Below, in pieces: positions 1 through 64,000 of a stretch of DNA of 64,000 nt. This DNA comes from an uncultured Bacteroidales bacterium (lineage in GTDB: Bacteria > Bacteroidota > Bacteroidia > Bacteroidales > VadinHA17). The stretch lies in the NCBI GenBank assembly GCA_963733455.1, contig CAVTDE010000006.1, positions 218,373-282,372 on the forward strand. Direction: 5' to 3'. Under the pieces are notes generated by a model. That model worked only from the letters and a program-made list of their open reading frames with translations. It searched no databases and was not told where the DNA came from. Positions within the stretch are counted from its first letter, which is position 1, and the number at the start of each line of letters is the position of its first letter. The translations under genes and the position numbers were made by a program.

Positions 1-1056
1 TCCTGTTCAGGACGTCCGGGTAAAAATAACATTCAGGCAAAAAAACCTTCCGCTTCTGCAGTTGAAAATATTTCGTCAGGAATAATTAAAATGATATCTC
101 CTGATGAAAACGCAGAATTCAAAATTAAGGATATCATAAAAGTTTCGGTAGCTCCCGACATGACGGACAATCTATTTGACTCTGTGAGGGTTTATTTTGA
201 TGGCAACCAGGTAATAACCATGAAATCAGCGCCATGGGAGTATTCTATCCCTCCCGGTATGACAGGTACGACAGGAAGGAAATCCGTAAAAGCCGTGGCT
301 TACACCAAAGGTAAAGTTCAGACAATAACCCGCTTCGTGATAATATATTCTGATTCAAAACCAAAGAAGTACACTTATAAGCTGATCCATACGTACCCGC
401 ATGATAGTGAAGCCTTTACCCAGGGTCTGTTTTATGATAAAGGCGTTTTATTCGAGGGAACCGGACAGGAAGCAGGCTCGAGCCTTAGAGAAGTCGAGCT
501 TGAAACCGGCAAGGTGCTTCGTCAGCATAATCTTGAGCCGTCCCTGTTTGGGGAAGGGATAACACTTTACAAAGACCGGATATATGAGGTAACCTGGAGA
601 AACAAGGTAGGCTTTGTATATGACAAGGCTACTTTTAATGTAATTAACAAGATCTTTTATTCCACCGAGGGATGGGGTTTGACAACGATCGGCGACAGGA
701 TTGCAATGAGCGACGGCACCAACATAATTTATTTTTTTGAACCCGAGTTGTTTACGGTTGTTTCGAGAATAGAGGTTTATGATAATGAGAAAAAGGTCGA
801 TCAGCTTAATGAACTTGAGTATATTGACGGTGAGATCTGGGCAAATATCTGGCAGACTGACCAGATAGCCAGAATTGATCCCGCAAGCGGTAAGGTAAAC
901 TCATATATCGACCTGTCTGCAATATTCCCTGAAGCCAGGAGGAGAGAGGTAAATGCCGATGTACTTAACGGAATTGCGTATGATCCTCAGGATAAAAGGA
1001 TCTTTGTAACCGGGAAAAGGTGGCCTAAGCTTTACGAAATCAGAGTCACTGAATAA
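1..1056 (+). CDS. Glutaminyl-peptide cyclotransferase (plant/bacterial QC, beta-propeller), probable lipoprotein; 5'-truncated by the window edge
   Basis: Motifs YPHD..AFTQGL, FGEGIT, EGWGLT, LNELEY, NIWQTD, VLNGIAYD..TGKRWP. The frame is open from base 1 (SCSGRPGK...), so the real start lies upstream of the ATG at 91. Confidence 0.9.
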   Translation, partial: SCSGRPGKNNIQAKKPSASAVENISSGIIKMISPDENAEFKIKDIIKVSVAPDMTDNLFDSVRVYFDGNQVITMKSAPWEYSIPPGMTGTTGRKSVKAVAYTKGKVQTITRFVIIYSDSKPKKYTYKLIHTYPHDSEAFTQGLFYDKGVLFEGTGQEAGSSLREVELETGKVLRQHNLEPSLFGEGITLYKDRIYEVTWRNKVGFVYDKATFNVINKIFYSTEGWGLTTIGDRIAMSDGTNIIYFFEPELFTVVSRIEVYDNEKKVDQLNELEYIDGEIWANIWQTDQIARIDPASGKVNSYIDLSAIFPEARRREVNADVLNGIAYDPQDKRIFVTGKRWPKLYEIRVTE

Positions 1057-2002
1057 GCTTTGTCCCATAAATAATGTTGATGGCTGAAGGAATTATGCTG
1101 AACTCGACCGGTGTGTGGCCAAGCGATTCGCCATCAGCTTCAAGGTATACCAGGGAATCTGAAGTTACTTTTAAATTGGTGCTGCGGTATCCGTCTACCC
1201 TGGGATGGCTCAGGATTGTTCCGTCATAGAGAAGCTTCAGGCTCCTGATAACTTCAATTCTTCCCATCTCCTTAATCACTGTTATGTCAAGAAGACCGTC
1301 ATCCGGAAGGGCATCTGGTGTCTGCCTCATTCCTCCCCCGCAGAATCTTCCGTTCCCGACATTGATCGAAAATATCCTGGAAGAATTCATTTTACCGTCA
1401 ATAGTTATATCCACAGGTTTGATCCTGTACGAAATAAGGCTTGACAAAAGGTTATATAAATAGATTGCCCTGCTGCTTTTTCCTTTATCCTTTTGCTTAT
1501 TTGTTTTCTTTACAACCAATGATTCAAATCCCAGCCCGGCAATATTTATAAAGTAACGTTTTTCCTGTTGTTCACCATTGAAAAACGTTACTACCCCTAT
1601 GTCGTGAAGCATCTTTTTCCCCTGCCTGATAACCTGTACAGCGCCTTCATAAACAAGTGGTATTCCGAACATTCTGCCCCAGTCATTGCCAGTTCCTACC
1701 GGAATCATGCTTACCGTGACCTCACCGGGAGAACATACTCTCTGGATGAAGACGCCGTTGATAACCTCATTTAATGTCCCGTCACCTCCGACAGAAATAA
1801 TATTCCTGTAACCAAGTGTAACAGCTTTTCTCGCGAATTCTATTCCCTGGCCTTTTTTCTCCGTGAACTTTATGCTTAAATCAATATTATTCCTGACGAA
1901 CAGGTCAGAGATCCTGTTCCAGTCTTTCTTACCTTTCCCGTTGCCGGCATTTGGGTTGACAATGGCAAACCATTCCTGGTTTTTGGCGTTATTTTCCATC
2001 AA
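1046..2002 (-). CDS. Diacylglycerol kinase-family lipid kinase (YegS/BmrU-like)
   Basis: IVNPNAG, GGDGTLNEVING, PVGTGNDW, NGRFCGGG and EADGE motifs. Confidence 0.9.
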   Translation of the reverse strand: MMENNAKNQEWFAIVNPNAGNGKGKKDWNRISDLFVRNNIDLSIKFTEKKGQGIEFARKAVTLGYRNIISVGGDGTLNEVINGVFIQRVCSPGEVTVSMIPVGTGNDWGRMFGIPLVYEGAVQVIRQGKKMLHDIGVVTFFNGEQQEKRYFINIAGLGFESLVVKKTNKQKDKGKSSRAIYLYNLLSSLISYRIKPVDITIDGKMNSSRIFSINVGNGRFCGGGMRQTPDALPDDGLLDITVIKEMGRIEVIRSLKLLYDGTILSHPRVDGYRSTNLKVTSDSLVYLEADGESLGHTPVEFSIIPSAINIIYGTKLIQ

Positions 2003-2108
2003 ACTGCTTATATGTCAGGCAAAGATGAAAATAAATGTATAGAATACATATTATACTGATTTATATTTTGATCCATAGTCCTGATTCGGATTAGAACTTA
2101 CACAATTG

Positions 2109-2223
2109 GAGGCTGTCTCAAAAGTACCTCGTTCGTTTTTCGCTTCTAAACCCCCTGCCTACCGGCATGCAGGCCTAAAGGCGACTTATTGATTAACAAA
2201 AACTTATGGAACCCCCTTTAGGG
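2109..2223. repeat. CCCCT-AAA-GGGG-type REP-like element (reverse-orientation copy of the 9731 and 17265 elements)
   Basis: The reverse complement matches 17265-17367, including ggctgt(c/a)tcaaaagtacctc and gttccataag...gttaatcaataagtc. Confidence 0.75.
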
Positions 2224-2460
2224 CATAGCCGTCAACTTAAGGAATAGGATACCTTATGAATCAAACTGTATGCAACTGAGTTGCAATAATTTACATTTGG
2301 GATTGTTGAAAAAGTCTTTCTTAACCGCAAAGCACGCAAAGAAGTAAACCTTCGCGATCTTTGCGGTTAATGGATTTAGACTTTTTAAACACCTCAAACT
2401 TATTTATTTGTGCTAAATATAATTCTCAGTTTAAAACTGATTCTTACGTTGACGGCTATT
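2224..2460. mobile_element. MITE-like element, copy 1 (TIR CATAGCCGTCAACTTAAG / CTTACGTTGACGGCTATT) with IR-bounded REP cargo at 2299-2395
   Basis: Terminal inverted repeats are visible, and the arms closely match the copies at 31964-32262 and 11860-14281. No TSD is retained here. Confidence 0.75.
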
Positions 2461-2676
2461 TTGATTCAATCTCGAGATCCGTTGATCTTCCTACCGGCAG
2501 GCGGGGAAGACACAGAGTTCGTGAGCTTAAAAGCAGGTGCGGAGGCGCTAAGGGTCACAATGTCAAAAATATAGGCATTAATTAAGCTTAAAGGCATGTT
2601 AATAACGTGTTGAAAACCGCAAATGAAATGTTTACAATTACATAATTTTGCCACTGAGGCTAAAGTTCCTAAATCG

Positions 2677-2684
2677 TAAATTTG
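2677..2684 (+). promoter_or_regulatory. Bacteroidota sigma-70 -7 box (TAAATTTG) upstream of parA
   Basis: Matches the TAnnTTTG consensus 41 bp upstream of the parA ATG. Confidence 0.55.
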
Positions 2685-2724
2685 AAGCTCGAATTATAAA
2701 CCTGATAAATCAAAAGGAAAGCAA

Positions 2725-3507
2725 ATGGGAAGGATAATAGCGATTGCAAATCAGAAGGGTGGTGTAGGGAAGACAACTACGGCGATAAACCTTGCGGCCA
2801 GTCTGGCTGCACTTGAAAAAAAGGTGCTGATCGTGGATGCAGATCCGCAGGCCAATGCCACATCGGGTATCGGAGTTGACTCACGGCAGATAAAATGTAC
2901 AGTGTACGATTGTCTGATTGACGGTAAGGATCCTGCTGAGGCATTACACACCTGCGGCGTTGAGAATCTTACATTAATGCCGTCGAATATCGACCTGGTA
3001 GGCGCTGAGATTGAAATGCTCGACAGACCTGAGAGAGAAAAGATAATGAAGAAGCTTCTTGTAAAAATTGCAGACCGCTTCGACTACATCCTCATTGATT
3101 GTTCTCCCTCGCTGGGGCTGCTGACTGTTAATGCATTAACAGCTGCAAATTCGGTCATTATTCCTGTCCAGTGCGAATACTTTGCCCTGGAAGGACTTGG
3201 GAAACTCCTCAACACAATTAAAATAATCCAGAATAACCTTAATCCCGACCTTGAAATTGAAGGATTCCTTCTCACCATGTACGATTCAAGGCTCCGCTTG
3301 TCGAATCAGGTTGCAGAGGAAGTAAACAAGCACTTTCAGCAAATGGTTTTTAAAACCATTATCCAGAGGAATGTCAAGCTTTCTGAAGCGCCAAGCTTCG
3401 GACAGCCTGCAATACTTTATGATGTCGATTCAAGAGGCACCGTGAACTACCTTAATCTGGCAAAAGAGCTTATTGAAAAGCAGGAAATAAAGGTGGAAAA
3501 TTTTTAA
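2725..3507 (+). CDS. parA: Chromosome partitioning ATPase ParA/Soj
   Basis: [11 protein letters not shown] deviant Walker [30 protein letters not shown]. Confidence 0.96.
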
Positions 3508-3542
3508 AGAGATCTGCTCTTTTACTGTAATCAGGATTTAAT

Positions 3543-4424
3543 ATGATAAAGAAAAATGCTTTAGGAAGGGGACTCGGCGCTTTAATTGACGGAGTCGAAA
3601 AAGAGGTTCTTGAAAAAATAGTGGAAGCAAATCTTAATATTTCAGTTGATTCCATCGACCAAAATCCATTTCAACCCAGAACTCATTTCGATGAGCAGGC
3701 GCTTGAAGAACTTGCAGCCTCAATAAGAAAACTGGGTATAGTACAGCCGCTCACTGTCAGGGAAACAGCTGACGGAAGGTTCCAGCTTATAGCCGGTGAA
3801 AGACGCCTCAGGGCGGCACGTCTGGCAGGGCTTACGCATGTCCCTGCCTACATCAGAACGGCTGACGACCAGGCCATGCTGGAATTAGCCCTTGTCGAAA
3901 ATATTCAGCGTGAGGATCTTGATGCAGTCGAAGTCGCGATAAGTTTTCAGAGACTGATCGAGGAATGCAGGCTTACCCAGGAACAATTAAGCGACAGGGT
4001 TGGAAAACAACGTTCCACAATTTCGAATTACCTTCGTCTATTGCGGCTGCCGGCTGAAATTCAACTCGGCATTAAAAATAAACACCTGATGATGGGGCAC
4101 GCCCGTACCCTTGTCAATATTGAAAATCCTAAAGCCCAGATGGAGGTCTACTACAAGATCGTTGAAAATGAGCTTTCGGTACGGCAGGCTGAGGATCTGG
4201 TCAGGTTAATGCAATCGGGAAAGATAAAAGACCCTTCAAAAAACGAGAGAAAGAAAAAGCTTAATGAAGACTTCAAACAGCTTTCTGAACACCTTGACAG
4301 GATTTTCGCAACTAAAGTCAATTTCAGGATTAATGAAACGGGAAAGGGGAAAATTGTTATACCCTTTGATAATCCTGAAGAGATGGAGCGCATTTTAGGG
4401 GTCTTCGACCGCCTCAACTCCTGA
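3543..4424 (+). CDS. parB: Chromosome partitioning protein ParB/Spo0J
   Basis: ALGRGLGALI N-terminus, NPFQPR, IAGERRLRA arginine patch, ENIQREDL, HTH. Confidence 0.96.
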   Translation: MIKKNALGRGLGALIDGVEKEVLEKIVEANLNISVDSIDQNPFQPRTHFDEQALEELAASIRKLGIVQPLTVRETADGRFQLIAGERRLRAARLAGLTHVPAYIRTADDQAMLELALVENIQREDLDAVEVAISFQRLIEECRLTQEQLSDRVGKQRSTISNYLRLLRLPAEIQLGIKNKHLMMGHARTLVNIENPKAQMEVYYKIVENELSVRQAEDLVRLMQSGKIKDPSKNERKKKLNEDFKQLSEHLDRIFATKVNFRINETGKGKIVIPFDNPEEMERILGVFDRLNS

Positions 4425-4486
4425 AAATAATTATATTTGTCGAACCGGATTACTTTATTGTAAGTTAAACTCCGGTACCATTTGGC

Positions 4487-5122
4487 TTGAGAACAGTTGG
4501 CAAAATCATACTCATTCTCATTCTTGTGATGTTTTGTCTGCCGTATGACATAACAGCACAGGACACTATTGCCGTTATAAGACCAAAAAAAGTTAGTTTT
4601 AAAGCCGAACCCCTTAAAGCAACCATGCTTGCAGTTGCATTCCCGGGCCTCGGTCAGATCTATAACAGGAAGATATGGAAGATCCCACTGGTATATGCCG
4701 GATTTGGAGCTCTTGTTTACTCGATAGGCTTCAATAGTTCAAACTATAACACCATGATGAAAGCTTACCAGGATTTTACAGATAAGATACCCGCGACCCA
4801 GAGCTATATTGCACTGATCAAATGGGCTGACCCTAAAGAATATGATCCTGTGCTCTATCCCGGGTCGTATGTTCCGTCAAATGAATCGTGGGTAAAGACC
4901 AATTTACTTAAGTCTGTTGATTATTACAAAAATTACCGCGATCTTTCCTACATCGGTATTGCTGCCTGGTATCTTCTGTCAGTGCTCGACGCTAATGTTG
5001 ATGCGAGCCTTTTTAACTATGATATCAGCAATGATCTTGACCTTCAGGTTTCACCTGCGAATTTGCCTGTCCCCGGCGGAATTGGAGTGGGACTAAATAT
5101 TTGTCTGACTTTTACGTTCTAA
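4487..5122 (+). CDS. DUF5683-type membrane/exported protein
   Basis: PGLGQIYNRKIWKIPLVY and DANVDASL motifs; usual position downstream of parB in Bacteroidota. A TATATTTG box lies at 4432-4439. Confidence 0.75.
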   Translation: MRTVGKIILILILVMFCLPYDITAQDTIAVIRPKKVSFKAEPLKATMLAVAFPGLGQIYNRKIWKIPLVYAGFGALVYSIGFNSSNYNTMMKAYQDFTDKIPATQSYIALIKWADPKEYDPVLYPGSYVPSNESWVKTNLLKSVDYYKNYRDLSYIGIAAWYLLSVLDANVDASLFNYDISNDLDLQVSPANLPVPGGIGVGLNICLTFTF

Positions 5123-5137
5123 ATGAAATTTGTATAA

Positions 5138-6682
5138 ATGAAATTAAAGATAACCCTGATCGCCTCTCTTTTTACAGCGATAGCTTTAAACGCCTCGGCA
5201 GTTAATGATACTATAATCCTTAAATCGGAAACATATTCCGAAAAGATAACAAGGGATCTTGACAGCCTTGTGAACAGTTGGTACGTAAAAATGGCGTTAA
5301 AGGACCTGCCGTATAAATTTGAGAATGATTCGATGGGACAGGAATATCCCGATTCACTCTATCTGGAAAGGCTAAGCAAAGTAAATTCCATTATCAAGCT
5401 GCCGTATAACAGCATTATCAGGAATCATATTCATGTTTATACAATAAAACAAAGAGACAAGTTCAGCGCGGTGCTCGGATTGATGACTTACTATTTTCCA
5501 ATGATCGAAGATATTTTCGATTCATATGGTTTACCTGTTGAACTGAAATACATGTCGGTAATTGAATCAGCGCTCAATGCTAATGCAGTATCACGCGTTG
5601 GAGCAACGGGATTATGGCAATTTATGTACAGCACGGGCCGGTTATACGGGCTAACTATTAATTCACTGGTCGATGAAAGGAGGGATCCGGTCAAAGCAAC
5701 ACATGCCGCTGCTAAATATATCAAAGATCTCTATAACATTTATAATGACTGGATACTCGTCATTGCAGCATATAATTGCGGACCCGGCAATGTCAATAAA
5801 GCTATCAGGAGGTCTGGTAACAAAAAGGACTACTGGGATATTTATTACAGGCTTCCAAGGGAAACAAGGGGATATATACCGCAGTATGTTGCAGCAACTT
5901 ATGCAGTTAATTATTTTGCAGAACATAAAATTAAACCACTGCCCCTCAACATACCGGTTTCTACCGATACCATTGTGGTAAACAAGGATATCCATCTTAA
6001 TCAGATTTCCGAGGTAATGGGAATTCCCCTTGGCGAACTCAGGGCTCTTAATCCGCAGTACAGAACGGGACTCATTCCCGGTTCGTCAAAACCAATGTCC
6101 CTTACACTTCCTCTGAGTCATCTGGGTGATTTTATCGACCTTAACGATACTATAAGAAATTATAAACCTGATGTTTATCTTTCAAGGATAAACCGCACAG
6201 CCGATCCTTCGCGATCTACTAATCTTCCGGTCGATGTGAAAGGAAAGACGAAACTAATTTATACTGTAAAGCAAGGGGATAATCTTGGATTTATATCCGA
6301 ATGGTTCAGGGTAGGGCTTTCTGACCTCAGGTACTGGAACAATATTTACCGTAATTCAATACGTGCCGGACAAAAACTTGCCATATACGTCGACCCGTCA
6401 AGGTCGGATTACTTTTCTAAAATCAATGAGATGTCCTTTGCAGAAAAGCAGCAGATGAGCGGGAAGGCTGTGCCTTCAAATCCCGTTGCAACAACAACAA
6501 CCATTCAATCGGGACCCGAGGGTGATTTTGTAACTTATACAGTGCGTTACGGCGACACAATATGGGATATCGTTAAAATGTTCGGAAATGTCAGCACTAC
6601 TGATGTCCTCTCATTGAATAATATTTCCGATCCCGGTAAGATTCAGGTCGGACAAAAACTAAAAATAAAGAAGAAGAGCTGA
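5138..6682 (+). CDS. mltD: Lytic murein transglycosylase MltD-like (SLT domain plus LysM repeats)
   Basis: IESALN..A.SRVGATGLWQFM, AAYNCG, ETRGYIP; C-terminal LysM motifs YTVKQGDNL and YTVRYGDTIWDI. Confidence 0.9.
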   Translation: MKLKITLIASLFTAIALNASAVNDTIILKSETYSEKITRDLDSLVNSWYVKMALKDLPYKFENDSMGQEYPDSLYLERLSKVNSIIKLPYNSIIRNHIHVYTIKQRDKFSAVLGLMTYYFPMIEDIFDSYGLPVELKYMSVIESALNANAVSRVGATGLWQFMYSTGRLYGLTINSLVDERRDPVKATHAAAKYIKDLYNIYNDWILVIAAYNCGPGNVNKAIRRSGNKKDYWDIYYRLPRETRGYIPQYVAATYAVNYFAEHKIKPLPLNIPVSTDTIVVNKDIHLNQISEVMGIPLGELRALNPQYRTGLIPGSSKPMSLTLPLSHLGDFIDLNDTIRNYKPDVYLSRINRTADPSRSTNLPVDVKGKTKLIYTVKQGDNLGFISEWFRVGLSDLRYWNNIYRNSIRAGQKLAIYVDPSRSDYFSKINEMSFAEKQQMSGKAVPSNPVATTTTIQSGPEGDFVTYTVRYGDTIWDIVKMFGNVSTTDVLSLNNISDPGKIQVGQKLKIKKKS

Positions 6683-6694
6683 TCCCTGCTAAGA

Positions 6695-9600
6695 ATGCGT
6701 CCTTTCAGATCATTTTTATTATTGCTTCTCTTTCTGATCTGTTTTGCAGGCTTCTCTTATTTATTACCCTGGGAGATCAATTTACCTAAGGCAGAATCAC
6801 TTATTCCGGCTGAACTCATTAACATCCTGTTCAGGGATGAACCGCATGGTAATGAACCTCCTTTACCGGCTTCTCCTTCTACACTCCGGACTACCGCAGG
6901 GAATACCGTTCATAAACCCCCGGGTGATACGTTATTGTCATCCTTAACTGACAGCATTGGTATACCTGGCCAGGAGGGGATTCGTGGCGCTGACAAACCT
7001 GATGATACTCTTCGCGGATTTCTTGATTCCCTTAGGTATTCAAAAGGACAGGTACGGATCATGTATTACGGTGATTCGCAAATTGAGGGGGACAGGCTTA
7101 CTTCATTTCTGCGTTCGAGCCTCAGAGAAGGTCATGGAGGAACGGGACCCGGACTGTTTCTTCCGGTAATGCCTGTAACATATACCCGATCAGTGTATGT
7201 CAGGGCATCCTCAAACTGGAAAAGGTTCAATTATTTGTCATTCAGGAATGGGGAGATAACTCACAATGACCTTGGTCCATTTATGGCATTTTGCAGGTAT
7301 ATGCCTGAAAATGAGATATCACAGACGACTGAAAAAGCATGGATCAGAATAGTGCCATCCAAACTGGCCGATAGCACAACATCGAGGTATGATCTTTTAA
7401 GGATCCTTTACAGGAATAATCTGGACTTCGTCAGGATTACGATAAAAGCCGGAAATTTCCCATTGTTAACCGATACACTTAAGATAAGCAATGACCTTAA
7501 AGAGTTTGTGTGTCCTTTGTACGATGCGGAAAACATACTCATAGATTTCTCCGGCAAGGTCAGTCCTGATATTTTTGGTGTAAGTATTGAAAGCAGTACC
7601 GGAGTTGTCGTCGATAACATTCCGCAGCGGGGCAGCGCCGGACTCGAATTTACTATGGTTGACCCTGAAAACCTGAGGAAAGCCTACAGGCTTTTTCATC
7701 CCGATCTTGTTGTATTGCATTATGGTTTGAACATAGTCAGGAATGTAAGGGATAACTATTCATATTATGAGAAGGGGCTTTACAGGCAACTGTCATTTTT
7801 GAAGGAGATCTCACCCGGTACACGTTTCCTTGTTGTTGGCCTTACAGATATGGCATTTGCCGATGGGGACGTCATAAAATCCTATCCTAATATTCAGGCA
7901 ATAATTGATGCTCAAAAGAAAGCTTCGACAGAGGCGGGAGCTCTGTTTTGGGATGCCCGTGAGGCGATGGGAGGGCAGTCATCAATAATAAAATGGTTTG
8001 GAATGGATCCGCCGCTTGCCAAAAAAGACTATGTTCATTTCACGGATCAGGGTGCTGATACCCTTGCAAAGATGATGGTATCACGACTCTTTTTACAAAC
8101 GGGAAAGATGCCTTCGGCCGGAGCTGAAGTTATTCCCCATCAGGACACCATTTCCGCCGTTTCAAATGATAATCCGGTTGGCCGGCTGAATGCCGCAGAG
8201 AGCAATACCTTCTTCAGGACATTGGTATCAATGGTTTTCAGGTACGATCCGGACAGACCCTTTATATTCTCCACGCCTGCTTTCTGGATATTCTTTCTCT
8301 TTGTTCTGGCAGGATTCAGTTTGCTTTATAAACGATTGTTTTTAAGGAATTTATATCTTTTCCTGGTAAGCCTTTTCTTTTATTTCAAAACCGGAGGGTT
8401 ATTCCTTATTTTACTGATAATTGTAACTCTCATTGATTTTACATGTGGTCTTTTGATCCATAATTCAAAAACGAGGTTTCTGCGTAAGACGTTCATTCTT
8501 TTAAGCATTGTATCTAATATAGGCATACTTGCATATTTCAAGTACACAGGATTTTTTATTGAGACGTTGAATCATGTTTTAGGCACTGAATATGTTGCCT
8601 CGGACTTTCTTATGTCCTTTTCAAACAATTTTCTGGGCTCGCACTTCAATGTCAGTAGTATAATCCTGCCTGTCGGGATATCATTTTTTACATTTCAGTC
8701 GCTTAGCTACACGATCGATGTTTACCGCAGAAAGCTTGAGCCTGTCCGGAATATTATTGATTTTGGATTTTATGTCTCATTTTTTCCGCAGCTGGTTGCA
8801 GGTCCTATTGTAAGGGCATCTGAATTTATCCCCCAGCTTTACACCAGGTTCAGTCTTAACAGGAGGGAATTCAGTCATTCTCTTTTCCTCATATCCAAGG
8901 GACTGATAAAGAAGATCATAATTTCCGATTTTATTGCCGTCAATTTTATTGACAGGGTGTTTGACCTCCCGACTTCCTTTTCGGGATTTGAAAACCTGAT
9001 GGCTGTATATGGCTATGGACTTCAAATCTATTGTGATTTTTCAGGATATACCGATATTGCGATCGGACTGGCACTGATACTTGGCTTCAGGCTGCCGTTG
9101 AATTTCAATTCGCCTTATAAGGCATCGGGTGTCGCTGATTTCTGGAAAAGATGGCACATTTCGCTTTCACGATGGCTTAAGGATTACCTGTATATTCCAC
9201 TTGGAGGTAACAGGAAGGGGAAATTCCGTACTATCATAAATCTCATGATCACCATGTTACTGGGTGGATTATGGCATGGAGCGAATCTCAGGTTTATAAT
9301 ATGGGGAGGTCTGCATGGTGCGGGCCTTGTTATTAATAAAATATGGAATTATATCTTTGGTGATCATACACGTAAAAGTTCTGTTATTCGGGCATTATCA
9401 GTATTTGTGACTTTCCAGTTCGTCAGTTTTTGCTGGATTTTTTTCAGGGCGCCCGATATGGACAATGTTATTATGATGCTCAGGCAGATATTTAAGAACT
9501 TTTTACCGGCAGCAAATAGTAATGTATTTACTGCCTATGGAAGTGTATTTCTGCTTATGGCGGTGGGTTATCTTATTCATTTCCTGCCCGAAAAATTCAA

Positions 9601-9730
9601 GGAATCATACCGGGGTGTTTTCATTAAGATCCCCTTGCCTGCACAGTTTGCGATAATTATGGTGATTGCGGTTATGCTTTTCCAGATGAGGGCAGATGAA
9701 GTAATGCCATTTATTTATTTCCGGTTTTAG
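6695..9730 (+). CDS. Fused SGNH/GDSL esterase-transferase plus MBOAT O-acyltransferase (PatB-like plus PatA/AlgI-like)
   Basis: N-terminal half has GDSQIEGD (block I) and DYVHF (DxxH). C-terminal half has LPVGISFFTFQ, FFPQLVAGPI, DFSGYTD, FWKRWHISLS.WL.DYLYIPLGG, GLWHGA. One continuous 1011-aa ORF. Confidence 0.85.
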   Translation: MRPFRSFLLLLLFLICFAGFSYLLPWEINLPKAESLIPAELINILFRDEPHGNEPPLPASPSTLRTTAGNTVHKPPGDTLLSSLTDSIGIPGQEGIRGADKPDDTLRGFLDSLRYSKGQVRIMYYGDSQIEGDRLTSFLRSSLREGHGGTGPGLFLPVMPVTYTRSVYVRASSNWKRFNYLSFRNGEITHNDLGPFMAFCRYMPENEISQTTEKAWIRIVPSKLADSTTSRYDLLRILYRNNLDFVRITIKAGNFPLLTDTLKISNDLKEFVCPLYDAENILIDFSGKVSPDIFGVSIESSTGVVVDNIPQRGSAGLEFTMVDPENLRKAYRLFHPDLVVLHYGLNIVRNVRDNYSYYEKGLYRQLSFLKEISPGTRFLVVGLTDMAFADGDVIKSYPNIQAIIDAQKKASTEAGALFWDAREAMGGQSSIIKWFGMDPPLAKKDYVHFTDQGADTLAKMMVSRLFLQTGKMPSAGAEVIPHQDTISAVSNDNPVGRLNAAESNTFFRTLVSMVFRYDPDRPFIFSTPAFWIFFLFVLAGFSLLYKRLFLRNLYLFLVSLFFYFKTGGLFLILLIIVTLIDFTCGLLIHNSKTRFLRKTFILLSIVSNIGILAYFKYTGFFIETLNHVLGTEYVASDFLMSFSNNFLGSHFNVSSIILPVGISFFTFQSLSYTIDVYRRKLEPVRNIIDFGFYVSFFPQLVAGPIVRASEFIPQLYTRFSLNRREFSHSLFLISKGLIKKIIISDFIAVNFIDRVFDLPTSFSGFENLMAVYGYGLQIYCDFSGYTDIAIGLALILGFRLPLNFNSPYKASGVADFWKRWHISLSRWLKDYLYIPLGGNRKGKFRTIINLMITMLLGGLWHGANLRFIIWGGLHGAGLVINKIWNYIFGDHTRKSSVIRALSVFVTFQFVSFCWIFFRAPDMDNVIMMLRQIFKNFLPAANSNVFTAYGSVFLLMAVGYLIHFLPEKFKESYRGVFIKIPLPAQFAIIMVIAVMLFQMRADEVMPFIYFRF

Positions 9731-9826
9731 CCCCTAAATCCCCTAAAGGGGGTTCCATAAGTTTTTGTTAATCAACAAGTCCCCTTTAGGGGTCCCGATA
9801 GCTATCGGGATAGGGGTGAAAAAACG
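9731..9826. repeat. CCCCT-AAA-GGGG REP-like element carrying a perfect 18-bp palindrome TCCCGATAGCTATCGGGA (9793-9810); lies between convergent genes and may act as a terminator
   Basis: Near-identical to 17265-17340 apart from the palindromic insert. Confidence 0.75.
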
Positions 9827-9828
9827 TT

Positions 9829-11058
9829 CTAGAGATAAGCTTCAGCATTTTCTGATTCACGTACGAAAGGTGCTATGGCCCTTTTATAAATTCCCTGAAC
9901 ATATGCAATTGCCATTCCATAGTTGGTTACGGGGATGCCGGCCTTAATTGCAGGGAGCAGTCTGTTATGAAGCTGTCTTCTGGTTATCATGCATCCGCCG
10001 CATTGGATAACAAGAGCATAATCCGTGACAGGGCGTGGAAGGAGATCAAGGCCGGCGACCATGTCGTATTCAATTTTCCTGCCTGTAAAGTTGCTGATCC
10101 ATCGCGGGATCTTTGTTCGGCCGATATCGTCGCAAGCTACATGGTGCGAGCATGACTCAAGGAGCAGTACTCTGTCACCGTCACGAAGCTGCGATATTTT
10201 TGGTGTGCCTTTAAGATAGTTGTCAAAATCTCCCTTAAACCTTGCAAGCATTATGCTGAAACTCGTGAGCGGGATATCGGGTGGTATTGAAGCATCGGCT
10301 TTGACGAATACCTGTGAGTCGGTAATAGCCAGGGCTGGCCTGATTTTTGTCTTTTTAAGGAAAGCATCAACTTCGCGCTCCTTCAAAACGATGGCAACAG
10401 CATCGTTATCGAGAATGTCCCGTATTGCCTGTACCTGGGGCAGGATAAGGCGGCCTGCAGGAGCTTCGACATCAATAGGCGTTATCAGAATGACAATGTC
10501 TCCGTGTGTTATAAGATCTCCAAGAAGAGCAGGCACATTATAAGAGCTCCCGGGGATGGTTTCCCTGATCAGGTTAATAAGGTTTTCGTAATTGCGTTTA
10601 TCAAGGGCTGAAAACTCAATAAGGTCATTTCCGGAATCGCTTCTTACCTTATCTCTGAACTCTGCTGTGGGTTCGACGAGGTCCGATTTACTGTGAATTA
10701 TGATGAAGGGAACGTCATGCGATTTAAAATTCTTAACAAGATCATCTTCAAATTTTCCCCATGAATTTTCAGTAATTACCAGCAGGGCAAGATCGATTAT
10801 CTCAAGCGTCCGGAGCGTCCGTTCGACTCTTTTATGTCCGAGCTCCCCGGAATCGTCAATACCGGCGGTGTCGACAAGAATTACAGGCCCGAAACCGGTT
10901 ATCTCGAATGACTTTTTCACCGGGTCAGTTGTTGTGCCGGCCTGTTCCGATACGATGGCAATATCCTGTCCGGCAAGGGAGTTGATAAGACTGCTTTTGC
11001 CGTTATTCCTCCGGCCGTAGATGCCGATATGAGGTTTAGAATCCCTGCCTTTGGTCAT
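9829..11058 (-). CDS. hydF: [FeFe]-hydrogenase H-cluster maturation GTPase HydF
   Basis: GRRNNGKSS P-loop, GTTTDPV, DTAGIDD, GRLILPQVQ, CSHH...D.IGR and QCGGCM FeS ligands, P.TNYG. The start is re-assigned to the ATG at 11058 because the longer ORF runs into a REP. Confidence 0.93.
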   Translation of the reverse strand: MTKGRDSKPHIGIYGRRNNGKSSLINSLAGQDIAIVSEQAGTTTDPVKKSFEITGFGPVILVDTAGIDDSGELGHKRVERTLRTLEIIDLALLVITENSWGKFEDDLVKNFKSHDVPFIIIHSKSDLVEPTAEFRDKVRSDSGNDLIEFSALDKRNYENLINLIRETIPGSSYNVPALLGDLITHGDIVILITPIDVEAPAGRLILPQVQAIRDILDNDAVAIVLKEREVDAFLKKTKIRPALAITDSQVFVKADASIPPDIPLTSFSIMLARFKGDFDNYLKGTPKISQLRDGDRVLLLESCSHHVACDDIGRTKIPRWISNFTGRKIEYDMVAGLDLLPRPVTDYALVIQCGGCMITRRQLHNRLLPAIKAGIPVTNYGMAIAYVQGIYKRAIAPFVRESENAEAYL

Positions 11059-11124
11059 CAGATAAAAATTATGTGCAAAATTAGTAATAATTCCAACAAA
11101 AAATTTCCGTCCAAAAAGAGCTTT

Positions 11125-11346
11125 GGGGTGTTGAAAAATTCCAAATCCATTAACCGCAAAGGTCGCAAAGATTTTACGCAAAGGTCGCAAAGAGTTGAAT
11201 TTATGTGTTTTAGCTTTGCGTTCTTTGCGCCTTCTTAGCGTGCTTTGCGGTTAAAAAGGCTTTTTCAACAACCCCAAGCTTATTTAATTGTATTTTTGCT
11301 AAATATAATTCTCAGTCTAAAACTGATTCTTAAGTTGACGGCCTAG
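11125..11346. mobile_element. Partial MITE: IR-bounded AACCGCAAAG...CTTTGCGGTT REP cargo (11125-11275) plus the MITE right arm
   Basis: GGGGTGTTGAAAAA / TTTTTCAACAACCCC ends, followed by the arm ending TTCTTAAGTTGACGGCCTAG. Confidence 0.7.
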
Positions 11347-11404
11347 GGGCTTCACTCTCTCTCCTGGGAGAGGGGGATTGATGGGGAGAGGTCGAAAGGT
11401 CTTC

Positions 11405-11495
11405 AAAAGAAATACTGCTTTTAATACTGCTTTTATTTAAAAGAAATACTGCTTTTAATACTGCTTTTATTTTAATTAAATACTGCTTTTAATAC
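11405..11495. repeat. AT-rich direct repeats: a 34-bp unit twice plus a partial copy, giving five AATACTGCTTTT motifs
   Basis: AAAAGAAATACTGCTTTTAATACTGCTTTTATTT at 11405-11438 and 11439-11472. Confidence 0.85.
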
Positions 11496-11999
11496 GTATT
11501 TCTTTTTTGAATACTTCTGTGATCAATTGATATACAGGCACATTAATTAAATATGTAATTACAGACCCGGATAGCTTGTCATTTCGGTACTATGTTCAAT
11601 TACACTTTAGTCTGATCAGGATCCTAATTCCCCGGATGGTAGATCCTCGGATATTACTGTTGTCCCTTCAGCATCACTTTTAGTGGAAAAAACATTAGGT
11701 GCCACCCTGAAATAATTCCCCACCTGCCCCAGTTGAAAATAAAATTATATAAAGTCCTGAAGGGACTTAAAAAAAATGCCACTAAAGTGGCATAATTTGA
11801 ATAACCTCCGGCGCAAGCCGGAGGTTTGTGCCACACATTGATCCTAAAACCCTGAAGGGCATACGCGTCAACTTAAGGAGTAGAATAGGATATGAATTAA
11901 GTTGTATACAGCTGATATGCAATTATTTACATTTCTCCTCCACCACTTTCCTCCCCCTGCAAGCTGGCCCCTTCGCTAAAATTGCTAAAGGGAGATTAT

Positions 12000-12359
12000 A
12001 TGAGAATTCATCAATACTTTGTATATATTTTGACCAACAGGGCCAATAAGGTTCTTTATACAGGTGTCACCAACGATCTTGAGGGACGATGCAATGAGCA
12101 TAAGAGCAAGCTTATAAAAGGCTTTACTATGAGATACAATGTTAACAGACTGGTTTATTTTGAAATATTCGATCAGGTTGAATCAGCAATTGCACGAGAA
12201 AAGCAAATAAAAGGAATGCTCAGGATAAAGAAGGTAAGTCTTATCGAAGAGTTTAACAGGGAATGGGAAGATCTTTGTAGGGATGGGAAGGTGGGGTATC
12301 CTTCAATAATGAAGAAGAATTCCTGCTCGCATGAAGGGGATCCTTCGCTTCGCTACTAA
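12000..12359 (+). CDS. Small stand-alone GIY-YIG nuclease (UPF0213-like)
   Basis: YFVYIL...LYTGVTNDL..R..EH...GFT.RYNV.RLVYFE...AIAREKQIK. The ATG at 12000 is preferred to the TTG at 11982. Confidence 0.88.
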   Translation: MRIHQYFVYILTNRANKVLYTGVTNDLEGRCNEHKSKLIKGFTMRYNVNRLVYFEIFDQVESAIAREKQIKGMLRIKKVSLIEEFNREWEDLCRDGKVGYPSIMKKNSCSHEGDPSLRY

Positions 12360-12375
12360 TGACAACATTTGTAAC

Positions 12376-13674
12376 TCATACATTATAAACAACTTGTACA
12401 TTTAGTTCTTTTGCTAGTCTGTTAAGGGATCGCTGTTTTTGTATCAGGAGTTGTTCCTCATACTTTTTAGTTCCTTCTTCTACGAAGGCCATCCCTTTTA
12501 CCATTACTCTCCAGTAAAGTACTGCAAGTTTGCGAGCAATTGATTTTATCGCAACTGGTGACCCTTTTCTAACGCTGAGTCTGCGTCCAAATGCTCCAAG
12601 TGCTATACGTTTGCTTGTTAACAGACTTTGAGCTATCTGTCTGAAGATTTGGCCTGCCTTGGGGCGTCCTGATTTTCTTCTGTTTCTATTAGTTCTGCCC
12701 GAGTTATGCTGACCCGGTGCAAGACCCAACCAGCTGGTATAATGTTTTTCTGTTGGCCATCTGGATAAATCACCACCTGTTTCTGAGAGTAGTTGCATCC
12801 AGCTGTAATCTGTTATACCCGAGACTGTGGTGGCATCCCTTCCGTTAAAGATTTTCAGCATCATTGAGCCAAGATTATCAATATCAGGTTTATTATGACG
12901 TATTGGTTTTCTGCGAACATCTGTTTTTTGATCTGGTTTACCTCTACTGATCTTTTGAAGAACCTCATCGATCATCTGGTCACACTGCTCGATCTGATTC
13001 TGATAAAAGCAATATGATTCAAAGGCTTGCCTTAGTGCAAATAATCCTTGTTTTGTATACCTGCCATTTAGAGCTTTTAATACCTCATCTTTCTTGTTTT
13101 TAATAATTTTTGTGTGGCAGAGTTTTAATAGTTTTTCCTTATCTCTTTCGCCTTTCAGGATAGCTTCTATCATAGCCAGCCCACTCACTCCATGGATCTG
13201 ATCCAATACTTCCGTAAGCCTGATATTCATTTCAGTGAGGGCTTTTTGCATATGGTTAATATGCATTGATGCCGACCGGATATGGTCTTCTCTCAGCCGC
13301 TGATATGACCTGAGTTCCTTTATATCGCTTTCTGCAACAAAACACCTGTTTAATAGTCCATAGCTATGTAACTGCTGTATCCATTGACAGTCTTTAACAT
13401 CAGTTTTTCGGCCAGGTACTTGTTTTGTTTGACGACCATCAACAAGCCAAACGTCTATTCCGGCCTCTTCCAGCATTTCATACAAAATACCCCAATAGAC
13501 TCCAGTGGCTTCCATTGCTGCAGTCTTAATATCGTTCTCAAAAAGATAATCACGTAGTTTTTCAAAGTCTTCAGTAAAGGTGTAAAAACTTTTTACCTCC
13601 TGTCCTTCGATTGCAACAAATACCTTCTTGGATCCAATGTCTATTCCAGCACAATCTTTTCTAATTTTTTCCAT
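12376..13674 (-). CDS. IS110-family DEDD recombinase/transposase
   Basis: GIDIG, MEATGVYW and RKTDVKD (RuvC-like DEDD); WLGLAP..HNSG (Tnp domain with catalytic Ser); AIKSIARKLAV. Confidence 0.95.
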   Translation of the reverse strand: MEKIRKDCAGIDIGSKKVFVAIEGQEVKSFYTFTEDFEKLRDYLFENDIKTAAMEATGVYWGILYEMLEEAGIDVWLVDGRQTKQVPGRKTDVKDCQWIQQLHSYGLLNRCFVAESDIKELRSYQRLREDHIRSASMHINHMQKALTEMNIRLTEVLDQIHGVSGLAMIEAILKGERDKEKLLKLCHTKIIKNKKDEVLKALNGRYTKQGLFALRQAFESYCFYQNQIEQCDQMIDEVLQKISRGKPDQKTDVRRKPIRHNKPDIDNLGSMMLKIFNGRDATTVSGITDYSWMQLLSETGGDLSRWPTEKHYTSWLGLAPGQHNSGRTNRNRRKSGRPKAGQIFRQIAQSLLTSKRIALGAFGRRLSVRKGSPVAIKSIARKLAVLYWRVMVKGMAFVEEGTKKYEEQLLIQKQRSLNRLAKELNVQVVYNV

Positions 13675-13699
13675 ACTTGTAATACATTAAATTATACAA

Positions 13700-13895
13700 A
13701 AGATTACACCCGGAAGGTCTTTGGAAATTGCAATGCTACTAATCGGACATTCCTTTTAGGAAGTACCATACCTGAAGACTTTATCTTCCGGAACCATACT
13801 CAGGAGCAGGCAAAATGCACTATTCAAGCGAAGGTCATGCTTGTGTAACCCGTACAAAATTAATTGATTCTGGTTGTCATAATACCAGAAGTACA
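13700..13895 (-). ncRNA. Putative IS110 bridge RNA (5' hairpin, target-binding loop, donor-binding loop)
   Basis: Guide-like segments match the target (AGCGAAG at 13827-13833, CTCAGGA at 13799-13805) and the donor (CTACTAAT at 13736-13743). Stems: TTCTGGT/ACCAGAA, TTACAC/GTGTAA, CCGGAAG/CTTCCGG, GTCTT/AAGAC, TTCCT/AGGAA. Boundaries are approximate. Confidence 0.8.
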
Positions 13896-14051
13896 AAACT
13901 TTGGATAAAAACTCAGGATGACAAGCGGAGTTGAGTCTGGTTTAGGGGGGAAAAGCAGCGAGCCGCCATCCGGCATTCTTCATAGTTTATTGATTAGCTA
14001 AATGGCGGCTCACTGCTTCTCCCCCCTCTTCCAATATATTCGCTAATGACC

Positions 14052-14079
14052 TGTCATCCTGAGCGAAGCGAAGGATCCC
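14052..14079. repeat. Intact REP TGTCATCCTGAGCGAAGCGAAGGATCCC, inverted partner of the IS110-interrupted copy
   Basis: 28/28 match to the reconstructed empty site (12337-12354 plus 13914-13923). A GC-rich hairpin at about 13946-14027 lies between the pair. Confidence 0.88.
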
Positions 14080-14561
14080 TTTATCAATTAAACAAGATGT
14101 TATGAAAGATTAGCTTCAAAAGGGGACCGAGCGTAAAAAAATTGCCCGGTGGGCAATTTTAGCGAAGGGGCCAGCCTGCAGGGGAAGGGGAAGCATGTGG
14201 TGGAGGGGAAACTTATTTAATTGAATTTCTGCTAATTAGATAATTATAAGTATAAATCTGATCCTTAAGTTGACGCGTATGCCTGAAGGGGCTTAATAAA
14301 GTTGATTATTTGTTAATCAGCTTTTGCAACTTAGGTTTGTTTCACAGCCGGAACATCATAAGAAATCGACTTTTAAAGAGGGGGTACAGGAGTTTGAAAA
14401 TGATGTAGGGATTAAAACTAACGATAAGTACTTTCCTTAGATTTCAGATTCAGCTCCTTCAGAGCTGATGTGTGTAATATACGTATACCTCCGGTTGCAC
14501 CGGAGGTTATTCAAATATAGCTCTTTCAGAGCCGGGTTTCTAAGCAAATTTTGGAGAAACC

Positions 14562-16001
14562 TTATTTAAGATCTTCGAGGGAGAAACCTAATTTCAGAAG
14601 GTTACCGGGCTGGAGGATTTCTTTTAACCGGGCTTCACCGATGATATTAAGTATCCGGTTTGCTTCAAAGATATCATAATTTTTCTCCTTCATGAGTTTT
14701 GCCAGTTCAGCTGCCTTATGATAGCCTGTGTGCGGAGTAAGGGCAGTTGTAACCGAAGGACTGTGCATCAGTGAGTAATACCCTGAACTTTCATTTATCG
14801 TCATCCCGTCGATAAGGTTTTCTTCAGTTGTTTTGCATGAAGAAATCAGGAGTTTGATACTTTCAAGAACTGAATACCCGATAACAGGAAGGTAAGGATT
14901 GAGTTCCAGGCAACCCTGTCCGCAAAGAGAAGCTACAAGAGTATCGTTGGAATATACTTTGTGAGAAGCAGAGATCACAAATTCGGGTATGACGGGATTT
15001 ATTTTTCCTGGCATTATTGAGCTTCCCACCTGTTTTTCAGGAATTGTAATGCTTTTGTCACCAACTAAATCAGAGGCAAGAAGCCGCAGATCCGAAACCA
15101 TTTTCTCGAGGTTTACTGCAAGAGCTTTAAGGGTAGCATGAACTTCCACCCATTTATCGAGATTGGAAGTGGCATCTGAAAGATTTTCACTATGAGAAAC
15201 GGGAAGCCGTGTAAGATCGCGAAGTTCCGGAACAACCTGCATGATAAAGAACCGTGGTATTGCAAGGCCTGTTCCGATTGCTCCTCCGCCAAGATTTATT
15301 GGCTTGAGCCTTTCGATACATTTTGATACCCTCCACCAGTCGCGCGATAGCGCATCATTATAAGTGCTGAAAAGAAGACTGAAGGAAGAAGGCACAGCTT
15401 CCTGCATCTGCGTGAATCCGGGACGCAGTTTATCATCTGATTCCCTCTCAAGCCTTTCAATCTTTAAACGCAGGCTGTTGATGCAGCTTTCGAGAGCCTG
15501 CAGCATCCACATTGCTGCAACCGTAAGGGCGGTTGGAATTACATCATTAGTCGACTGATAGACATTTGCATGTTCAGTAGGATCAATATAATCGTAGCTT
15601 CCGTATTTTCTCCCTGTTTTATGCAGAGCGGCATTTGCAATGATCTCATTTATATTCATATTAATGCTTGTGCCGGCCCCGCCCTGAATTGCAGGTACAA
15701 TGAAGTGCTCGAAATATCTTCCTTCCGATACTTCTCCGGCAGCTTCAATCATGGCTTCAAGGATATCATCACCTATCATCCTGAAAGAAAGAGTCTCTCC
15801 GTATTTTTCCGTGGCTGCGTTCCGGAATTTACGATAAGTGTTATAACATGCCAGTTTTGTGATGCCGACAGCTTTGTACCATTCGAGAGGGAAAGGTGTG
15901 TTATCAGGGAAATTCTCTTTTGCCCTCAGGGCATGAATTCCGTACAGAGCATCCGAGGGGATCTCTTTCTGGCCGAGGGTGTCTTTTTCAATACGCAGCA
16001 T
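14562..16001 (-). CDS. aspA: Aspartate ammonia-lyase family protein (fumarase/aspartase superfamily)
   Basis: R.EKDTLG...YGIHALRA.ENF, QGGAGTSINMNINE, QSTNDVIPTA, GSSIMPGKINPVIPE signature. Start re-assigned to the ATG at 16001. Confidence 0.8.
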   Translation of the reverse strand: MLRIEKDTLGQKEIPSDALYGIHALRAKENFPDNTPFPLEWYKAVGITKLACYNTYRKFRNAATEKYGETLSFRMIGDDILEAMIEAAGEVSEGRYFEHFIVPAIQGGAGTSINMNINEIIANAALHKTGRKYGSYDYIDPTEHANVYQSTNDVIPTALTVAAMWMLQALESCINSLRLKIERLERESDDKLRPGFTQMQEAVPSSFSLLFSTYNDALSRDWWRVSKCIERLKPINLGGGAIGTGLAIPRFFIMQVVPELRDLTRLPVSHSENLSDATSNLDKWVEVHATLKALAVNLEKMVSDLRLLASDLVGDKSITIPEKQVGSSIMPGKINPVIPEFVISASHKVYSNDTLVASLCGQGCLELNPYLPVIGYSVLESIKLLISSCKTTEENLIDGMTINESSGYYSLMHSPSVTTALTPHTGYHKAAELAKLMKEKNYDIFEANRILNIIGEARLKEILQPGNLLKLGFSLEDLK

Positions 16002-16057
16002 GACAGATCTACTTTTCAAACCCCCCTTCAGGGGGGATGGGGCTAAAACCACTAAGG

Positions 16058-17233
16058 TTAGATATTCGAACCGGAGACGGGACGAGCATATGCAAGAACA
16101 TCGGCGCCGGTTATTTCATCCCTGCAAAGGATAATAAGTCTTTCAAGAACATTTCTGAATTCACGGATATTGCCTGTCCATTTTATATTCTGGAGCTCAT
16201 CAATGGCATCCCTGGTTATTTTTTTCTTGCACATCCCGTATTCACTGCAAATCAATGAATTAAAATATTCTGCAAGAATAGGTATATCTTCAATGCGTTC
16301 ATTCAGTGTCGGAACATTTATCAGTATTACACTAAGCCTGTGATAAAGGTCTTCCCTGAAGTTTCTGTTCTCGATCTCTTCCTTGATATTTTTGTTTGTT
16401 GCCGTGATGACCCTGACATTTACATGTATATCTTTATCGGAACCAACCCTCGAGATTTTATTTTCCTGCAGAGCCCTGAGCACTTTTGCCTGTGCAGAGA
16501 GGCTCATATCTCCAATTTCATCGAGGAAAAGAGTACCTCCGTTTGCCTGTTCAAACTTTCCGATACGCTGCTTAATTGCTGATGTAAAGGAACCCTTTTC
16601 ATGGCCAAAAAGCTCACTTTCAATAAGTTCTGAAGGAATAGCAGCGCAATTCACCTCAACAAAGGGAGCTTTTGCCCTGTTGCTTTTCTCGTGGATCTGA
16701 TGGGCAACGAGTTCCTTCCCTGTACCGTTTGCTCCTGTAATAAGAACACGTGCTTCAGTTGCAGCAACTCTGTCGATCATCTCCTTCACCTTTTTAATGG
16801 CTGGCGATTCACCAACCATCTCATACATCTTGCTCACCTTGTTTTTCAGAACCTGGGTCTGGGTAATAAGGGTCGATCTGTCGGTCGCATTGCGGATCGT
16901 TATAAGCAATCTGTTCAGGTCAAGAGGTTTTTCCAAAAAATCATAAGCTCCTTTTTTTATTGCCTCAACAGCTGTGTCGATATTGCCGTGGCCGGAGATC
17001 ATGACTACCGGGATATCGGGTGAGGTTTCGTAGATTTTCTGCAGCACTTCGATTCCATCCATTTTTGCCATTTTAATATCGCAAAGGACAATGTCGTAAG
17101 AATTTGCATTGAATAATTCCAGACCCGAAGGTCCATCCTCTGCAGTATCTACTTCATGCTTTTCATATTCAAGGACCTCTTTCAGGGTATTTCGGATCGC
17201 CCTTTCATCGTCAATAACTAAAATTTTGGACAT
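16058..17233 (-). CDS. Sigma-54-type (NtrC/NtrX-like) response regulator: REC plus AAA+
   Basis: VIDDE, DIKM..MDG, GANGTGKE, ESELFGHEKGSFTSA, FLDEIGD, WTGNIREFRN. No clear C-terminal Fis HTH. Confidence 0.9.
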   Translation of the reverse strand: MSKILVIDDERAIRNTLKEVLEYEKHEVDTAEDGPSGLELFNANSYDIVLCDIKMAKMDGIEVLQKIYETSPDIPVVMISGHGNIDTAVEAIKKGAYDFLEKPLDLNRLLITIRNATDRSTLITQTQVLKNKVSKMYEMVGESPAIKKVKEMIDRVAATEARVLITGANGTGKELVAHQIHEKSNRAKAPFVEVNCAAIPSELIESELFGHEKGSFTSAIKQRIGKFEQANGGTLFLDEIGDMSLSAQAKVLRALQENKISRVGSDKDIHVNVRVITATNKNIKEEIENRNFREDLYHRLSVILINVPTLNERIEDIPILAEYFNSLICSEYGMCKKKITRDAIDELQNIKWTGNIREFRNVLERLIILCRDEITGADVLAYARPVSGSNI

Positions 17234-17264
17234 TGCTTTATATTCTTTTACCAGTTTTTTTTAC

Positions 17265-17367
17265 CCCCTGCCCCCTAAAGGGGGTTCCATAAGTATTTGT
17301 TAATCAATAAGTCCCCTTTAGGGGATTTAGGGGTGAAAAACGGAGGAGGTACTTTTGATACAGCCTT
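17265..17367. repeat. CCCCT-AAA-GGGG REP-like element
   Basis: Matches 9731-9826 directly and 2109-2223 in inverted orientation. Confidence 0.75.
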
Positions 17368-17375
17368 AATTCCTG

Positions 17376-18734
17376 TTAACCTGTGTACCTGAGCCACTTC
17401 CACATCTCTTTCCAGGAGGTCTTCTTGCCATACATCAGGATACCGGTCCGGTAGATTTTTGCTGCCATCCAGACAAATGCAGCGAATGTGACCAACATAA
17501 GTAGCATTGAAACGGCAATTTGCCAGTAGGGGACGTTAAAAGGCAGACGGGCAACCATCACAATGGGTGCAGTAAAAGGTATCAGGGAACACCAGAACGA
17601 CAGAGAGCTCTCAGGGTTCTGCATCGTACCCATTGCCACCATCAGCGCCAGGATAATCGGTATTGTGACCGGCAGCATAAATTGCTGTGTCTCTGTTTCA
17701 TTATCAACCGCCGATCCGATAGCTGCGAACACTGAGGCATAAAGAAGATAGCCTGTAACAAAATAGAATATAAAACAAATTATAATCAAACCCCAGGGTT
17801 GATTCATTGCACTATCGAAGTATTTTGAAAACTCGGCCATTTGCGGAGTCATTCCTGTTGATTGAGCTGTTACTGCCGCCTGCTGGTCTTGAGTCATTAT
17901 ATTTTTTGTAATATTCTGAGTGGTCTCAGTCACATTGGCTTTTTGCAGAACTGTTGATTTGATCACACCTGCAATTGCTATTGTCAGGAACACCCAGATA
18001 AGGAACTGGGTCAGCCCGACAAGGGCAATACCAATTATCTTTCCCATCATAAGCTGGACCGGTTTTACAGATGAAACTATCACCTCTACCACCCGGCTTG
18101 TCTTTTCCTCAATCACTCCTCTCATAACCTGGGCACCAAACATGAACACAAGCATATACATAAGGAAACCGCTTATGTACGCGAGGGCCATTGAAATTCC
18201 TGTACTCGTTTCCTTAACCTGACCCGTATCATCAATTTTAACAGTCTGAATTGAGATTTTTGTTTCGACATTTTTCATTATCTCATCGAGATTATCGATG
18301 TTATATGTCATAAGCTTCTGTCTCTCAATCTCCTTCTCAAGTGAATTCCGGATATGATCCAGAAGGCCTATCGGAGGTTGCTGTTTCGAGATCAATTGTA
18401 TTGCGTTGGGTGTGGTTATAATCTCGGGCGAAATGTAAAGTATTCCATAATAACCAGCCTTTTCAAAACTGTTTTTAAGGTCGCTGACCTTTGCATTCTC
18501 AAGGTAATCGAACTCCAGATTCTCAGTGTTTTTAATGACACCCTTAAAAAGATCAGATCCCTCCTCGATAACCGCAATCTTTTTAAAGTCCTGATCCTGG
18601 TTCATCATTACCAGTGTTGGCACAAATATCAGGGCTGCCATAAGGACCGGAGCCAGAATTGTCATAATAATGAATGACTTTTTCCTGACCCTTGTCATGT
18701 ATTCTCTTTTTACTATTATAGATATCTTATTCAT
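17376..18734 (-). CDS. ABC-2 type transporter permease (NatB/YhaP-like)
   Basis: REY.TRVRKKSF, GVIEEKTSRVVEVIVSSVKP.QLMMGKIIG, IPFTAPIVMVAR. Confidence 0.9.
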   Translation of the reverse strand: MNKISIIVKREYMTRVRKKSFIIMTILAPVLMAALIFVPTLVMMNQDQDFKKIAVIEEGSDLFKGVIKNTENLEFDYLENAKVSDLKNSFEKAGYYGILYISPEIITTPNAIQLISKQQPPIGLLDHIRNSLEKEIERQKLMTYNIDNLDEIMKNVETKISIQTVKIDDTGQVKETSTGISMALAYISGFLMYMLVFMFGAQVMRGVIEEKTSRVVEVIVSSVKPVQLMMGKIIGIALVGLTQFLIWVFLTIAIAGVIKSTVLQKANVTETTQNITKNIMTQDQQAAVTAQSTGMTPQMAEFSKYFDSAMNQPWGLIIICFIFYFVTGYLLYASVFAAIGSAVDNETETQQFMLPVTIPIILALMVAMGTMQNPESSLSFWCSLIPFTAPIVMVARLPFNVPYWQIAVSMLLMLVTFAAFVWMAAKIYRTGILMYGKKTSWKEMWKWLRYTG

Positions 18735-18766
18735 ATTCAGAAATTTATATTGTCTGTCCTTATCAT

Positions 18767-19675
18767 TTAATTTTTAGCTTCAACCACTCTGATAAATATC
18801 TCATTCATTGAGGGAAGAGACGGATTGAATGAAACAACACTACCTGAATTTACTGCAGTTCTGAGGATCTCATTTGTTGTGATATCGCTTGTAGTTTTCA
18901 GTCTGATTATACTTTTATTGTTTTCTGATTTCTTATTCAGGATTTTATACTGGCCATTTCCCTCGATTGTCACATCTCCTGCAAAAACGAGGTCGTACTC
19001 GTTGGCAGCCCATTTCCTGCGGATCTCATTGACACTACCTTCGAGAATAGTCTTTGCTTTATCGATAAGAGTAATATTATCGCAGAGTTCCTCAACGGAA
19101 GCCATATTATGGGTTGAGAAAATAATTGTTGCACCTCTTTCCCTTAAAAAAAGGATTTCGTTTTTTATGGTATTTGTATTAACAGGATCAAATCCTGTAA
19201 AAGGCTCATCAAAGATCAGGAGTTTCGGTTCGTGGAGTATGGTTGTAACGAACTGAACTTTTTGCTGCATGCCTTTTGAAAGCTCTTCAACTTTCTTACC
19301 CCACCAGTCGATAATATCAAGTTTTTTGAACCAGTACTTCAGTCTTTTCATTGCTTCAGCTTTTGAGAGTCCTTTAAGCTGAGCAAAATACAAAGCCTGT
19401 TCTCCAACCTTCATCTTTTTATAAAGGCCGCGTTCCTCTGGCAGGTAACCGATTGCGAGTACATCATCGGGTTTCAGCTTTTTGCCATTCAGGAAAAGTT
19501 CTCCGGTATCAGGACCTGTGATCTGGTTTATAATTCTGATAAGAGTTGTCTTACCGGCACCGTTTGGTCCGAGAAGTCCAAAAATGCACTGCTCAGGTAC
19601 GGAGATGCTTACATTATCGAGGGCCTTAAAGGTTCCAAACTGTTTTGTTATGTTTTTTGCTTCAAAAAGTGCCAT
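18767..19675 (-). CDS. ABC transporter ATP-binding protein (NatA/YhaQ-like)
   Basis: GPNGAGKTT, GYLPEERGLY, LSKGMQQK, DEPFTGFDP. Confidence 0.92.
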   Translation of the reverse strand: MALFEAKNITKQFGTFKALDNVSISVPEQCIFGLLGPNGAGKTTLIRIINQITGPDTGELFLNGKKLKPDDVLAIGYLPEERGLYKKMKVGEQALYFAQLKGLSKAEAMKRLKYWFKKLDIIDWWGKKVEELSKGMQQKVQFVTTILHEPKLLIFDEPFTGFDPVNTNTIKNEILFLRERGATIIFSTHNMASVEELCDNITLIDKAKTILEGSVNEIRRKWAANEYDLVFAGDVTIEGNGQYKILNKKSENNKSIIRLKTTSDITTNEILRTAVNSGSVVSFNPSLPSMNEIFIRVVEAKN

Positions 19676-19769
19676 AAAGAATTATTAGTTAATTAAAATG
19701 AGATGTAAATATATAAAACATTGTGAATCCCTGTATAATTCCCGGCCGGGGTGGTGAGAATTGAATCAA

Positions 19770-19988
19770 CTTTAGAAAGTCTAAATCCATTAACCGCAAA
19801 GATCGCGAAGGAGTACGCAAAGATCGCAAAGAGTTAATTATTAACGTTTTAGCTTGGCGCACTTTGCGCCTTCTTAGCGTGCTTTGCGGTTAAAAAAGAC
19901 ATTTTCAACGACCCCAAACTTATTTAATTGTATCTCGGCTATTTTAATAATTCTCAGTCTAAAACTGATTCTTAGGTTGACGGCTTTG
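19770..19988. mobile_element. Partial MITE: AACCGCAAAG REP cargo plus the MITE right arm
   Basis: Same organisation and orientation as 11125-11346; ends TTCTTAGGTTGACGGCTTTG. Confidence 0.7.
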
Positions 19989-20018
19989 GGGCGGGGAGAG
20001 TCGTTATCCCGGTTATCC

Positions 20019-21170
20019 TTACTGGAAGTATCCCCGCATCCTTTCAAAGAATCCTTTATCGTCTTTGTCGGGCTTGGGGGTAAAAGAATCAGAATCCCTG
20101 AATTTCTCAATGATCTTTATCTCTTCCCTGGTAATATTCTTTGGTATCCAGACATTTACATTGACAAGGAGGTCACCGCGGCCATAGCCGTTTACTTCCG
20201 GAAGACCTTTCCCCCTGAGGCGGAGTATTTTACCAGGCTGGGTACCGGGTTCTATCTTTATTTTAACGTTGTTGTCGACAGTTGGTATTTCGACATGAGT
20301 TCCCAGTGTAGCATCAGGGATACTTATAAAAAGATTATAGATAAGGTCGTTACCCTCTCTTATAAGATCAGGATGTTCCTCCTCGTCGATGACGACCAGA
20401 AGGTCACCGTTAACGCCACCGCGCCGCGGTGCATTTCCTTTGCCGCTGACTGTCATCTGCATTCCTTTTCCAACTCCTGCAGGAATATTTATCTTGATGA
20501 TTTCTTCTTTCTGGATGATACCTTCACCGTAGCATACCGCACATTTTTTTGTGATGGTTTTGCCTTCGCCGCCGCAGGCAGGGCAGACGGAGGTTGTCTG
20601 CATCTGGCCGAGCATGGTGTTTGTGATACGGGTTACATGCCCCGAACCATGGCATGTTGAACAAGTTGACATGCTGTTCTGATCTGCAGCACCGGTCCCG
20701 CCGCAATTGTCACACGTAACATATTTATTTACCTTGATCTTCTTTTCTGTTCCGGATGCAATCTCCATGAGATTGAGTTTGACCTTAACCCTGAGGTTGC
20801 TTCCTTTATTCACTCTTCTGCCGCTTCCCCGCCTTGAACTTCCAAACCCCCCGAAACCACCAAAAGCATCTCCGAAAATATCACCAAAAGATGAAAATAT
20901 ATCCTCAACAGTCATTCCGGCACCACCGAAGCCATTGGCAGCACTTCCGACGCCTTCATGACCATAGCGGTCGTAGCGGGCTCGCTTCTCATCATTGCTT
21001 AAGACCTCGTACGCAGATGCGGCTTCCTTAAAATTCTCTTCTGCTTTTTTATCACCCGGATTTTTGTCGGGATGATATTTTAAAGCCTGCTTTCTGTAAG
21101 CCTTTTTGATCTCTTCCTTCGTAGCCCCCCGTGAAACACCCAGAACCTCATAATAATCCCTTTTCTCCAT
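20019..21170 (-). CDS. dnaJ: Molecular chaperone DnaJ
   Basis: J-domain with HPD, G/F-rich region, four CxxCxGxG repeats. Confidence 0.97.
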
Positions 21171-21219
21171 CCTGCCTTATTTGATCTTTTTTGCCAAAAG
21201 AATTATGACCTTATACTTA

Positions 21220-21864
21220 CTACTCACCTATAACAACTTTTGAATGCCTGATAACCTTGTCTTTAAGATAATATCCCTTCAAAAGAACATCTACTATTTT
21301 ACCCTTCATGTCCTCGTCAGTTACCGGCGTTTTAGCAACTGCCTCATGCAGGTCAACACTGAAATCGGTGCCCAGAGCCTTAATTTCGGTTAATCCCTGC
21401 TGTTTCAGAAAATCAGATAATTTCATGTAGATGAGATCAATACCCTCTTTTACTGCATCGCAGTCAGGCGAAGACACGATATGTTTCAGAGCCCTCTCGA
21501 AATCATCCATGAAGGGAAGTATCTTTTTAAGGAGATCTTCACCTGCATATTTTGAGATATCCATTTTTTCCTTAAGGGTTCTCTTTCTGTAATTATCAAA
21601 TTCCGCTGAAAGGCGAAGGTATTTATCCTGCATCTCTGCCAGTTTTGCTTCAAATACCTTCTCTTCAGGTACAACTTTGTCAGCCTCAGAATCCTGTCCG
21701 GCTTCCGCATTTAAAATAGTCTCAGCCTCTTCTTCTTCCGAGGGTAATCCTGGTATGGTTACATTTTCTCCGGTTTCCTGATGCTTAATATCTTTATTGT
21801 CAATTGCTTCATTGCCGTTTTTCTCTTTACTGTCTTCGTTCTCATTAGCTCTTTTCTTTACCAT
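21220..21864 (-). CDS. grpE: Nucleotide exchange factor GrpE
   Basis: YLRLSAEFDNYRKR, DDFERAL, HEAV, KGY.L.DKVIR; adjacent to dnaJ. Confidence 0.96.
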   Translation of the reverse strand: MVKKRANENEDSKEKNGNEAIDNKDIKHQETGENVTIPGLPSEEEEAETILNAEAGQDSEADKVVPEEKVFEAKLAEMQDKYLRLSAEFDNYRKRTLKEKMDISKYAGEDLLKKILPFMDDFERALKHIVSSPDCDAVKEGIDLIYMKLSDFLKQQGLTEIKALGTDFSVDLHEAVAKTPVTDEDMKGKIVDVLLKGYYLKDKVIRHSKVVIGE

Positions 21865-21947
21865 TACTCACAATATTACAGTTTGAAGATTATTATTTAC
21901 AAAATTTCTGCCATAAACAGGAACTTGACAATTTGGCAGGTGGAAGA

Positions 21948-22075
21948 TAACGGCGTAACGGCTCAACGGCTAACGGCTTAACGGCGTAACGGCTCAACGG
22001 CGCAACGGCGCAACGGTGAGGGTTAAACACAGAATGAAAGCCTTTACGCCGTAACACCGTAACGCCTTAACGCCT
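21948..22075. repeat. Degenerate 8-bp tandem repeat arrays (YAACGGCK about x9, then TWACRCCK x4)
   Basis: taacggcg taacggct caacggct ... caacggtg, then ttacgccg taacaccg taacgcct taacgcct. Confidence 0.8.
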
Positions 22076-23380
22076 TCATACCCTCATTATTTCCGCTCCC
22101 AAAGCATTAAGCCTCTTATCAATATTCTGATAGCCCCTGTCGATCTGTTCAATATTATGGATCACACTTTGCCCATCAGCCGATAGTGCGGCGATCAATA
22201 GCGCTACCCCTGCCCTTATGTCGGGGGACGACATTGTGGTTCCACGAAGCCGGATCATCTTATCCAGTCCAATTACAGTGGCCCTGTGCGGGTCGCAAAG
22301 AATGATCTGAGCCCCCATGTCAATGAGCTTGTCGACGAAAAACAAGCGGCTCTCGAACATCTTCTGATGGATAAGTACAGCTCCTTTTGCCTGTGTTGCA
22401 ATGACAAGGAAAACACTCAGTAAATCGGGCGTCAGTCCGGGCCAGATTGCATCCGCAATTGTCATTATCGAGCCGTCAATGAATGTCTCGATCTCGTAAT
22501 GATCCTGGCCGGGAATAAAAATATCATCATTGATGTGCTCAAAGTTAATTCCCAGCCTGTGGAATGAATCAGGTATAATGCCCAGATTTTCATAAGACAC
22601 ATTCTTAATCGTTATTTCAGAACCCGTCATTGCCGCGAGGCCCATAAATGATCCAATCTCAATCATATCAGGGAGGATCCTGTGAATACATCCCCCGAGT
22701 TCCTTTACTCCGTCAATGTAAAGAAGGTTTGAGCCAATGCCGTTAATTCTTGCACCCATGGAAACGAGCATTTTGCAGAGCTGCTGGATATAAGGCTCGC
22801 ATGCTGCGTTGTAGATTGTGGTACGTCCGGTTGCAAGAACGGCCGCCATTATTATGTTAGCCGTCCCGGTTACTGAAGCCTCATCCAGATGTATATAAGC
22901 ACCTGACAGTTCTGTTGCATTAACCTTAAAGAAGGGATCTGAAGTGTCGAATTCGAACTCGGCGCCAAGCTTCTGAAAACCTGTAAAATGGGTGTCAACA
23001 CGGCGCCGGCCTATTTTATCGCCTCCGGGTTTCGGTATAAATGCTTTTCCGAACCGGGCAAGCAGCGGACCGACGATCATTATTGAGCCCCTGAGGCTGG
23101 CGCTCTGTTTGCGGAATTCGGCACTCTGAAGGTAAGCAAGACTTACGTTCACAGCCTCAAAACTGATTGAGGATTCTGATTCCCTTGAGATTTTTACACC
23201 CAGACAACCAATTAATTCAATAAGGTTATTGACATCATTAATATCCGGAATGTTTTGGATTGTAACTTTTTCGGGAGTAAGCAGGGTTGCGCAAATCACC
23301 TGCAAGGCTTCATTTTTTGCTCCCTGAGGTATTATTTCCCCTTTGAGCGGTTTACCTCCCTGAACAATAAAGCTGCCCAT
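22076..23380 (-). CDS. murA: UDP-N-acetylglucosamine 1-carboxyvinyltransferase
   Basis: GAKNEAL, LRGSI, PGGDKIGRR.VDTH, SVTGTANI, PDMIE, DIRAG, IDRGY. Confidence 0.96.
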   Translation of the reverse strand: MGSFIVQGGKPLKGEIIPQGAKNEALQVICATLLTPEKVTIQNIPDINDVNNLIELIGCLGVKISRESESSISFEAVNVSLAYLQSAEFRKQSASLRGSIMIVGPLLARFGKAFIPKPGGDKIGRRRVDTHFTGFQKLGAEFEFDTSDPFFKVNATELSGAYIHLDEASVTGTANIIMAAVLATGRTTIYNAACEPYIQQLCKMLVSMGARINGIGSNLLYIDGVKELGGCIHRILPDMIEIGSFMGLAAMTGSEITIKNVSYENLGIIPDSFHRLGINFEHINDDIFIPGQDHYEIETFIDGSIMTIADAIWPGLTPDLLSVFLVIATQAKGAVLIHQKMFESRLFFVDKLIDMGAQIILCDPHRATVIGLDKMIRLRGTTMSSPDIRAGVALLIAALSADGQSVIHNIEQIDRGYQNIDKRLNALGAEIMRV

Positions 23381-24033
23381 TAATGACGGTATTGTCCTTT
23401 TTTCTTGATGAATTGTTTGTTTTGCTGTTTCCCGTGTTGTGGTTTACCCTGTTGTTGTGGTTTCTTTCTGACAGGCGGAACAAGTTCCCTGACTTCCAGG
23501 ATCTTAACACCGTCGGTAATTTTAAGTTTTCCGCGCGACAACAATTTCATGTCACCTATGATAACTTCATCGCTTACCTGACTCCGGTTCCAGGTGATAT
23601 ACGACTTTTTCATCTGGTTCACAATCAGCGTTGTAAGATATTCTTTTTCATCTCCATCCTCCATCTCCGAAGCTGCATCTATCATAAGCTCGATGATTCG
23701 GCCATAATGCAGATATCTTATGTCACCTTGTTTATATGGTATCTGATTTGGTTTTTCAACAAATTTTGAAGGCTCGGGCATAGGAAAAGGTGAATCTATA
23801 TCGAGGTCGAAATTTGCAATAAGTGCAAGGTGATCCCACAGTTTATGCCTGAAATCTCCGATGTCGCGGATCTGGGGATTCAGATTCCCCATGATCTGGA
23901 TTATCGTCTTGGCCGCCCGGTTCCTCTCATCGCGGTCTTTAATGGTTTTGATATGATCAACCATCTTCTGGACATTCCTTCCGTATTCGGGTAAAGCCAT
24001 TCTTTTACGTTGTGTATTATAATCGTAATTCAT
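23380..24033 (-). CDS. DUF4290-family protein
   Basis: YNTQR..L.LPEYGRNVQKMV, HKLWDHL, YGRII, QMKKSY..WN; usual neighbour of murA in Bacteroidota. Confidence 0.85.
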   Translation of the reverse strand: MNYDYNTQRKRMALPEYGRNVQKMVDHIKTIKDRDERNRAAKTIIQIMGNLNPQIRDIGDFRHKLWDHLALIANFDLDIDSPFPMPEPSKFVEKPNQIPYKQGDIRYLHYGRIIELMIDAASEMEDGDEKEYLTTLIVNQMKKSYITWNRSQVSDEVIIGDMKLLSRGKLKITDGVKILEVRELVPPVRKKPQQQGKPQHGKQQNKQFIKKKGQYRH

Positions 24034-24186
24034 CAGTCATTCTCTGTTTTTGCAAAGCTAATAATTAAAAGCAAATTAATAAAAGATTTGTTTCAGGTCC
24101 GTTCAGTTGGGTTTTTAAATTAATTAATGAAATAACCTGATCTTCAGAATCATTTTTAACTTTGAAATATTAATACAACCTGATTT

Positions 24187-25779
24187 ATGAGACCACTTCT
24201 GACTCTGGTCCTGGTAATGATTCCGGCATTTTCTGTGAGGGGTTATGACGGATACCGCCGACAGCCGGGAATTGACATATTAAATTATAGTTTTTCGGTC
24301 TCAGTAAGTGATACCAGTGATATAATTTACGGAGAGACAACTATTTCCATCAGATTTAACGGCACCGTCGATACCATCAGGTTTGACCTGAAAAATATCA
24401 GGCCCGACGGGAAAGGAATGGTAACCGATTCCGTCAGATTCAGCGTGGGAAATATAACCTGGTCCCATAAGGGCAATAAGATCATTGTAATTCCGCATGA
24501 ACCTGTAATCAAAAATACAAGCGGAACTGTGAGGATTGTTTACCATGGTATTCCTTCTGACGGACTTATAATTTCAAACAACAAATATGGAAGCAGGACA
24601 TTTTTTTCGGATCACTGGCCAGCCAGGGCAAGCAACTATCTCCCTTGCATAGATCATCCTTACGATAAAGCATCAGTTGATTTCATAATCATCGCCCCGT
24701 CTCATTATGAAATAGTTGCAAGTGGTTATCTCCTGGAGGAGAGTCACTTTAAGGAAGGAATGAAGCTTATGCATTGGAGGGAGGATGTTCCGCTTCCTGT
24801 AAAAGTAATGGCTTTCGGAGCTGCCCCGTTCGACATTCAGCTGGCAGGGAAACCGGAAAATATTCCTGTCTGGTCATATGTTTTCACCGAAAACAGGAAG
24901 GAAGGATTTTACGATTATTCGGTTGCCGTGAAGCCTCTGACTTTTTTTACTCAGCTGATCGGTCCCTATCCCTATGAAAAGCTGGCCAATGTCCAGTCGA
25001 AAACTATTTTTGGAGGTCTTGAAAATGCAGGCTGTATCTTTTATTCCGAAAACTCAGTTACGGGCAGGGGTAAGGCGGAAGGACTCCTTGCCCACGAGAT
25101 CGCCCACCAATGGTTTGGCAACTCAGTCACTGAAGGGGATTGGCATCATATCTGGCTGAGCGAAGGGTTTGCAACCTATCTCGCAGCTGTTTACCAGGAA
25201 AAGAACTATGGAAGGGAGAAGCTTGCCGAAAGCATGAAGAGAGCCAGGGAAACTGTGATCAAATTTTACCTCCGGACACCCGGTTCCGTGATTGATACTA
25301 CAATTACTGACCTTATGAAACTTCTAAGCGCAAACTCATACCAGAAGGGTGCATGGGTTCTTCATATGCTCCGTCATGATATCGGAGATGAATCATTCTG
25401 GAAAGGCATAAGACTTTTTTATGAGAAGTACAGAAATAAAAATGCGATGACGGATGATTTTATTAACGTCATGGAAGAGGTAAGCAGGAGAGACCTCGAT
25501 GCTTTTTTTAAACAGTGGTTGTATTCTACGGGTCTGCCCGAACTTAAGATCACGAGCCAGCCTTCAGCAAGAAATGGAAGAACCGATATCTTTATTGAAC
25601 AGAAGCAGCAGACGCTGTTCGGTTTTCCTCTTCAGTTGTTAATTAATTCACAGGACGGATCTTTTTCAAAGAACCTTAATATTTCCGAAAGGATTACGAA
25701 ACTAACTGTCAGAACGGGAAAGATCAATGAGATAATACCTGATCCGGAGGTAAATCTTCTGTTCAGGGTTATAAATTAG
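24187..25779 (+). CDS. Secreted M1-family zinc aminopeptidase
   Basis: GGLEN exopeptidase motif, HEIAH...WLSEGFATY, YQKGAWVLHMLR; signal peptide; TAACTTTG box at 24157-24164. Confidence 0.92.
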   Translation: MRPLLTLVLVMIPAFSVRGYDGYRRQPGIDILNYSFSVSVSDTSDIIYGETTISIRFNGTVDTIRFDLKNIRPDGKGMVTDSVRFSVGNITWSHKGNKIIVIPHEPVIKNTSGTVRIVYHGIPSDGLIISNNKYGSRTFFSDHWPARASNYLPCIDHPYDKASVDFIIIAPSHYEIVASGYLLEESHFKEGMKLMHWREDVPLPVKVMAFGAAPFDIQLAGKPENIPVWSYVFTENRKEGFYDYSVAVKPLTFFTQLIGPYPYEKLANVQSKTIFGGLENAGCIFYSENSVTGRGKAEGLLAHEIAHQWFGNSVTEGDWHHIWLSEGFATYLAAVYQEKNYGREKLAESMKRARETVIKFYLRTPGSVIDTTITDLMKLLSANSYQKGAWVLHMLRHDIGDESFWKGIRLFYEKYRNKNAMTDDFINVMEEVSRRDLDAFFKQWLYSTGLPELKITSQPSARNGRTDIFIEQKQQTLFGFPLQLLINSQDGSFSKNLNISERITKLTVRTGKINEIIPDPEVNLLFRVIN

Positions 25780-25782
25780 AAT

Positions 25783-26098
25783 CGGGCTGTTTAAAAAGTC
25801 TAAATCCATTAACCGCAAAGATCGCGAAGGATTTACGCTAAGATCGCAAAGAACATATTATTAACGTTTTAACTTTGCATACTTTGCGCTTTCTTAGCGT
25901 GCTACTATATAACTAATTTAAGAAATTACACAGAGCTCCACTGAGTCCCGCACAGAGGTTCACAGAGAACTGATTTCTTATAACTCGGTGGCCCTCTGTG
26001 CCTTCTCTGTGTAACTAAAAGTTATTTTTATTGATGTTCTCATATTTTATTGATGGGTGTATGACTTTGCGGTTAAAAAAGGCTTTTTCAACAATGCC
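25783..26098. repeat. IR-bounded AACCGCAAAG...CTTTGCGGTT REP element, interrupted by a 163-bp insert
   Basis: GGGCTGTTTAAAAAG / CTTTTTCAACAATGCC ends; body matches 11125-11275 and 19770-19915. Confidence 0.78.
25904..26066. mobile_element. 163-bp non-autonomous insert flanked by duplicated CT (IS110-like mini-element) containing a CACAGAG/CTCTGTG palindrome
   Basis: Junctions GCGTG-CT-ACTATAT...GTATGA-CT-TTGCGG. The empty site TTAGCGTGCTTTGCGGTTAA is seen intact in two other REP copies. Confidence 0.7.
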
Positions 26099-26147
26099 GA
26101 TCCCTTGATGCAGAGACGAAAAAATTTTATTCTTTCAATACTTATCT

Positions 26148-27284
26148 CTATTCATAAATCCAGTCATTACCTGAAAAGATGAATTCGCTTATATTGACAT
26201 TCTGATCGTAAAGGAACTTTCTGGAGCTGCGTATAAATGATTTCATCTTCAGGTAATCCGCAGGTTTTTCGAAAAAGTCAGAGCTGTTTTCAAACTGCGA
26301 GCACGGAAGTATGAAGAACTTTTTTCTGTATTCACGGATCGGAGTATATACCCATGTAAGATAGTATCCGGCATTTGTTACATATGTTGTATCGTCTTTG
26401 TTTTCAAGTTCAATTCTTACCATGGCCCCTCCGTCGGTTTTAGGTCTCCGCTGGTTTGAAACAAAATTGCCAAGCGAATAGACTACTATCCTGTCTTTTG
26501 TATCGGTACTTTTCTTTGACCAGATCATCTTCTGCATAACATGCGGATGCGACCCTATAATAAGATCGACACCCTTACTGAAAAAATATTCTGCAAGTTC
26601 TGTCTGACTTATTGATGGAATGGTATCATACTCAGTACCCCAGTGAAGGAACAGGATCACAGCATCCGGATTTTTGCTTTTAGCCTTTTCAATATCGCTG
26701 GTAATCAGAGTTTTGTCAAGGTAATTTACAATAGCCGGAGGAGAGACTTTAATGCCATTTGTACCATAAGTATAATTCAGGAGGGCAAGAGAGAATCCAT
26801 TCTTTTCAATTATAGCAGGATAAAGGCTGTCTCTCTGGTGGAGATCCGGGAAAGTTCCGGTATGAGGTATACCAAGGCTGTCGAGCCTATTTATTGTGCT
26901 TATGATTCCCTTTTTACCCCGGTCGGCAGCATGATTATTGGCAGTTACGAAAAAATCTATTCCAGCGCCGGCACATGCAACAGCGAGTCCGACCGGGGAA
27001 CTGAACTGGGGATATCCGGTATAAGGTTGTCCGCCAAGCGTGACCTCAAAGTTTGCGATTGCAACATCTGCCTCAGAAATAGCATCTTTTACATAAGCAA
27101 AAACATCGTCATAGTTATATGTATGGTCTTCCCTGTTTTCGGCCGACCAGATCTGTTCATCATGTCCCATTATATCTCCGATAAAGAGAAGCGATATCTT
27201 TTTTGAACCTTGCCCGGTGGTTTGTGCAGAAACCTGGAAGCAGCAATAAATTAAGAATATCAGAATGTTTACCTTTCTAATCAT
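26148..27284 (-). CDS. CapA/PGA_cap-family metallophosphatase-like protein
   Basis: GDIMGH, ANFE, TANNHAADRG, LHWGTEY, IGSHPHV, YSLGNFVS. Confidence 0.9.
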   Translation of the reverse strand: MIRKVNILIFLIYCCFQVSAQTTGQGSKKISLLFIGDIMGHDEQIWSAENREDHTYNYDDVFAYVKDAISEADVAIANFEVTLGGQPYTGYPQFSSPVGLAVACAGAGIDFFVTANNHAADRGKKGIISTINRLDSLGIPHTGTFPDLHQRDSLYPAIIEKNGFSLALLNYTYGTNGIKVSPPAIVNYLDKTLITSDIEKAKSKNPDAVILFLHWGTEYDTIPSISQTELAEYFFSKGVDLIIGSHPHVMQKMIWSKKSTDTKDRIVVYSLGNFVSNQRRPKTDGGAMVRIELENKDDTTYVTNAGYYLTWVYTPIREYRKKFFILPCSQFENSSDFFEKPADYLKMKSFIRSSRKFLYDQNVNISEFIFSGNDWIYE

Positions 27285-27375
27285 AAAATAATTTTGTTTA
27301 AGGAATCCTTAAAGTTAATAATTATTAAATTTGCGCGCTTAAATCGGAGAGCCTTGTTACTTTTTCGATATTAAT

Positions 27376-29346
27376 ATGAAGAGACCGGGAAATCAGTCAG
27401 ATATAAAGCAACTTTCTCTGGCAGGTGTGATAATTACCATGGGAATAGTTTTCGGCGATCTGGGAACCAGCCCTCTTTATACCATGCGTGCAATCCTGGT
27501 CGGCAGCGGAGGTAATATAAATGATCTGTTGATATACGGTTCACTTTCGTGTATTTTCTGGACACTCACCCTTTCGACAACAATTAAATATGTAGTTATC
27601 ACCCTCAGAGCTGACAATAATGGGGAGGGAGGCATTTTCGCCCTGTTTGCCCTAATTAAAAGAAAATCCGTATGGGCAGCAGTCCTGACTATGATCGGAG
27701 GTGGCGCCCTGCTGGCAGACGGGGTTATAACCCCGTCAATAACAGTTACCTCTGCCATTGAAGGCTTAACGCTTCTAAACCCTGGAATATCAGTTGTACC
27801 GGTAGTGCTGCTGATAATCAGTGCACTCTTTTTTATTCAGCAGTTTGGAACCAAAATCGTCGGGAGTTCTTATGGCCCGATTATGGTAGTATGGTTTTCA
27901 ATGCTTGGGATATTGGGTCTTTCACAACTGATCATCCATCCCTTTATTCTTAAGGCAGTCAATCCGGCTTATGCTTTCAGGTTCCTGACAGAATATCCAG
28001 GAGGATTTATTCTTTTAGGAGCGGTCTTTCTCTGTACAACGGGTGCAGAAGCTCTTTATGCCGATCTGGGGCATTGCGGCAGAAAGAACATAAGAGTCTC
28101 CTGGATCTTTGTCAAAACATGCCTTCTGCTGAATTATTTTGGTCAGGGTGCATGGATCCTTATTAACCATCCTACAGGTTCCAACATAAATCCATTCTTC
28201 GCCTTATTGCCGAAAATGTTGTTGCTTCCGGGGGTCATAATCGCAACAGCGGCGGCAATTATAGCAAGCCAGGCAATTATAAGCGGGTCATTTACTCTTA
28301 TCAGCGAAGCTATCTCACTGAACTTCTGGCCAAGGATCAGAATACTACACCCCACTCCTGTCAGGGGTCAGGTTTATCTGCCATTTGTCAACTGGTTTCT
28401 GTGGATAGCATGTTCCCTTGTCGTATTTTCATTCCAGAAGTCCGACAACATGAATGCGGCATACGGGCTTGCGATTACAATAACTGAGATAATGACAACA
28501 TTCCTTCTGTCATACTATCTTTATCAGAAAGGTGTTAACCACAGGCTTGTCCTGCTGCTGCTGATGGTCTATCTGACAGTTGAAGGAAGCTTTCTTATTG
28601 CAAACCTTCACAAGTTCAGCAGCGGAGGATGGTTCACACTTCTTCTGGCTTCATTTTATTTCCTCTTTATGTTTGGGTGGTATTTCGGCAGGAAGATTAA
28701 AAACAGGTATATTACATTTGCAAATCTGCATAACTACATTGAGCTTTTCAAGGCGCTTTCAAAAGATGGGTCAGTGCCGAAAATAGCGACAAATCTGGTA
28801 TATATAATAAGAGCCAACAGGAAGGACCAGGTCGAATCGAAAGTGATCTACTCCATTTTCAACAAGCAGCCGAAGAGGGCTGATACATACTGGCTTATCC
28901 ATGTTGACAGGGTTAATGATCCAAACCAGTTTGAATACCTTGTCACTCAGGTCATTCCCGGAGTTTTAATAAGGGTCGATTTCCATATTGGATTTAAAGT
29001 CGAGCCAAAAATAAATCTTTATTTCAGGGAAGTGCTTGAAGACCTGGTGTCATCGAATGAAATAAATCTGGAAAGCGGTTATGAATCATTAAGAAAATTT
29101 GATGTGCCGAGTGACTTTAAATTCGTTCTTATTGAGAGGATAATGCCCAGGGATTTCAAACTCTCAAACTGGGAGAACTTCATACTTGCAATATACAGTC
29201 TTGCAGGGAAGATGAGCATCACCGATATTAAATCCTTCCAGCTCGATTCGACAAATACAACAATTGAACAGGTACCAATCCTCATAGATCAGCCCGAGCA
29301 TGTCAGAATAAGAAGGATCCTTCCGCGATCCAGGAGTACGGCTTAA
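27376..29346 (+). CDS. kup: KUP/HAK/KT potassium transporter
   Basis: GIVFGDLGTSPLY, ADNNGEGGIFAL, DGVITPSITV.SAIEG, TGAEALYADLGH, GQVYLP; TAAATTTG box at 27326-27333. Confidence 0.95.
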   Translation: MKRPGNQSDIKQLSLAGVIITMGIVFGDLGTSPLYTMRAILVGSGGNINDLLIYGSLSCIFWTLTLSTTIKYVVITLRADNNGEGGIFALFALIKRKSVWAAVLTMIGGGALLADGVITPSITVTSAIEGLTLLNPGISVVPVVLLIISALFFIQQFGTKIVGSSYGPIMVVWFSMLGILGLSQLIIHPFILKAVNPAYAFRFLTEYPGGFILLGAVFLCTTGAEALYADLGHCGRKNIRVSWIFVKTCLLLNYFGQGAWILINHPTGSNINPFFALLPKMLLLPGVIIATAAAIIASQAIISGSFTLISEAISLNFWPRIRILHPTPVRGQVYLPFVNWFLWIACSLVVFSFQKSDNMNAAYGLAITITEIMTTFLLSYYLYQKGVNHRLVLLLLMVYLTVEGSFLIANLHKFSSGGWFTLLLASFYFLFMFGWYFGRKIKNRYITFANLHNYIELFKALSKDGSVPKIATNLVYIIRANRKDQVESKVIYSIFNKQPKRADTYWLIHVDRVNDPNQFEYLVTQVIPGVLIRVDFHIGFKVEPKINLYFREVLEDLVSSNEINLESGYESLRKFDVPSDFKFVLIERIMPRDFKLSNWENFILAIYSLAGKMSITDIKSFQLDSTNTTIEQVPILIDQPEHVRIRRILPRSRSTA

Positions 29347-29422
29347 ACTTATTTGACGTTTTTGTCGGGAAAATTGGAAATGATTATCTTGAGGCAGTTT
29401 TTTTAAAAGGACTTTCCTACAA

Positions 29423-31243
29423 ATGAATGCCATGCCCGTTGTGATCGGTACCATTGCATTATTTGCAATTACGTACCGGTTATATTTCAGCTTCGTTGCG
29501 GCCAAAGTAGCTGTCAGGAACGACCTTGGTCAGACCCCGGCGCACAGACTTTATGACGGTCAGAATTATTACCCGATGAATAAATGGGTGTTATTCGGCC
29601 ATCATTTTGCTGCTATTGCCGGTGCCGGACCTCTTGTGGGACCTGTTCTTGCAGCACAGTTCGGATTTATGCCGGGATTTCTCTGGATGCTGATCGGTGC
29701 AGTAATGGCCGGATCAGTACATGATTTTGTGATACTGACAGCTTCGGTACAGCACGATGGAAAATCACTTGCTGCGATCGCAAAGGCTGAGATCAATAAG
29801 ATCAGCGGCGCTACAACATCGTTCGCAATAATCCTGATAATTGTTGTTGCACTTGCCGGATTGGGACTTGTTGTTATAAATGCACTTGCTGAGAGTTCAT
29901 GGGGAACATTCACCATTGCCTCAACGATCCCGATTGCAATAATAATGGGTGTCTGGATGTTTAAGATCAGAAAGGGGAAGACTGCTGAGGCGACGATCTT
30001 TGGTGTAATTATGCTGATCGTGGTAGTCGTTGCCGGCCGTTATGTTCCGGGCTCCCGGTTTGAAAGCTGGTTCTCTTTTGATCACAAAACCCTGACAATA
30101 CTTATTGCCGTTTATGGATTCCTTGCATCGGTATTGCCCGTATGGCTGCTACTTTCGCCACGGGATTACCTGAGCTCAATCATGAAGATATCGGTTATAG
30201 GGTTGCTTGCTATCGGATTAGTAATTGTTGCTCCGGAGATTAAAATGCCGGCATTTACCCTATTCACCGGAGGAGGAGGACCGATCATTCCCGGTAAACT
30301 ATACCCTTATTTATTTATAACTATTGCCTGCGGGGCAATTTCAGGATTTCATGCTCTTGTAAGTTCCGGCACAACCCCCAAGATGATCATGAGGGAATCG
30401 GACATAAAGACCATTGCCGTTGGATCGATGCTGACAGAGGGAGCAGTAAGCATTATGGCGCTAATTGCAGCAACAAGTCTTCTGCCGCTTGATTATTTTC
30501 AGATTAATGTGCCTGTGGATAAATTACAGGCTATCCTTCCAAAACTGCATGAGATGGGATTCACAGAATCGAATCTCGGACAGCTTTCGGCAAGCGTGGG
30601 TGAAAAAATTGCCGGTCGTACGGGCGGAGCGGTTTCACTGGGGGTCGGAATGGCATACATCTTTTCGTCAATTCCGGGAATGCGGCATCTGATGTCGTAC
30701 TGGTACCACTTTGCAATAATGTTCGAAGCGTTGTTCATTCTGACGACAATTGATGCCGGAACAAGAATTGGAAGGTTCGTATTGCAGGAAACTCTTGGTA
30801 AGGTTTATAAACCATTTCTAAAAACCAACTGGTTACCAGGCAATCTGATTGCCAGTGGATTAATAGTTTTCGCCTGGGCTTATTTTATATATACGGGAAC
30901 CGTTGCGACCATTTGGCCAATGTTCGGAACGGCCAACCAGCTACTGGCAACAATTGCTCTGGCAATCGGAACGTCATTCATTATTAACCGCGGTAGAATA
31001 AGATATGCGTGGGTTACACTTTTACCTATGACTTTTGTAGGCGTGACAACGCTTACGGCAGCTTATCTGAATATTAAGAATATTTATATTCCGCAGGTCG
31101 GGGTGCCGGCGACACTGGTTCCGGGAGTCATTAACCTGGTGCTTACATGTGCGATCATACTTTCTGTAATTATTATTTTGTCAAATGCAATACCTCAATG
31201 GGTGAGGGCTATTTCAGCCAGACAGGTTCCGGTTAAGGTTTAA
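29423..31243 (+). CDS. cstA: Carbon starvation CstA-family transporter
   Basis: [39 protein letters not shown]...[27 protein letters not shown]. Confidence 0.94.
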
Positions 31244-31308
31244 AATGGGAAGTATTCGGGTGGAATGTGATTTAATGAATGTTTGGATTGATTATTAATA
31301 TCTGATAT

Positions 31309-31926
31309 ATGGATTTGTTCTATGATCTTTTTGATTGGTACATGGCCAATCTTAATTATTTTACAATAGCGTTGCTCATGATGATTGAAAGCACCTTTCT
31401 TCCTCTGCCTTCTGAAGTTGTTGTACCGTTTGCTGCATATAAGGCTGCCCAGGGAGAACTGAGCGTTATCGGGGTCGTCATATTCGGAACTTTGGGTGCT
31501 TTAACAGGTTCACTCATTAATTATACTCTGGCTTATTACCTGGGGCGTCCTATAGTCTATAAATTTGCTGATTCAAAGGTCGGGAGGTTATTTCTTCTCT
31601 CAAAGGAAAAGGTCGAACATGCAGAGAATTATTTTATAAGGAACGGCAAAACCTCAACTTTCGTTGGTCGTTTAGTCCCCGGGATCAGGCACCTTATTTC
31701 AATTCCTGCAGGACTCGCGAAAATGGATCTGCGTGATTTCATGCTGTTTACGTTTGCGGGGGCAGGCATATGGAACATCATTCTTGCAATAATAGGATTC
31801 TACCTGTATGAGGTCAGGGAACAGATTTTTCCTTACCTGGGTCATATTCTGGTCGGGTTGGGGGTTTTGTTCGTATTATACCTGATCGTTAAAGCCAGGG
31901 TGGAGAAGAAGAAAGATAAAAGATAA
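31309..31926 (+). CDS. DedA-family membrane protein
   Basis: IEST..PLPSEVV.P.A, GRLVPGIRHLISIPAG. Confidence 0.92.
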   Translation: MDLFYDLFDWYMANLNYFTIALLMMIESTFLPLPSEVVVPFAAYKAAQGELSVIGVVIFGTLGALTGSLINYTLAYYLGRPIVYKFADSKVGRLFLLSKEKVEHAENYFIRNGKTSTFVGRLVPGIRHLISIPAGLAKMDLRDFMLFTFAGAGIWNIILAIIGFYLYEVREQIFPYLGHILVGLGVLFVLYLIVKARVEKKKDKR

Positions 31927-31963
31927 AAGGAAAAAGATAAAAGGAAAAAAGCCCCCTACGGGG

Positions 31964-32262
31964 TATGGCAGTCAACTTAAGGAATAGGATACCTTATGAA
32001 TTAAACTGTATGCAACTGATTTGCAATAATTTACATTTGGGATTGTGAAAAAGTCTTTCTTAACCGCAAAGCACGCAAAGAAGGCGCAGAGGACACAAAG
32101 TTAAAAAGTTAATAATTAGCTCTTTGCGATCTTTCCGTAAATCCTTCGCGATCTTTGCGGTTAATGGATTTAGACTTTTTAAACACCTCAAACTTATTTA
32201 ATTGTATTTCTGCTAATTAGATAATTATAAGTATAAATCTGATTCTTAGGTTGACGGCTATG
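31964..32262. mobile_element. Complete MITE-like element with 10-bp TSD CCCTACGGGG and REP cargo at 32039-32189
   Basis: CCCTACGGGG at 31954-31963 and 32263-32272; degenerate TIRs TATGGCAGTCAACTTAAG / CTTAGGTTGACGGCTATG. Confidence 0.85.
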
Positions 32263-32324
32263 CCCTACGGGGTTGGGAGTTTGATTATCACGTCGGTAGG
32301 CAATGCAGGCCGAGGACCCCGGGT

Positions 32325-34157
32325 TTATCTCAGCCATTTATCAAGTAAAGCTTTCTGTTTAGACGTAGGATCCGCCATAGGCTTGATCTCAAAGCTTCTG
32401 ACCAGTTTCTTACCGAGGACCACATCGAAGGTATTGGTAATATCGCGGTGTGCGACGGTCAATGTCAGTTTATCACCAGGGTTTTTTGTTCCCAACAATT
32501 CGTTAAGAAGAGCGGCAGTTGCTTTTTCCCCGTTGATTTCTTTTATGATATCCTGCTGACTTAAGCCTGCGATATAACCCGGAGAGTTCCATTCTGACTT
32601 TGTAATAATCAGATTGTCACCCTCTTCACGGGAAGTGATGCCAAGCCATGCGCCAGGAGCTTCGGCCGGGTTCGTATCAATGGTTAATCCTGCATAACCC
32701 AGGTATTTTGCATAGTCAATATCGTCGACAGTAGGAATATAGACGTCAAATAGTTCAGAAAGCGACGATCCGGCAAATTTTTCACAGACTTCCCTGAATT
32801 CCTTGTCAGTGAACCCTCTCTTTTTATCCCTGTAATAAACCTGGTAGAGATTCATCATGACATCATCGAGCGACTTCTTATTCCCTGATTCGTACCGGAT
32901 CTTAAGGTCGAGGAGCATACCCATTGCACAACCTTTATCATAATATGAAATTGTTGTATTTGAGGCATTTTCCGACCTGTTGAAAAAGAGCATCCACGAG
33001 TCAAAGCTGGACTGGGCAACTGATTGAAAAAGATGTCCGGGGATGTTTTCATAATTTGAAATCGAGGTTTTCATCTCCTTCAAAACGTCCTCACGGTTGA
33101 AAAAGCCGGCACGGTTGAGGATAAGATTTTCATAGTAAGAGGTCACACCTTCCGAGAACCATAACATATCGGTGTAGTTTTCCTTATCATAATCAAATGG
33201 GCCAAGAGCAATTGGCCTGATAGTCTTTACATTATAGAGATGGAAGAACTCGTGTGCTATAAACGACAGCCACCCGTTGATTGCCTGAGGAGTGTTGAAA
33301 TCCAGGCGATTTGAAAATACTGCCATTGAATTGGTATGCTCAAGTCCCCCGCCTCCTCTATTCATTATAATGAATGTGTAGTGTTTATAAGGAATTTCTC
33401 CAATCAGTGAGGTACTTGTCTCAACTATTTTTTTAAAATCTTCAACCATGACAGATCTGTCGATATTGCCCAGATTTTCACCGGCAATGGTATATGGAAT
33501 TCCTCCGGTTTCAAACTTCAGGATTTCCTGATTGCCGATAAGGATGGGACAGTCATAAAGAACATCAAAACCCGGAGCAGAAAATGTATTTTCCTTTCCT
33601 GCAACCGGGTCGAGCCCGGTGGATATATTCTTAAACTTCTCATAAGGTTTTATTGAGACCGTAACCGGCTGATCCTTCTGACCGGCCGGGTACATAAAGA
33701 TCCCTGTCGGAGAGATAAATCCCTTTCCGTCATCGAGGAAAGAGTCAGCAACCGAGGTTCTGAAAGCGAAAACATCGTAGCTTACCGATAAGATATGCGT
33801 AAATTCAGTATTTACTTTCCAGCGGTTTTTTGAGGTCTTTTCCCACGCCAGACCTTTTCCTGATCCGTCAGCAGCCTTGAATTCAATGAGATATTTGGCA
33901 TAATCCATTATCATATAATACCCGGGAGTCCACACAGGAAGTTTCAGCTCAACAGATTTTTCATTTATTCCGGTATACAACAGCGTTACATGGAAATAAT
34001 GATTGTTGGGATTTTCCATTGAAACAGTATATATAATGTTATTCCCGGCTTTTTGATCCTGAAAGTTACCATTGGCAACAAGCGTCATAACTGATGCAAA
34101 TACCATGCATAAGATGCGGTTCTTAACTAAGACTGCAGAGGCTTTTTTTGTTGGCAT
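32325..34157 (-). CDS. M61-family glycyl aminopeptidase with C-terminal PDZ domain
   Basis: P.WTPGYY, GGGLEH.NS, HEFFHLYNVK.IRP, LWFSEG.TSYY, SYYDKG, PDZ-like tail. Confidence 0.9.
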   Translation of the reverse strand: MPTKKASAVLVKNRILCMVFASVMTLVANGNFQDQKAGNNIIYTVSMENPNNHYFHVTLLYTGINEKSVELKLPVWTPGYYMIMDYAKYLIEFKAADGSGKGLAWEKTSKNRWKVNTEFTHILSVSYDVFAFRTSVADSFLDDGKGFISPTGIFMYPAGQKDQPVTVSIKPYEKFKNISTGLDPVAGKENTFSAPGFDVLYDCPILIGNQEILKFETGGIPYTIAGENLGNIDRSVMVEDFKKIVETSTSLIGEIPYKHYTFIIMNRGGGGLEHTNSMAVFSNRLDFNTPQAINGWLSFIAHEFFHLYNVKTIRPIALGPFDYDKENYTDMLWFSEGVTSYYENLILNRAGFFNREDVLKEMKTSISNYENIPGHLFQSVAQSSFDSWMLFFNRSENASNTTISYYDKGCAMGMLLDLKIRYESGNKKSLDDVMMNLYQVYYRDKKRGFTDKEFREVCEKFAGSSLSELFDVYIPTVDDIDYAKYLGYAGLTIDTNPAEAPGAWLGITSREEGDNLIITKSEWNSPGYIAGLSQQDIIKEINGEKATAALLNELLGTKNPGDKLTLTVAHRDITNTFDVVLGKKLVRSFEIKPMADPTSKQKALLDKWLR

Positions 34158-34192
34158 ATTGATGTTAAAATAGTTAACAATTAATAAAATGA

Positions 34193-34705
34193 TTAAGCTT
34201 CAGCTACAAGCTTACTTTTCCGTTTTCTCTGGTGTGTGCTGCTCTTTTTGAATTCCTTTGACAATACACTGATATTGCCATCTGATTCAAGAATTACAAG
34301 GTTAACATCTTTTATGGACCTGGCACCATGTTCATGAATAGTTTCTATCAATTCATTAACTGATATCCTTGCCTTTCTGAGATTCTCCTCCTTGATCACT
34401 CCATTGTAGACAAGCATAATTGCTTCGCCTGATACAAATTTTTGAAATCCGGGGAATTTATATAACAGAAGCTTTAAAAGATAGTTAACAATGAACAATG
34501 TGCCAGCTGCAACAAGACCACCTGCAAGGGATGTGTCGTTACCTACCATAGCATTCTGAACCGCGTTGCTTATAAGTAAAACGAACACCAGATCGGTGAC
34601 CGAAAGCTGTGCAAATTCCTTTTTACCGAATAACCTTACAGCTATTATGATAAATAGATATACTACAGCCGAACTCAGCATTATTGCTAAATAGCCTTTT
34701 AACAT
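34193..34705 (-). CDS. DUF421/YetF-family membrane protein
   Basis: RLFGKKEFAQLSVTDLV..LLISNAV, ILESDGNISV. Confidence 0.88.
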   Translation of the reverse strand: MLKGYLAIMLSSAVVYLFIIIAVRLFGKKEFAQLSVTDLVFVLLISNAVQNAMVGNDTSLAGGLVAAGTLFIVNYLLKLLLYKFPGFQKFVSGEAIMLVYNGVIKEENLRKARISVNELIETIHEHGARSIKDVNLVILESDGNISVLSKEFKKSSTHQRKRKSKLVAEA

Positions 34706-34782
34706 AATATTATAAATTTACTCCATGAGATTGCTTCTGGAAACATTCCGTACTTCAATGACAATGCAAACTTCAGGATTAC

Positions 34783-35274
34783 CTAAACTTCAGCAAAGGC
34801 GACAATATAGTTATGTCCGTATTTTTTAGCGCATTTGGGACAGTAAGTGTAGTAGAAATAATACTTTTTGGCCTTTTTATTGGTCTCAGCAAGGTGTTGT
34901 TCGAAATCCTTAAGATATTTCGGGACATGGTTATAGGGTCCATCATAGACTTTGCTTGCAAAATTTCCGGAGAGTTTTACGTTTTCAGCTCCGGGAACTT
35001 CCTTTGTGACATTCATATAAAGCTCACTTTTCCATGGTGAAGGATCGTAAGCCAAGAGAAGGAAATCCTTCTTTTCTGATGCAGCACCTGCATCCTGTGC
35101 TTTTTTCCACATCCTTCCGATGACTTTACCCATCATTGAAGGAAGGGGCATATGTAAAAACTGCGGAAGATAATCCCTGATAAAGGGTTTATCGACCCAA
35201 ACATTTGTTTTGGCATCCCAGGGTTCCGGATTAAATTCCGGGCAACATTCCTGTTCGTTAACTGTGTCGTTCAT
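34783..35274 (-). CDS. Conserved hypothetical protein (GyrI-like small-molecule-binding fold suspected)
   Basis: CCP.F.P..WD N-terminus, KVYDGPY, YYTYCPKCAKKYGHNY.V. Confidence 0.6.
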   Translation of the reverse strand: MNDTVNEQECCPEFNPEPWDAKTNVWVDKPFIRDYLPQFLHMPLPSMMGKVIGRMWKKAQDAGAASEKKDFLLLAYDPSPWKSELYMNVTKEVPGAENVKLSGNFASKVYDGPYNHVPKYLKDFEQHLAETNKKAKKYYFYYTYCPKCAKKYGHNYIVAFAEV

Positions 35275-35374
35275 TTCAGAAAGGTTATGAATGAGGCTGT
35301 AAATTAGACATAATCTTTAAAATATGACTATTAAGGAGTCAGAATTTAGTAAGAAAATCAGGTATAAGCGATGG

Positions 35375-35806
35375 TCAAAGGAAAATAGGAACAGAGAAAA
35401 GAAGCAGCACAACACCTATTGAAGTAATAATAGTAGCGGGCCTTATTTTAAAGTTTTCGACCTTCCAGATGTTCACCATCGGGCAGGAGAGGGTGTGATT
35501 CTCAACTCTGATTGCGGACGGGGGTCCCGCATAGATGTTTATTTTCCGGAGTTTGTTATTCACTACACTTGCAGGATCTACAATTATTCCCGAAAACATA
35601 CCATTTTCGGCAGGGACGGGAAGGACTACCCAAACACTGTCGCCTGAATGAAAGGAATAGATTTTCTTTCCTTTCGGCATATTTGTAACTTGCGACGGAG
35701 TATCAATCAGGGTTGCACAGCCTGTAACAGTAATAAGTGAAAGTATGAAAACTATAAAGAAGGCATATCGCCGAAATAGTTTAAACGTCATACTGAACAG
35801 CTTCAT
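35375..35806 (-). CDS. Hypothetical lipoprotein/membrane protein
   Basis: VTGC lipobox and hydrophobic C-terminus; GTGA/ATGA-type overlap with the upstream gene. Confidence 0.6.
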   Translation of the reverse strand: MKLFSMTFKLFRRYAFFIVFILSLITVTGCATLIDTPSQVTNMPKGKKIYSFHSGDSVWVVLPVPAENGMFSGIIVDPASVVNNKLRKINIYAGPPSAIRVENHTLSCPMVNIWKVENFKIRPATIITSIGVVLLLFSVPIFL

Positions 35807-36159
35807 TCAACAATTTCGGCCTCATCAATCCTGCCGGGCCGGATATTGACACGCCGGCGTTGAACTCTGTTAACACCCTTGCTCCCAAAGAATCCCCAGC
35901 CTCCGCTTCCCAGAAGGAATCCCAGTGCATACAGGCCTCCATTATTGTTTTGGGCGTACATTGTGATCTCGTTGTTAAACAGCATCCCTATAAAATCAAA
36001 AGGAGCAATAAAGCCATGCCACAATCCGCCGAAAAAACCGTATTTATGTCCGCTGAGGCATTGTTCAACTATTTCATTATTAGCACATCCTGTTATAATT
36101 ATAAGCAAGAATAAAGAAATCAGGATCAGAGAATTTTGCGGTGATTTTAGTAGTTTCAT
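35803..36159 (-). CDS. Small conserved hypothetical membrane lipoprotein
   Basis: ITGC lipobox; GFFGGLWHG.IAPF...MYA..NNGG.Y..GFLLG. Start re-assigned to the ATG at 36159. Confidence 0.65.
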   Translation of the reverse strand: MKLLKSPQNSLILISLFLLIIITGCANNEIVEQCLSGHKYGFFGGLWHGFIAPFDFIGMLFNNEITMYAQNNNGGLYALGFLLGSGGWGFFGSKGVNRVQRRRVNIRPGRIDEAEIVE

Positions 36160-36187
36160 TTTGTTTATATTAAGAATTGTATAATTT

Positions 36188-36706
36188 TCAAAACAAGGTT
36201 CCTTCAACAGGTTTTCCGGAATATTTCTTTTCATGATCAATAAGCCATCTTTTCCTTTCGAGGCCTCCTCCATAGCCGGTAAGACTTCCATCGGATCCGA
36301 TCACCCTGTGACAGGGAATCACAATAGCGATTCTGTTGGTACCGTTTGCATTTGCAACTGCCCTGACCAAACCAGGATTATTCAACGATCGCGCCTGTTC
36401 GAGGTAGGAACGCGTTATTCCATAAGGGATATTTCGTAATTCTTTCCAGACAGCCTGTTGAAATTCTGAACCTTTGATCACCAGAGGAACGCTAAACTTC
36501 TTCCGCTTCCCGATAAAATATTCTTTTAACTGTTTCCTTAATCTTCTCAGATGTCTGTTCTCACCGGGTTCCACGGATGTGTTAAATAAAGCAGCAAGTT
36601 TCTCAGATTCAGAATTTGTGCTGAATTCAAGGAGGCAAACCCCGTCCCTGGTAGCTCCAGCTGTCATTTCACCGAGTGGTGTTTCGATTTTCATTAATTT
36701 TATCAT
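36188..36706 (-). CDS. ogt: Methylated-DNA--protein-cysteine S-methyltransferase
   Basis: FQQAVW..L..IPYG, RAVANAN, IPCHRVIG active site, GYGGG..RK.WL. Confidence 0.95.
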   Translation of the reverse strand: MIKLMKIETPLGEMTAGATRDGVCLLEFSTNSESEKLAALFNTSVEPGENRHLRRLRKQLKEYFIGKRKKFSVPLVIKGSEFQQAVWKELRNIPYGITRSYLEQARSLNNPGLVRAVANANGTNRIAIVIPCHRVIGSDGSLTGYGGGLERKRWLIDHEKKYSGKPVEGTLF

Positions 36707-36714
36707 ACCCGATA

Positions 36715-36769
36715 AGCTGTTTCGCTGTTTTGCCGTTACGCCTTTGCGCCTTTGTGCCTTTGTGCCGTT
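36715..36769. repeat. Degenerate 8-bp tandem repeat (GCYKTTNN x7) in the ogt upstream spacer
   Basis: gctgtttc gctgtttt gccgttac gcctttgc gcctttgt gcctttgt gccgttat; reverse complement resembles the 21948 array. Confidence 0.7.
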
Positions 36770-37190
36770 ATTTTCCCAATCTCTCAGAAGTCGATTTGAT
36801 ATACTTTTTATTCCTGAACCTCATTGCTGACCAGTCAGCATCCAAAGAAACCAGACGGATACCATAAAAATCAGACTTATTTAAAGCTTTCCATCCGTGA
36901 TCCCTGTCAATTTCGGAAGTATAGTTCTTTGATGATTTTTTGGGATAACAAAACCACAGGGCACCGTCCGCCACAAGATTATGAAGCGCAATCGGAGCAT
37001 AATGTTCCACCTCGGAAACTTTTCTGACAAAGACTACCATAAAATCGTAAGGGAATCGCTGATCTATGTCATTATCTATTATTACATCCTCGGGATCAAC
37101 AAGAGGGGTGATAGTGAAGTTTGCTTCAACGTTAATCACTGCAATCCTTTTCTGACCTTTGTAACTAAGTTTTTCAAGAAGTGTCTTCAT
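36768..37190 (-). CDS. Conserved hypothetical protein (DUF3052-like)
   Basis: LWFCYPKKSSK...IDRDHGW and VSLD.DWSAMRFR motifs. Confidence 0.7.
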   Translation of the reverse strand: MKTLLEKLSYKGQKRIAVINVEANFTITPLVDPEDVIIDNDIDQRFPYDFMVVFVRKVSEVEHYAPIALHNLVADGALWFCYPKKSSKNYTSEIDRDHGWKALNKSDFYGIRLVSLDADWSAMRFRNKKYIKSTSERLGK

Positions 37191-37289
37191 ACCTGTCCGG
37201 TTATTTGAGAACTAAAGGTAGTAAAAATATATATTGGTAAAGGAGAGGGCATTCCTTATGAAAAAAGATCGTATCTTTGTTTTATCAAT

Positions 37290-37365
37290 AATGGGGTGCC
37301 TTAATACTACGGGCTGAGATCACACCCTTAAACCTGATCCGGGTAATGCCGGCGGAGGGAAGAGA
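37290..37365 (+). promoter_or_regulatory. TPP riboswitch
   Basis: GGGGTGCC...GGGCTGAGATCACACCCTT.AACCTGATCCGGGTAATGCCGGCGGAGGGAA. A TATCTTTG -7 box lies at 37272-37279, and the element precedes a TonB receptor and pnuC. Confidence 0.95.
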
Positions 37366-37430
37366 GAGTTCCATATAAATCAGCTTAGTATAACAACCTC
37401 ATTTTAAAGACTTAAAATTGAGCTTGTGAA

Positions 37431-39866
37431 ATGATTAAACTGAAATTTCTTTTTCTTATTCTTTTGGGAGCTGCAATTGGTTCCCCTGCTTTTTGCCAGC
37501 AACCTGATGGAGCTGTGCTGACCGGAAAGGTCACAGATACTAACGGTGCTCCGCTTGCAGGAGCAAGTGTAACAGTTACAGGAACCTACAAGGGAGTTCA
37601 AACGGCCGCCGATGGGACTTACTCAATTCCAAACTTACCCAGGAAAACCTTATCGGTTCGTTTTTCATTCATAGGTTATTCCACTGATATACAGAATGTA
37701 AACCTTGCAACTGACTTTGTTTTGAATGTAGTTCTCGAAGAGAGAGCTTTAATTACCGATGATGTTGTGGTTAAAGCAATAAGGGCCGGAAACCGGGCTC
37801 CCATGACTTATACCAATATTTCAAATGAACTAATAAGTCAGCAGAACACCGGTCAGGATATACCATTTCTTTTAAGCCTTACACCATCACTGGTTGAAAC
37901 ATCGGAAGCAGGTAACGGAGTCGGCTATACAAGCCTCAGGATCCGCGGAACCGATGGCAGCAGGATCAATGTGACGATCGACGGTATTCCGCTTAATGAT
38001 TCCGAATCACAGCAGGTCTTCTGGGTCGATCTGCCTGATCTGGCTTCCTCAGTCGATAATATTCAGGTTCAGCGCGGTGTGGGCACTTCATCGAATGGTG
38101 CAGGGGCATTCGGGGCATCAATCAACATTCAGACAAAAGGAATTGAAACCAAACCGTTTGCCGAGATTAATTCTTCGGCAGGTTCTTTTAATACCTTTAA
38201 AAATAATCTTACCGTTGGAACAGGACTCGTAAATGACAGGTTCGCATTTCAGATGCGCCTTTCCGATCTGGTAAGTGATGGCTATATTGAGAGAACCGGT
38301 TCCCGGCACCGGTCTGCATTCTTAAGCGGAACATACAGAACCGGTAAATCAATGTTAAAAGCTAATGTCATCCTTGGAGAAGAACATACCGGAATAGGAT
38401 GGTGGGGAGTTCCACGCGAAATGCTTTCAATCAACAGAAGATTTAATCCTGCAGGGCAATATACCGATGAGTACGGCGTAACTCAATACTATGGTAATGA
38501 AAGCGATAATTATGTTCAAAACCATTTCCAGGTCATTTACAGCAGACAATTAAATAATAATTATTCTTTCCATACTGCGCTTCACTATACAAAAGGAGAG
38601 GGATATTATGAAGAATATCAGGAGAATATATCGCTGTCAGATTATGGATTATCTGAAATTGTCAGAGGCGATACCACCATTCGTGAAACGAATCTCATAC
38701 AAAGAAAGTGGTTGTCGAATGATTTTTATGGTATGGTCTATTCCCTCAATTATAATAACAAGAAGCTTGAAGCTAGTGTGGGAGGCGGAGTGAATCTCTA
38801 TTCCGGCGATCATTTCGGAAGGATAATCTGGATGAAGGATCCGGGCAGGATCCAAAAAGATTATCAATGGTACCTGAATAATGGTGAAAAATCGGAAGTG
38901 AACTTTTTTGGCAAGGCAACCTATTCAATATCAGGCAAGGTAGCCGCATTTGGCGACCTTCAGTACCGGTTTATCAACTATGATCTGAAAGGAATTGATG
39001 ATGATCTGAAAGATTTGACGCAAAGCCACAGGTTCAGTTTCCTGAACCCTAAAGCAGGCTTATTCTTTTCAATCAGTCAGAACAGGGAAGCCTATCTTTC
39101 ATTTTCTGTTGCTCACAGGGAACCGACGCGAGCCGATTTTAAGGAGGCTTCAGGTGATCCGGCGGCGATGCCGAGAGCAGAAAGATTGTATGATCTGGAA
39201 GCAGGTTATAAGCTCAGATCAGGAAACACATCGTTTGCAGTGAATCTGTACGGCATGTACTATAAAGATCAGCTTGTACCTACCGGTGAACTCTCAAATG
39301 TCGGGTATCCGATAACAACAAATGTAAAAAGGAGTTACAGGACGGGAGCCGAGTTTATTGCGGGAATCAAACCTTCCGGAAGGATTAGCTGGGATCTAAG
39401 CCTGACTCTCAGCAGAAATAAGATACCTGATTTTACGGAGCACTACCTGGACTATAATACCTCCGACGGATCATCAGAATATAAGAGCAGGAATCTTGGC
39501 AACGTGGATATAGCTTACTCGCCATCCGTTATCGGGAGCAGCGATATCTCGGTGAGCATGCTTCCTTCACTGAAAGCTCATTTTATTAGCAAATATGTAG
39601 GGAGACAATACTTTGATAACACAATGAGCAACGACAGGATGGTTAACCCTTATTTTGTGAACAATGTCAGAGTTGATTTTGATCCGGTAATCAGGAAAAT
39701 CAATGGAATCCGGATCCAACTTCTTGTAAACAATGTCTTTAATTCATTATACGAGAGTAATGCTTACGGCGGGAACTGGTACGAGGACGGAATTGAAAAG
39801 ACCTGGTCATATTATTTTCCGCAGGCAGGAATTAATTTCATGATGAGGCTGGGGCTAAAATTCTGA
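37431..39866 (+). CDS. TonB-dependent receptor, probable thiamine transporter
   Basis: N-terminal CarboxypepD_reg-like domain, plug (RIRG.DG.RINVTIDGIPLND.ES..VFW), C-terminal F; under a TPP riboswitch. Confidence 0.88.
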   Translation: MIKLKFLFLILLGAAIGSPAFCQQPDGAVLTGKVTDTNGAPLAGASVTVTGTYKGVQTAADGTYSIPNLPRKTLSVRFSFIGYSTDIQNVNLATDFVLNVVLEERALITDDVVVKAIRAGNRAPMTYTNISNELISQQNTGQDIPFLLSLTPSLVETSEAGNGVGYTSLRIRGTDGSRINVTIDGIPLNDSESQQVFWVDLPDLASSVDNIQVQRGVGTSSNGAGAFGASINIQTKGIETKPFAEINSSAGSFNTFKNNLTVGTGLVNDRFAFQMRLSDLVSDGYIERTGSRHRSAFLSGTYRTGKSMLKANVILGEEHTGIGWWGVPREMLSINRRFNPAGQYTDEYGVTQYYGNESDNYVQNHFQVIYSRQLNNNYSFHTALHYTKGEGYYEEYQENISLSDYGLSEIVRGDTTIRETNLIQRKWLSNDFYGMVYSLNYNNKKLEASVGGGVNLYSGDHFGRIIWMKDPGRIQKDYQWYLNNGEKSEVNFFGKATYSISGKVAAFGDLQYRFINYDLKGIDDDLKDLTQSHRFSFLNPKAGLFFSISQNREAYLSFSVAHREPTRADFKEASGDPAAMPRAERLYDLEAGYKLRSGNTSFAVNLYGMYYKDQLVPTGELSNVGYPITTNVKRSYRTGAEFIAGIKPSGRISWDLSLTLSRNKIPDFTEHYLDYNTSDGSSEYKSRNLGNVDIAYSPSVIGSSDISVSMLPSLKAHFISKYVGRQYFDNTMSNDRMVNPYFVNNVRVDFDPVIRKINGIRIQLLVNNVFNSLYESNAYGGNWYEDGIEKTWSYYFPQAGINFMMRLGLKF

Positions 39867-39883
39867 ATGAAATTCAGGGAATC

Positions 39884-40696
39884 ATGATATATGATTGGTT
39901 ATCAAATAACTGGATCGAAATTTTCGGCGCAGTTACAGGTATAATATATGTATTTCTGGAGATCAGGCAGAAACTCTGGCTCTGGCCTGTCGGTATCGTC
40001 ACATCCGCGGTCTATATCTGGGTTTTCTTCACCGGGAAGCTATATGCCGATATGAGTCTGCAGGGGTATTATCTGGCTATCAGCTGCGTGGGATGGTACT
40101 GGTGGATAAAAGGCACAGGGCGAAGGGCGCAGGGCGCAGGGCGCACAGGGCACAGGGCACAGGGCGCAGGGCACAGGGCGCAGGGCGCAGGGCACAGGGC
40201 GCAGGGCGCAGGGCGCAGGGCACAGGGCGCAGGGCACAGGGCGCAGGGCGCAGGGCACAGGGCGCAGGGCGCAGGGCACAGGGCGCAGGGCGAAGAGCGA
40301 AGGGGAGAGTGGGAGAGGGGGGGCCGACGGGACGAAGAGACGAAGGGAGTGAGAGACGAAGGGACTCAGGGACTGAAAGTGACCAGATTGAAATTCAGGA
40401 CTGGCATAACGCTTGCAGGTATTTTTGTCGTGATTTATGCATTTATCTGGCTTTTCCTTACACGGTTGACCGATTCGCCTGTACCAGTCTGGGATTCATT
40501 TATAACCTCGCTCTCAATTATTGCCACATGGATGCTTGCCCGGAAGATATTTGAGCACTGGTACCTCTGGGTAATTGTCAACGGTGTTTCAATAGCTCTT
40601 TTTATTATAAAAGGTCTTTATCCGACAGTTATCCTGTACATTATCTATTTTATAATGTCTTTTGAAGGGTTGAGGCAATGGAAGCGTTCATTGTAA
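39884..40696 (+). CDS. pnuC: PnuC-family vitamin transporter (PnuT-like, thiamine) with a large in-frame repeat insertion
   Basis: WIEIFGA..G, WLWPVGIV, LYAD..LQ.YY....GWYWW, P.WDSF.T.LS..ATWMLARK..EHW..W. Confidence 0.88.
   Translation: MIYDWLSNNWIEIFGAVTGIIYVFLEIRQKLWLWPVGIVTSAVYIWVFFTGKLYADMSLQGYYLAISCVGWYWWIKGTGRRAQGAGRTGHRAQGAGHRAQGAGHRAQGAGRRAQGAGHRAQGAGHRAQGAGHRAQGEERRGEWERGGRRDEETKGVRDEGTQGLKVTRLKFRTGITLAGIFVVIYAFIWLFLTRLTDSPVPVWDSFITSLSIIATWMLARKIFEHWYLWVIVNGVSIALFIIKGLYPTVILYIIYFIMSFEGLRQWKRSL
40117..40293. repeat. Intragenic 7-bp tandem repeat AGGGC(G/A)(C/A) x25, followed by degenerate GGGAGA/GGGAC octamers to about 40377
   Basis: Counted directly: 4 units, an AC spacer, then 21 units. 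Confidence 0.92.
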
Positions 40697-41641
40697 CGAA
40701 TCACACGAGCATTTTATTTTTTTTTGACTTCTCTGACTAAGGTTTATTTCAATCAGCCTGTTTATGCGCTCATCAAAGCATTTATTGCATTTTGAGAAGA
40801 GTTTCAGATCCCATACATCGGCGAAAACTCTTCCTGCCTTAAGTGCAATTCCATATTCAAGAACCTTTTCAAGCGAGCCAATATCGGGCGGAGTGAAGTA
40901 TCCTTTTTCAAGTAAATGATCCATAGCGCCGTTACCTGCCCTTACAGGGATTATGGTACAGCATCCGACGCCGGCATCGAATGCAAAGTCGACCGACCGC
41001 TCAGCCTGATATACTCCTTCTTCTTCCGATATAAAGGGAGGTTTGAGCAAAATAAATGCCCTGGTCGGGATCCTGTTAATTGTCAGGAAGCTGACTGAGC
41101 TTTTGAAATCATTCAGCGTCATCTTCTTATTAAGCCTCATGAGTACTTCAGGGTTGGCAGTTTCAAGTCCAAGTGCAATTTGCAGGTCCGGCTTAAGCAT
41201 ATCCCTGAACTGCAGGCATCTTTTATTAATAAAATGAGGATGACTTTCGACGATAACTGTTTTGAAGCTGCTTACAAGCGACGCAATTCTTTCATAATCT
41301 CCTCGGGGAATTGCCCTGACATCAAAAAAGCTGCCGCTATTGTAAAGCTTAAGGTGTTTAACATCCGGAAGCTGATCCAGTACCCATTCAATCTGATCCG
41401 GAATAGCACCTTCCGGGACCGTTTTATCAGTTGTATTCCTCCACAGATCACACATCAGGCAATGAAACGGACACTCGCGGTTCGTGAGGAAAATGATAGC
41501 ATAATCTTCAATTTCTCCTGTAATGGTGCGTTCCTTTTCAACTAGCCAGGCATAAGGTCTTTTGGGATTGACACTATTTTTCTTTCCCCGTTTTGAGACA
41601 ATCCATTTGCCGGTGATCTTCAATTCAGGATCTTCACTCAT
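40688..41641 (-). CDS. Radical SAM enzyme, RaSEA/TIGR01210-like
   Basis: CPFHCLMC (CxxxCxxC), KLYNSGSFFD, VESHP, GLETAN, LNKKMT, FILLKPPF: the pattern of the archaeosine RaSEA family. Confidence 0.8.
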   Translation of the reverse strand: MSEDPELKITGKWIVSKRGKKNSVNPKRPYAWLVEKERTITGEIEDYAIIFLTNRECPFHCLMCDLWRNTTDKTVPEGAIPDQIEWVLDQLPDVKHLKLYNSGSFFDVRAIPRGDYERIASLVSSFKTVIVESHPHFINKRCLQFRDMLKPDLQIALGLETANPEVLMRLNKKMTLNDFKSSVSFLTINRIPTRAFILLKPPFISEEEGVYQAERSVDFAFDAGVGCCTIIPVRAGNGAMDHLLEKGYFTPPDIGSLEKVLEYGIALKAGRVFADVWDLKLFSKCNKCFDERINRLIEINLSQRSQKKIKCSCDSLQ

Positions 41642-42962
41642 AAATTGAAAAAAATTCTTTTCGGTAAGCTATCTCTTTTTCGGGGAAAAGTTTATTGAAG
41701 TTACTTTTGGAAACTGCCCCATGCTGAAAGCGATTCTTAGGGAATACGGGCATATCAATTCCCGTAATCGCTTTAACTCCCAGCGATACGATCTGACCTT
41801 TGAGGTCATAAAGCTTTTTAGGATCCCAGCCTGTTATTTCGATAAAGGGAATACCTTCTGATATTTCTATAACATGGGGTGAAGTGTATGGACTGAATAC
41901 TTCAAATCCGAGTGAATCGCCTGGGGCATAGGTTCGCATGTACCCCCTGCTAAGTCCGCCGGTATAAGTCAGCGAGTGCTTTATCGATTCCACACCCCAG
42001 CCTTCATGGTACAGCATAAGATTATTGAGAACGCTTCGTATTGTAAGTTCAGGATTTTCCTCAATCGGATAGTCTTTAAGGTTTTCATCGCCCCCGTCGC
42101 CGTCAAAAATGTATTTCCAGTCAGGATAACGTGACCTGATTGCTTTCAGGAGCGACAGGTTCATTGTTGCTGTTTGTATATCAAGAGGCTTGTAGTCTTC
42201 AATAACTTTTATTGCCTCCTTCCAGTCGAGATCGGAGTATTTTATTTCAACAGGCTCAAGAAATAATTCCATCCCCAGGGCTTCCATAAATTTTCTTGCC
42301 TGGATCAGATCGCTGCCGTCCCCATCAACTGAAAGAGTGAATGCTTTAAGTCTCGAAAGGCTTACACCCAGCTCCCGCAGGGCATGATACGAAAGAAGAA
42401 AGACAGAACCACTGTCGATGCCGGCGGAAAATGTAATACCAACAGGCCCTGTTTTTGCCCGTAATAAAAGCCGTTTTTTGATCTCATTATACACAGCACC
42501 AATATAATTATTAGCTATTTTCTGCAAGTCAGTTTCAGAATACCTGTTACGTTCGGGTTCGAAGAACCGTGTATAGACCGGATTAGGGTCGGGACAGCCA
42601 AGGAGTTCAATTTTTGTAATATAATGGGCAGGTGCCATCCGGGTATAGGATGGGTGAAACTGGTTTTCCATTCCTTCTTTTTTAAGATAATCATAAATCT
42701 TGTCGATACGCTCTGCAATTACCAGTTGGGGCCCTGAAGCCCTTTTTGCAATAAAATAGCGCATCGGACGGCCAATTGATCTTGCCATCCTTATCGTCTT
42801 GCCGTCGACGGAGACTAGTGCAAATTGTCCGTCAATGTTGCGGACTTTTTCTAAATCTCCTGATCTTAAATTGTTTTCCGCCTCCTCCAGGGTCATATTA
42901 TAAATAATATTTTTACCCGGATCCATGAGATTTATTATCTTTTCCAAATACTTATTGTCCAT
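41634..42962 (-). CDS. Asparagine-synthetase-like ATP-dependent amide ligase (N-type ATP pyrophosphatase) without a glutaminase nucleophile
   Basis: FSAGIDSG PP-loop, DGDGGDE, IDGQFA...AR.IGRP remnant of the Ntn domain, K.RFQHG; no N-terminal Cys. Confidence 0.8.
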   Translation of the reverse strand: MDNKYLEKIINLMDPGKNIIYNMTLEEAENNLRSGDLEKVRNIDGQFALVSVDGKTIRMARSIGRPMRYFIAKRASGPQLVIAERIDKIYDYLKKEGMENQFHPSYTRMAPAHYITKIELLGCPDPNPVYTRFFEPERNRYSETDLQKIANNYIGAVYNEIKKRLLLRAKTGPVGITFSAGIDSGSVFLLSYHALRELGVSLSRLKAFTLSVDGDGSDLIQARKFMEALGMELFLEPVEIKYSDLDWKEAIKVIEDYKPLDIQTATMNLSLLKAIRSRYPDWKYIFDGDGGDENLKDYPIEENPELTIRSVLNNLMLYHEGWGVESIKHSLTYTGGLSRGYMRTYAPGDSLGFEVFSPYTSPHVIEISEGIPFIEITGWDPKKLYDLKGQIVSLGVKAITGIDMPVFPKNRFQHGAVSKSNFNKLFPEKEIAYRKEFFSIYE

Positions 42963-42971
42963 CTTTTTAAT

Positions 42972-44828
42972 TTATTTATTTATAATACCTGTTCCCTGTA
43001 AGATTGTGATATACCGGTTACAGGGGATATCCCTGTAAACTTCCTTTTTCCCGTCCGACCAGGACACCTCCAGTGTATCTACCTGTTTCTTTGTTCCGAG
43101 TCCGATGTGAAGTCGGGGATCGTTATTTGAGAGGTAGCTTGTAGCCCATTGATTTACGAAGACCTGCTTCTTTCCTGCTGAAGTTGCTGTTACCTTCGCT
43201 CCTATAGCAGCAGCCGGACCATTTTTACCCTCAAGAGTCAGACCGAGCCAATTATTTTTATTGCCTCCGTCGTTCCTTAGTAATGAAGCAGTAGCTTCCA
43301 TATCTACATGAGAAACTACAATATCCAAATCGCCGTCGTTGTCAAAATCCCAAACCGCCAGACCCCTGCCCGAACGTTTTGTCGAGAAATAGGCCCCGTA
43401 ATCCCTTCCGGCATCCCTGAAATGACCTGTACCATCATTTTCAAGCAGAAGGGGATATTGCAGTATGAGCTCTTCAGCAGTACCATTTGCAGATACTATA
43501 TCAAGGTCGCCGTCATTATCAAAATCAAATAATGCAGCACCCCAGGCACCCTTTCCTGCCATAGGTCCTGCCACACCGCCGGACTCTGTAATATCTTCAA
43601 ACATGCCATTTCCGGTATTACGGTATAATGCCCCGAAATCAAGATCGACAACGAGGAGGTCAATTAATCCGTCACCATCAATATCCCCGATTGTTCCGTG
43701 CATTGAACCTGTCCCTCTGCCCTCACTGTTTGCTGCCACACCAATCTCAACAGCTACTTCTTTAAATTTACCGTTATCATTTCTGAACATGAAATTGAGC
43801 TGATGGTCGTTAGCCTGAAAGATATCAAGGTCGCCATCGTCATCATAATCAAACACTGTTAGCCCCATGCATTTTGAGTCGGGATAATAAAGACCCGTTT
43901 TCCTTGTGACGTCAATGAATTTCCCGTCAGGCTGCTGTTCATACAACATCGATGCCTGGCCTTTATACTCCGAAGGGTGGGGCATTCGGCCAGGTGTGAC
44001 CGGAGAATCATACGAGGGATCAAAAGCCAGGAAGTTACCGGTCATAGCATCAAGCCTACCGTCGAGGTTATAATCAATATATGCCACTCCGATGCTCCAT
44101 TTTGTAAAACCGTTCAATTTCACAGGTCCTTCCAGCCCAAGTGATTTTGTAATATCAGTAAATGTCCCGTTACCATTGTTGCGATAAAATACATCCGGAC
44201 CATAATTTAAAAGATAGAGATCCTGGTCGCCGTCGTTATCATAATCTATGGCGCCTGCGGCCATACTCCAGCTTGTATTATTCAGTCCGGAAGCAGATGA
44301 GACATCAGTAAAAGTCCCATTCCCGTTGTTCCGGTAGAGATTATTCGACGTATTTCTGAATACTTTACCTTCAGGATCTGAAATGCCTTCCAGATATGTT
44401 CCGTTCATCATATACAGATCCATAAGGTGATCGTTATTGTAGTCAAAGACGGTTATTCCCGATCCGCTGCTTTCAAGGATATTCTTATAGGAATAATCGC
44501 CGAAGGTATATTTGAAGTCAATTCCGGCTTGCTTTGTAATATCCTTAAATACAATGTTCTTCTTTTGGGCAGATGCGATCGAGGGGATTAAAATGAAGAG
44601 GAGGCAAAGAAGAGTTATCAATTTGAGTTTGTTACCCCCTTTCCTGTTTCCCCCTGGGGGGAAATGATTGTTCGGAACTGTCGAAAGAGTCACTTTTAAC
44701 CGCAAAGAACACAAAGTTGTCGCAAAGTTCGCAAAGCTAAAATCTTTATTTAAACTGCTTTGCGATCTTAGGTTTAAAATCTTAGCGGCCTTTGCGGTTA
44801 ATGGAGTTTGACTTATATAATTTATCAT
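42972..44828 (-). CDS. CRTAC1-family FG-GAP/VCBS repeat protein with C-terminal ASPIC/UnbV domain
   Basis: Multiple DYDNDGDxD Ca-binding repeats; AIGAKV...SYLSNNDPRLHIGLG...V.W.DG. The N-terminal ~65 codons are REP-derived. Confidence 0.88.
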   Translation of the reverse strand: MINYISQTPLTAKAAKILNLRSQSSLNKDFSFANFATTLCSLRLKVTLSTVPNNHFPPGGNRKGGNKLKLITLLCLLFILIPSIASAQKKNIVFKDITKQAGIDFKYTFGDYSYKNILESSGSGITVFDYNNDHLMDLYMMNGTYLEGISDPEGKVFRNTSNNLYRNNGNGTFTDVSSASGLNNTSWSMAAGAIDYDNDGDQDLYLLNYGPDVFYRNNGNGTFTDITKSLGLEGPVKLNGFTKWSIGVAYIDYNLDGRLDAMTGNFLAFDPSYDSPVTPGRMPHPSEYKGQASMLYEQQPDGKFIDVTRKTGLYYPDSKCMGLTVFDYDDDGDLDIFQANDHQLNFMFRNDNGKFKEVAVEIGVAANSEGRGTGSMHGTIGDIDGDGLIDLLVVDLDFGALYRNTGNGMFEDITESGGVAGPMAGKGAWGAALFDFDNDGDLDIVSANGTAEELILQYPLLLENDGTGHFRDAGRDYGAYFSTKRSGRGLAVWDFDNDGDLDIVVSHVDMEATASLLRNDGGNKNNWLGLTLEGKNGPAAAIGAKVTATSAGKKQVFVNQWATSYLSNNDPRLHIGLGTKKQVDTLEVSWSDGKKEVYRDIPCNRYITILQGTGIINK

Positions 44829-47800
44829 TTAGCGGATCTGTCAATATTACTTTTCAATGCATTTAAATATCCATCCGAATTTACTACCCTGGTATTATAT
44901 TCCTGGATGTACTTTTGAAGTTCAGGATCATCGGGATAGATATCCGTACGGGAAGGCGGGTAACTTTTCATACCATGGAAGGGGAGAGGCATTACACTAT
45001 TGCCGAAGGCAGTGTTTAAGTCGCCATCCTTCACCCAGCCTGTAAAATTGATAAGGAAATCCCTTTTCCAGCCTTTCTTTAATTCAGGAAGCTGACCTGC
45101 ATTAAATTTAACAGTGGTTTCATCTCCCGCATTCGAGATAATATATTTATTATCCGATTCGGTCAGAAGCGGCAGTACGTCGCCAAAGCGGGTATAGTTG
45201 CCCGCCAGATCGCGCCATTTCGGATCTTTGGAGACCTTTGAATAATCAAACCAGTGCGGTCCGAAACGGCCGCCTTTTCTATAGCTTTCAGAGAACCCCC
45301 GATAATGGAGGTCAGCTGCCTGAGGGCTCAGACCTGTATAAACCAAAGGATCACTTGAAAGTGCGCCGGAGAAGAAAACATAATCCCAGGAGATATCCAT
45401 ATTTGTCCTTATCCTTATACGGTGATCGTTTGTTAGAAATTTCCCTGAAAGATCAGCAATAACCGTTTTATCCTTGCCCATAGGGAATCCCAGGTTACTA
45501 ATGACTGTCTCCCAATCGCCTTTTTTATTGATGACCTGGATAAGCGGAGGCACGACTTTTATTGAATCAGATTGTGAAATAGCAACATTAATGCTTGCAT
45601 CTGTCGGGAATATCCAGCCATTCATTAAAAGATAAAGCCTGCCTGACTGATCGGGTTTGCCGGGATCAAGTATAAGGTCTTTCATTTCAGTTATGCCCTG
45701 GTATTTGCCCGGGTAGAGACCATGAAAATATCTGTCATCCTTTTGACTGATTAAGGGGAGCACATTGTTTCCCTCTGCATCGACAGCTGAAACCGGGAGT
45801 TGCTTCGATTTAACGCTGTAAACCTCAAACCCGGGAAACGGCGGCGGAGTAAATTGTTCGGCAACAAAGATGTCTGTTGCAGCCGGGTGGTCAACAGCTA
45901 CCAGTTTTATCTTATCCAGATATATAGTCTCCCATAGTTCGGATGTAACCTGTAGGGAATAGTAGCCTTTATCAGACTTAAGCAATTCTCCCGGGATTTT
46001 AATATAATCATCCGAAGCATCCGGAAAAGCATAAGCTGTGGTCCCACCCATGATACCCAGAGGCATGCCGAGACCGCTTCGCCAAAGTACGTCTTTAACA
46101 AACACAAATTCTTCTCCGTTCCAGGTATATAAGAATGGGCAGGAGCCCTTTAGTGTCTGTGCCTCAATTAACGACTGATCTGTTTCCGGGAAGAATATGT
46201 TCTGTGGCACACCGTTGGTCCATGTGATCCGGATTACCTCAGCCATCGGGCGGCTTCCGATACCAAAATGGACATTGGGGTCAGTTACCACCATTGCCTG
46301 GTAGAGATCGCCGGCTCTTATTTCAACCTTTGCACCAATCCCAAAATGGTTGTTTTTGGCACTTCCGGCTCTTAAACCAACGAGCTTGATCCTGACAAAA
46401 TGATTGGCGTTGCCGCCATCGTTACGGAGCAGTGACACACCTCCGTTAATTCCGGCAATCACTGCATCAATATCCCCGTCGTCATTATAGTCAAACAGAG
46501 CTATCTGTCTTCCGGATTTCGGTTCATCAGGCAATATCCGGGTAGCGTCGTTGAACTGTCCTTTACCCTCATTATGATAAAGAAATATTCCCCTGCGCCC
46601 TTTTTCAGCTGCTTCGCCGGTTATTAAAAGATCAAGAAGACCATCGTTGTCAAAATCAAAGAACGCAGCATCATATACCCTGACATTCTGAATTAAGCTG
46701 AACATCTTTTCCGAATCACCTGCGGTTTCAAAACTGCCGTCCTTCCTGTTATGGTATAATTTATGGCCGGTTCCGCTATCGGAGGGGATAAACAGATCGA
46801 GAAATCCGTCATTGTCGTAATCCCCAACCGTTACTGCGCCTGAACCTCCCGTACTTTTGAGTCCTCTTTCGTCTGTAAGATCCTTATAAATCCCCTGCCG
46901 TTGATTTGAATATAAGATGTTGCCCGCGTTCTCATTAACAACGATAAAATCAAGGTCACCATCCTCATCAAAATCACCAAATGCTGCATCACGACTTATT
47001 GCATCACCATCGGCTACTCCCATTTTTTCAGCCTGTTCCTGAAATGTACCGTCCGAATTATTACGTAACAGAAGATTTTTACCTGTCCTTGCCTCAAAAA
47101 AATCAAGGTCTCCGTCGTGATCAGCATCAAAAGGCAAGACCATATTCCCTGCCGTCCTGCCACCGGTTCCGGCACGTTCCGTTACATCTTCAAAAGTCCC
47201 GGTGCCCGAATTCCGGTATAAGAGGTCACCGCTTTCCCTGACAATATAAAGATCCAGAAAACCATCATTGTCATAGTCGGCAAAAGCAGCTGAGGATTCT
47301 TTTCCTGAATGTTTTAAACCGGCCTTGTCCGACACATCAGTGAATCTTCCCATCTCGTTGTTGAACAGGTAGTGTCGGTAGGATGAAGTTCCCTGGTCAT
47401 AGCTTCCTGCGTAAAGATCTATATCTCCGTCACCATCATAGTCGGCTGCTTCAATGTGTGTTAAGTAACCGGACCCAGCCTTTTCATTTTCGCCGGAAGA
47501 TGCTATTATATTCAGTCCGGCTGAGACAGAAGCGTCCGTAAAATTAATAACCTCAAGCAGGGACTTGCCTTCATTGTTTTGTGAAACTGACTGCTGGTCG
47601 AAAGTGATTACCGGAAATCCTATAAGCGAACCGCCCGGTCCCTTTAAATCCATCATTCCGGCCTGGAAAGGAGGAGTTACTTTAAGATAATTGTGGAAGA
47701 TAGTGAATTGAAGAAGAGCTTTTGCCTTGTCCTGGGTTTTAAGGGACAAAATTGCCTGGTTAAAATAGTCTGTTGCTTCTTTTGGAAATTCCGGAAATTG

Positions 47801-48403
47801 CTTTCGGATGATCTCCATTTGTTCCATTGCCTTATCCAGCTCGTTATCGCGAATATATATCCCGGTAAGGCTTAGTCGTGGTACAATGTTTCCCGGAGCA
47901 TTTTCAACCAGCATAAGAAGGTAATTTTTATACTCCTTTTGTGACTCAGGATCTGAACCTGCAGAGTACAACTCGGAAAGATCATAAAGTATTTTAATAT
48001 GGCCGGGAGCTGACTTAAGTGCTTCCCTGAGCTCAGAGACTGCACGGTCCCGCTGGTCATTCATCTGGTATACTGTGGCCAGGATCAGCCTGATGTCAGG
48101 GTCGGCCGGATCGATCTTTATAGCTTTCAGCAGACGTTTTTCGGCTTCAGGATACCTTCCCATCCTTAAATAAGTAAGACCAAGGTTTGCATACCCAAGT
48201 TTTTCCTTAGGAGCCAGGTTAATGAATTTAAGAAACTCCTTCTCAGCTTCCTCAAGTTTAAATTCTTCAAGATAGGCGAGCCCCAGAGTTCTGGTGGTAA
48301 CCAGTTCAGTTGATTTTTGCGTTTGCTTTTCCGTCGAATTTTTACAGCTGAAAATGAAGAGAAAGCAAAATAAAACTAACAGGAGGATATAGGTTCTTTT
48401 CAT
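44825..48403 (-). CDS. Lipoprotein: TPR repeats, FG-GAP repeats, ASPIC/UnbV domain and a C-terminal domain (SCPFLY.WNG)
   Basis: IFSC lipobox, TPR helices, DYDNDG repeats, GIGAKVEI...HFGIG...W.NG, KRDFL...GWVKDGD.NT. Confidence 0.85.
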   Translation of the reverse strand: MKRTYILLLVLFCFLFIFSCKNSTEKQTQKSTELVTTRTLGLAYLEEFKLEEAEKEFLKFINLAPKEKLGYANLGLTYLRMGRYPEAEKRLLKAIKIDPADPDIRLILATVYQMNDQRDRAVSELREALKSAPGHIKILYDLSELYSAGSDPESQKEYKNYLLMLVENAPGNIVPRLSLTGIYIRDNELDKAMEQMEIIRKQFPEFPKEATDYFNQAILSLKTQDKAKALLQFTIFHNYLKVTPPFQAGMMDLKGPGGSLIGFPVITFDQQSVSQNNEGKSLLEVINFTDASVSAGLNIIASSGENEKAGSGYLTHIEAADYDGDGDIDLYAGSYDQGTSSYRHYLFNNEMGRFTDVSDKAGLKHSGKESSAAFADYDNDGFLDLYIVRESGDLLYRNSGTGTFEDVTERAGTGGRTAGNMVLPFDADHDGDLDFFEARTGKNLLLRNNSDGTFQEQAEKMGVADGDAISRDAAFGDFDEDGDLDFIVVNENAGNILYSNQRQGIYKDLTDERGLKSTGGSGAVTVGDYDNDGFLDLFIPSDSGTGHKLYHNRKDGSFETAGDSEKMFSLIQNVRVYDAAFFDFDNDGLLDLLITGEAAEKGRRGIFLYHNEGKGQFNDATRILPDEPKSGRQIALFDYNDDGDIDAVIAGINGGVSLLRNDGGNANHFVRIKLVGLRAGSAKNNHFGIGAKVEIRAGDLYQAMVVTDPNVHFGIGSRPMAEVIRITWTNGVPQNIFFPETDQSLIEAQTLKGSCPFLYTWNGEEFVFVKDVLWRSGLGMPLGIMGGTTAYAFPDASDDYIKIPGELLKSDKGYYSLQVTSELWETIYLDKIKLVAVDHPAATDIFVAEQFTPPPFPGFEVYSVKSKQLPVSAVDAEGNNVLPLISQKDDRYFHGLYPGKYQGITEMKDLILDPGKPDQSGRLYLLMNGWIFPTDASINVAISQSDSIKVVPPLIQVINKKGDWETVISNLGFPMGKDKTVIADLSGKFLTNDHRIRIRTNMDISWDYVFFSGALSSDPLVYTGLSPQAADLHYRGFSESYRKGGRFGPHWFDYSKVSKDPKWRDLAGNYTRFGDVLPLLTESDNKYIISNAGDETTVKFNAGQLPELKKGWKRDFLINFTGWVKDGDLNTAFGNSVMPLPFHGMKSYPPSRTDIYPDDPELQKYIQEYNTRVVNSDGYLNALKSNIDRSAK

Positions 48404-48428
48404 GAGTATAAAGTTAAGAAATAAACGG

Positions 48429-49577
48429 TTACTTCCCTGTCAGGGCCGGTATCCCATTTTTAATTCTCATCACGCTGAAGTTGTCTGAACGGTTTCCTTT
48501 ACTGTCAAACTTAATATGCCCGGTAATTCCCTCGTAATCAATTTCCGATAAAGCCTTTTGAATTTTTTCGCGATCATTGATCCCCGCGATTCTGATAGCT
48601 TCCGTTAACAGATTCATTCCATCGTAAGCATATGCTGCAACAGCTCCCGGAGTTTCACCAAAAGCTTCGGTGTACTCCTTAATAAAAGATACGGCTTTTG
48701 GAGCTGTCCATTTCCCAGAAGGGATAAGAAGAAGGTCATTGTAAGACTGAATTCCCTGGATTGATAATTCGTCTTCATTGAGTATAAACAACGATCCGAA
48801 AACCGGGATATCCTTATCCTTTTCCCTGATTTGCCTGAATGTTTCAGATGAGGAAACAGGCTTGCAAAACAGAATTATACAGTCGGCGTTTGACCTGAGT
48901 ATCTGAACGGCAATATTATTTGGACCCTGATTATCGTCTTCAATGGTGAATGCGGCAGGGGGTGGCTTTCCTTCATCTCTTACCTTATTAAGAAAACTGT
49001 TAAAGGCAAGCTTTGAGTCATAGTTCTCATTGTATACTATTGCAACAGCAGATAGTTTTCGCTTATTATAAACCTCATCGAACAAAGCCGCAGCCTGTTC
49101 GATAGTATTTGGGACACAGCTGAAATACCACGGGATAAATGCCTGGGAAAGGGTGGGATCGGCGGCCCATGCAGAGAGGAAAACAACATGTGCTTTGGCG
49201 GAAACCTGTTCGACGAGGTGAGCATTGCGGCCATCGTGAGATCCGAGTATCGCCCAGACCTTTTCCTCAAAGACGAGGTTCACAGCCTGTTTCGAACCTG
49301 TTCCCCATGGGCCCTCCATCGATCGGACCACAAGCTGGAATTTATTTCCGTTCATTCCACCGGTTTCATTGGCATTCCGGATCGCAAGTTCTGCTCCATG
49401 CCGGGCTGCGGCTGATTTGGCGTCAGTTATCAGTAATCCGATCTTTATGGGTTGGCCTGAAAGATTTACTGAAATACAGGAATTGATGATAATGATATTG
49501 ATAATGCAAACCTTATGCAGAGCTTTAAATAGTTTATTAAAGAGATACCATTTAACATTCATAAGACCGAAGCACAT
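48429..49577 (-). CDS. LivK/Peripla_BP_6-type periplasmic binding protein
   Basis: IKIGLL...GAELAI..AN..GG.NG, AAYAYDG..LL.EAI, YEGITG.I.FD.KGNR. Start codon uncertain. Confidence 0.82.
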
Positions 49578-50440
49578 GGCAATAAGATCTCCCTTCCGAT
49601 AGCAGAGGCTATTTTCCTGAGATCGTCCATCATAAGATCAAATTCATCAAGGCTAAGCGATTGGGAGCCATCACACAAAGCCTGCTCAGGATTAAAATGG
49701 ACCTCGACAATCAGGCCATCTGCTCCGGCAGCTATTGCCGCTTTAGCCATTGAAGGAACCATCCATCTGAGACCGGTCCCATGACTTGGATCAACTATTA
49801 CGGGAAGATGGGTGAGACTTTTTAGCATGGGAACAGCGCTCAGGTCGAGCGTATTTCTTGTGGAAGTTTCGAAAGTGCGTATGCCCCGTTCACAAAGAAT
49901 AACCTGGTCATTACCCTGATTCAGAATATATTCGGCAGCAAGAAGAAACTCTTCAACAGTTGCCATCATACCCCGTTTGAGTAAGACGGGTTTCCTGCAT
50001 AATCCTGCTTCTTTCAGGAGAGGGTAGTTTTGCATATTTCTTGAACCGATCTGTATCATATCGGCGTACCCGGCCACCAGTTCCACCTTTCTTGTGTCCA
50101 TAACTTCCGTTACAACTGGCATTCCGATCTCTTTTTTAACAATACCGAGTAGTTTTAATCCTTCTTCACCCAAACCCTGAAAGTTATATGGTGATGACCG
50201 GGGTTTAAAAGCTCCTCCCCTGAGTATGCTGGCACCGCTTTTTCTTACACCACGGGCAGTTTCAAAAAGTTGTTCCCTGCTTTCAACTGCACATGGACCA
50301 GCAATTATAACCACCCCGCTACCACCGGCCTCAACTCCGCCAATATTCACAATAGTCGAGTCGGGTCTTGATACGCGGTTCACTCTTTTGGGAATTGGAA
50401 AATCAACATATGCCGGATTACTGCATGAATTTGTATCCAT
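49559..50440 (-). CDS. aroF: 3-deoxy-7-phosphoheptulonate (DAHP) synthase, type I-beta, lacking a regulatory domain
   Basis: [63 protein letters not shown]. Confidence 0.92.
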
Positions 50441-50461
50441 TTTATCCTTTTCTTTATATTA

Positions 50462-51772
50462 TTAGTATTTTGATTTACTGCCCGATTTAAAACTCTGGTC
50501 CAAAGGAGGCGCCGGAGAAAACACAAACTTTCCCTGGCGGACCTCGGCGAGCCAGATATCACCGATATCATTCCAGCTTTTGTCAAAGACGATCCTGCCC
50601 GTAATTCCCTGGTAATTCTGAAAGGTTTTAAGGTCGGAGAGGAGATCCCGAATCAGGACCCGGTTAAGCCCGGCCTTCTTGATTGCCTCTATTATGATAT
50701 TCATACCGTCATATGCGTGGGCCGCGAAAACGTCGGGTTCCTGACCAAATCTCCTTATGTAATCTGCCTGAAATGTTTTAAGTTTAGGATTGTCATCATT
50801 GGGATTATACTGGCATGTAGTAACAATGCCTTCCGCCAGAGGACCCACTATTTTCAGGAATTCAGGCGAGACTATCCTGTCGGAAGCATAGACTGGTTGT
50901 TTAAGTCCCAGGGCACGGATCTGCTGTAAGATCAATCCTGATTCCCTTGCGTTTCCCCAGATAAGGATAGCATCGGGGGAAACTTTTTTTATTCTCTCCA
51001 GCTGATCTCTGAAATCCGATTCGCCATCGTTAAACCTTTCCTCAATTACATAGGGATAACCCATTCGCGTGGCCGCATCGGCATATTCCATGACTCCAAC
51101 CCTCCCGTAGCGGTTGTTTGCCCTGATCATTGCTACTCGTGTATGTCCCTTTTTTTTATGCATGTATTCTCCCAGAACATAACCGCTCTGACGGTCGTCA
51201 CTTATGACCCGGATAGTCCACGGAATGTTGGTCTCAGTAAAGGTGGGATCAGGATCTCCTGTGCAGACCATAAAAATCTCCAGTTTTAGGGCTGCACGTA
51301 ATGCAATATGTGAAACATTATCATCGATAGATCCAAGGAATACCCATACCTTTTCATCGTCCATTTTAACAACTTCATTTGCTGCGGCACCCCATAATCC
51401 GGCATCATTGTGAGGCATTATTTTGAACGGAAGTCCCTTGTAGCCCCCCTTCCTATTTGCTTCTTCCACTGCAAGAGTAGCTCCCTGAAACATTTGTTTG
51501 CCCTGTGGTACCAGCACCGAGTTTGTCAATGGCCCGAGAAACCCTATTCTGACTTCCGTAAGATCTTTTGGCGGCTTTTTCTCTCGTCCCGCTCCATAAA
51601 ACAGAATAGGTTCAAGAAAATGATATCTGTATGCTTTCTGATATTTCTCATACGGGAAGAGCTCATCAGGTGCTTTGCCATAATTCACTTTCTTTTCCTG
51701 TCCTTTAAGAATGGCAAGAGACAGAAAAATTGTGCATGCTGTAACTGTTAAGGATCTGAAATTAAGTTTCAT
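50462..51772 (-). CDS. LivK/Peripla_BP_6-type periplasmic binding protein
   Basis: RIGFLGPL...GATLAVEEAN.KGG, AAHAYDGM, YQGITGRIVFD; signal peptide. Confidence 0.85.
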   Translation of the reverse strand: MKLNFRSLTVTACTIFLSLAILKGQEKKVNYGKAPDELFPYEKYQKAYRYHFLEPILFYGAGREKKPPKDLTEVRIGFLGPLTNSVLVPQGKQMFQGATLAVEEANRKGGYKGLPFKIMPHNDAGLWGAAANEVVKMDDEKVWVFLGSIDDNVSHIALRAALKLEIFMVCTGDPDPTFTETNIPWTIRVISDDRQSGYVLGEYMHKKKGHTRVAMIRANNRYGRVGVMEYADAATRMGYPYVIEERFNDGESDFRDQLERIKKVSPDAILIWGNARESGLILQQIRALGLKQPVYASDRIVSPEFLKIVGPLAEGIVTTCQYNPNDDNPKLKTFQADYIRRFGQEPDVFAAHAYDGMNIIIEAIKKAGLNRVLIRDLLSDLKTFQNYQGITGRIVFDKSWNDIGDIWLAEVRQGKFVFSPAPPLDQSFKSGSKSKY

Positions 51773-51776
51773 GGCT

Positions 51777-52985
51777 TTACAAGTTTGATTTCAGCAATTC
51801 ACCGCGGCTTACACCCCTGGAAGTAGCCACCCACAGCACATCATCTTTGGCATCAACACCAATTGTAAAATTATGTGAGATCGAAGGAGATAAAGTTATC
51901 TCTTTTACATCCGTTCCTCTGGTGATTATCGCTTTACCATTTTCATCATTATCATTTTTCTTATATGTGACCCATGTCTCGCCATCGGTGCTGCTTAATC
52001 CGTTGTCGCTGCAGACAAATACCACCGGGCCTTCGGCTCTTATAAAATTTATGAAATTGCTCGCAAGGCCACTGTCCTCCTTGAAGTAGCCTCTCCAGTT
52101 CTTGCCATCGTACCGGCTCATGCCAAAATAAGTAGAAACCCACAGAATGCTGTCGGCCCATGATGTTGCTGTAGTTATATCGTGAACAAGGCCGTCATCG
52201 CGCAGCAGGTCTATCTCCATTTCACCATCGGGGTCAGTATAATCCCTGAATTTTTTAGTTTCTGTGGTATACTCAATTACTCCGCCGCCCCAGGCAGCGA
52301 TGAAAATCTTTCCACCTCCCGCCGATACACCGTATGTCCATGGTTCATGCATCGGAGCGTTTTTTTCGGTGAAAATTTCCCATTCATTAGTGAAAGTGTC
52401 CAGATGACCGGCACCTCCGGCTGTAGCAACCCAGACATCTTTCCCGTCGCAGATAACGCAATATACCAGGTCGTTGGGAAGTCCGCTGTTGAATTGATTA
52501 TACGTTGTGAATTTCCCGGAAGACCACTTTGTCAGACCCCCAAACGTTCCGAGCCACACATCACCTGTCAGTTCACTTACATCGATAGAGACTATTCCGT
52601 TATGAGCAAGGCCATCATTGGTAGTGTAGGTTCGCCATTTCCCATTTTCGTAAACAGCCAGGCCGTCGTGGGTTCCTGCCAGAACACGATCACCGTCTAT
52701 CCTTACAGCATAAGCTTTATCGGAAGGGAGACCGTCTTTTGTTGTAAAGTTGCGCCAGTGCCCATAAACAGGTACTCCTTTGGACTTAATTCCAGAATTC
52801 TTACTGATGGGGGCATTCTGGTCGTTTTCATTTGAAGAAGTCAGGGAGGATCTTTCATTTATCCTTCTCTTACCGGCAGCTGAAGAATAGACTTTGCTTA
52901 CCAGTATCCCGACAACACAAATTACAAGCAGCAAAACCAGTATTATTGTACTTCGAACAGTTCTTCTATAAAAAAATTTATTCAT
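51777..52985 (-). CDS. Exported beta-propeller protein (two-component-regulator propeller repeats), stand-alone
   Basis: Repeated W..FTT.DGL.SD/HN...vW.gT.gGl blades; N-terminal TM/signal; no kinase domain. Confidence 0.78.
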   Translation of the reverse strand: MNKFFYRRTVRSTIILVLLLVICVVGILVSKVYSSAAGKRRINERSSLTSSNENDQNAPISKNSGIKSKGVPVYGHWRNFTTKDGLPSDKAYAVRIDGDRVLAGTHDGLAVYENGKWRTYTTNDGLAHNGIVSIDVSELTGDVWLGTFGGLTKWSSGKFTTYNQFNSGLPNDLVYCVICDGKDVWVATAGGAGHLDTFTNEWEIFTEKNAPMHEPWTYGVSAGGGKIFIAAWGGGVIEYTTETKKFRDYTDPDGEMEIDLLRDDGLVHDITTATSWADSILWVSTYFGMSRYDGKNWRGYFKEDSGLASNFINFIRAEGPVVFVCSDNGLSSTDGETWVTYKKNDNDENGKAIITRGTDVKEITLSPSISHNFTIGVDAKDDVLWVATSRGVSRGELLKSNL

Positions 52986-52996
52986 GGTCGTCCTGG

Positions 52997-55033
52997 TTAG
53001 TGTGAGGCGAATTTTGCCTGATATTTTTCTTTAGGGTCCTTATAATATTCCGGTCCGCTTAATGTTTTAAGGTACTCTACCAGCTGGTTAAGTTCAATCT
53101 TGGTAAGATCATTTGCCACACCATGCTTATCTTCAGGACTGTACTTTGTCCAGATTTCTTCCAGCGACTCAGCACGCCCGTCATGAAGGTAGGGTGAAGA
53201 GGCATAGATATTGTTCAGATGCGGTGTATCTAACAGCATTGAATCGTCGGATGCTGCAAGCGTTCCCACATCCGCCATTTTCAAATTGGTATAGTATGGT
53301 GGAGGATGACAGGTAATACAACGGTTTGAAGGAGGAATGATGTTGCCTCTGGTATCAGTTGTGCGTTCAAATATTGCTTTGCCTTTAAGCTGCATTTCTG
53401 TTAATTCACCGGTTGGGTTATACTGAAGATTAGGAGGATAATAAACATCCCTCATGATATAAGCCACAATTGCATCCAGATCCTTATAATTAAAGGCTTC
53501 GGTCCTGGTCAGAACTGTTGAAAAACGGATCCCGTCCTGCCTGTACACAGTCTGGTTTTTACCACTCCATTTGTATGGAGGAGTATCGCCAATTTCCCTT
53601 AACGATTGGGTATTCGTAATATTACGGCCCATATCCTTTGAAGCCATATTATAAACCAGGCCATCTTCATGAGTGTCGGGATGACATGTACTACATGAAT
53701 ACTGGGTCTGGAAAGTATGACCGGCATTGTTAAAGAGTCTGCGTCCCTGCCTGAAAACTGTTATCCTGCGCGGTCCGCCCAGATCAATGGTGTTTACTGT
53801 TTTAAGGCTTTGTGTGTTTATAACTGCTATCCTGTCCTCTAGATGTTCAGCAACGTATAACAATTTTCCGTCAGGTGATAGTGCAAGTCCTTTGGGATTC
53901 GCTCCCGTTGGAATTCTGGCAATAACGTACATGCTGCTTATCCCCAGATGATTAGGGTAAGTCTTGAGTGTGCCGGGGGTAGAATTGCTTATTAATTTTC
54001 TGACTGAATCGATATCAACTACGGAGATAACGTTTACGCCAGAATTTGATATAAAAGCCTTCTTCCCGTCAGGTGTGATCACAACATCGTAGGGATCGGA
54101 GTAATATGCATTTGGCTCATCAAGTAACAACTGAATTAATCTTCCATTTTCCTTTTGTTCAGCTATACAAATACCGTGAGTCATCATCCACCCACGTTCC
54201 ACCTGAATTGTCGGGATCAGGTTCTTCGGACGGATCATGGTCACAAATGCCAGGTCACCCTCCGGAGTGAAACTGACGTTTTCCATCATATATACGGATT
54301 CCACATCCCTGCGTTCAGTTACTCTCTGGTTCGTGTCACTGATAAATGTAAGTTCGCTTTTCAGTGGTTCACCATAAGGAGCAAAATTTGCGCGTCTGCT
54401 TGTTACTATCAGAGCTTTTCCGTCGGGAGACAACCGGATACCTGTGGGGTTATTGCCAAGGGTGATCCTTTTACTTTCTTCTCCGGTTTGAAGGTTAATA
54501 ACGGAAAGGTTTGAAGAGTAGGAATTTACCGTGTAAAGCGATTTTCCGTCTGTGCTTAATGCCAGACCTGCCGGGCCTCCGGCAGTTTTCAGGGAATCAG
54601 TTACTTTCAGCTGTTCCAGATCAATGACTGACACATTATCAGACCATTGGTTGCTGACATAAGCAAACTTCTCATCCTTACTCAGGATAACCCTGTAAGG
54701 ATGCTTCCCGACCTGAATTTTATGGATAACCTTATTTGCCCTTGTATCCGCAATCAGCAGAACATCACCCTCTTCGGCAACTATATACAGTTTAGATCCG
54801 TCTTTTGATACCGCTAAATTAAACGGAGAATAATAACCGGCTTCTGTAAACTTCCGGATTAACCTGTTTTTGCTTATATAAAGATGACATGAAAGGCAAT
54901 TTAACGGGTGATCCGTAACACCTGTCTTTGAATAAATATGTTCACCTGCCAGCTTACGTCCGGGGAAATGAATAAACAGCCCCACTGCAAAAAGTAAAGC
55001 AACACCCAATAATATTATATAAGGCCTCTTCAT
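52997..55033 (-). CDS. YVTN beta-propeller fused to a dihaem cytochrome c peroxidase/MauG-like domain (HzsB-HzsC-like architecture), three CxxCH motifs
   Basis: CLSCH near the N-terminus; YVTN blades (P.glalspDGk.lYv); CSTCHPD, NTQSL..I.DTPPYKWSG, CITCH, TPHL.NI....PYLHDG.A.SLEE. Confidence 0.82.
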   Translation of the reverse strand: MKRPYIILLGVALLFAVGLFIHFPGRKLAGEHIYSKTGVTDHPLNCLSCHLYISKNRLIRKFTEAGYYSPFNLAVSKDGSKLYIVAEEGDVLLIADTRANKVIHKIQVGKHPYRVILSKDEKFAYVSNQWSDNVSVIDLEQLKVTDSLKTAGGPAGLALSTDGKSLYTVNSYSSNLSVINLQTGEESKRITLGNNPTGIRLSPDGKALIVTSRRANFAPYGEPLKSELTFISDTNQRVTERRDVESVYMMENVSFTPEGDLAFVTMIRPKNLIPTIQVERGWMMTHGICIAEQKENGRLIQLLLDEPNAYYSDPYDVVITPDGKKAFISNSGVNVISVVDIDSVRKLISNSTPGTLKTYPNHLGISSMYVIARIPTGANPKGLALSPDGKLLYVAEHLEDRIAVINTQSLKTVNTIDLGGPRRITVFRQGRRLFNNAGHTFQTQYSCSTCHPDTHEDGLVYNMASKDMGRNITNTQSLREIGDTPPYKWSGKNQTVYRQDGIRFSTVLTRTEAFNYKDLDAIVAYIMRDVYYPPNLQYNPTGELTEMQLKGKAIFERTTDTRGNIIPPSNRCITCHPPPYYTNLKMADVGTLAASDDSMLLDTPHLNNIYASSPYLHDGRAESLEEIWTKYSPEDKHGVANDLTKIELNQLVEYLKTLSGPEYYKDPKEKYQAKFASH

Positions 55034-55036
55034 TTC

Positions 55037-56473
55037 TTATTCCAGTTCTATCTCCTTTTCATTCAGTTTTGATTTGTGCACAGGTATCACATGAGGAGGT
55101 TTACTTACTGAAAGGCAGTACCTGTTATCAGGAGCCAGCTCCTGATCTTCATGACAACCTGCACAGCCCCTTCGCTCATTTGGCCGTAAATAAATCCAGT
55201 CACAGGGTCCGTTAAGGACATTCCCCTTATCATCAATAGTTTGTATCCTGAACGGAATATCTGCCAGTACTTTTAAATAGAACGAACCATCAGTTTCAAC
55301 GTGGACGGTGCCAAGTAATGAATCAATTCCGATAACCTCAATCCGTGAAGCTTTTGGGACTGAAGTTCCCTCTGTAGCTGATCCGTTTGAACGGGAATTC
55401 ATGTCCTGGCATAGCAATAAGCCTGTTTTAACTCCCATATCAACTTCACTGGGTAGTTTCCTGGGCCGTTCATAAGTTTGAACCACGACAGCTTCAACCA
55501 CATCATAATCCGGATTATCATAAATCATCCCGGAAGTGACCTGTTTACCTCTGTCAAATTCATAAAGTGAATAATGATCTGAATCAGCGGGTTTGTAAGA
55601 GACCAGTAACCTCGTCGTATCAACAGGAAAAACATCCAGAAAGGTGCCTTTAAGTGCGTTGGTAAGATTGACCCTTGAATGCAACGGCCTTTTATAATTT
55701 ATAGATATTACATTTCCTTTGTCCTGGTTTATGGGATCTGATTCTATAAAAACCACTTTGCCATCGGGTGTTTCCCGGACACGGTTTAGCAGAACATTTC
55801 TTTCATGGCTTTTATAGAACATCTCCGCCTTTGTTCCATCGGGTCGCATCACTGTCAGAATGGCGTCTCCCTTCTCAGGGATCACTGGTCTGTCGATACA
55901 AACGATACGTCCGTCCTTTAAAATATCCGAGGCAAAATATACATCCGGAGTGAAAGAGATCTGATTAAGTCCTGACCCGTCAAGATTAATTGTACAAAGA
56001 GAATGCGTGGTTTTTAAAGTATCATTGTCTGTAAATTTACTGAATACAATCTTACCGCCGGGCAGGTAAGCAGGATCGATGCAGTTTTCAGTTGTTGTGG
56101 TTACCTGCCGTATAGAAGCATCCTTTAAATTCATTTCCCATATCTGCCATGGATCATTTTCAGTCTTTTGCCCGGCAAACAATAACCTCTTGGCATCCCA
56201 TGAGACTTCAGGCGACCGGGCGGAAAAGAAATCTCCGGAAATCACCTTGATTGATTTCACGGGGTTTTTAGGATCAAATGCAATTATTTGTGACTCAGGA
56301 ATATACCTCCATAAATCGCCTGTTATAAAGTTTTTAATCCCCATTTTCCCTCTGACCTGTGTCAAAATGATCTCCCCCTGGGTAATCCCTCTGGTGCATG
56401 ATGGAAGGAAGTATCCTGAAGCGACAAGACTTAATATGATAGAAAATAGGTTAAACTGTTTCCTGAATCTCAT
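55037..56473 (-). CDS. Hydrazine synthase alpha-subunit-like lipoprotein (TolB-like propeller plus HZS_alpha middle domain, one CxxCH)
   Basis: LPSC lipobox; PEVSWDAK.LLF, WQIWEM, DPAYLP.G.IVF, PDGTK blades; DGSFYLKV.ADIPFRIQTID..G...W.YLRPNERRGCAGCHE. Confidence 0.8.
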   Translation of the reverse strand: MRFRKQFNLFSIILSLVASGYFLPSCTRGITQGEIILTQVRGKMGIKNFITGDLWRYIPESQIIAFDPKNPVKSIKVISGDFFSARSPEVSWDAKRLLFAGQKTENDPWQIWEMNLKDASIRQVTTTTENCIDPAYLPGGKIVFSKFTDNDTLKTTHSLCTINLDGSGLNQISFTPDVYFASDILKDGRIVCIDRPVIPEKGDAILTVMRPDGTKAEMFYKSHERNVLLNRVRETPDGKVVFIESDPINQDKGNVISINYKRPLHSRVNLTNALKGTFLDVFPVDTTRLLVSYKPADSDHYSLYEFDRGKQVTSGMIYDNPDYDVVEAVVVQTYERPRKLPSEVDMGVKTGLLLCQDMNSRSNGSATEGTSVPKASRIEVIGIDSLLGTVHVETDGSFYLKVLADIPFRIQTIDDKGNVLNGPCDWIYLRPNERRGCAGCHEDQELAPDNRYCLSVSKPPHVIPVHKSKLNEKEIELE

Positions 56474-56485
56474 AAAAGGTTCATT

Positions 56486-58183
56486 TTAAGGTTCCCTGAC
56501 AGTAAGAATCTGGTTAGCACTGACATTTTCCAATACCTGAGTTTTGCCTGAAGGCCATTTTATTTCGATCTTATCTGCCATTACGTTTTTAGCGAGGCCG
56601 AAGTGTATCCTTGGATCATTCTGGGAGAGGTAGCCTGTCGTACTTCTTTTCTGGGTGGTCTGGGTTTTGCCTCCGGCGGTAAGTTTCACCCTTGCGCCGA
56701 TGCCGTCACGGTTACTTGTTTGTCCGACAAGATTAAGGATCAGCCAGTTATTTTGATTGCCCTTATTGTTTCTCAGGAACACAGCCTGGTCATTAAGATT
56801 CACAATAAAAGCATCAATATCGCCATCGTTGTCATAATCACCAAAACATGCCCCGCGTCCTACAAATTCTTTATCAAAATACCTTCCTCTTTCCCCTGAA
56901 ACATCCTTGAATTGTCCGTCCCCCATATTCTCGAATATCTGATCTTCCTGACCGTACAGGTGCTTCAGCGCTCCATTGGTTTTAAAGATATCAGGATCAC
57001 CGTCATTATCGTAGTCAATAAATGAGGAGGACCAGCCAACAAACTGTCCGGCAGCCATTGCGATGCCGGAAGGGTATGATTTATCACTGAAAACGCCATT
57101 CCCCAGATTCTCATACAGCGAACAGTATGAATCATCGGAAACGAAAAGATCCAGTAACCCGTCTGCATTGAAATCAGCAAAATCTACTGACATACTGATT
57201 GTAGCTTCCCCTGCCTGGCTGAATGCTGTTCCCGACATTGTTCCCCTGTCGGAGAATCCCTTACCCCCGTCGTTGTGCCAGAGGTAATTCAGTGAATGAT
57301 CATTTGCAACAAAAACATCTGTAAAACCATCGTTGTCATAATCAGCTGCTCCGACACCCATTGCCCTTCCGTCAATATCGGTGATCCCCATGGTTGAGGT
57401 GACATCTTCAAACAAACCATTCCCTTTGTTGTGATATAAAACATCCTTCTGGCTGTCATATGCCATCGGGCCCGGGAAACCGTCGGGGGCATAATAATAT
57501 TTGTATTGCGGATCAAAATAAAGGTAATTGCCAACGTACAGGTCGAGCAGTCCGTCATTATCATAATCAAACCAGGCAGCACCAACACTGCATTCATTTC
57601 CTCCGCTGACACCTGCGCGTTTTGTTACGTCCGAAAAGGTTCCGTTTCCGTTATTCTTTAACAAAATATTAGGGCCATAATTACTTATGTACAGATCGGG
57701 GAAACCATCATTGTTAAAATCACCTGCTGTCACGCCCATACCATATCCATGTCCGGCTGCACCTGCTTTCACTGTAACATCTTCAAAGGTTCCATCCTGA
57801 CGGTTATGATAAAGATGGTTATGAGGCAATTCTTCGGGCTTCTCGCCTTTACTGAATCCATCCAGCCATGTACCACTGCATGCATAGATGTCAATGTACC
57901 CGTCCTGGTCATAATCAAAAAAAGCCGCACCACCACCAACTGATTCTACGATGTTATTAAGATCCTTGTCCCCGATAGAGTGAACAAAATCCAGGCCGAT
58001 TGCCTGGCTGATTTCCTGAAAAAAATCATTATTTGCCACCGGGGCAGAGGCTGATTGTGGTTTTTTTACATTAGATGAATCATTTCCGGACTTGCATCCC
58101 GGAAGTATCAGAATAAGAACGAGAAGGAACTGTATGTGCCTGTACCCATTCCTTCTAAAGTAATTATTAAATTGTATACTCAT
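56486..58183 (-). CDS. CRTAC1-family FG-GAP repeat lipoprotein with ASPIC/UnbV domain
   Basis: LPGC lipobox, DYDNDG repeats, NRDGIGARV...GYLSQNDPRIHFGL...I.WPSG. Start moved to the ATG at 58183 because a -7 box overlaps the ORF-track start. Confidence 0.88.
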   Translation of the reverse strand: MSIQFNNYFRRNGYRHIQFLLVLILILPGCKSGNDSSNVKKPQSASAPVANNDFFQEISQAIGLDFVHSIGDKDLNNIVESVGGGAAFFDYDQDGYIDIYACSGTWLDGFSKGEKPEELPHNHLYHNRQDGTFEDVTVKAGAAGHGYGMGVTAGDFNNDGFPDLYISNYGPNILLKNNGNGTFSDVTKRAGVSGGNECSVGAAWFDYDNDGLLDLYVGNYLYFDPQYKYYYAPDGFPGPMAYDSQKDVLYHNKGNGLFEDVTSTMGITDIDGRAMGVGAADYDNDGFTDVFVANDHSLNYLWHNDGGKGFSDRGTMSGTAFSQAGEATISMSVDFADFNADGLLDLFVSDDSYCSLYENLGNGVFSDKSYPSGIAMAAGQFVGWSSSFIDYDNDGDPDIFKTNGALKHLYGQEDQIFENMGDGQFKDVSGERGRYFDKEFVGRGACFGDYDNDGDIDAFIVNLNDQAVFLRNNKGNQNNWLILNLVGQTSNRDGIGARVKLTAGGKTQTTQKRSTTGYLSQNDPRIHFGLAKNVMADKIEIKWPSGKTQVLENVSANQILTVREP

Positions 58184-58207
58184 AGCAATTGGGTTCAGCA
58201 AAGGATG

Positions 58208-58246
58208 CAAATATAAAGATAATCTGACTTCAATGTAACAAAGTTA
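58208..58246 (-). promoter_or_regulatory. Candidate promoter of the minus-strand cluster: two TAnnTTTG boxes in the divergent spacer
   Basis: The reverse strand reads TAACTTTG (58246-58239) and TATATTTG (58215-58208). Confidence 0.5.
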
Positions 58247-58307
58247 AAGTTGATTTGTTACTACATTAATCTAATCTGATTATTCCAGTATATCCGGATT
58301 AGCAGCT

Positions 58308-61300
58308 GTGAAGTATTTTTTGAAAACCAAACCTAAATTTATTAAAAGTATGACTAAAAATTTCGCGCTGGTTGTTTCTTTGTTACCTCAGTTTAAAAAA
58401 CTGACCTTAACATTGAAAGTTATAACTATGCTTTTAGCGTTTTGTACAATCCAGATCAGTGCTTCAACAAACAGTGGCGGGATTGTATCTTCAGATGACC
58501 TACAGAAGAAGACTGTAAGCGGTCATGTGACCGATGCAGCCGGAACTGCTCTTGTTGGCGTCAATGTTATTGAAAAAGGTACTGTAAACGGAACAGTGAC
58601 GGATGTTAGTGGAAAGTATAGCCTTAATGTTACTTCTGAAAAATCTGTTCTGACTTTTTCTTTCATAGGTTACACCACGCAGGATGTAATTGCTGGTGCC
58701 GGAGCTACTCTTGATATTGTCCTTGCCGAGAGTCTTTCAGCACTGGAAGAAATTGTGGTTGTCGGGTATTCAACTCAGGTAAGGAAATCTCTTACAGGCG
58801 CTGTTACGACAATAAGTGCCGAAGCTATGGCAAAAGAGACGACAGCCAATGCCATTACCCGTTTGCAGGGTAAGGCATCAGGTGTAAACATCCTGAATGC
58901 AAAGGCACCCGGAGGCGGAGCTAACATCACTATCCGTGGTTTGGGAACAATTAACAACAATTCACCGTTGTTTGTTATCGACGGGGTACCCACCAAATCG
59001 TCGATGTCAGAGCTCAACCCCGATGAGATTGAATCACTTACTGTTCTTAAGGATGCATCCTCGGCAGCTATCTATGGAGCACGGGGTGCAAACGGGGTTA
59101 TACTTATTACAACCAAGCGTGGTGCAGCGGGTAAACCAAAAGTTTCATTCAGTGCACGTTATGGTTCCAGTAAGTTTTCAAAATATTACAACCTTTTAAA
59201 TACTCAGGAGTATGGTGAGTTATTGTGGCTTGAAGCTAAAAACCAGGGAATAGCTCCTTCAAATATTCTGTATGGTACAGGAAGTACTCCGGTAATTCCT
59301 GATTATATTGTTCCTGCAGGTAAGATGGAAGGAGATCCGCTGGTTAATGCTGCCTTATACAATCATACACCAGGTTCTGGTTTTTACAATATCACCAAAG
59401 CCAATAAACAGGGAACAGACTGGTATGCCACAATCCTTCAGCCAGGAATCATGAATGAATATAATCTATCCCTCAGCGGCGGTTCTGAAAAAGGGACCTA
59501 TGCTTTTACAGCCGGTTACTACACTGAAAAAGGAATTGTAAAATACACAGGATTTGACCGTTATTCACTACGCGCAAACTCTGATACCAGATTAACCGAT
59601 TGGCTTTCTATTGGACAATCTCTTGGTCTGACCTATTCTGTCGGCCATGGCAACCGCGATGAAAATGGAGAAGGAATTCCCATCTCACAGGCATATCGTA
59701 TGCAACCTATTGTCCCGGTTTATGATATAGCTGGAAATTTTGCCGGTACAAAAGCTACCGGAACAGGAAACGGAGAAAACCCTTTGGCTATGCTCTTTCG
59801 TGACAGGGATGACATATCTCATAACCTGAGGGGCATTGGTAACGCCTTTGCTGAAATACAAATCCTTAAAGGCCTTCGTTTCAAGTCGCTTTTCGGATTT
59901 GACTACAGGCCGTATGACAGCAAGGATATTTTCCGTCAGAACCCCGAATTTCAGGAGTCGAAACCAACTGATATACTGAATATGTACAGTGGTTCCACAA
60001 CTCAGTGGAACTGGGCTAATACACTGAACTTTACAAGAGTGATTGGAGCCAATCATACAGTGAACCTTCTACTCGGTTCTGAAGCAGTATCAGTAAGAAG
60101 CTTCGATATGAGTGCCAGCCGTTCCACCTACTTTTCAGACGACGTTAACTATATGTATCTGAACTCCGGAGAGAAAGACCAGACAAACGGAGGAGGAGGA
60201 AGCGCAGTCAAATGGATGTCATATTTCGGGAGACTGAACTATAATTATAAGGACAAATATCTTGCCGAAGCTACTTTCCGTCGGGACGGTTCTTCGAGGT
60301 TTGGTGTAAACAATCGCTGGGGTAATTTCCCTGCAGTTTCAGCCGGATGGAGAATATCTGAAGAAAGCTTTATGGCAAATGCCAAGAATTTTATTAATAA
60401 CCTCAAAATACGTGCAGGCTGGGGAAAATCGGGTAATGATGAGATCGGAAATTACAATGGTTTCAGCACATACGGTTCAAATAGCGAATCCTCTTTTTAC
60501 AGTATTAATGGTAGTGTAAGTTCCGCCACAGCCGGGTTCTATGCCTCAGCACTTGGAAACCCCAATGCCAGATGGGAAACTACATCGACTACAAACGTTG
60601 GTCTCGATGTTGCTGTATTGAATAACAATCTTTCTGCAACAATAGATGTGTGGCAGAGGAAAACAATTGATATGCTTTTCCAGCTTGCCATTCCTAACGT
60701 TTCCGGTGCTGCTTCAGCGCCTTCAGTTAACATAGGTGATATGAATAATAAGGGATTTGACCTGAATATCACATACCAGAATAAATCTATGGGAGGTGAA
60801 CTGACTTACAGTGCCGGATTAACACTTTCGCATTATAAGAATAAAATAGTGAAGTTATCCAACAAGGAAACTGAGTTCATTAATGGAAGTGACTTCCGAC
60901 AGATGACTTATACACGTGCTACCAAAGGCACTTCATTCCCTGAATTCTATGGACTTATCGTTGACGGATATTTCGCCACACAGGAAGAAGCAGATGCTTA
61001 TGCACCGGAATATGGTGGTACATATAACCTGGCCGGTCATTTCAAATTCCGGGATGTTAATAATGATGGTGTAGTTAATAATGATGACCGTACCTATATC
61101 GGTAGCCCGCATCCAAAGTTTACTGCAGGTCTGAATGCCGATGTAGCATATAAGGGTTTTTCATTAAGCGCTTTTTTCTATACTGTCTATGGCAACAAAA
61201 TAGCCAACTATGTTAGCCGCTGGATTGATTACACACAGTTTACAGGTAACCGGACTAAGGATCGTCTCTACAATTCATGGGGCAGCCCTTACCTGACTAA

Positions 61301-61613
61301 TAATGCAAATGCTAAGCTCCCTTTGGCTGACGTTAATACTGTAAGTCAATATCCGTCCACAGCATTCCTGGAAAATGGTTCATTCCTTCGGTTAAAAACC
61401 CTGCAGTTAGGTTATAGTTTGCCGAAGAATATCAGCCAGCAACTGAACATAACAGGAGTTGAGATCTTTGTTGAGGGAACTAACCTGTTCACTATCACCA
61501 GGTATAAAGGACTCGATCCTGAACTTGCAATCGGAGGGGTTGACCTTGGGGTTGATGATGGTCAGTGGCCAACTGCACGGCAGTTTGTTGTCGGAATCAG
61601 GCTTGATATTTAG
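58308..61613 (+). CDS. susC: SusC/RagA-family TonB-dependent transporter
   Basis: PLFVIDG, IESLTVLKDASSAAIYGARGANGVILITTK, R.DGSSRFG..NRWG.FP, ENGSFLRLK. The start may be the ATG at 58350. Confidence 0.95.
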   Translation: MKYFLKTKPKFIKSMTKNFALVVSLLPQFKKLTLTLKVITMLLAFCTIQISASTNSGGIVSSDDLQKKTVSGHVTDAAGTALVGVNVIEKGTVNGTVTDVSGKYSLNVTSEKSVLTFSFIGYTTQDVIAGAGATLDIVLAESLSALEEIVVVGYSTQVRKSLTGAVTTISAEAMAKETTANAITRLQGKASGVNILNAKAPGGGANITIRGLGTINNNSPLFVIDGVPTKSSMSELNPDEIESLTVLKDASSAAIYGARGANGVILITTKRGAAGKPKVSFSARYGSSKFSKYYNLLNTQEYGELLWLEAKNQGIAPSNILYGTGSTPVIPDYIVPAGKMEGDPLVNAALYNHTPGSGFYNITKANKQGTDWYATILQPGIMNEYNLSLSGGSEKGTYAFTAGYYTEKGIVKYTGFDRYSLRANSDTRLTDWLSIGQSLGLTYSVGHGNRDENGEGIPISQAYRMQPIVPVYDIAGNFAGTKATGTGNGENPLAMLFRDRDDISHNLRGIGNAFAEIQILKGLRFKSLFGFDYRPYDSKDIFRQNPEFQESKPTDILNMYSGSTTQWNWANTLNFTRVIGANHTVNLLLGSEAVSVRSFDMSASRSTYFSDDVNYMYLNSGEKDQTNGGGGSAVKWMSYFGRLNYNYKDKYLAEATFRRDGSSRFGVNNRWGNFPAVSAGWRISEESFMANAKNFINNLKIRAGWGKSGNDEIGNYNGFSTYGSNSESSFYSINGSVSSATAGFYASALGNPNARWETTSTTNVGLDVAVLNNNLSATIDVWQRKTIDMLFQLAIPNVSGAASAPSVNIGDMNNKGFDLNITYQNKSMGGELTYSAGLTLSHYKNKIVKLSNKETEFINGSDFRQMTYTRATKGTSFPEFYGLIVDGYFATQEEADAYAPEYGGTYNLAGHFKFRDVNNDGVVNNDDRTYIGSPHPKFTAGLNADVAYKGFSLSAFFYTVYGNKIANYVSRWIDYTQFTGNRTKDRLYNSWGSPYLTNNANAKLPLADVNTVSQYPSTAFLENGSFLRLKTLQLGYSLPKNISQQLNITGVEIFVEGTNLFTITRYKGLDPELAIGGVDLGVDDGQWPTARQFVVGIRLDI

Positions 61614-61649
61614 GCAAATTGATGTGATGAAATGTTAAAAAATTAAAAT

Positions 61650-63407
61650 ATGAAAAAGAATATTATATTTTCAACACTCGGCGTGGGACTATTGTTATCT
61701 CTGTTGTTTGCCTGTTCTAAAGATTATCTTAGCACTGTACCTACAGCTTCGGCAAACAATGTTGTCCTTGCCAATGAAAAAGGAGTTAATGCACTTCTGG
61801 TTGGAGCTTATGCAGCAATTGACGGACAAATTAATGGCCAGGACGGTGCTTCGTGGGCCGGTTCTGTATCCAACTGGGTATGGGGTGGTGTCGCATCAGA
61901 TGATGCCACAAAAGGATCAGATATTGGTGACCAGTCAACTATTGTCCCGATTGAAAACTATTCTGTAGATGCTACTAACGGTTATGTAGCCGATAAGTGG
62001 CGTTTTAACTATGCAGGGATATCACGTGCCAACGATGTTCTTAAAATTATGGCACAGTGTGATCCTGCTCTTCCTGAAGCAACACAGACATCGATTAAAG
62101 CTCAGGTATTATTCATCAGAGGCTTTATCCACTTTGAACTGAAAAGAGTATTTAACAATATTCCATACATTACGGAAGAGGGTGATCCTTCAAAAGTCGT
62201 AAACACTGTCGATGCATGGCCTCTGATCGAAAACGATCTGAAATTTGCTGTTGACAATCTTCCAGTGTCTCAGACAGATGTAGGCCGCCCTACAAAATAT
62301 GCTGCTGAAGCTGTCCTCGCAAGAGTATATCTTTTCGAGAAAAAATGGGCTGAAGCCAAAACTCTCCTGGATGATATCATTGCAAGTGGGAAGTATAGCC
62401 TTATGCCTAATTTTAGTGACAACTTTGTTGCTGCGAAAAGAAATAATATGGAGTCTATCTTTGAGATTCAGTATAGTGTAAATGATGGTGCAAGTGGTTC
62501 ACCAAATGCAGGCTGGGGTGATGCTCTCAATTTCCCGGTAGATATCGATGGTACAGGTACCTGCTGCGGCTTCTACCAGCCGACACAAAATCTTGTCAAT
62601 GCTTTCAGAGTTGATCCCGTAACCGGCCTTCCTGTTGATCTGGCCACTAATTTTACCAATGACATGGGCAAAACCTCTAATGAGTTATTTGTCCAGGATA
62701 CAGTGACTCCTGTCGACCCAAGGTTAGATTTAACGGTTGGTCGCCGTGGAGTTCCTTATCTCGACTGGGGAATTATGCGTGGCTCAACATGGATTCGTGA
62801 CCAGGGTAATGCTGGTCCTTACCTGAACAAGAAAAATATGTTCCTGAAGAAAGATAAGGGTACACTTTCAACTACCACGGGTTGGGCAACCGGTGTTAAC
62901 TCCAACAGCTACAGGGCCATCAGGTACTCTCATGTACTTTTATGGAGGGCTGAGGTTGCAGCAGAATTGGGTGATCTGGCTTATGCCACAGAGCTGGTTA
63001 ATATGATCAGAACAAGAGCAAATGCAGAAAGGGTGATGGGAAGATGCCGTACGTTCATTCTTTCAAGTCAGACAGGTCTGAACATTGCCGCAAACGTTCC
63101 TGCAGCAACCTATCTTGTTAATCCTTACCCCGCTACCTTTGCCTCTGCCGATGCAGCACGAACCGCGATCAGAACAGAGATGAGACTTGAATTTGCGATG
63201 GAAGGTCTGCGTCACTTTGACCTGGTTCGCTGGGGTATTGCCGCTACAACAATCAATAACTATATTACCCAGGATAAAGCTTTCAGATCCTTATTGGGAG
63301 GGGCTAAACCTGCAGTCTTTACCTCCAATAAAAATGAATACTGGCCACTTCCGCAAACTCAGATTGAACTGGAACCAGGTATCCTTACTCAAAACCCGGG
63401 CTATTAG
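61650..63407 (+). CDS. susD: SusD/RagB-family lipoprotein
   Basis: LFAC lipobox, ESIFEIQY, IRYSHVLLWRAE, E.RLEFAMEG.R.FDLVRWG, QNPGY end. Confidence 0.95.
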   Translation: MKKNIIFSTLGVGLLLSLLFACSKDYLSTVPTASANNVVLANEKGVNALLVGAYAAIDGQINGQDGASWAGSVSNWVWGGVASDDATKGSDIGDQSTIVPIENYSVDATNGYVADKWRFNYAGISRANDVLKIMAQCDPALPEATQTSIKAQVLFIRGFIHFELKRVFNNIPYITEEGDPSKVVNTVDAWPLIENDLKFAVDNLPVSQTDVGRPTKYAAEAVLARVYLFEKKWAEAKTLLDDIIASGKYSLMPNFSDNFVAAKRNNMESIFEIQYSVNDGASGSPNAGWGDALNFPVDIDGTGTCCGFYQPTQNLVNAFRVDPVTGLPVDLATNFTNDMGKTSNELFVQDTVTPVDPRLDLTVGRRGVPYLDWGIMRGSTWIRDQGNAGPYLNKKNMFLKKDKGTLSTTTGWATGVNSNSYRAIRYSHVLLWRAEVAAELGDLAYATELVNMIRTRANAERVMGRCRTFILSSQTGLNIAANVPAATYLVNPYPATFASADAARTAIRTEMRLEFAMEGLRHFDLVRWGIAATTINNYITQDKAFRSLLGGAKPAVFTSNKNEYWPLPQTQIELEPGILTQNPGY

Positions 63408-63450
63408 CTTCATGGACAATACGGCTACTTTTCAAACTATATAGAATTGT

Positions 63451-64000
63451 TCAGTTTGTAAAGAAAACTACCATCAATGCTGCAGCTGCTGAAATAAAGA
63501 CGCTGCCTGGTACACAGATCTGCAGAATCTGACCGGAAGAGAATTTGGATTCACTCCAGCTGGATTTCAAATTTTGTAAACTTAAATACAATCCTGTCAG
63601 AACAAGCAGAGCCTGTAACCAGGGGATATATTGCGGCAGAAACTGATGCCATGGAATATTTGCAGTACCAAAAAAATCCCAACCCCAGCCGAAAGGATCC
63701 GAAGCTGATTGTATAATAAAAGTAATATTGACAAAAAGCATGGGTACTACAAATGCAATCCATAGCATCAGACCAAGAGGCAATAAAGCACCGGAATAGA
63801 CGAGAAAGATCTCCCTTGTGCTTATGTCTGTTTTTGAAATTCTTTTTCCGGAAAATGAGAGTAACCACAGGATCCCGGGAATGATAATAAGTACGGATAA
63901 CCATAAAACAATGGAATAAACGCCAAATAACCCCCAGTTATGCTTATCAATTATATTTACATAATCACGGACTGCAGGCCATGGTCCGAGGTACACAATA
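63451..64000 (-). CDS. C-terminal part of a polytopic membrane protein, probably of the 4Fe-4S-binding (NapH/MauN-like) class; 5'-truncated by the window edge
   Basis: Several TM helices with LLPLGL..WIAF and SDPFGWGWDFFGTA, a tail I associate with membrane polyferredoxins. The Cys motifs would lie outside the window. Confidence 0.5.
   Translation of the reverse strand, partial: IVYLGPWPAVRDYVNIIDKHNWGLFGVYSIVLWLSVLIIIPGILWLLSFSGKRISKTDISTREIFLVYSGALLPLGLMLWIAFVVPMLFVNITFIIQSASDPFGWGWDFFGTANIPWHQFLPQYIPWLQALLVLTGLYLSLQNLKSSWSESKFSSGQILQICVPGSVFISAAAALMVVFFTN

Follow-up and report, generated by a model that had tools for sequence, protein, structure and literature searches.

A hydrazine-synthase-like gene pair from a soil or sediment Bacteroidales bacterium and its predicted redox operon

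In the window analysed here (the whole stretch of DNA, 64,000 nucleotides), which comes from the genome of a soil or sediment Bacteroidales bacterium, two adjacent genes encode proteins that, judging from their sequences, are distantly paralogous to hydrazine synthase (HZS), in its alpha and its fused beta-gamma subunits, and belong to an HZS-like family, where they match clade III of Hagglund et al. 2025 (PMC12758564). The pair is predicted not to make hydrazine. We read it, with a probability of about 0.6, as a tethered periplasmic redox complex for a small nitrogen-containing compound; as a best guess, it would be a four-haem oxidoreductase of the periplasm, with a CCP/MauG-type gamma domain and a small nitrogen compound as substrate. 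The open reading frames are as a preliminary description gave them, a 478-aa lipoprotein with a CAGCH motif lying 3 nt from a 678-aa protein in which CxxCH occurs three times, both on the (-) strand with the alpha-like gene upstream, so that there are four haem c sites per pair:

55037..56473, (-), HZS-alpha-like lipoprotein (A478), 478 aa: TolB-like six-bladed propeller and HZS_alpha middle domain, one haem c motif, without alphaII domain
56132..56155, (-), DPWQIWEM motif, A478 residues 107-114, invariant (68/68 homologues)
55151..55165, (-), CAGCH haem-binding motif, residues 437-441, sole CxxCH of A478
52997..55033, (-), fused HZS-beta/gamma-like protein (BC678), 678 aa: N-terminal membrane anchor and short extra haem segment
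54884..54898, (-), extra haem motif CLSCH, BC678 residues 46-50, directly past the predicted membrane helix
53681..53695, (-), CSTCH, residues 447-451, with the invariant Asp457 after it; corresponds to haem gammaI and to the bCcP/MauG P haem
53567..53569, (-), Trp489, invariant (59/59), aligned with Kuenenia gammaHis144 at the inter-haem Trp position of bCcP/MauG
53306..53320, (-), CITCH, residues 572-576, counterpart of haem gammaII / E haem

The likeness of the pair to the HZS subunits is far beyond chance. A478, which begins with a lipobox (...LPSC), matched Pfam HZS_alpha at 2e-17 (64 bits; cut-off 26.6), its best NCBIfam family was hydrazine_alpha (2.7e-37), and in a phmmer search of the PDB it found chain A of the Kuenenia structure (5c2v_A) at 7.7e-32, followed by TolB at 0.15; the alpha family profile reached 5c2v_A at 1.8e-40. 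Like Kuenenia HzsA, it combines a TolB-like propeller with the middle domain, carries its haem c motif at the equal place and shares QIWEM, the core of DPWQIWEM. BC678 consists of a seven-bladed YVTN propeller (residues about 67-410) and a di-haem CCP/MauG-like domain (about 420-660), resembling Kuenenia beta (31% identity, the sixth-blade inserted loop included) and the di-haem bCcP/MauG-like gamma, respectively. Its NCBIfam matches were hydrazine_BC (9.2e-73, the best), hydrazine_beta (1.4e-63) and hydrazine_gamma (7.2e-23), with weaker ones to QH_beta (6.4e-14) and MbnH-family di-haem enzymes (1.1e-7), and Pfam CCP_MauG was matched at 34.4 bits (cut-off 25.6). Against the PDB, the single sequence found 5c2v_B at 4.2e-53 and 5c2v_C at 1.8e-16, and the family profiles found them at 2.4e-72 and 2.7e-34.

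Predicted structures agreed for two of the three modules. The AF2 model of A478 (pLDDT 87, pTM 0.84) had 5c2v_A as its best Foldseek match (E 6.5e-26, TMq 0.77; second TolB, 0.45), and that of BC678 (overall pLDDT 82) had 5c2v_B as its best match both in Foldseek (E 2e-33, TMt 0.91) and in VIA (Z 48.2, rmsd 2.3, 341 aligned). Because the propeller took up both structure lists, the fold match covers alpha and beta, without gamma; the gamma-like domain is also modelled with the lowest confidence (pLDDT about 47-69 at residues 450-520 and 580-630). The homology asserted in the preliminary description thus stands by sequence for all three subunits and by fold for alpha and beta. When A478 residues 27-478 and BC678 residues 415-678 were modelled together, the beta propeller being left out, the ipSAE values were 0.47, 0.50 and 0.46 against 0.00 for the best of three controls, with agreement between runs in at least 77% of contacts and partner pLDDT of at least 73. 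The ipSAE mark is passed by 58 of 80 solved complexes and by 2 of 110 mismatched pairs, the passes at 0.60 or under comprising only 7 of the 80 solved complexes and both of the mismatches. Since the alignments were supplied by us and the structure of a similar complex (5C2V) is solved, this pass may reflect no more than likeness; it lends weak support to a contact between the alpha-like subunit and the gamma-like domain.

A478 ends 37 residues past the CAGCH histidine and lacks the second haem domain of HZS alpha, as had been noticed, and BC678 has one added N-terminal haem; the large insertion of the Kuenenia alpha propeller is likewise missing from A478. Cys437, Gly439, Cys440 and His441 of CAGCH are present in all 68 homologues, and the motif is followed by Glu442 and Glu445. 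The sequence after the haem histidine is CSGCH-YGS in Kuenenia and CAGCH-EDQE in A478, which puts Glu445 at His+4 (55139-55141; kept in 63/68 homologues) and leaves A478 without a counterpart of Tyr591, the loss that the preliminary description had reported. Its statement that Tyr591 ligates haem alphaI and that beta and gamma are fused in 'Ca. Scalindua' accords with the literature (PMC12758564, PMC10732223). Further, alphaCys303 aligns with His223, a non-conserved residue of A478, while in BC678 gammaHis144 is replaced by Trp489, gammaAsp168 by Phe504 and betaGlu253 by Gln277, and gammaCys165 falls, depending on the alignment, in a 5-residue gap or opposite Asp500. Because all tested HZS-specific residues (alphaTyr591, alphaCys303, gammaCys165, gammaAsp168, gammaHis144, betaGlu253) are replaced, the pair is almost certainly not a hydrazine synthase. 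The "full architecture" first attributed to it holds for the three modules and fails for alphaII and these gamma and beta residues; the suggestion of a related but different reaction remains a sensible one.

The pair forms the core of a predicted co-transcribed operon of 9 to 11 genes, with intergenic distances in the window's cluster of -19 to +25 nt and a divergent SusC/SusD gene pair on the other strand:

56486..58210, (-), FG-GAP and ASPIC/UnbV (CRTAC1-type) lipoprotein, 574 aa; leads the operon, with 12 nt between it and the alpha-like gene downstream
51777..52985, (-), membrane-anchored Reg_prop beta-propeller, 402 aa, without kinase domains
50462..51772, (-), LivJ-type periplasmic binding protein (Peripla_BP_6), 436 aa
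49559..50440, (-), type I-beta DAHP synthase, 293 aa, cytoplasmic; an extra, cluster-specific copy
48429..49577, (-), second Peripla_BP_6 binding protein, 382 aa as listed
44825..48403, (-), TPR, FG-GAP and ASPIC/UnbV lipoprotein, 1192 aa
42972..44828, (-), third FG-GAP and ASPIC/UnbV protein, 618 aa; 4-nt overlap with the gene of the 1192-aa protein
58308-61613, (+), SusC-like TonB-dependent receptor, divergent from the operon
61650-63407, (+), SusD-like lipoprotein, divergent from the operon

The Reg_prop propeller resembles the periplasmic sensor domain of a Bacteroides hybrid two-component system (4a2l, 1.2e-19), and about 450 C-terminal residues of the 1192-aa lipoprotein are without a family match. 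The start of the second Peripla_BP_6 gene is uncertain because of its 19-nt overlap with the DAHP synthase gene; a housekeeping DAHP synthase-chorismate mutase fusion is encoded elsewhere in the genome. The best solved relatives of the binding proteins are amino acid binders. No ABC permease gene was found near their genes; in the host genome these two Peripla_BP_6 genes score over the cut-off, and the single BPD_transp_2 permease lies on another contig.

Related loci repeat this arrangement in two phyla. A beta-gamma-like gene lay downstream on the same strand in 73/73 related loci, the count being confined to loci with enough downstream flank. Among 81 loci (window included), family counts were 75 for FG-GAP, 72 for beta-gamma, 71 for alpha, 67 for the binding protein, 62 for DAHP synthase, 60 for Reg_prop and 46 for the Rid family. 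The extended cluster is common to Bacteroidales and Acidobacteriaceae MAGs and often also carries a Rid-family protein and a two-component system; the window's own cluster is without either, and the host genome is without a Rid orthologue. Amidase genes occurred in 11 of 22 acidobacterial loci, and homologous flanking SusC and SusD genes in 23 and 25, respectively, of the 55 loci of Bacteroidales type (window included) and in one further locus, L046. No other nitrogen-oxide genes were linked to the cluster in the loci surveyed. Its distribution is patchy: of 301 genomes sampled from the order, only 6, counting the one that the window comes from, have a full-length alpha-like gene.

Pairs of this kind are already published and not new as such. 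Hagglund et al. describe non-anammox bacteria in which an HZS-like alpha gene is co-localised with a fused beta-gamma gene, and divide these homologues into clades I-IV (PMC12758564), and Dalcin Martins et al. 2023 reported hzsA-like and fused hzsBC-like genes in Phycisphaerae UBA1845 (PMC10732223). Clade III has an FG-GAP/CRTAC1 gene upstream of alpha, a shortened alpha without alphaII, one extra beta-gamma haem motif, two substrate-binding protein genes downstream and Trp at gammaHis144 (PMC12758564), and this locus agrees with every clade III descriptor in the main text of that paper, which does not name clade II and III taxa. The acidobacterial loci fit clade II (alpha, FG-GAP, beta-gamma, without the extra haem; PMC12758564). 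The word 'DAHP' occurs nowhere in Hagglund et al. (PMC12758564), and in its accessible text we noted no mention of the Rid-family gene, Reg_prop propeller, two-component system, SusC/SusD or 1192-aa TPR-FG-GAP protein. As in 'Ca. Scalindua', beta and gamma are fused here, and the genes are adjacent in HZS as in this pair; the order alpha then beta-gamma is unlike that of HZS.

In the reading that we favour, the two proteins would form a periplasmic complex tethered to the membrane. Electrons may travel by the membrane-proximal CLSCH46 and a six-coordinate CITCH572, via Trp489, to or from CSTCH447, the presumed open-sited catalytic haem, whose domain retains bCcP/MauG features. The extra haem, kept in 45/59 beta-gamma-like homologues and missing from the 14 acidobacterial-type ones, might plausibly stand in for alphaII, given its membrane-proximal position. 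The His-ligated haem at CAGCH437 would provide a second reaction or binding site, reached through an internal cavity as in HZS. Judged by the neighbour genes alone (binding proteins, Rid-family, amidase), the most likely substrate is a small compound that contains nitrogen, whether an amino acid, an amine, an amide or one of NO/NH2OH type. The two orphan LivJ-type proteins may present it, and accessory or sensing roles would fall to the FG-GAP/ASPIC proteins and the Reg_prop propeller; the reaction could be either a peroxide-driven oxidation or an electron-fed reduction. Rid, amidase and DAHP synthase are without signal peptides and are therefore placed in another compartment than the haem proteins. 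For haem attachment, the Bacteroidales host encodes cytochrome c maturation of the system II type, in the form of a 1034-aa ResB-CcsA fusion.

The gamma-like domain might instead be that of a peroxide-detoxifying bCcP, reducing H2O2 to water with electrons of the respiratory chain while the propeller and the alpha-like cytochrome serve only as scaffold and donor, an explanation that we consider unlikely. The CCP_MauG score is above cut-off, and with MauG, MbnH (6E1C) and Nitrosomonas bCcP (1IQC) BC678 shares a domain with two CxxCH, the inter-haem Trp, described as a hallmark of the bCcP/MauG family (PMC11892367), and a PYxHDG...LEE block. The host offers possible electron donors in 11 stop-to-stop frames with at least three CxxCH, BC678 counted in. 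Peroxidases of the bCcP type are common among microaerotolerant anaerobes. Yet the genome already encodes a separate 406-aa CCP_MauG protein. Unlike MauG and bCcP, the BC678 domain sits behind a YVTN propeller and is partnered with an alpha-like haem propeller, and with the whole protein as query it is much closer to HZS gamma (1.8e-16) than to bCcPs (0.01 or weaker). No E-haem ligand Met was found in the ungapped alignment to Nitrosomonas bCcP, where Tyr631 takes that position; candidate sixth ligands of CITCH572 are Tyr631 (52/59; Phe in 6, Asn in 1) and His637 (59/59). The strict coupling to the alpha-like gene and the presence in two phyla of three FG-GAP proteins, binding proteins and DAHP synthase would also be left unexplained.

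About as improbable is a reductive handling of NO or hydroxylamine, in which the complex would have kept just the first half-reaction of HZS, or would carry out a related reduction with NO, nitrite or NH2OH as substrate; its proposed role is detoxification or nitrogen assimilation in anoxic soil. That the closest overall likeness is to HZS and not to bCcPs, that His637 is common to BC678 and the bis-His, low-potential gammaII haem region of HZS, that the extra membrane-proximal haem suggests electron input, and that NrfA was not found in the host genome all speak for it. Against it, gammaAsp168, assigned to proton supply at gammaI (PMC12607021), aligns with Phe504, gammaCys165 and gammaHis144 are lost as described above, and the cluster lacks linked nitrogen-oxide genes.

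Slightly less probable again is that the pair is a maturase of MauG/MbnH type, in which H2O2 oxidation of a partner residue would yield a protein-derived cofactor and the modified partner would be the real catalyst; the alpha-like subunit, a binding protein or an FG-GAP protein are its possible partners. The best-known MauG-type targets are in amine dehydrogenases with seven-bladed propellers, and the QH_beta and weak MbnH-family matches, the invariant Trp489 and the alignment of Tyr631 with a Tyr of MbnH chain 6e1c_A point the same way. MauG-type enzymes are described as having His-Tyr E haems and proteins as substrates (PMC11892367). However, the role of the MbnH Tyr as haem ligand is itself inferred, Tyr631 is variable and the invariant His637 is the residue shared with HZS gamma, the target residue is still a missing piece, and the alpha-like haem site goes without explanation.

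A true divergent hydrazine synthase, meaning cryptic anammox-type N-N bond formation in a Bacteroidales bacterium, has nothing in its favour beyond the common architecture of three modules and the adjacency of the genes, and can be set aside as extremely improbable, given NCBIfam scores 6-fold (hydrazine_alpha, 128 bits against a cut-off of 800) and 5-fold (hydrazine_BC, 245 against 1250) too low, the missing alphaII domain, the six replaced residues, a sole 8-CxxCH frame in the host genome that matches cytochrome c7/c3-type proteins and not HAO/HDH, and the same conclusion for the family in Hagglund et al. (PMC12758564).

Hagglund et al., who judge the HZS-like family not to be hydrazine synthase, discuss what it implies for the origin of that enzyme (PMC12758564). 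To their account the present analysis adds the strict pairing of the two genes, an extended cluster in two phyla and the finding that the host genome has a gene for cytochrome c maturation of system II.

The two genes lie side by side, with 3 nt between the end of the first ORF and the start of the second, and are named here for their likeness to the subunits of anammox hydrazine synthase (HZS):

55037-56473, minus strand: alpha-like ORF, 478 aa, bearing a lipoprotein signal and one CAGCH motif (residues 437-441)
52997-55033, minus strand: beta-gamma-like ORF, 678 aa, with an N-terminal hydrophobic helix and the haem motifs CLSCH46, CSTCH447 and CITCH572

Pfam placed HZS_alpha in the alpha-like protein (2e-17) and YVTN-type propeller families together with CCP_MauG (34.4 bits; cut-off, 25.6) in the beta-gamma-like protein, both of the profiles suggested in the preliminary description thus exceeding their Pfam cut-offs. 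NCBIfam ranked hydrazine_alpha first for the alpha-like protein (2.7e-37) and the hydrazine beta-gamma fusion first for the beta-gamma-like protein (9.2e-73). Among all PDB sequences, the alpha-like protein matched Kuenenia HZS alpha best (7.7e-32; the second match, TolB, was at 0.15), and the best matches of the beta-gamma-like protein were Kuenenia HZS beta (4.2e-53) and gamma (1.8e-16); with family profiles, the matches to Kuenenia HZS alpha, beta and gamma reached 1.8e-40, 2.4e-72 and 2.7e-34. The AF2 model of the alpha-like protein (pLDDT 87, pTM 0.84) was closest to 5c2v_A, the Kuenenia alpha chain (E 6.5e-26, TMq 0.77; TolB second, 0.45), and that of the beta-gamma-like protein (pLDDT 82, pTM 0.87) to 5c2v_B (Foldseek TMt 0.91; VIA Z 48.2, rmsd 2.3, 341 aligned), a fold match that covers the beta propeller, the Foldseek and VIA-wide lists for this model being taken up by propellers. 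The adjacent HzsA-like and fused HzsBC-like genes with their haem motifs, as first described, were therefore borne out by ORFs, Pfam, NCBIfam and PDB, and the structural comparison returned the alpha and beta chains of the Kuenenia enzyme as best matches. The pair encodes lipid- or membrane-tethered exported haem proteins of HZS anatomy. We interpret it as an HZS-like complex of the published clade III, distinct from hydrazine synthase, that is probably a haem-dependent redox enzyme of the periplasm and has a site of the bCcP/MauG type, and we assign this reading a probability of roughly 0.6.

Gene pairs of this kind were already described in 2023 and 2025, and the window locus is a further case. 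Dalcin Martins et al. (2023; PMC10732223) reported, in Phycisphaerae, hzsA-like genes that precede fused hzsBC-like ones, and proposed a wider family of HZS-like enzymes acting on other substrates. Hagglund et al. (2025; PMC12758564) sought HZS homologues in GTDB and RefSeq and distinguished four clades of co-localised alpha-like and fused beta-gamma-like genes. According to the main text of that study, in clade III an FG-GAP/CRTAC1 gene precedes alpha, alpha precedes beta-gamma, and two genes for ABC substrate-binding proteins lie downstream; the alpha protein lacks haem alphaII and the C-terminal part, and the beta-gamma protein has one additional haem motif. Clade II has the order alpha, FG-GAP, beta-gamma and no additional haem. 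The window shows both the clade III order (FG-GAP574, alpha478, BC678, with spacing of 12 and 3 nt) and the clade III traits (no alphaII, one additional haem motif, two downstream binding-protein genes and Trp at the position of gammaHis144), and its locus is assigned to clade III by these main-text descriptors; the acidobacterial loci considered below fit clade II, likewise by descriptors. The main text of PMC12758564 leaves the clade II and III taxa unnamed and does not mention DAHP synthase, and among the literature matches listed none dealt, by title or abstract, with Bacteroidota HZS-like genes.

The gamma-like domain belongs to PF03150 by its CCP_MauG score, by CSTCH447 and CITCH572, the counterparts of the P and E haems, and by Trp489, which was present in 59/59 members of the beta-gamma-like family; an inter-haem Trp is described as a hallmark of the bCcP/MauG family in PMC11892367. 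The PYLHDG...LEE block was also kept, and the domain looks like the ancestral bCcP/MauG state. E haems are stated in the same source to be His-Tyr ligated in MauG-type enzymes and His-Met ligated in canonical bCcPs. Tyr631 (52/59) aligned with a Tyr of MbnH and, in an ungapped alignment, fell at the Met region of 1IQC; as His637 occurs in every member of the family and also in HZS gamma, both Tyr631 and His637 are candidates for the sixth ligand of the E haem. Family membership would accommodate peroxide detoxification as the role of the pair, which we nevertheless regard as unlikely, with Tyr631 rather than Met at that aligned position. Reduction of NO or NH2OH is about equally unlikely; in its favour, the pair resembles HZS more than bCcPs, and NrfA was not found in the window's genome (98.8% complete). 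As to octahaem enzymes of the hydrazine dehydrogenase/HAO type, the sole frame of the genome with 8 CxxCH had cytochrome c7/c3 matches only, and a search with Pfam Multi-haem_cyto (HAO-type) gave no match, in its control as in the genome. MauG-type maturation is favoured by the alignment of Tyr631 with MbnH and set back by the competing His637, and we judge it the least probable of these three roles.

Comparison with anammox HZS itself separated the pair from that enzyme. The alpha-like protein scored 128.1 bits vs the 800 required by NCBIfam NF052339 (HZS alpha), and the beta-gamma-like protein 245.5 vs 1250 for NF052342 (beta-gamma fusion), 215.2 vs 560 for the single-subunit beta family and 81.1 vs 625 for gamma. 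As initially proposed, the alpha-like protein lacks the second haem domain: it has only one CxxCH, its chain terminates 37 residues past His441, and its alignments to 5c2v_A end at chain position 561-563 of 782, the bis-His alphaII domain being absent. Residues were equated with chain-to-residue offsets of +27 for alpha, +39 for gamma and +34 for beta, obtained by setting the alignments against the residue numbering of the published work, the beta offset being taken from the entry numbering in the VIA structure comparison. After the CxxCH His, Kuenenia HZS alpha has Y-G-S, containing the haem alphaI ligand Tyr591, whereas the alpha-like CAGCH is followed by E-D-Q-E; Tyr is not conserved there, and the Glu at His+4 noted at the outset in place of Tyr591 corresponds in the alignments to Glu445, present in 63/68 homologues. 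The zinc of HZS is held by alphaHis587 and Cys303, and the latter (chain 276) aligns with His223 of the alpha-like protein, in a non-conserved stretch. In the gammaI pocket, for which residue roles were taken from PMC12758564 and PMC12607021, gammaHis144 aligns with the Trp489 described above; gammaCys165, which makes the third covalent haem bond, meets a gap or Asp500, no Cys occurring at residues 451-571 and the gamma-like domain thus having no third Cys; and gammaAsp168, the proton supplier at haem gammaI according to PMC12607021, aligns with Phe504. In the tunnel loop, the Mg ligand betaGlu253 (chain 219) aligns with Gln277, a position occupied by Gln in 45/59 and His in 14/59 of the family, while the adjacent Glu279 (56/59) aligns with another Glu of Kuenenia HZS beta. 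For the HZS homologues, PMC12758564 describes alphaSer590/Tyr591 as falling in a gap, alphaCys303 as absent, gammaHis144 as replaced by Trp and the beta-loop Glu as lost, and its authors concluded that the homologues are unable to make hydrazine. Judged by alignment, every HZS-specific catalytic residue tested is missing from the pair; true hydrazine synthesis, for all the shared anatomy, is next to inconceivable, and the original reading of the pair as related but different was correct.

The preliminary description had made its reading depend on a cytochrome c maturation system, and since a ResB-CcsA fusion (system II) of 1034 aa is present in the genome, this objection falls away. At least 10 other frames of the genome carry three or more CxxCH. 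Two adjacent frames of 562 and 493 aa (window's genome, contig C3:264872-268002; L087 1-1686 and L088 1-1479) contain 20 and 19 CxxCH and have cytochrome c7/c3 and MtrC-like matches, and further multihaem frames have 8, 7, 6, 6 and 5, a set that is unusually rich for Bacteroidales and suggests extracellular or metal-linked electron transfer. Two frames of ~520-530 aa (L094 1-1560 and L095 1-1590, on contigs C5 and C3) are fusions of a NapC/NirT-type tetrahaem domain with an FGE-sulfatase (SUMF1-like) domain.

Contact between the subunits was predicted for alpha-like residues 27-478 and gamma-like residues 415-678 (the whole pair comprises 1156 residues) with self-made alignments. The runs gave ipSAE values of 0.47, 0.50 and 0.46, with all three controls at 0.00, contact agreement of at least 77% and partner pLDDT of at least 73, an outcome classed as weak support. 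The ipSAE mark is reached by 58/80 solved complexes and 2/110 mismatched pairs, and values of 0.60 or below comprise only 7 of those 80 complexes plus both passing mismatches; moreover, the pass may merely mirror likeness, because 5C2V is already solved. The complex first envisaged is thus weakly supported, for these partial constructs.

In the window the pair is part of eleven successive genes running from 58210 down to 40688 with spacing of -19 to +25 nt.

Genes of the window cluster, in order of transcription
Gene 1: FG-GAP/ASPIC-UnbV lipoprotein, 574 aa
Gene 2: alpha-like protein
Gene 3: beta-gamma-like protein
Gene 4: membrane-anchored Reg_prop propeller, 402 aa (4a2l, 1.2e-19)
Gene 5: Peripla_BP_6 binding protein, 436 aa
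Gene 6: DAHP synthase, 293 aa (NCBIfam 445.8 bits, cut-off 335)
Gene 7: second binding protein, 382 aa; listed start overlaps the DAHP synthase gene by 19 nt (49559-49577)
Gene 8: TPR-FG-GAP-ASPIC protein, 1192 aa
Gene 9: another FG-GAP-ASPIC protein, 618 aa
Genes 10 and 11: 40688-42962, minus strand, Asn_synthase-domain protein of 442 aa and a 317-aa protein, overlapping by 8 nt

The N-terminus of the second binding protein contains a possible lipobox (...NSC), and given this and the 19-nt overlap its true start and processing are uncertain. Of the last two genes, which have homologues in only 1 and 2 of 80 related loci, the 317-aa protein had no family match. All ORFs of 81 loci, the window included, were clustered into families, which were checked with Pfam.

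Families of the conserved cluster and number of loci (of 81) containing them
FG-GAP: 75
Beta-gamma-like: 72
Alpha-like: 71
Binding protein: 67
DAHP synthase: 62
Reg_prop: 60
Rid-family protein: 46
Histidine kinase (Bacteroidales-type plus L046, a locus labelled Chloroflexota): 30
Response regulator (Bacteroidales-type plus L046): 28
SusD: 26
SusC: 24
Amidase (acidobacterial only): 11

Most Bacteroidales-type loci have a ~190-aa Rid-family gene between the Reg_prop and binding-protein genes (e.g., L003 14672-15292) and, ahead of the FG-GAP gene, a response regulator and a histidine kinase; the window cluster has neither a Rid gene (its position would be 51772-51777) nor a two-component system, and no orthologue of the Rid protein was found in the window's genome. 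In acidobacterial loci the genes run DAHP synthase, alpha, FG-GAP, beta-gamma, Reg_prop, Rid, binding protein, and their beta-gamma proteins have no extra N-terminal haem. Upstream of the alpha-like gene, acidobacterial clusters (L071 748-3462 and 7409-8851; L057 1610-9263) also encode a 904-aa protein with a cytochrome c554-type domain and TPR repeats, and a cytoplasmic amidase, and one acidobacterial locus adjoins a complete reductive pyrimidine-catabolism set. The cluster DAHP synthase is an additional copy, the genome also having a KdsA-like gene and a 371-aa DAHP synthase whose C-terminal extension we take for the common fusion to chorismate mutase. No Peripla_BP_6 genes of the genome other than those of the two binding proteins exceed the cut-off. 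That these proteins belong to a conventional ABC importer was rejected: the conserved families of the 81 loci include neither a permease nor an ATPase, and the single BPD_transp_2 permease of the genome lies on a different contig. Weak matches of the Rid-family protein to FkbO and Hyg5 (1.7e-8 and 1.6e-5; cut-off, 325 bits) raised the idea that it might be a chorismatase, matches to RutC and RidA being similar. The function of bacterial ASPIC/UnbV or CRTAC1-type proteins is not addressed in the literature matches listed.

A word-indexed search in which 8000 candidates were scored found 1428 homologues of the alpha-like protein, and when all 1.84 billion cluster representatives were scanned, matches numbered 3601 at E <=0.001, 1420 at <=1e-10 and 366 at <=1e-30. 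Scanning species-representative genomes gave 80 loci, most labelled as Bacteroidales or Bacteroidota MAGs, together with 22 acidobacterial loci (Acidobacteriaceae, Terracidiphilus and similar) that were treated as a separate group, and one each labelled Chloroflexota, Armatimonadota and "uncultured bacterium". A same-strand beta-gamma-like gene followed the alpha-like gene in 73/73 loci with enough flank, the 7 others ending early. Near-full-length alpha-like genes (E <=1e-150) were present in only 6/301 sampled genomes of the window's order, its own included, and the module is therefore patchy. Among sequencing runs containing the sequence, 16 of DNA type were listed (best share, 0.33) and none of RNA type, a result that bears on neither expression nor habitat. 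In L046, the beta-gamma protein is 60% identical to that of the window and SusC/SusD homologues flank the cluster, which looks like a wrongly binned Bacteroidales contig or a very recent transfer. One genome of the same order (G144; L085 5040-9322) contains an HZS-like pair of another kind, in which an 821-aa protein whose HZS_alpha match is full-length (4.4e-35) precedes a 606-aa CCP_MauG/cytochrome c protein, with no adjoining FG-GAP or binding-protein genes, and this pair may belong to another published clade. Another (G086; L086 3463-7446) encodes a 1327-aa NPCBM, HZS_alpha (2.4e-39) and FGE-sulfatase protein beside a sulfatase gene; ORFs of this type, 780-1345 aa, account for the partial alpha-like matches in 11/301 genomes, and a Bacteroides thetaiotaomicron control also matches HZS_alpha. 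HZS-like complexes are therefore not the only place where the HZS_alpha middle domain occurs.

As a periplasmic haem redox enzyme, the pair would form a four-haem oxidoreductase with two reaction sites, which electrons would enter or leave by the membrane-proximal additional haem. The binding proteins are of amino-acid type with no transporter alongside, and these, the Rid-family and amidase genes and the sensor-like propeller hint at a small nitrogen-containing compound as the substrate; the additional DAHP synthase hints at an aromatic link. Many Bacteroidales loci also carry the two-component system and SusC/SusD. The neighbour hints are weak because the enzymes concerned are cytoplasmic and some are missing from the window itself.

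HZS was, to our knowledge, long thought to be without relatives, and its HZS-like homologues are the sole handle on its origin. The window locus is a clean, full example: every haem motif is intact, and its nearly complete genome encodes a maturation system. The 80-locus comparison sets the pair inside a larger module common to Bacteroidales and Acidobacteriaceae from peat, soil and sediment. This module offers testable parts in its binding proteins and in the two-component system of the Bacteroidales-type clusters; the value of the locus is that of a lead, not of a discovery. In metagenome annotation, HZS-family matches from such genes could pass for anammox potential. A broader reading, which we hold to be doubtful, is that HZS-like proteins are widespread, two-site, cavity-linked haem enzymes found in anoxic soil and sediment and forming or cleaving N bonds, with an unusual alpha-site in which the near-invariant His-x3-Glu (His441/Glu445) stands in place of the Tyr/Zn arrangement of HZS; an amino-acid- or amine-derived substrate delivered by dedicated binding proteins, for example, might be oxidised or condensed. 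If this were true, the conserved additional DAHP synthase would suggest that an aromatic substrate or cofactor is produced for these enzymes, and anammox HZS would be one specialised branch of HZS-like chemistry.
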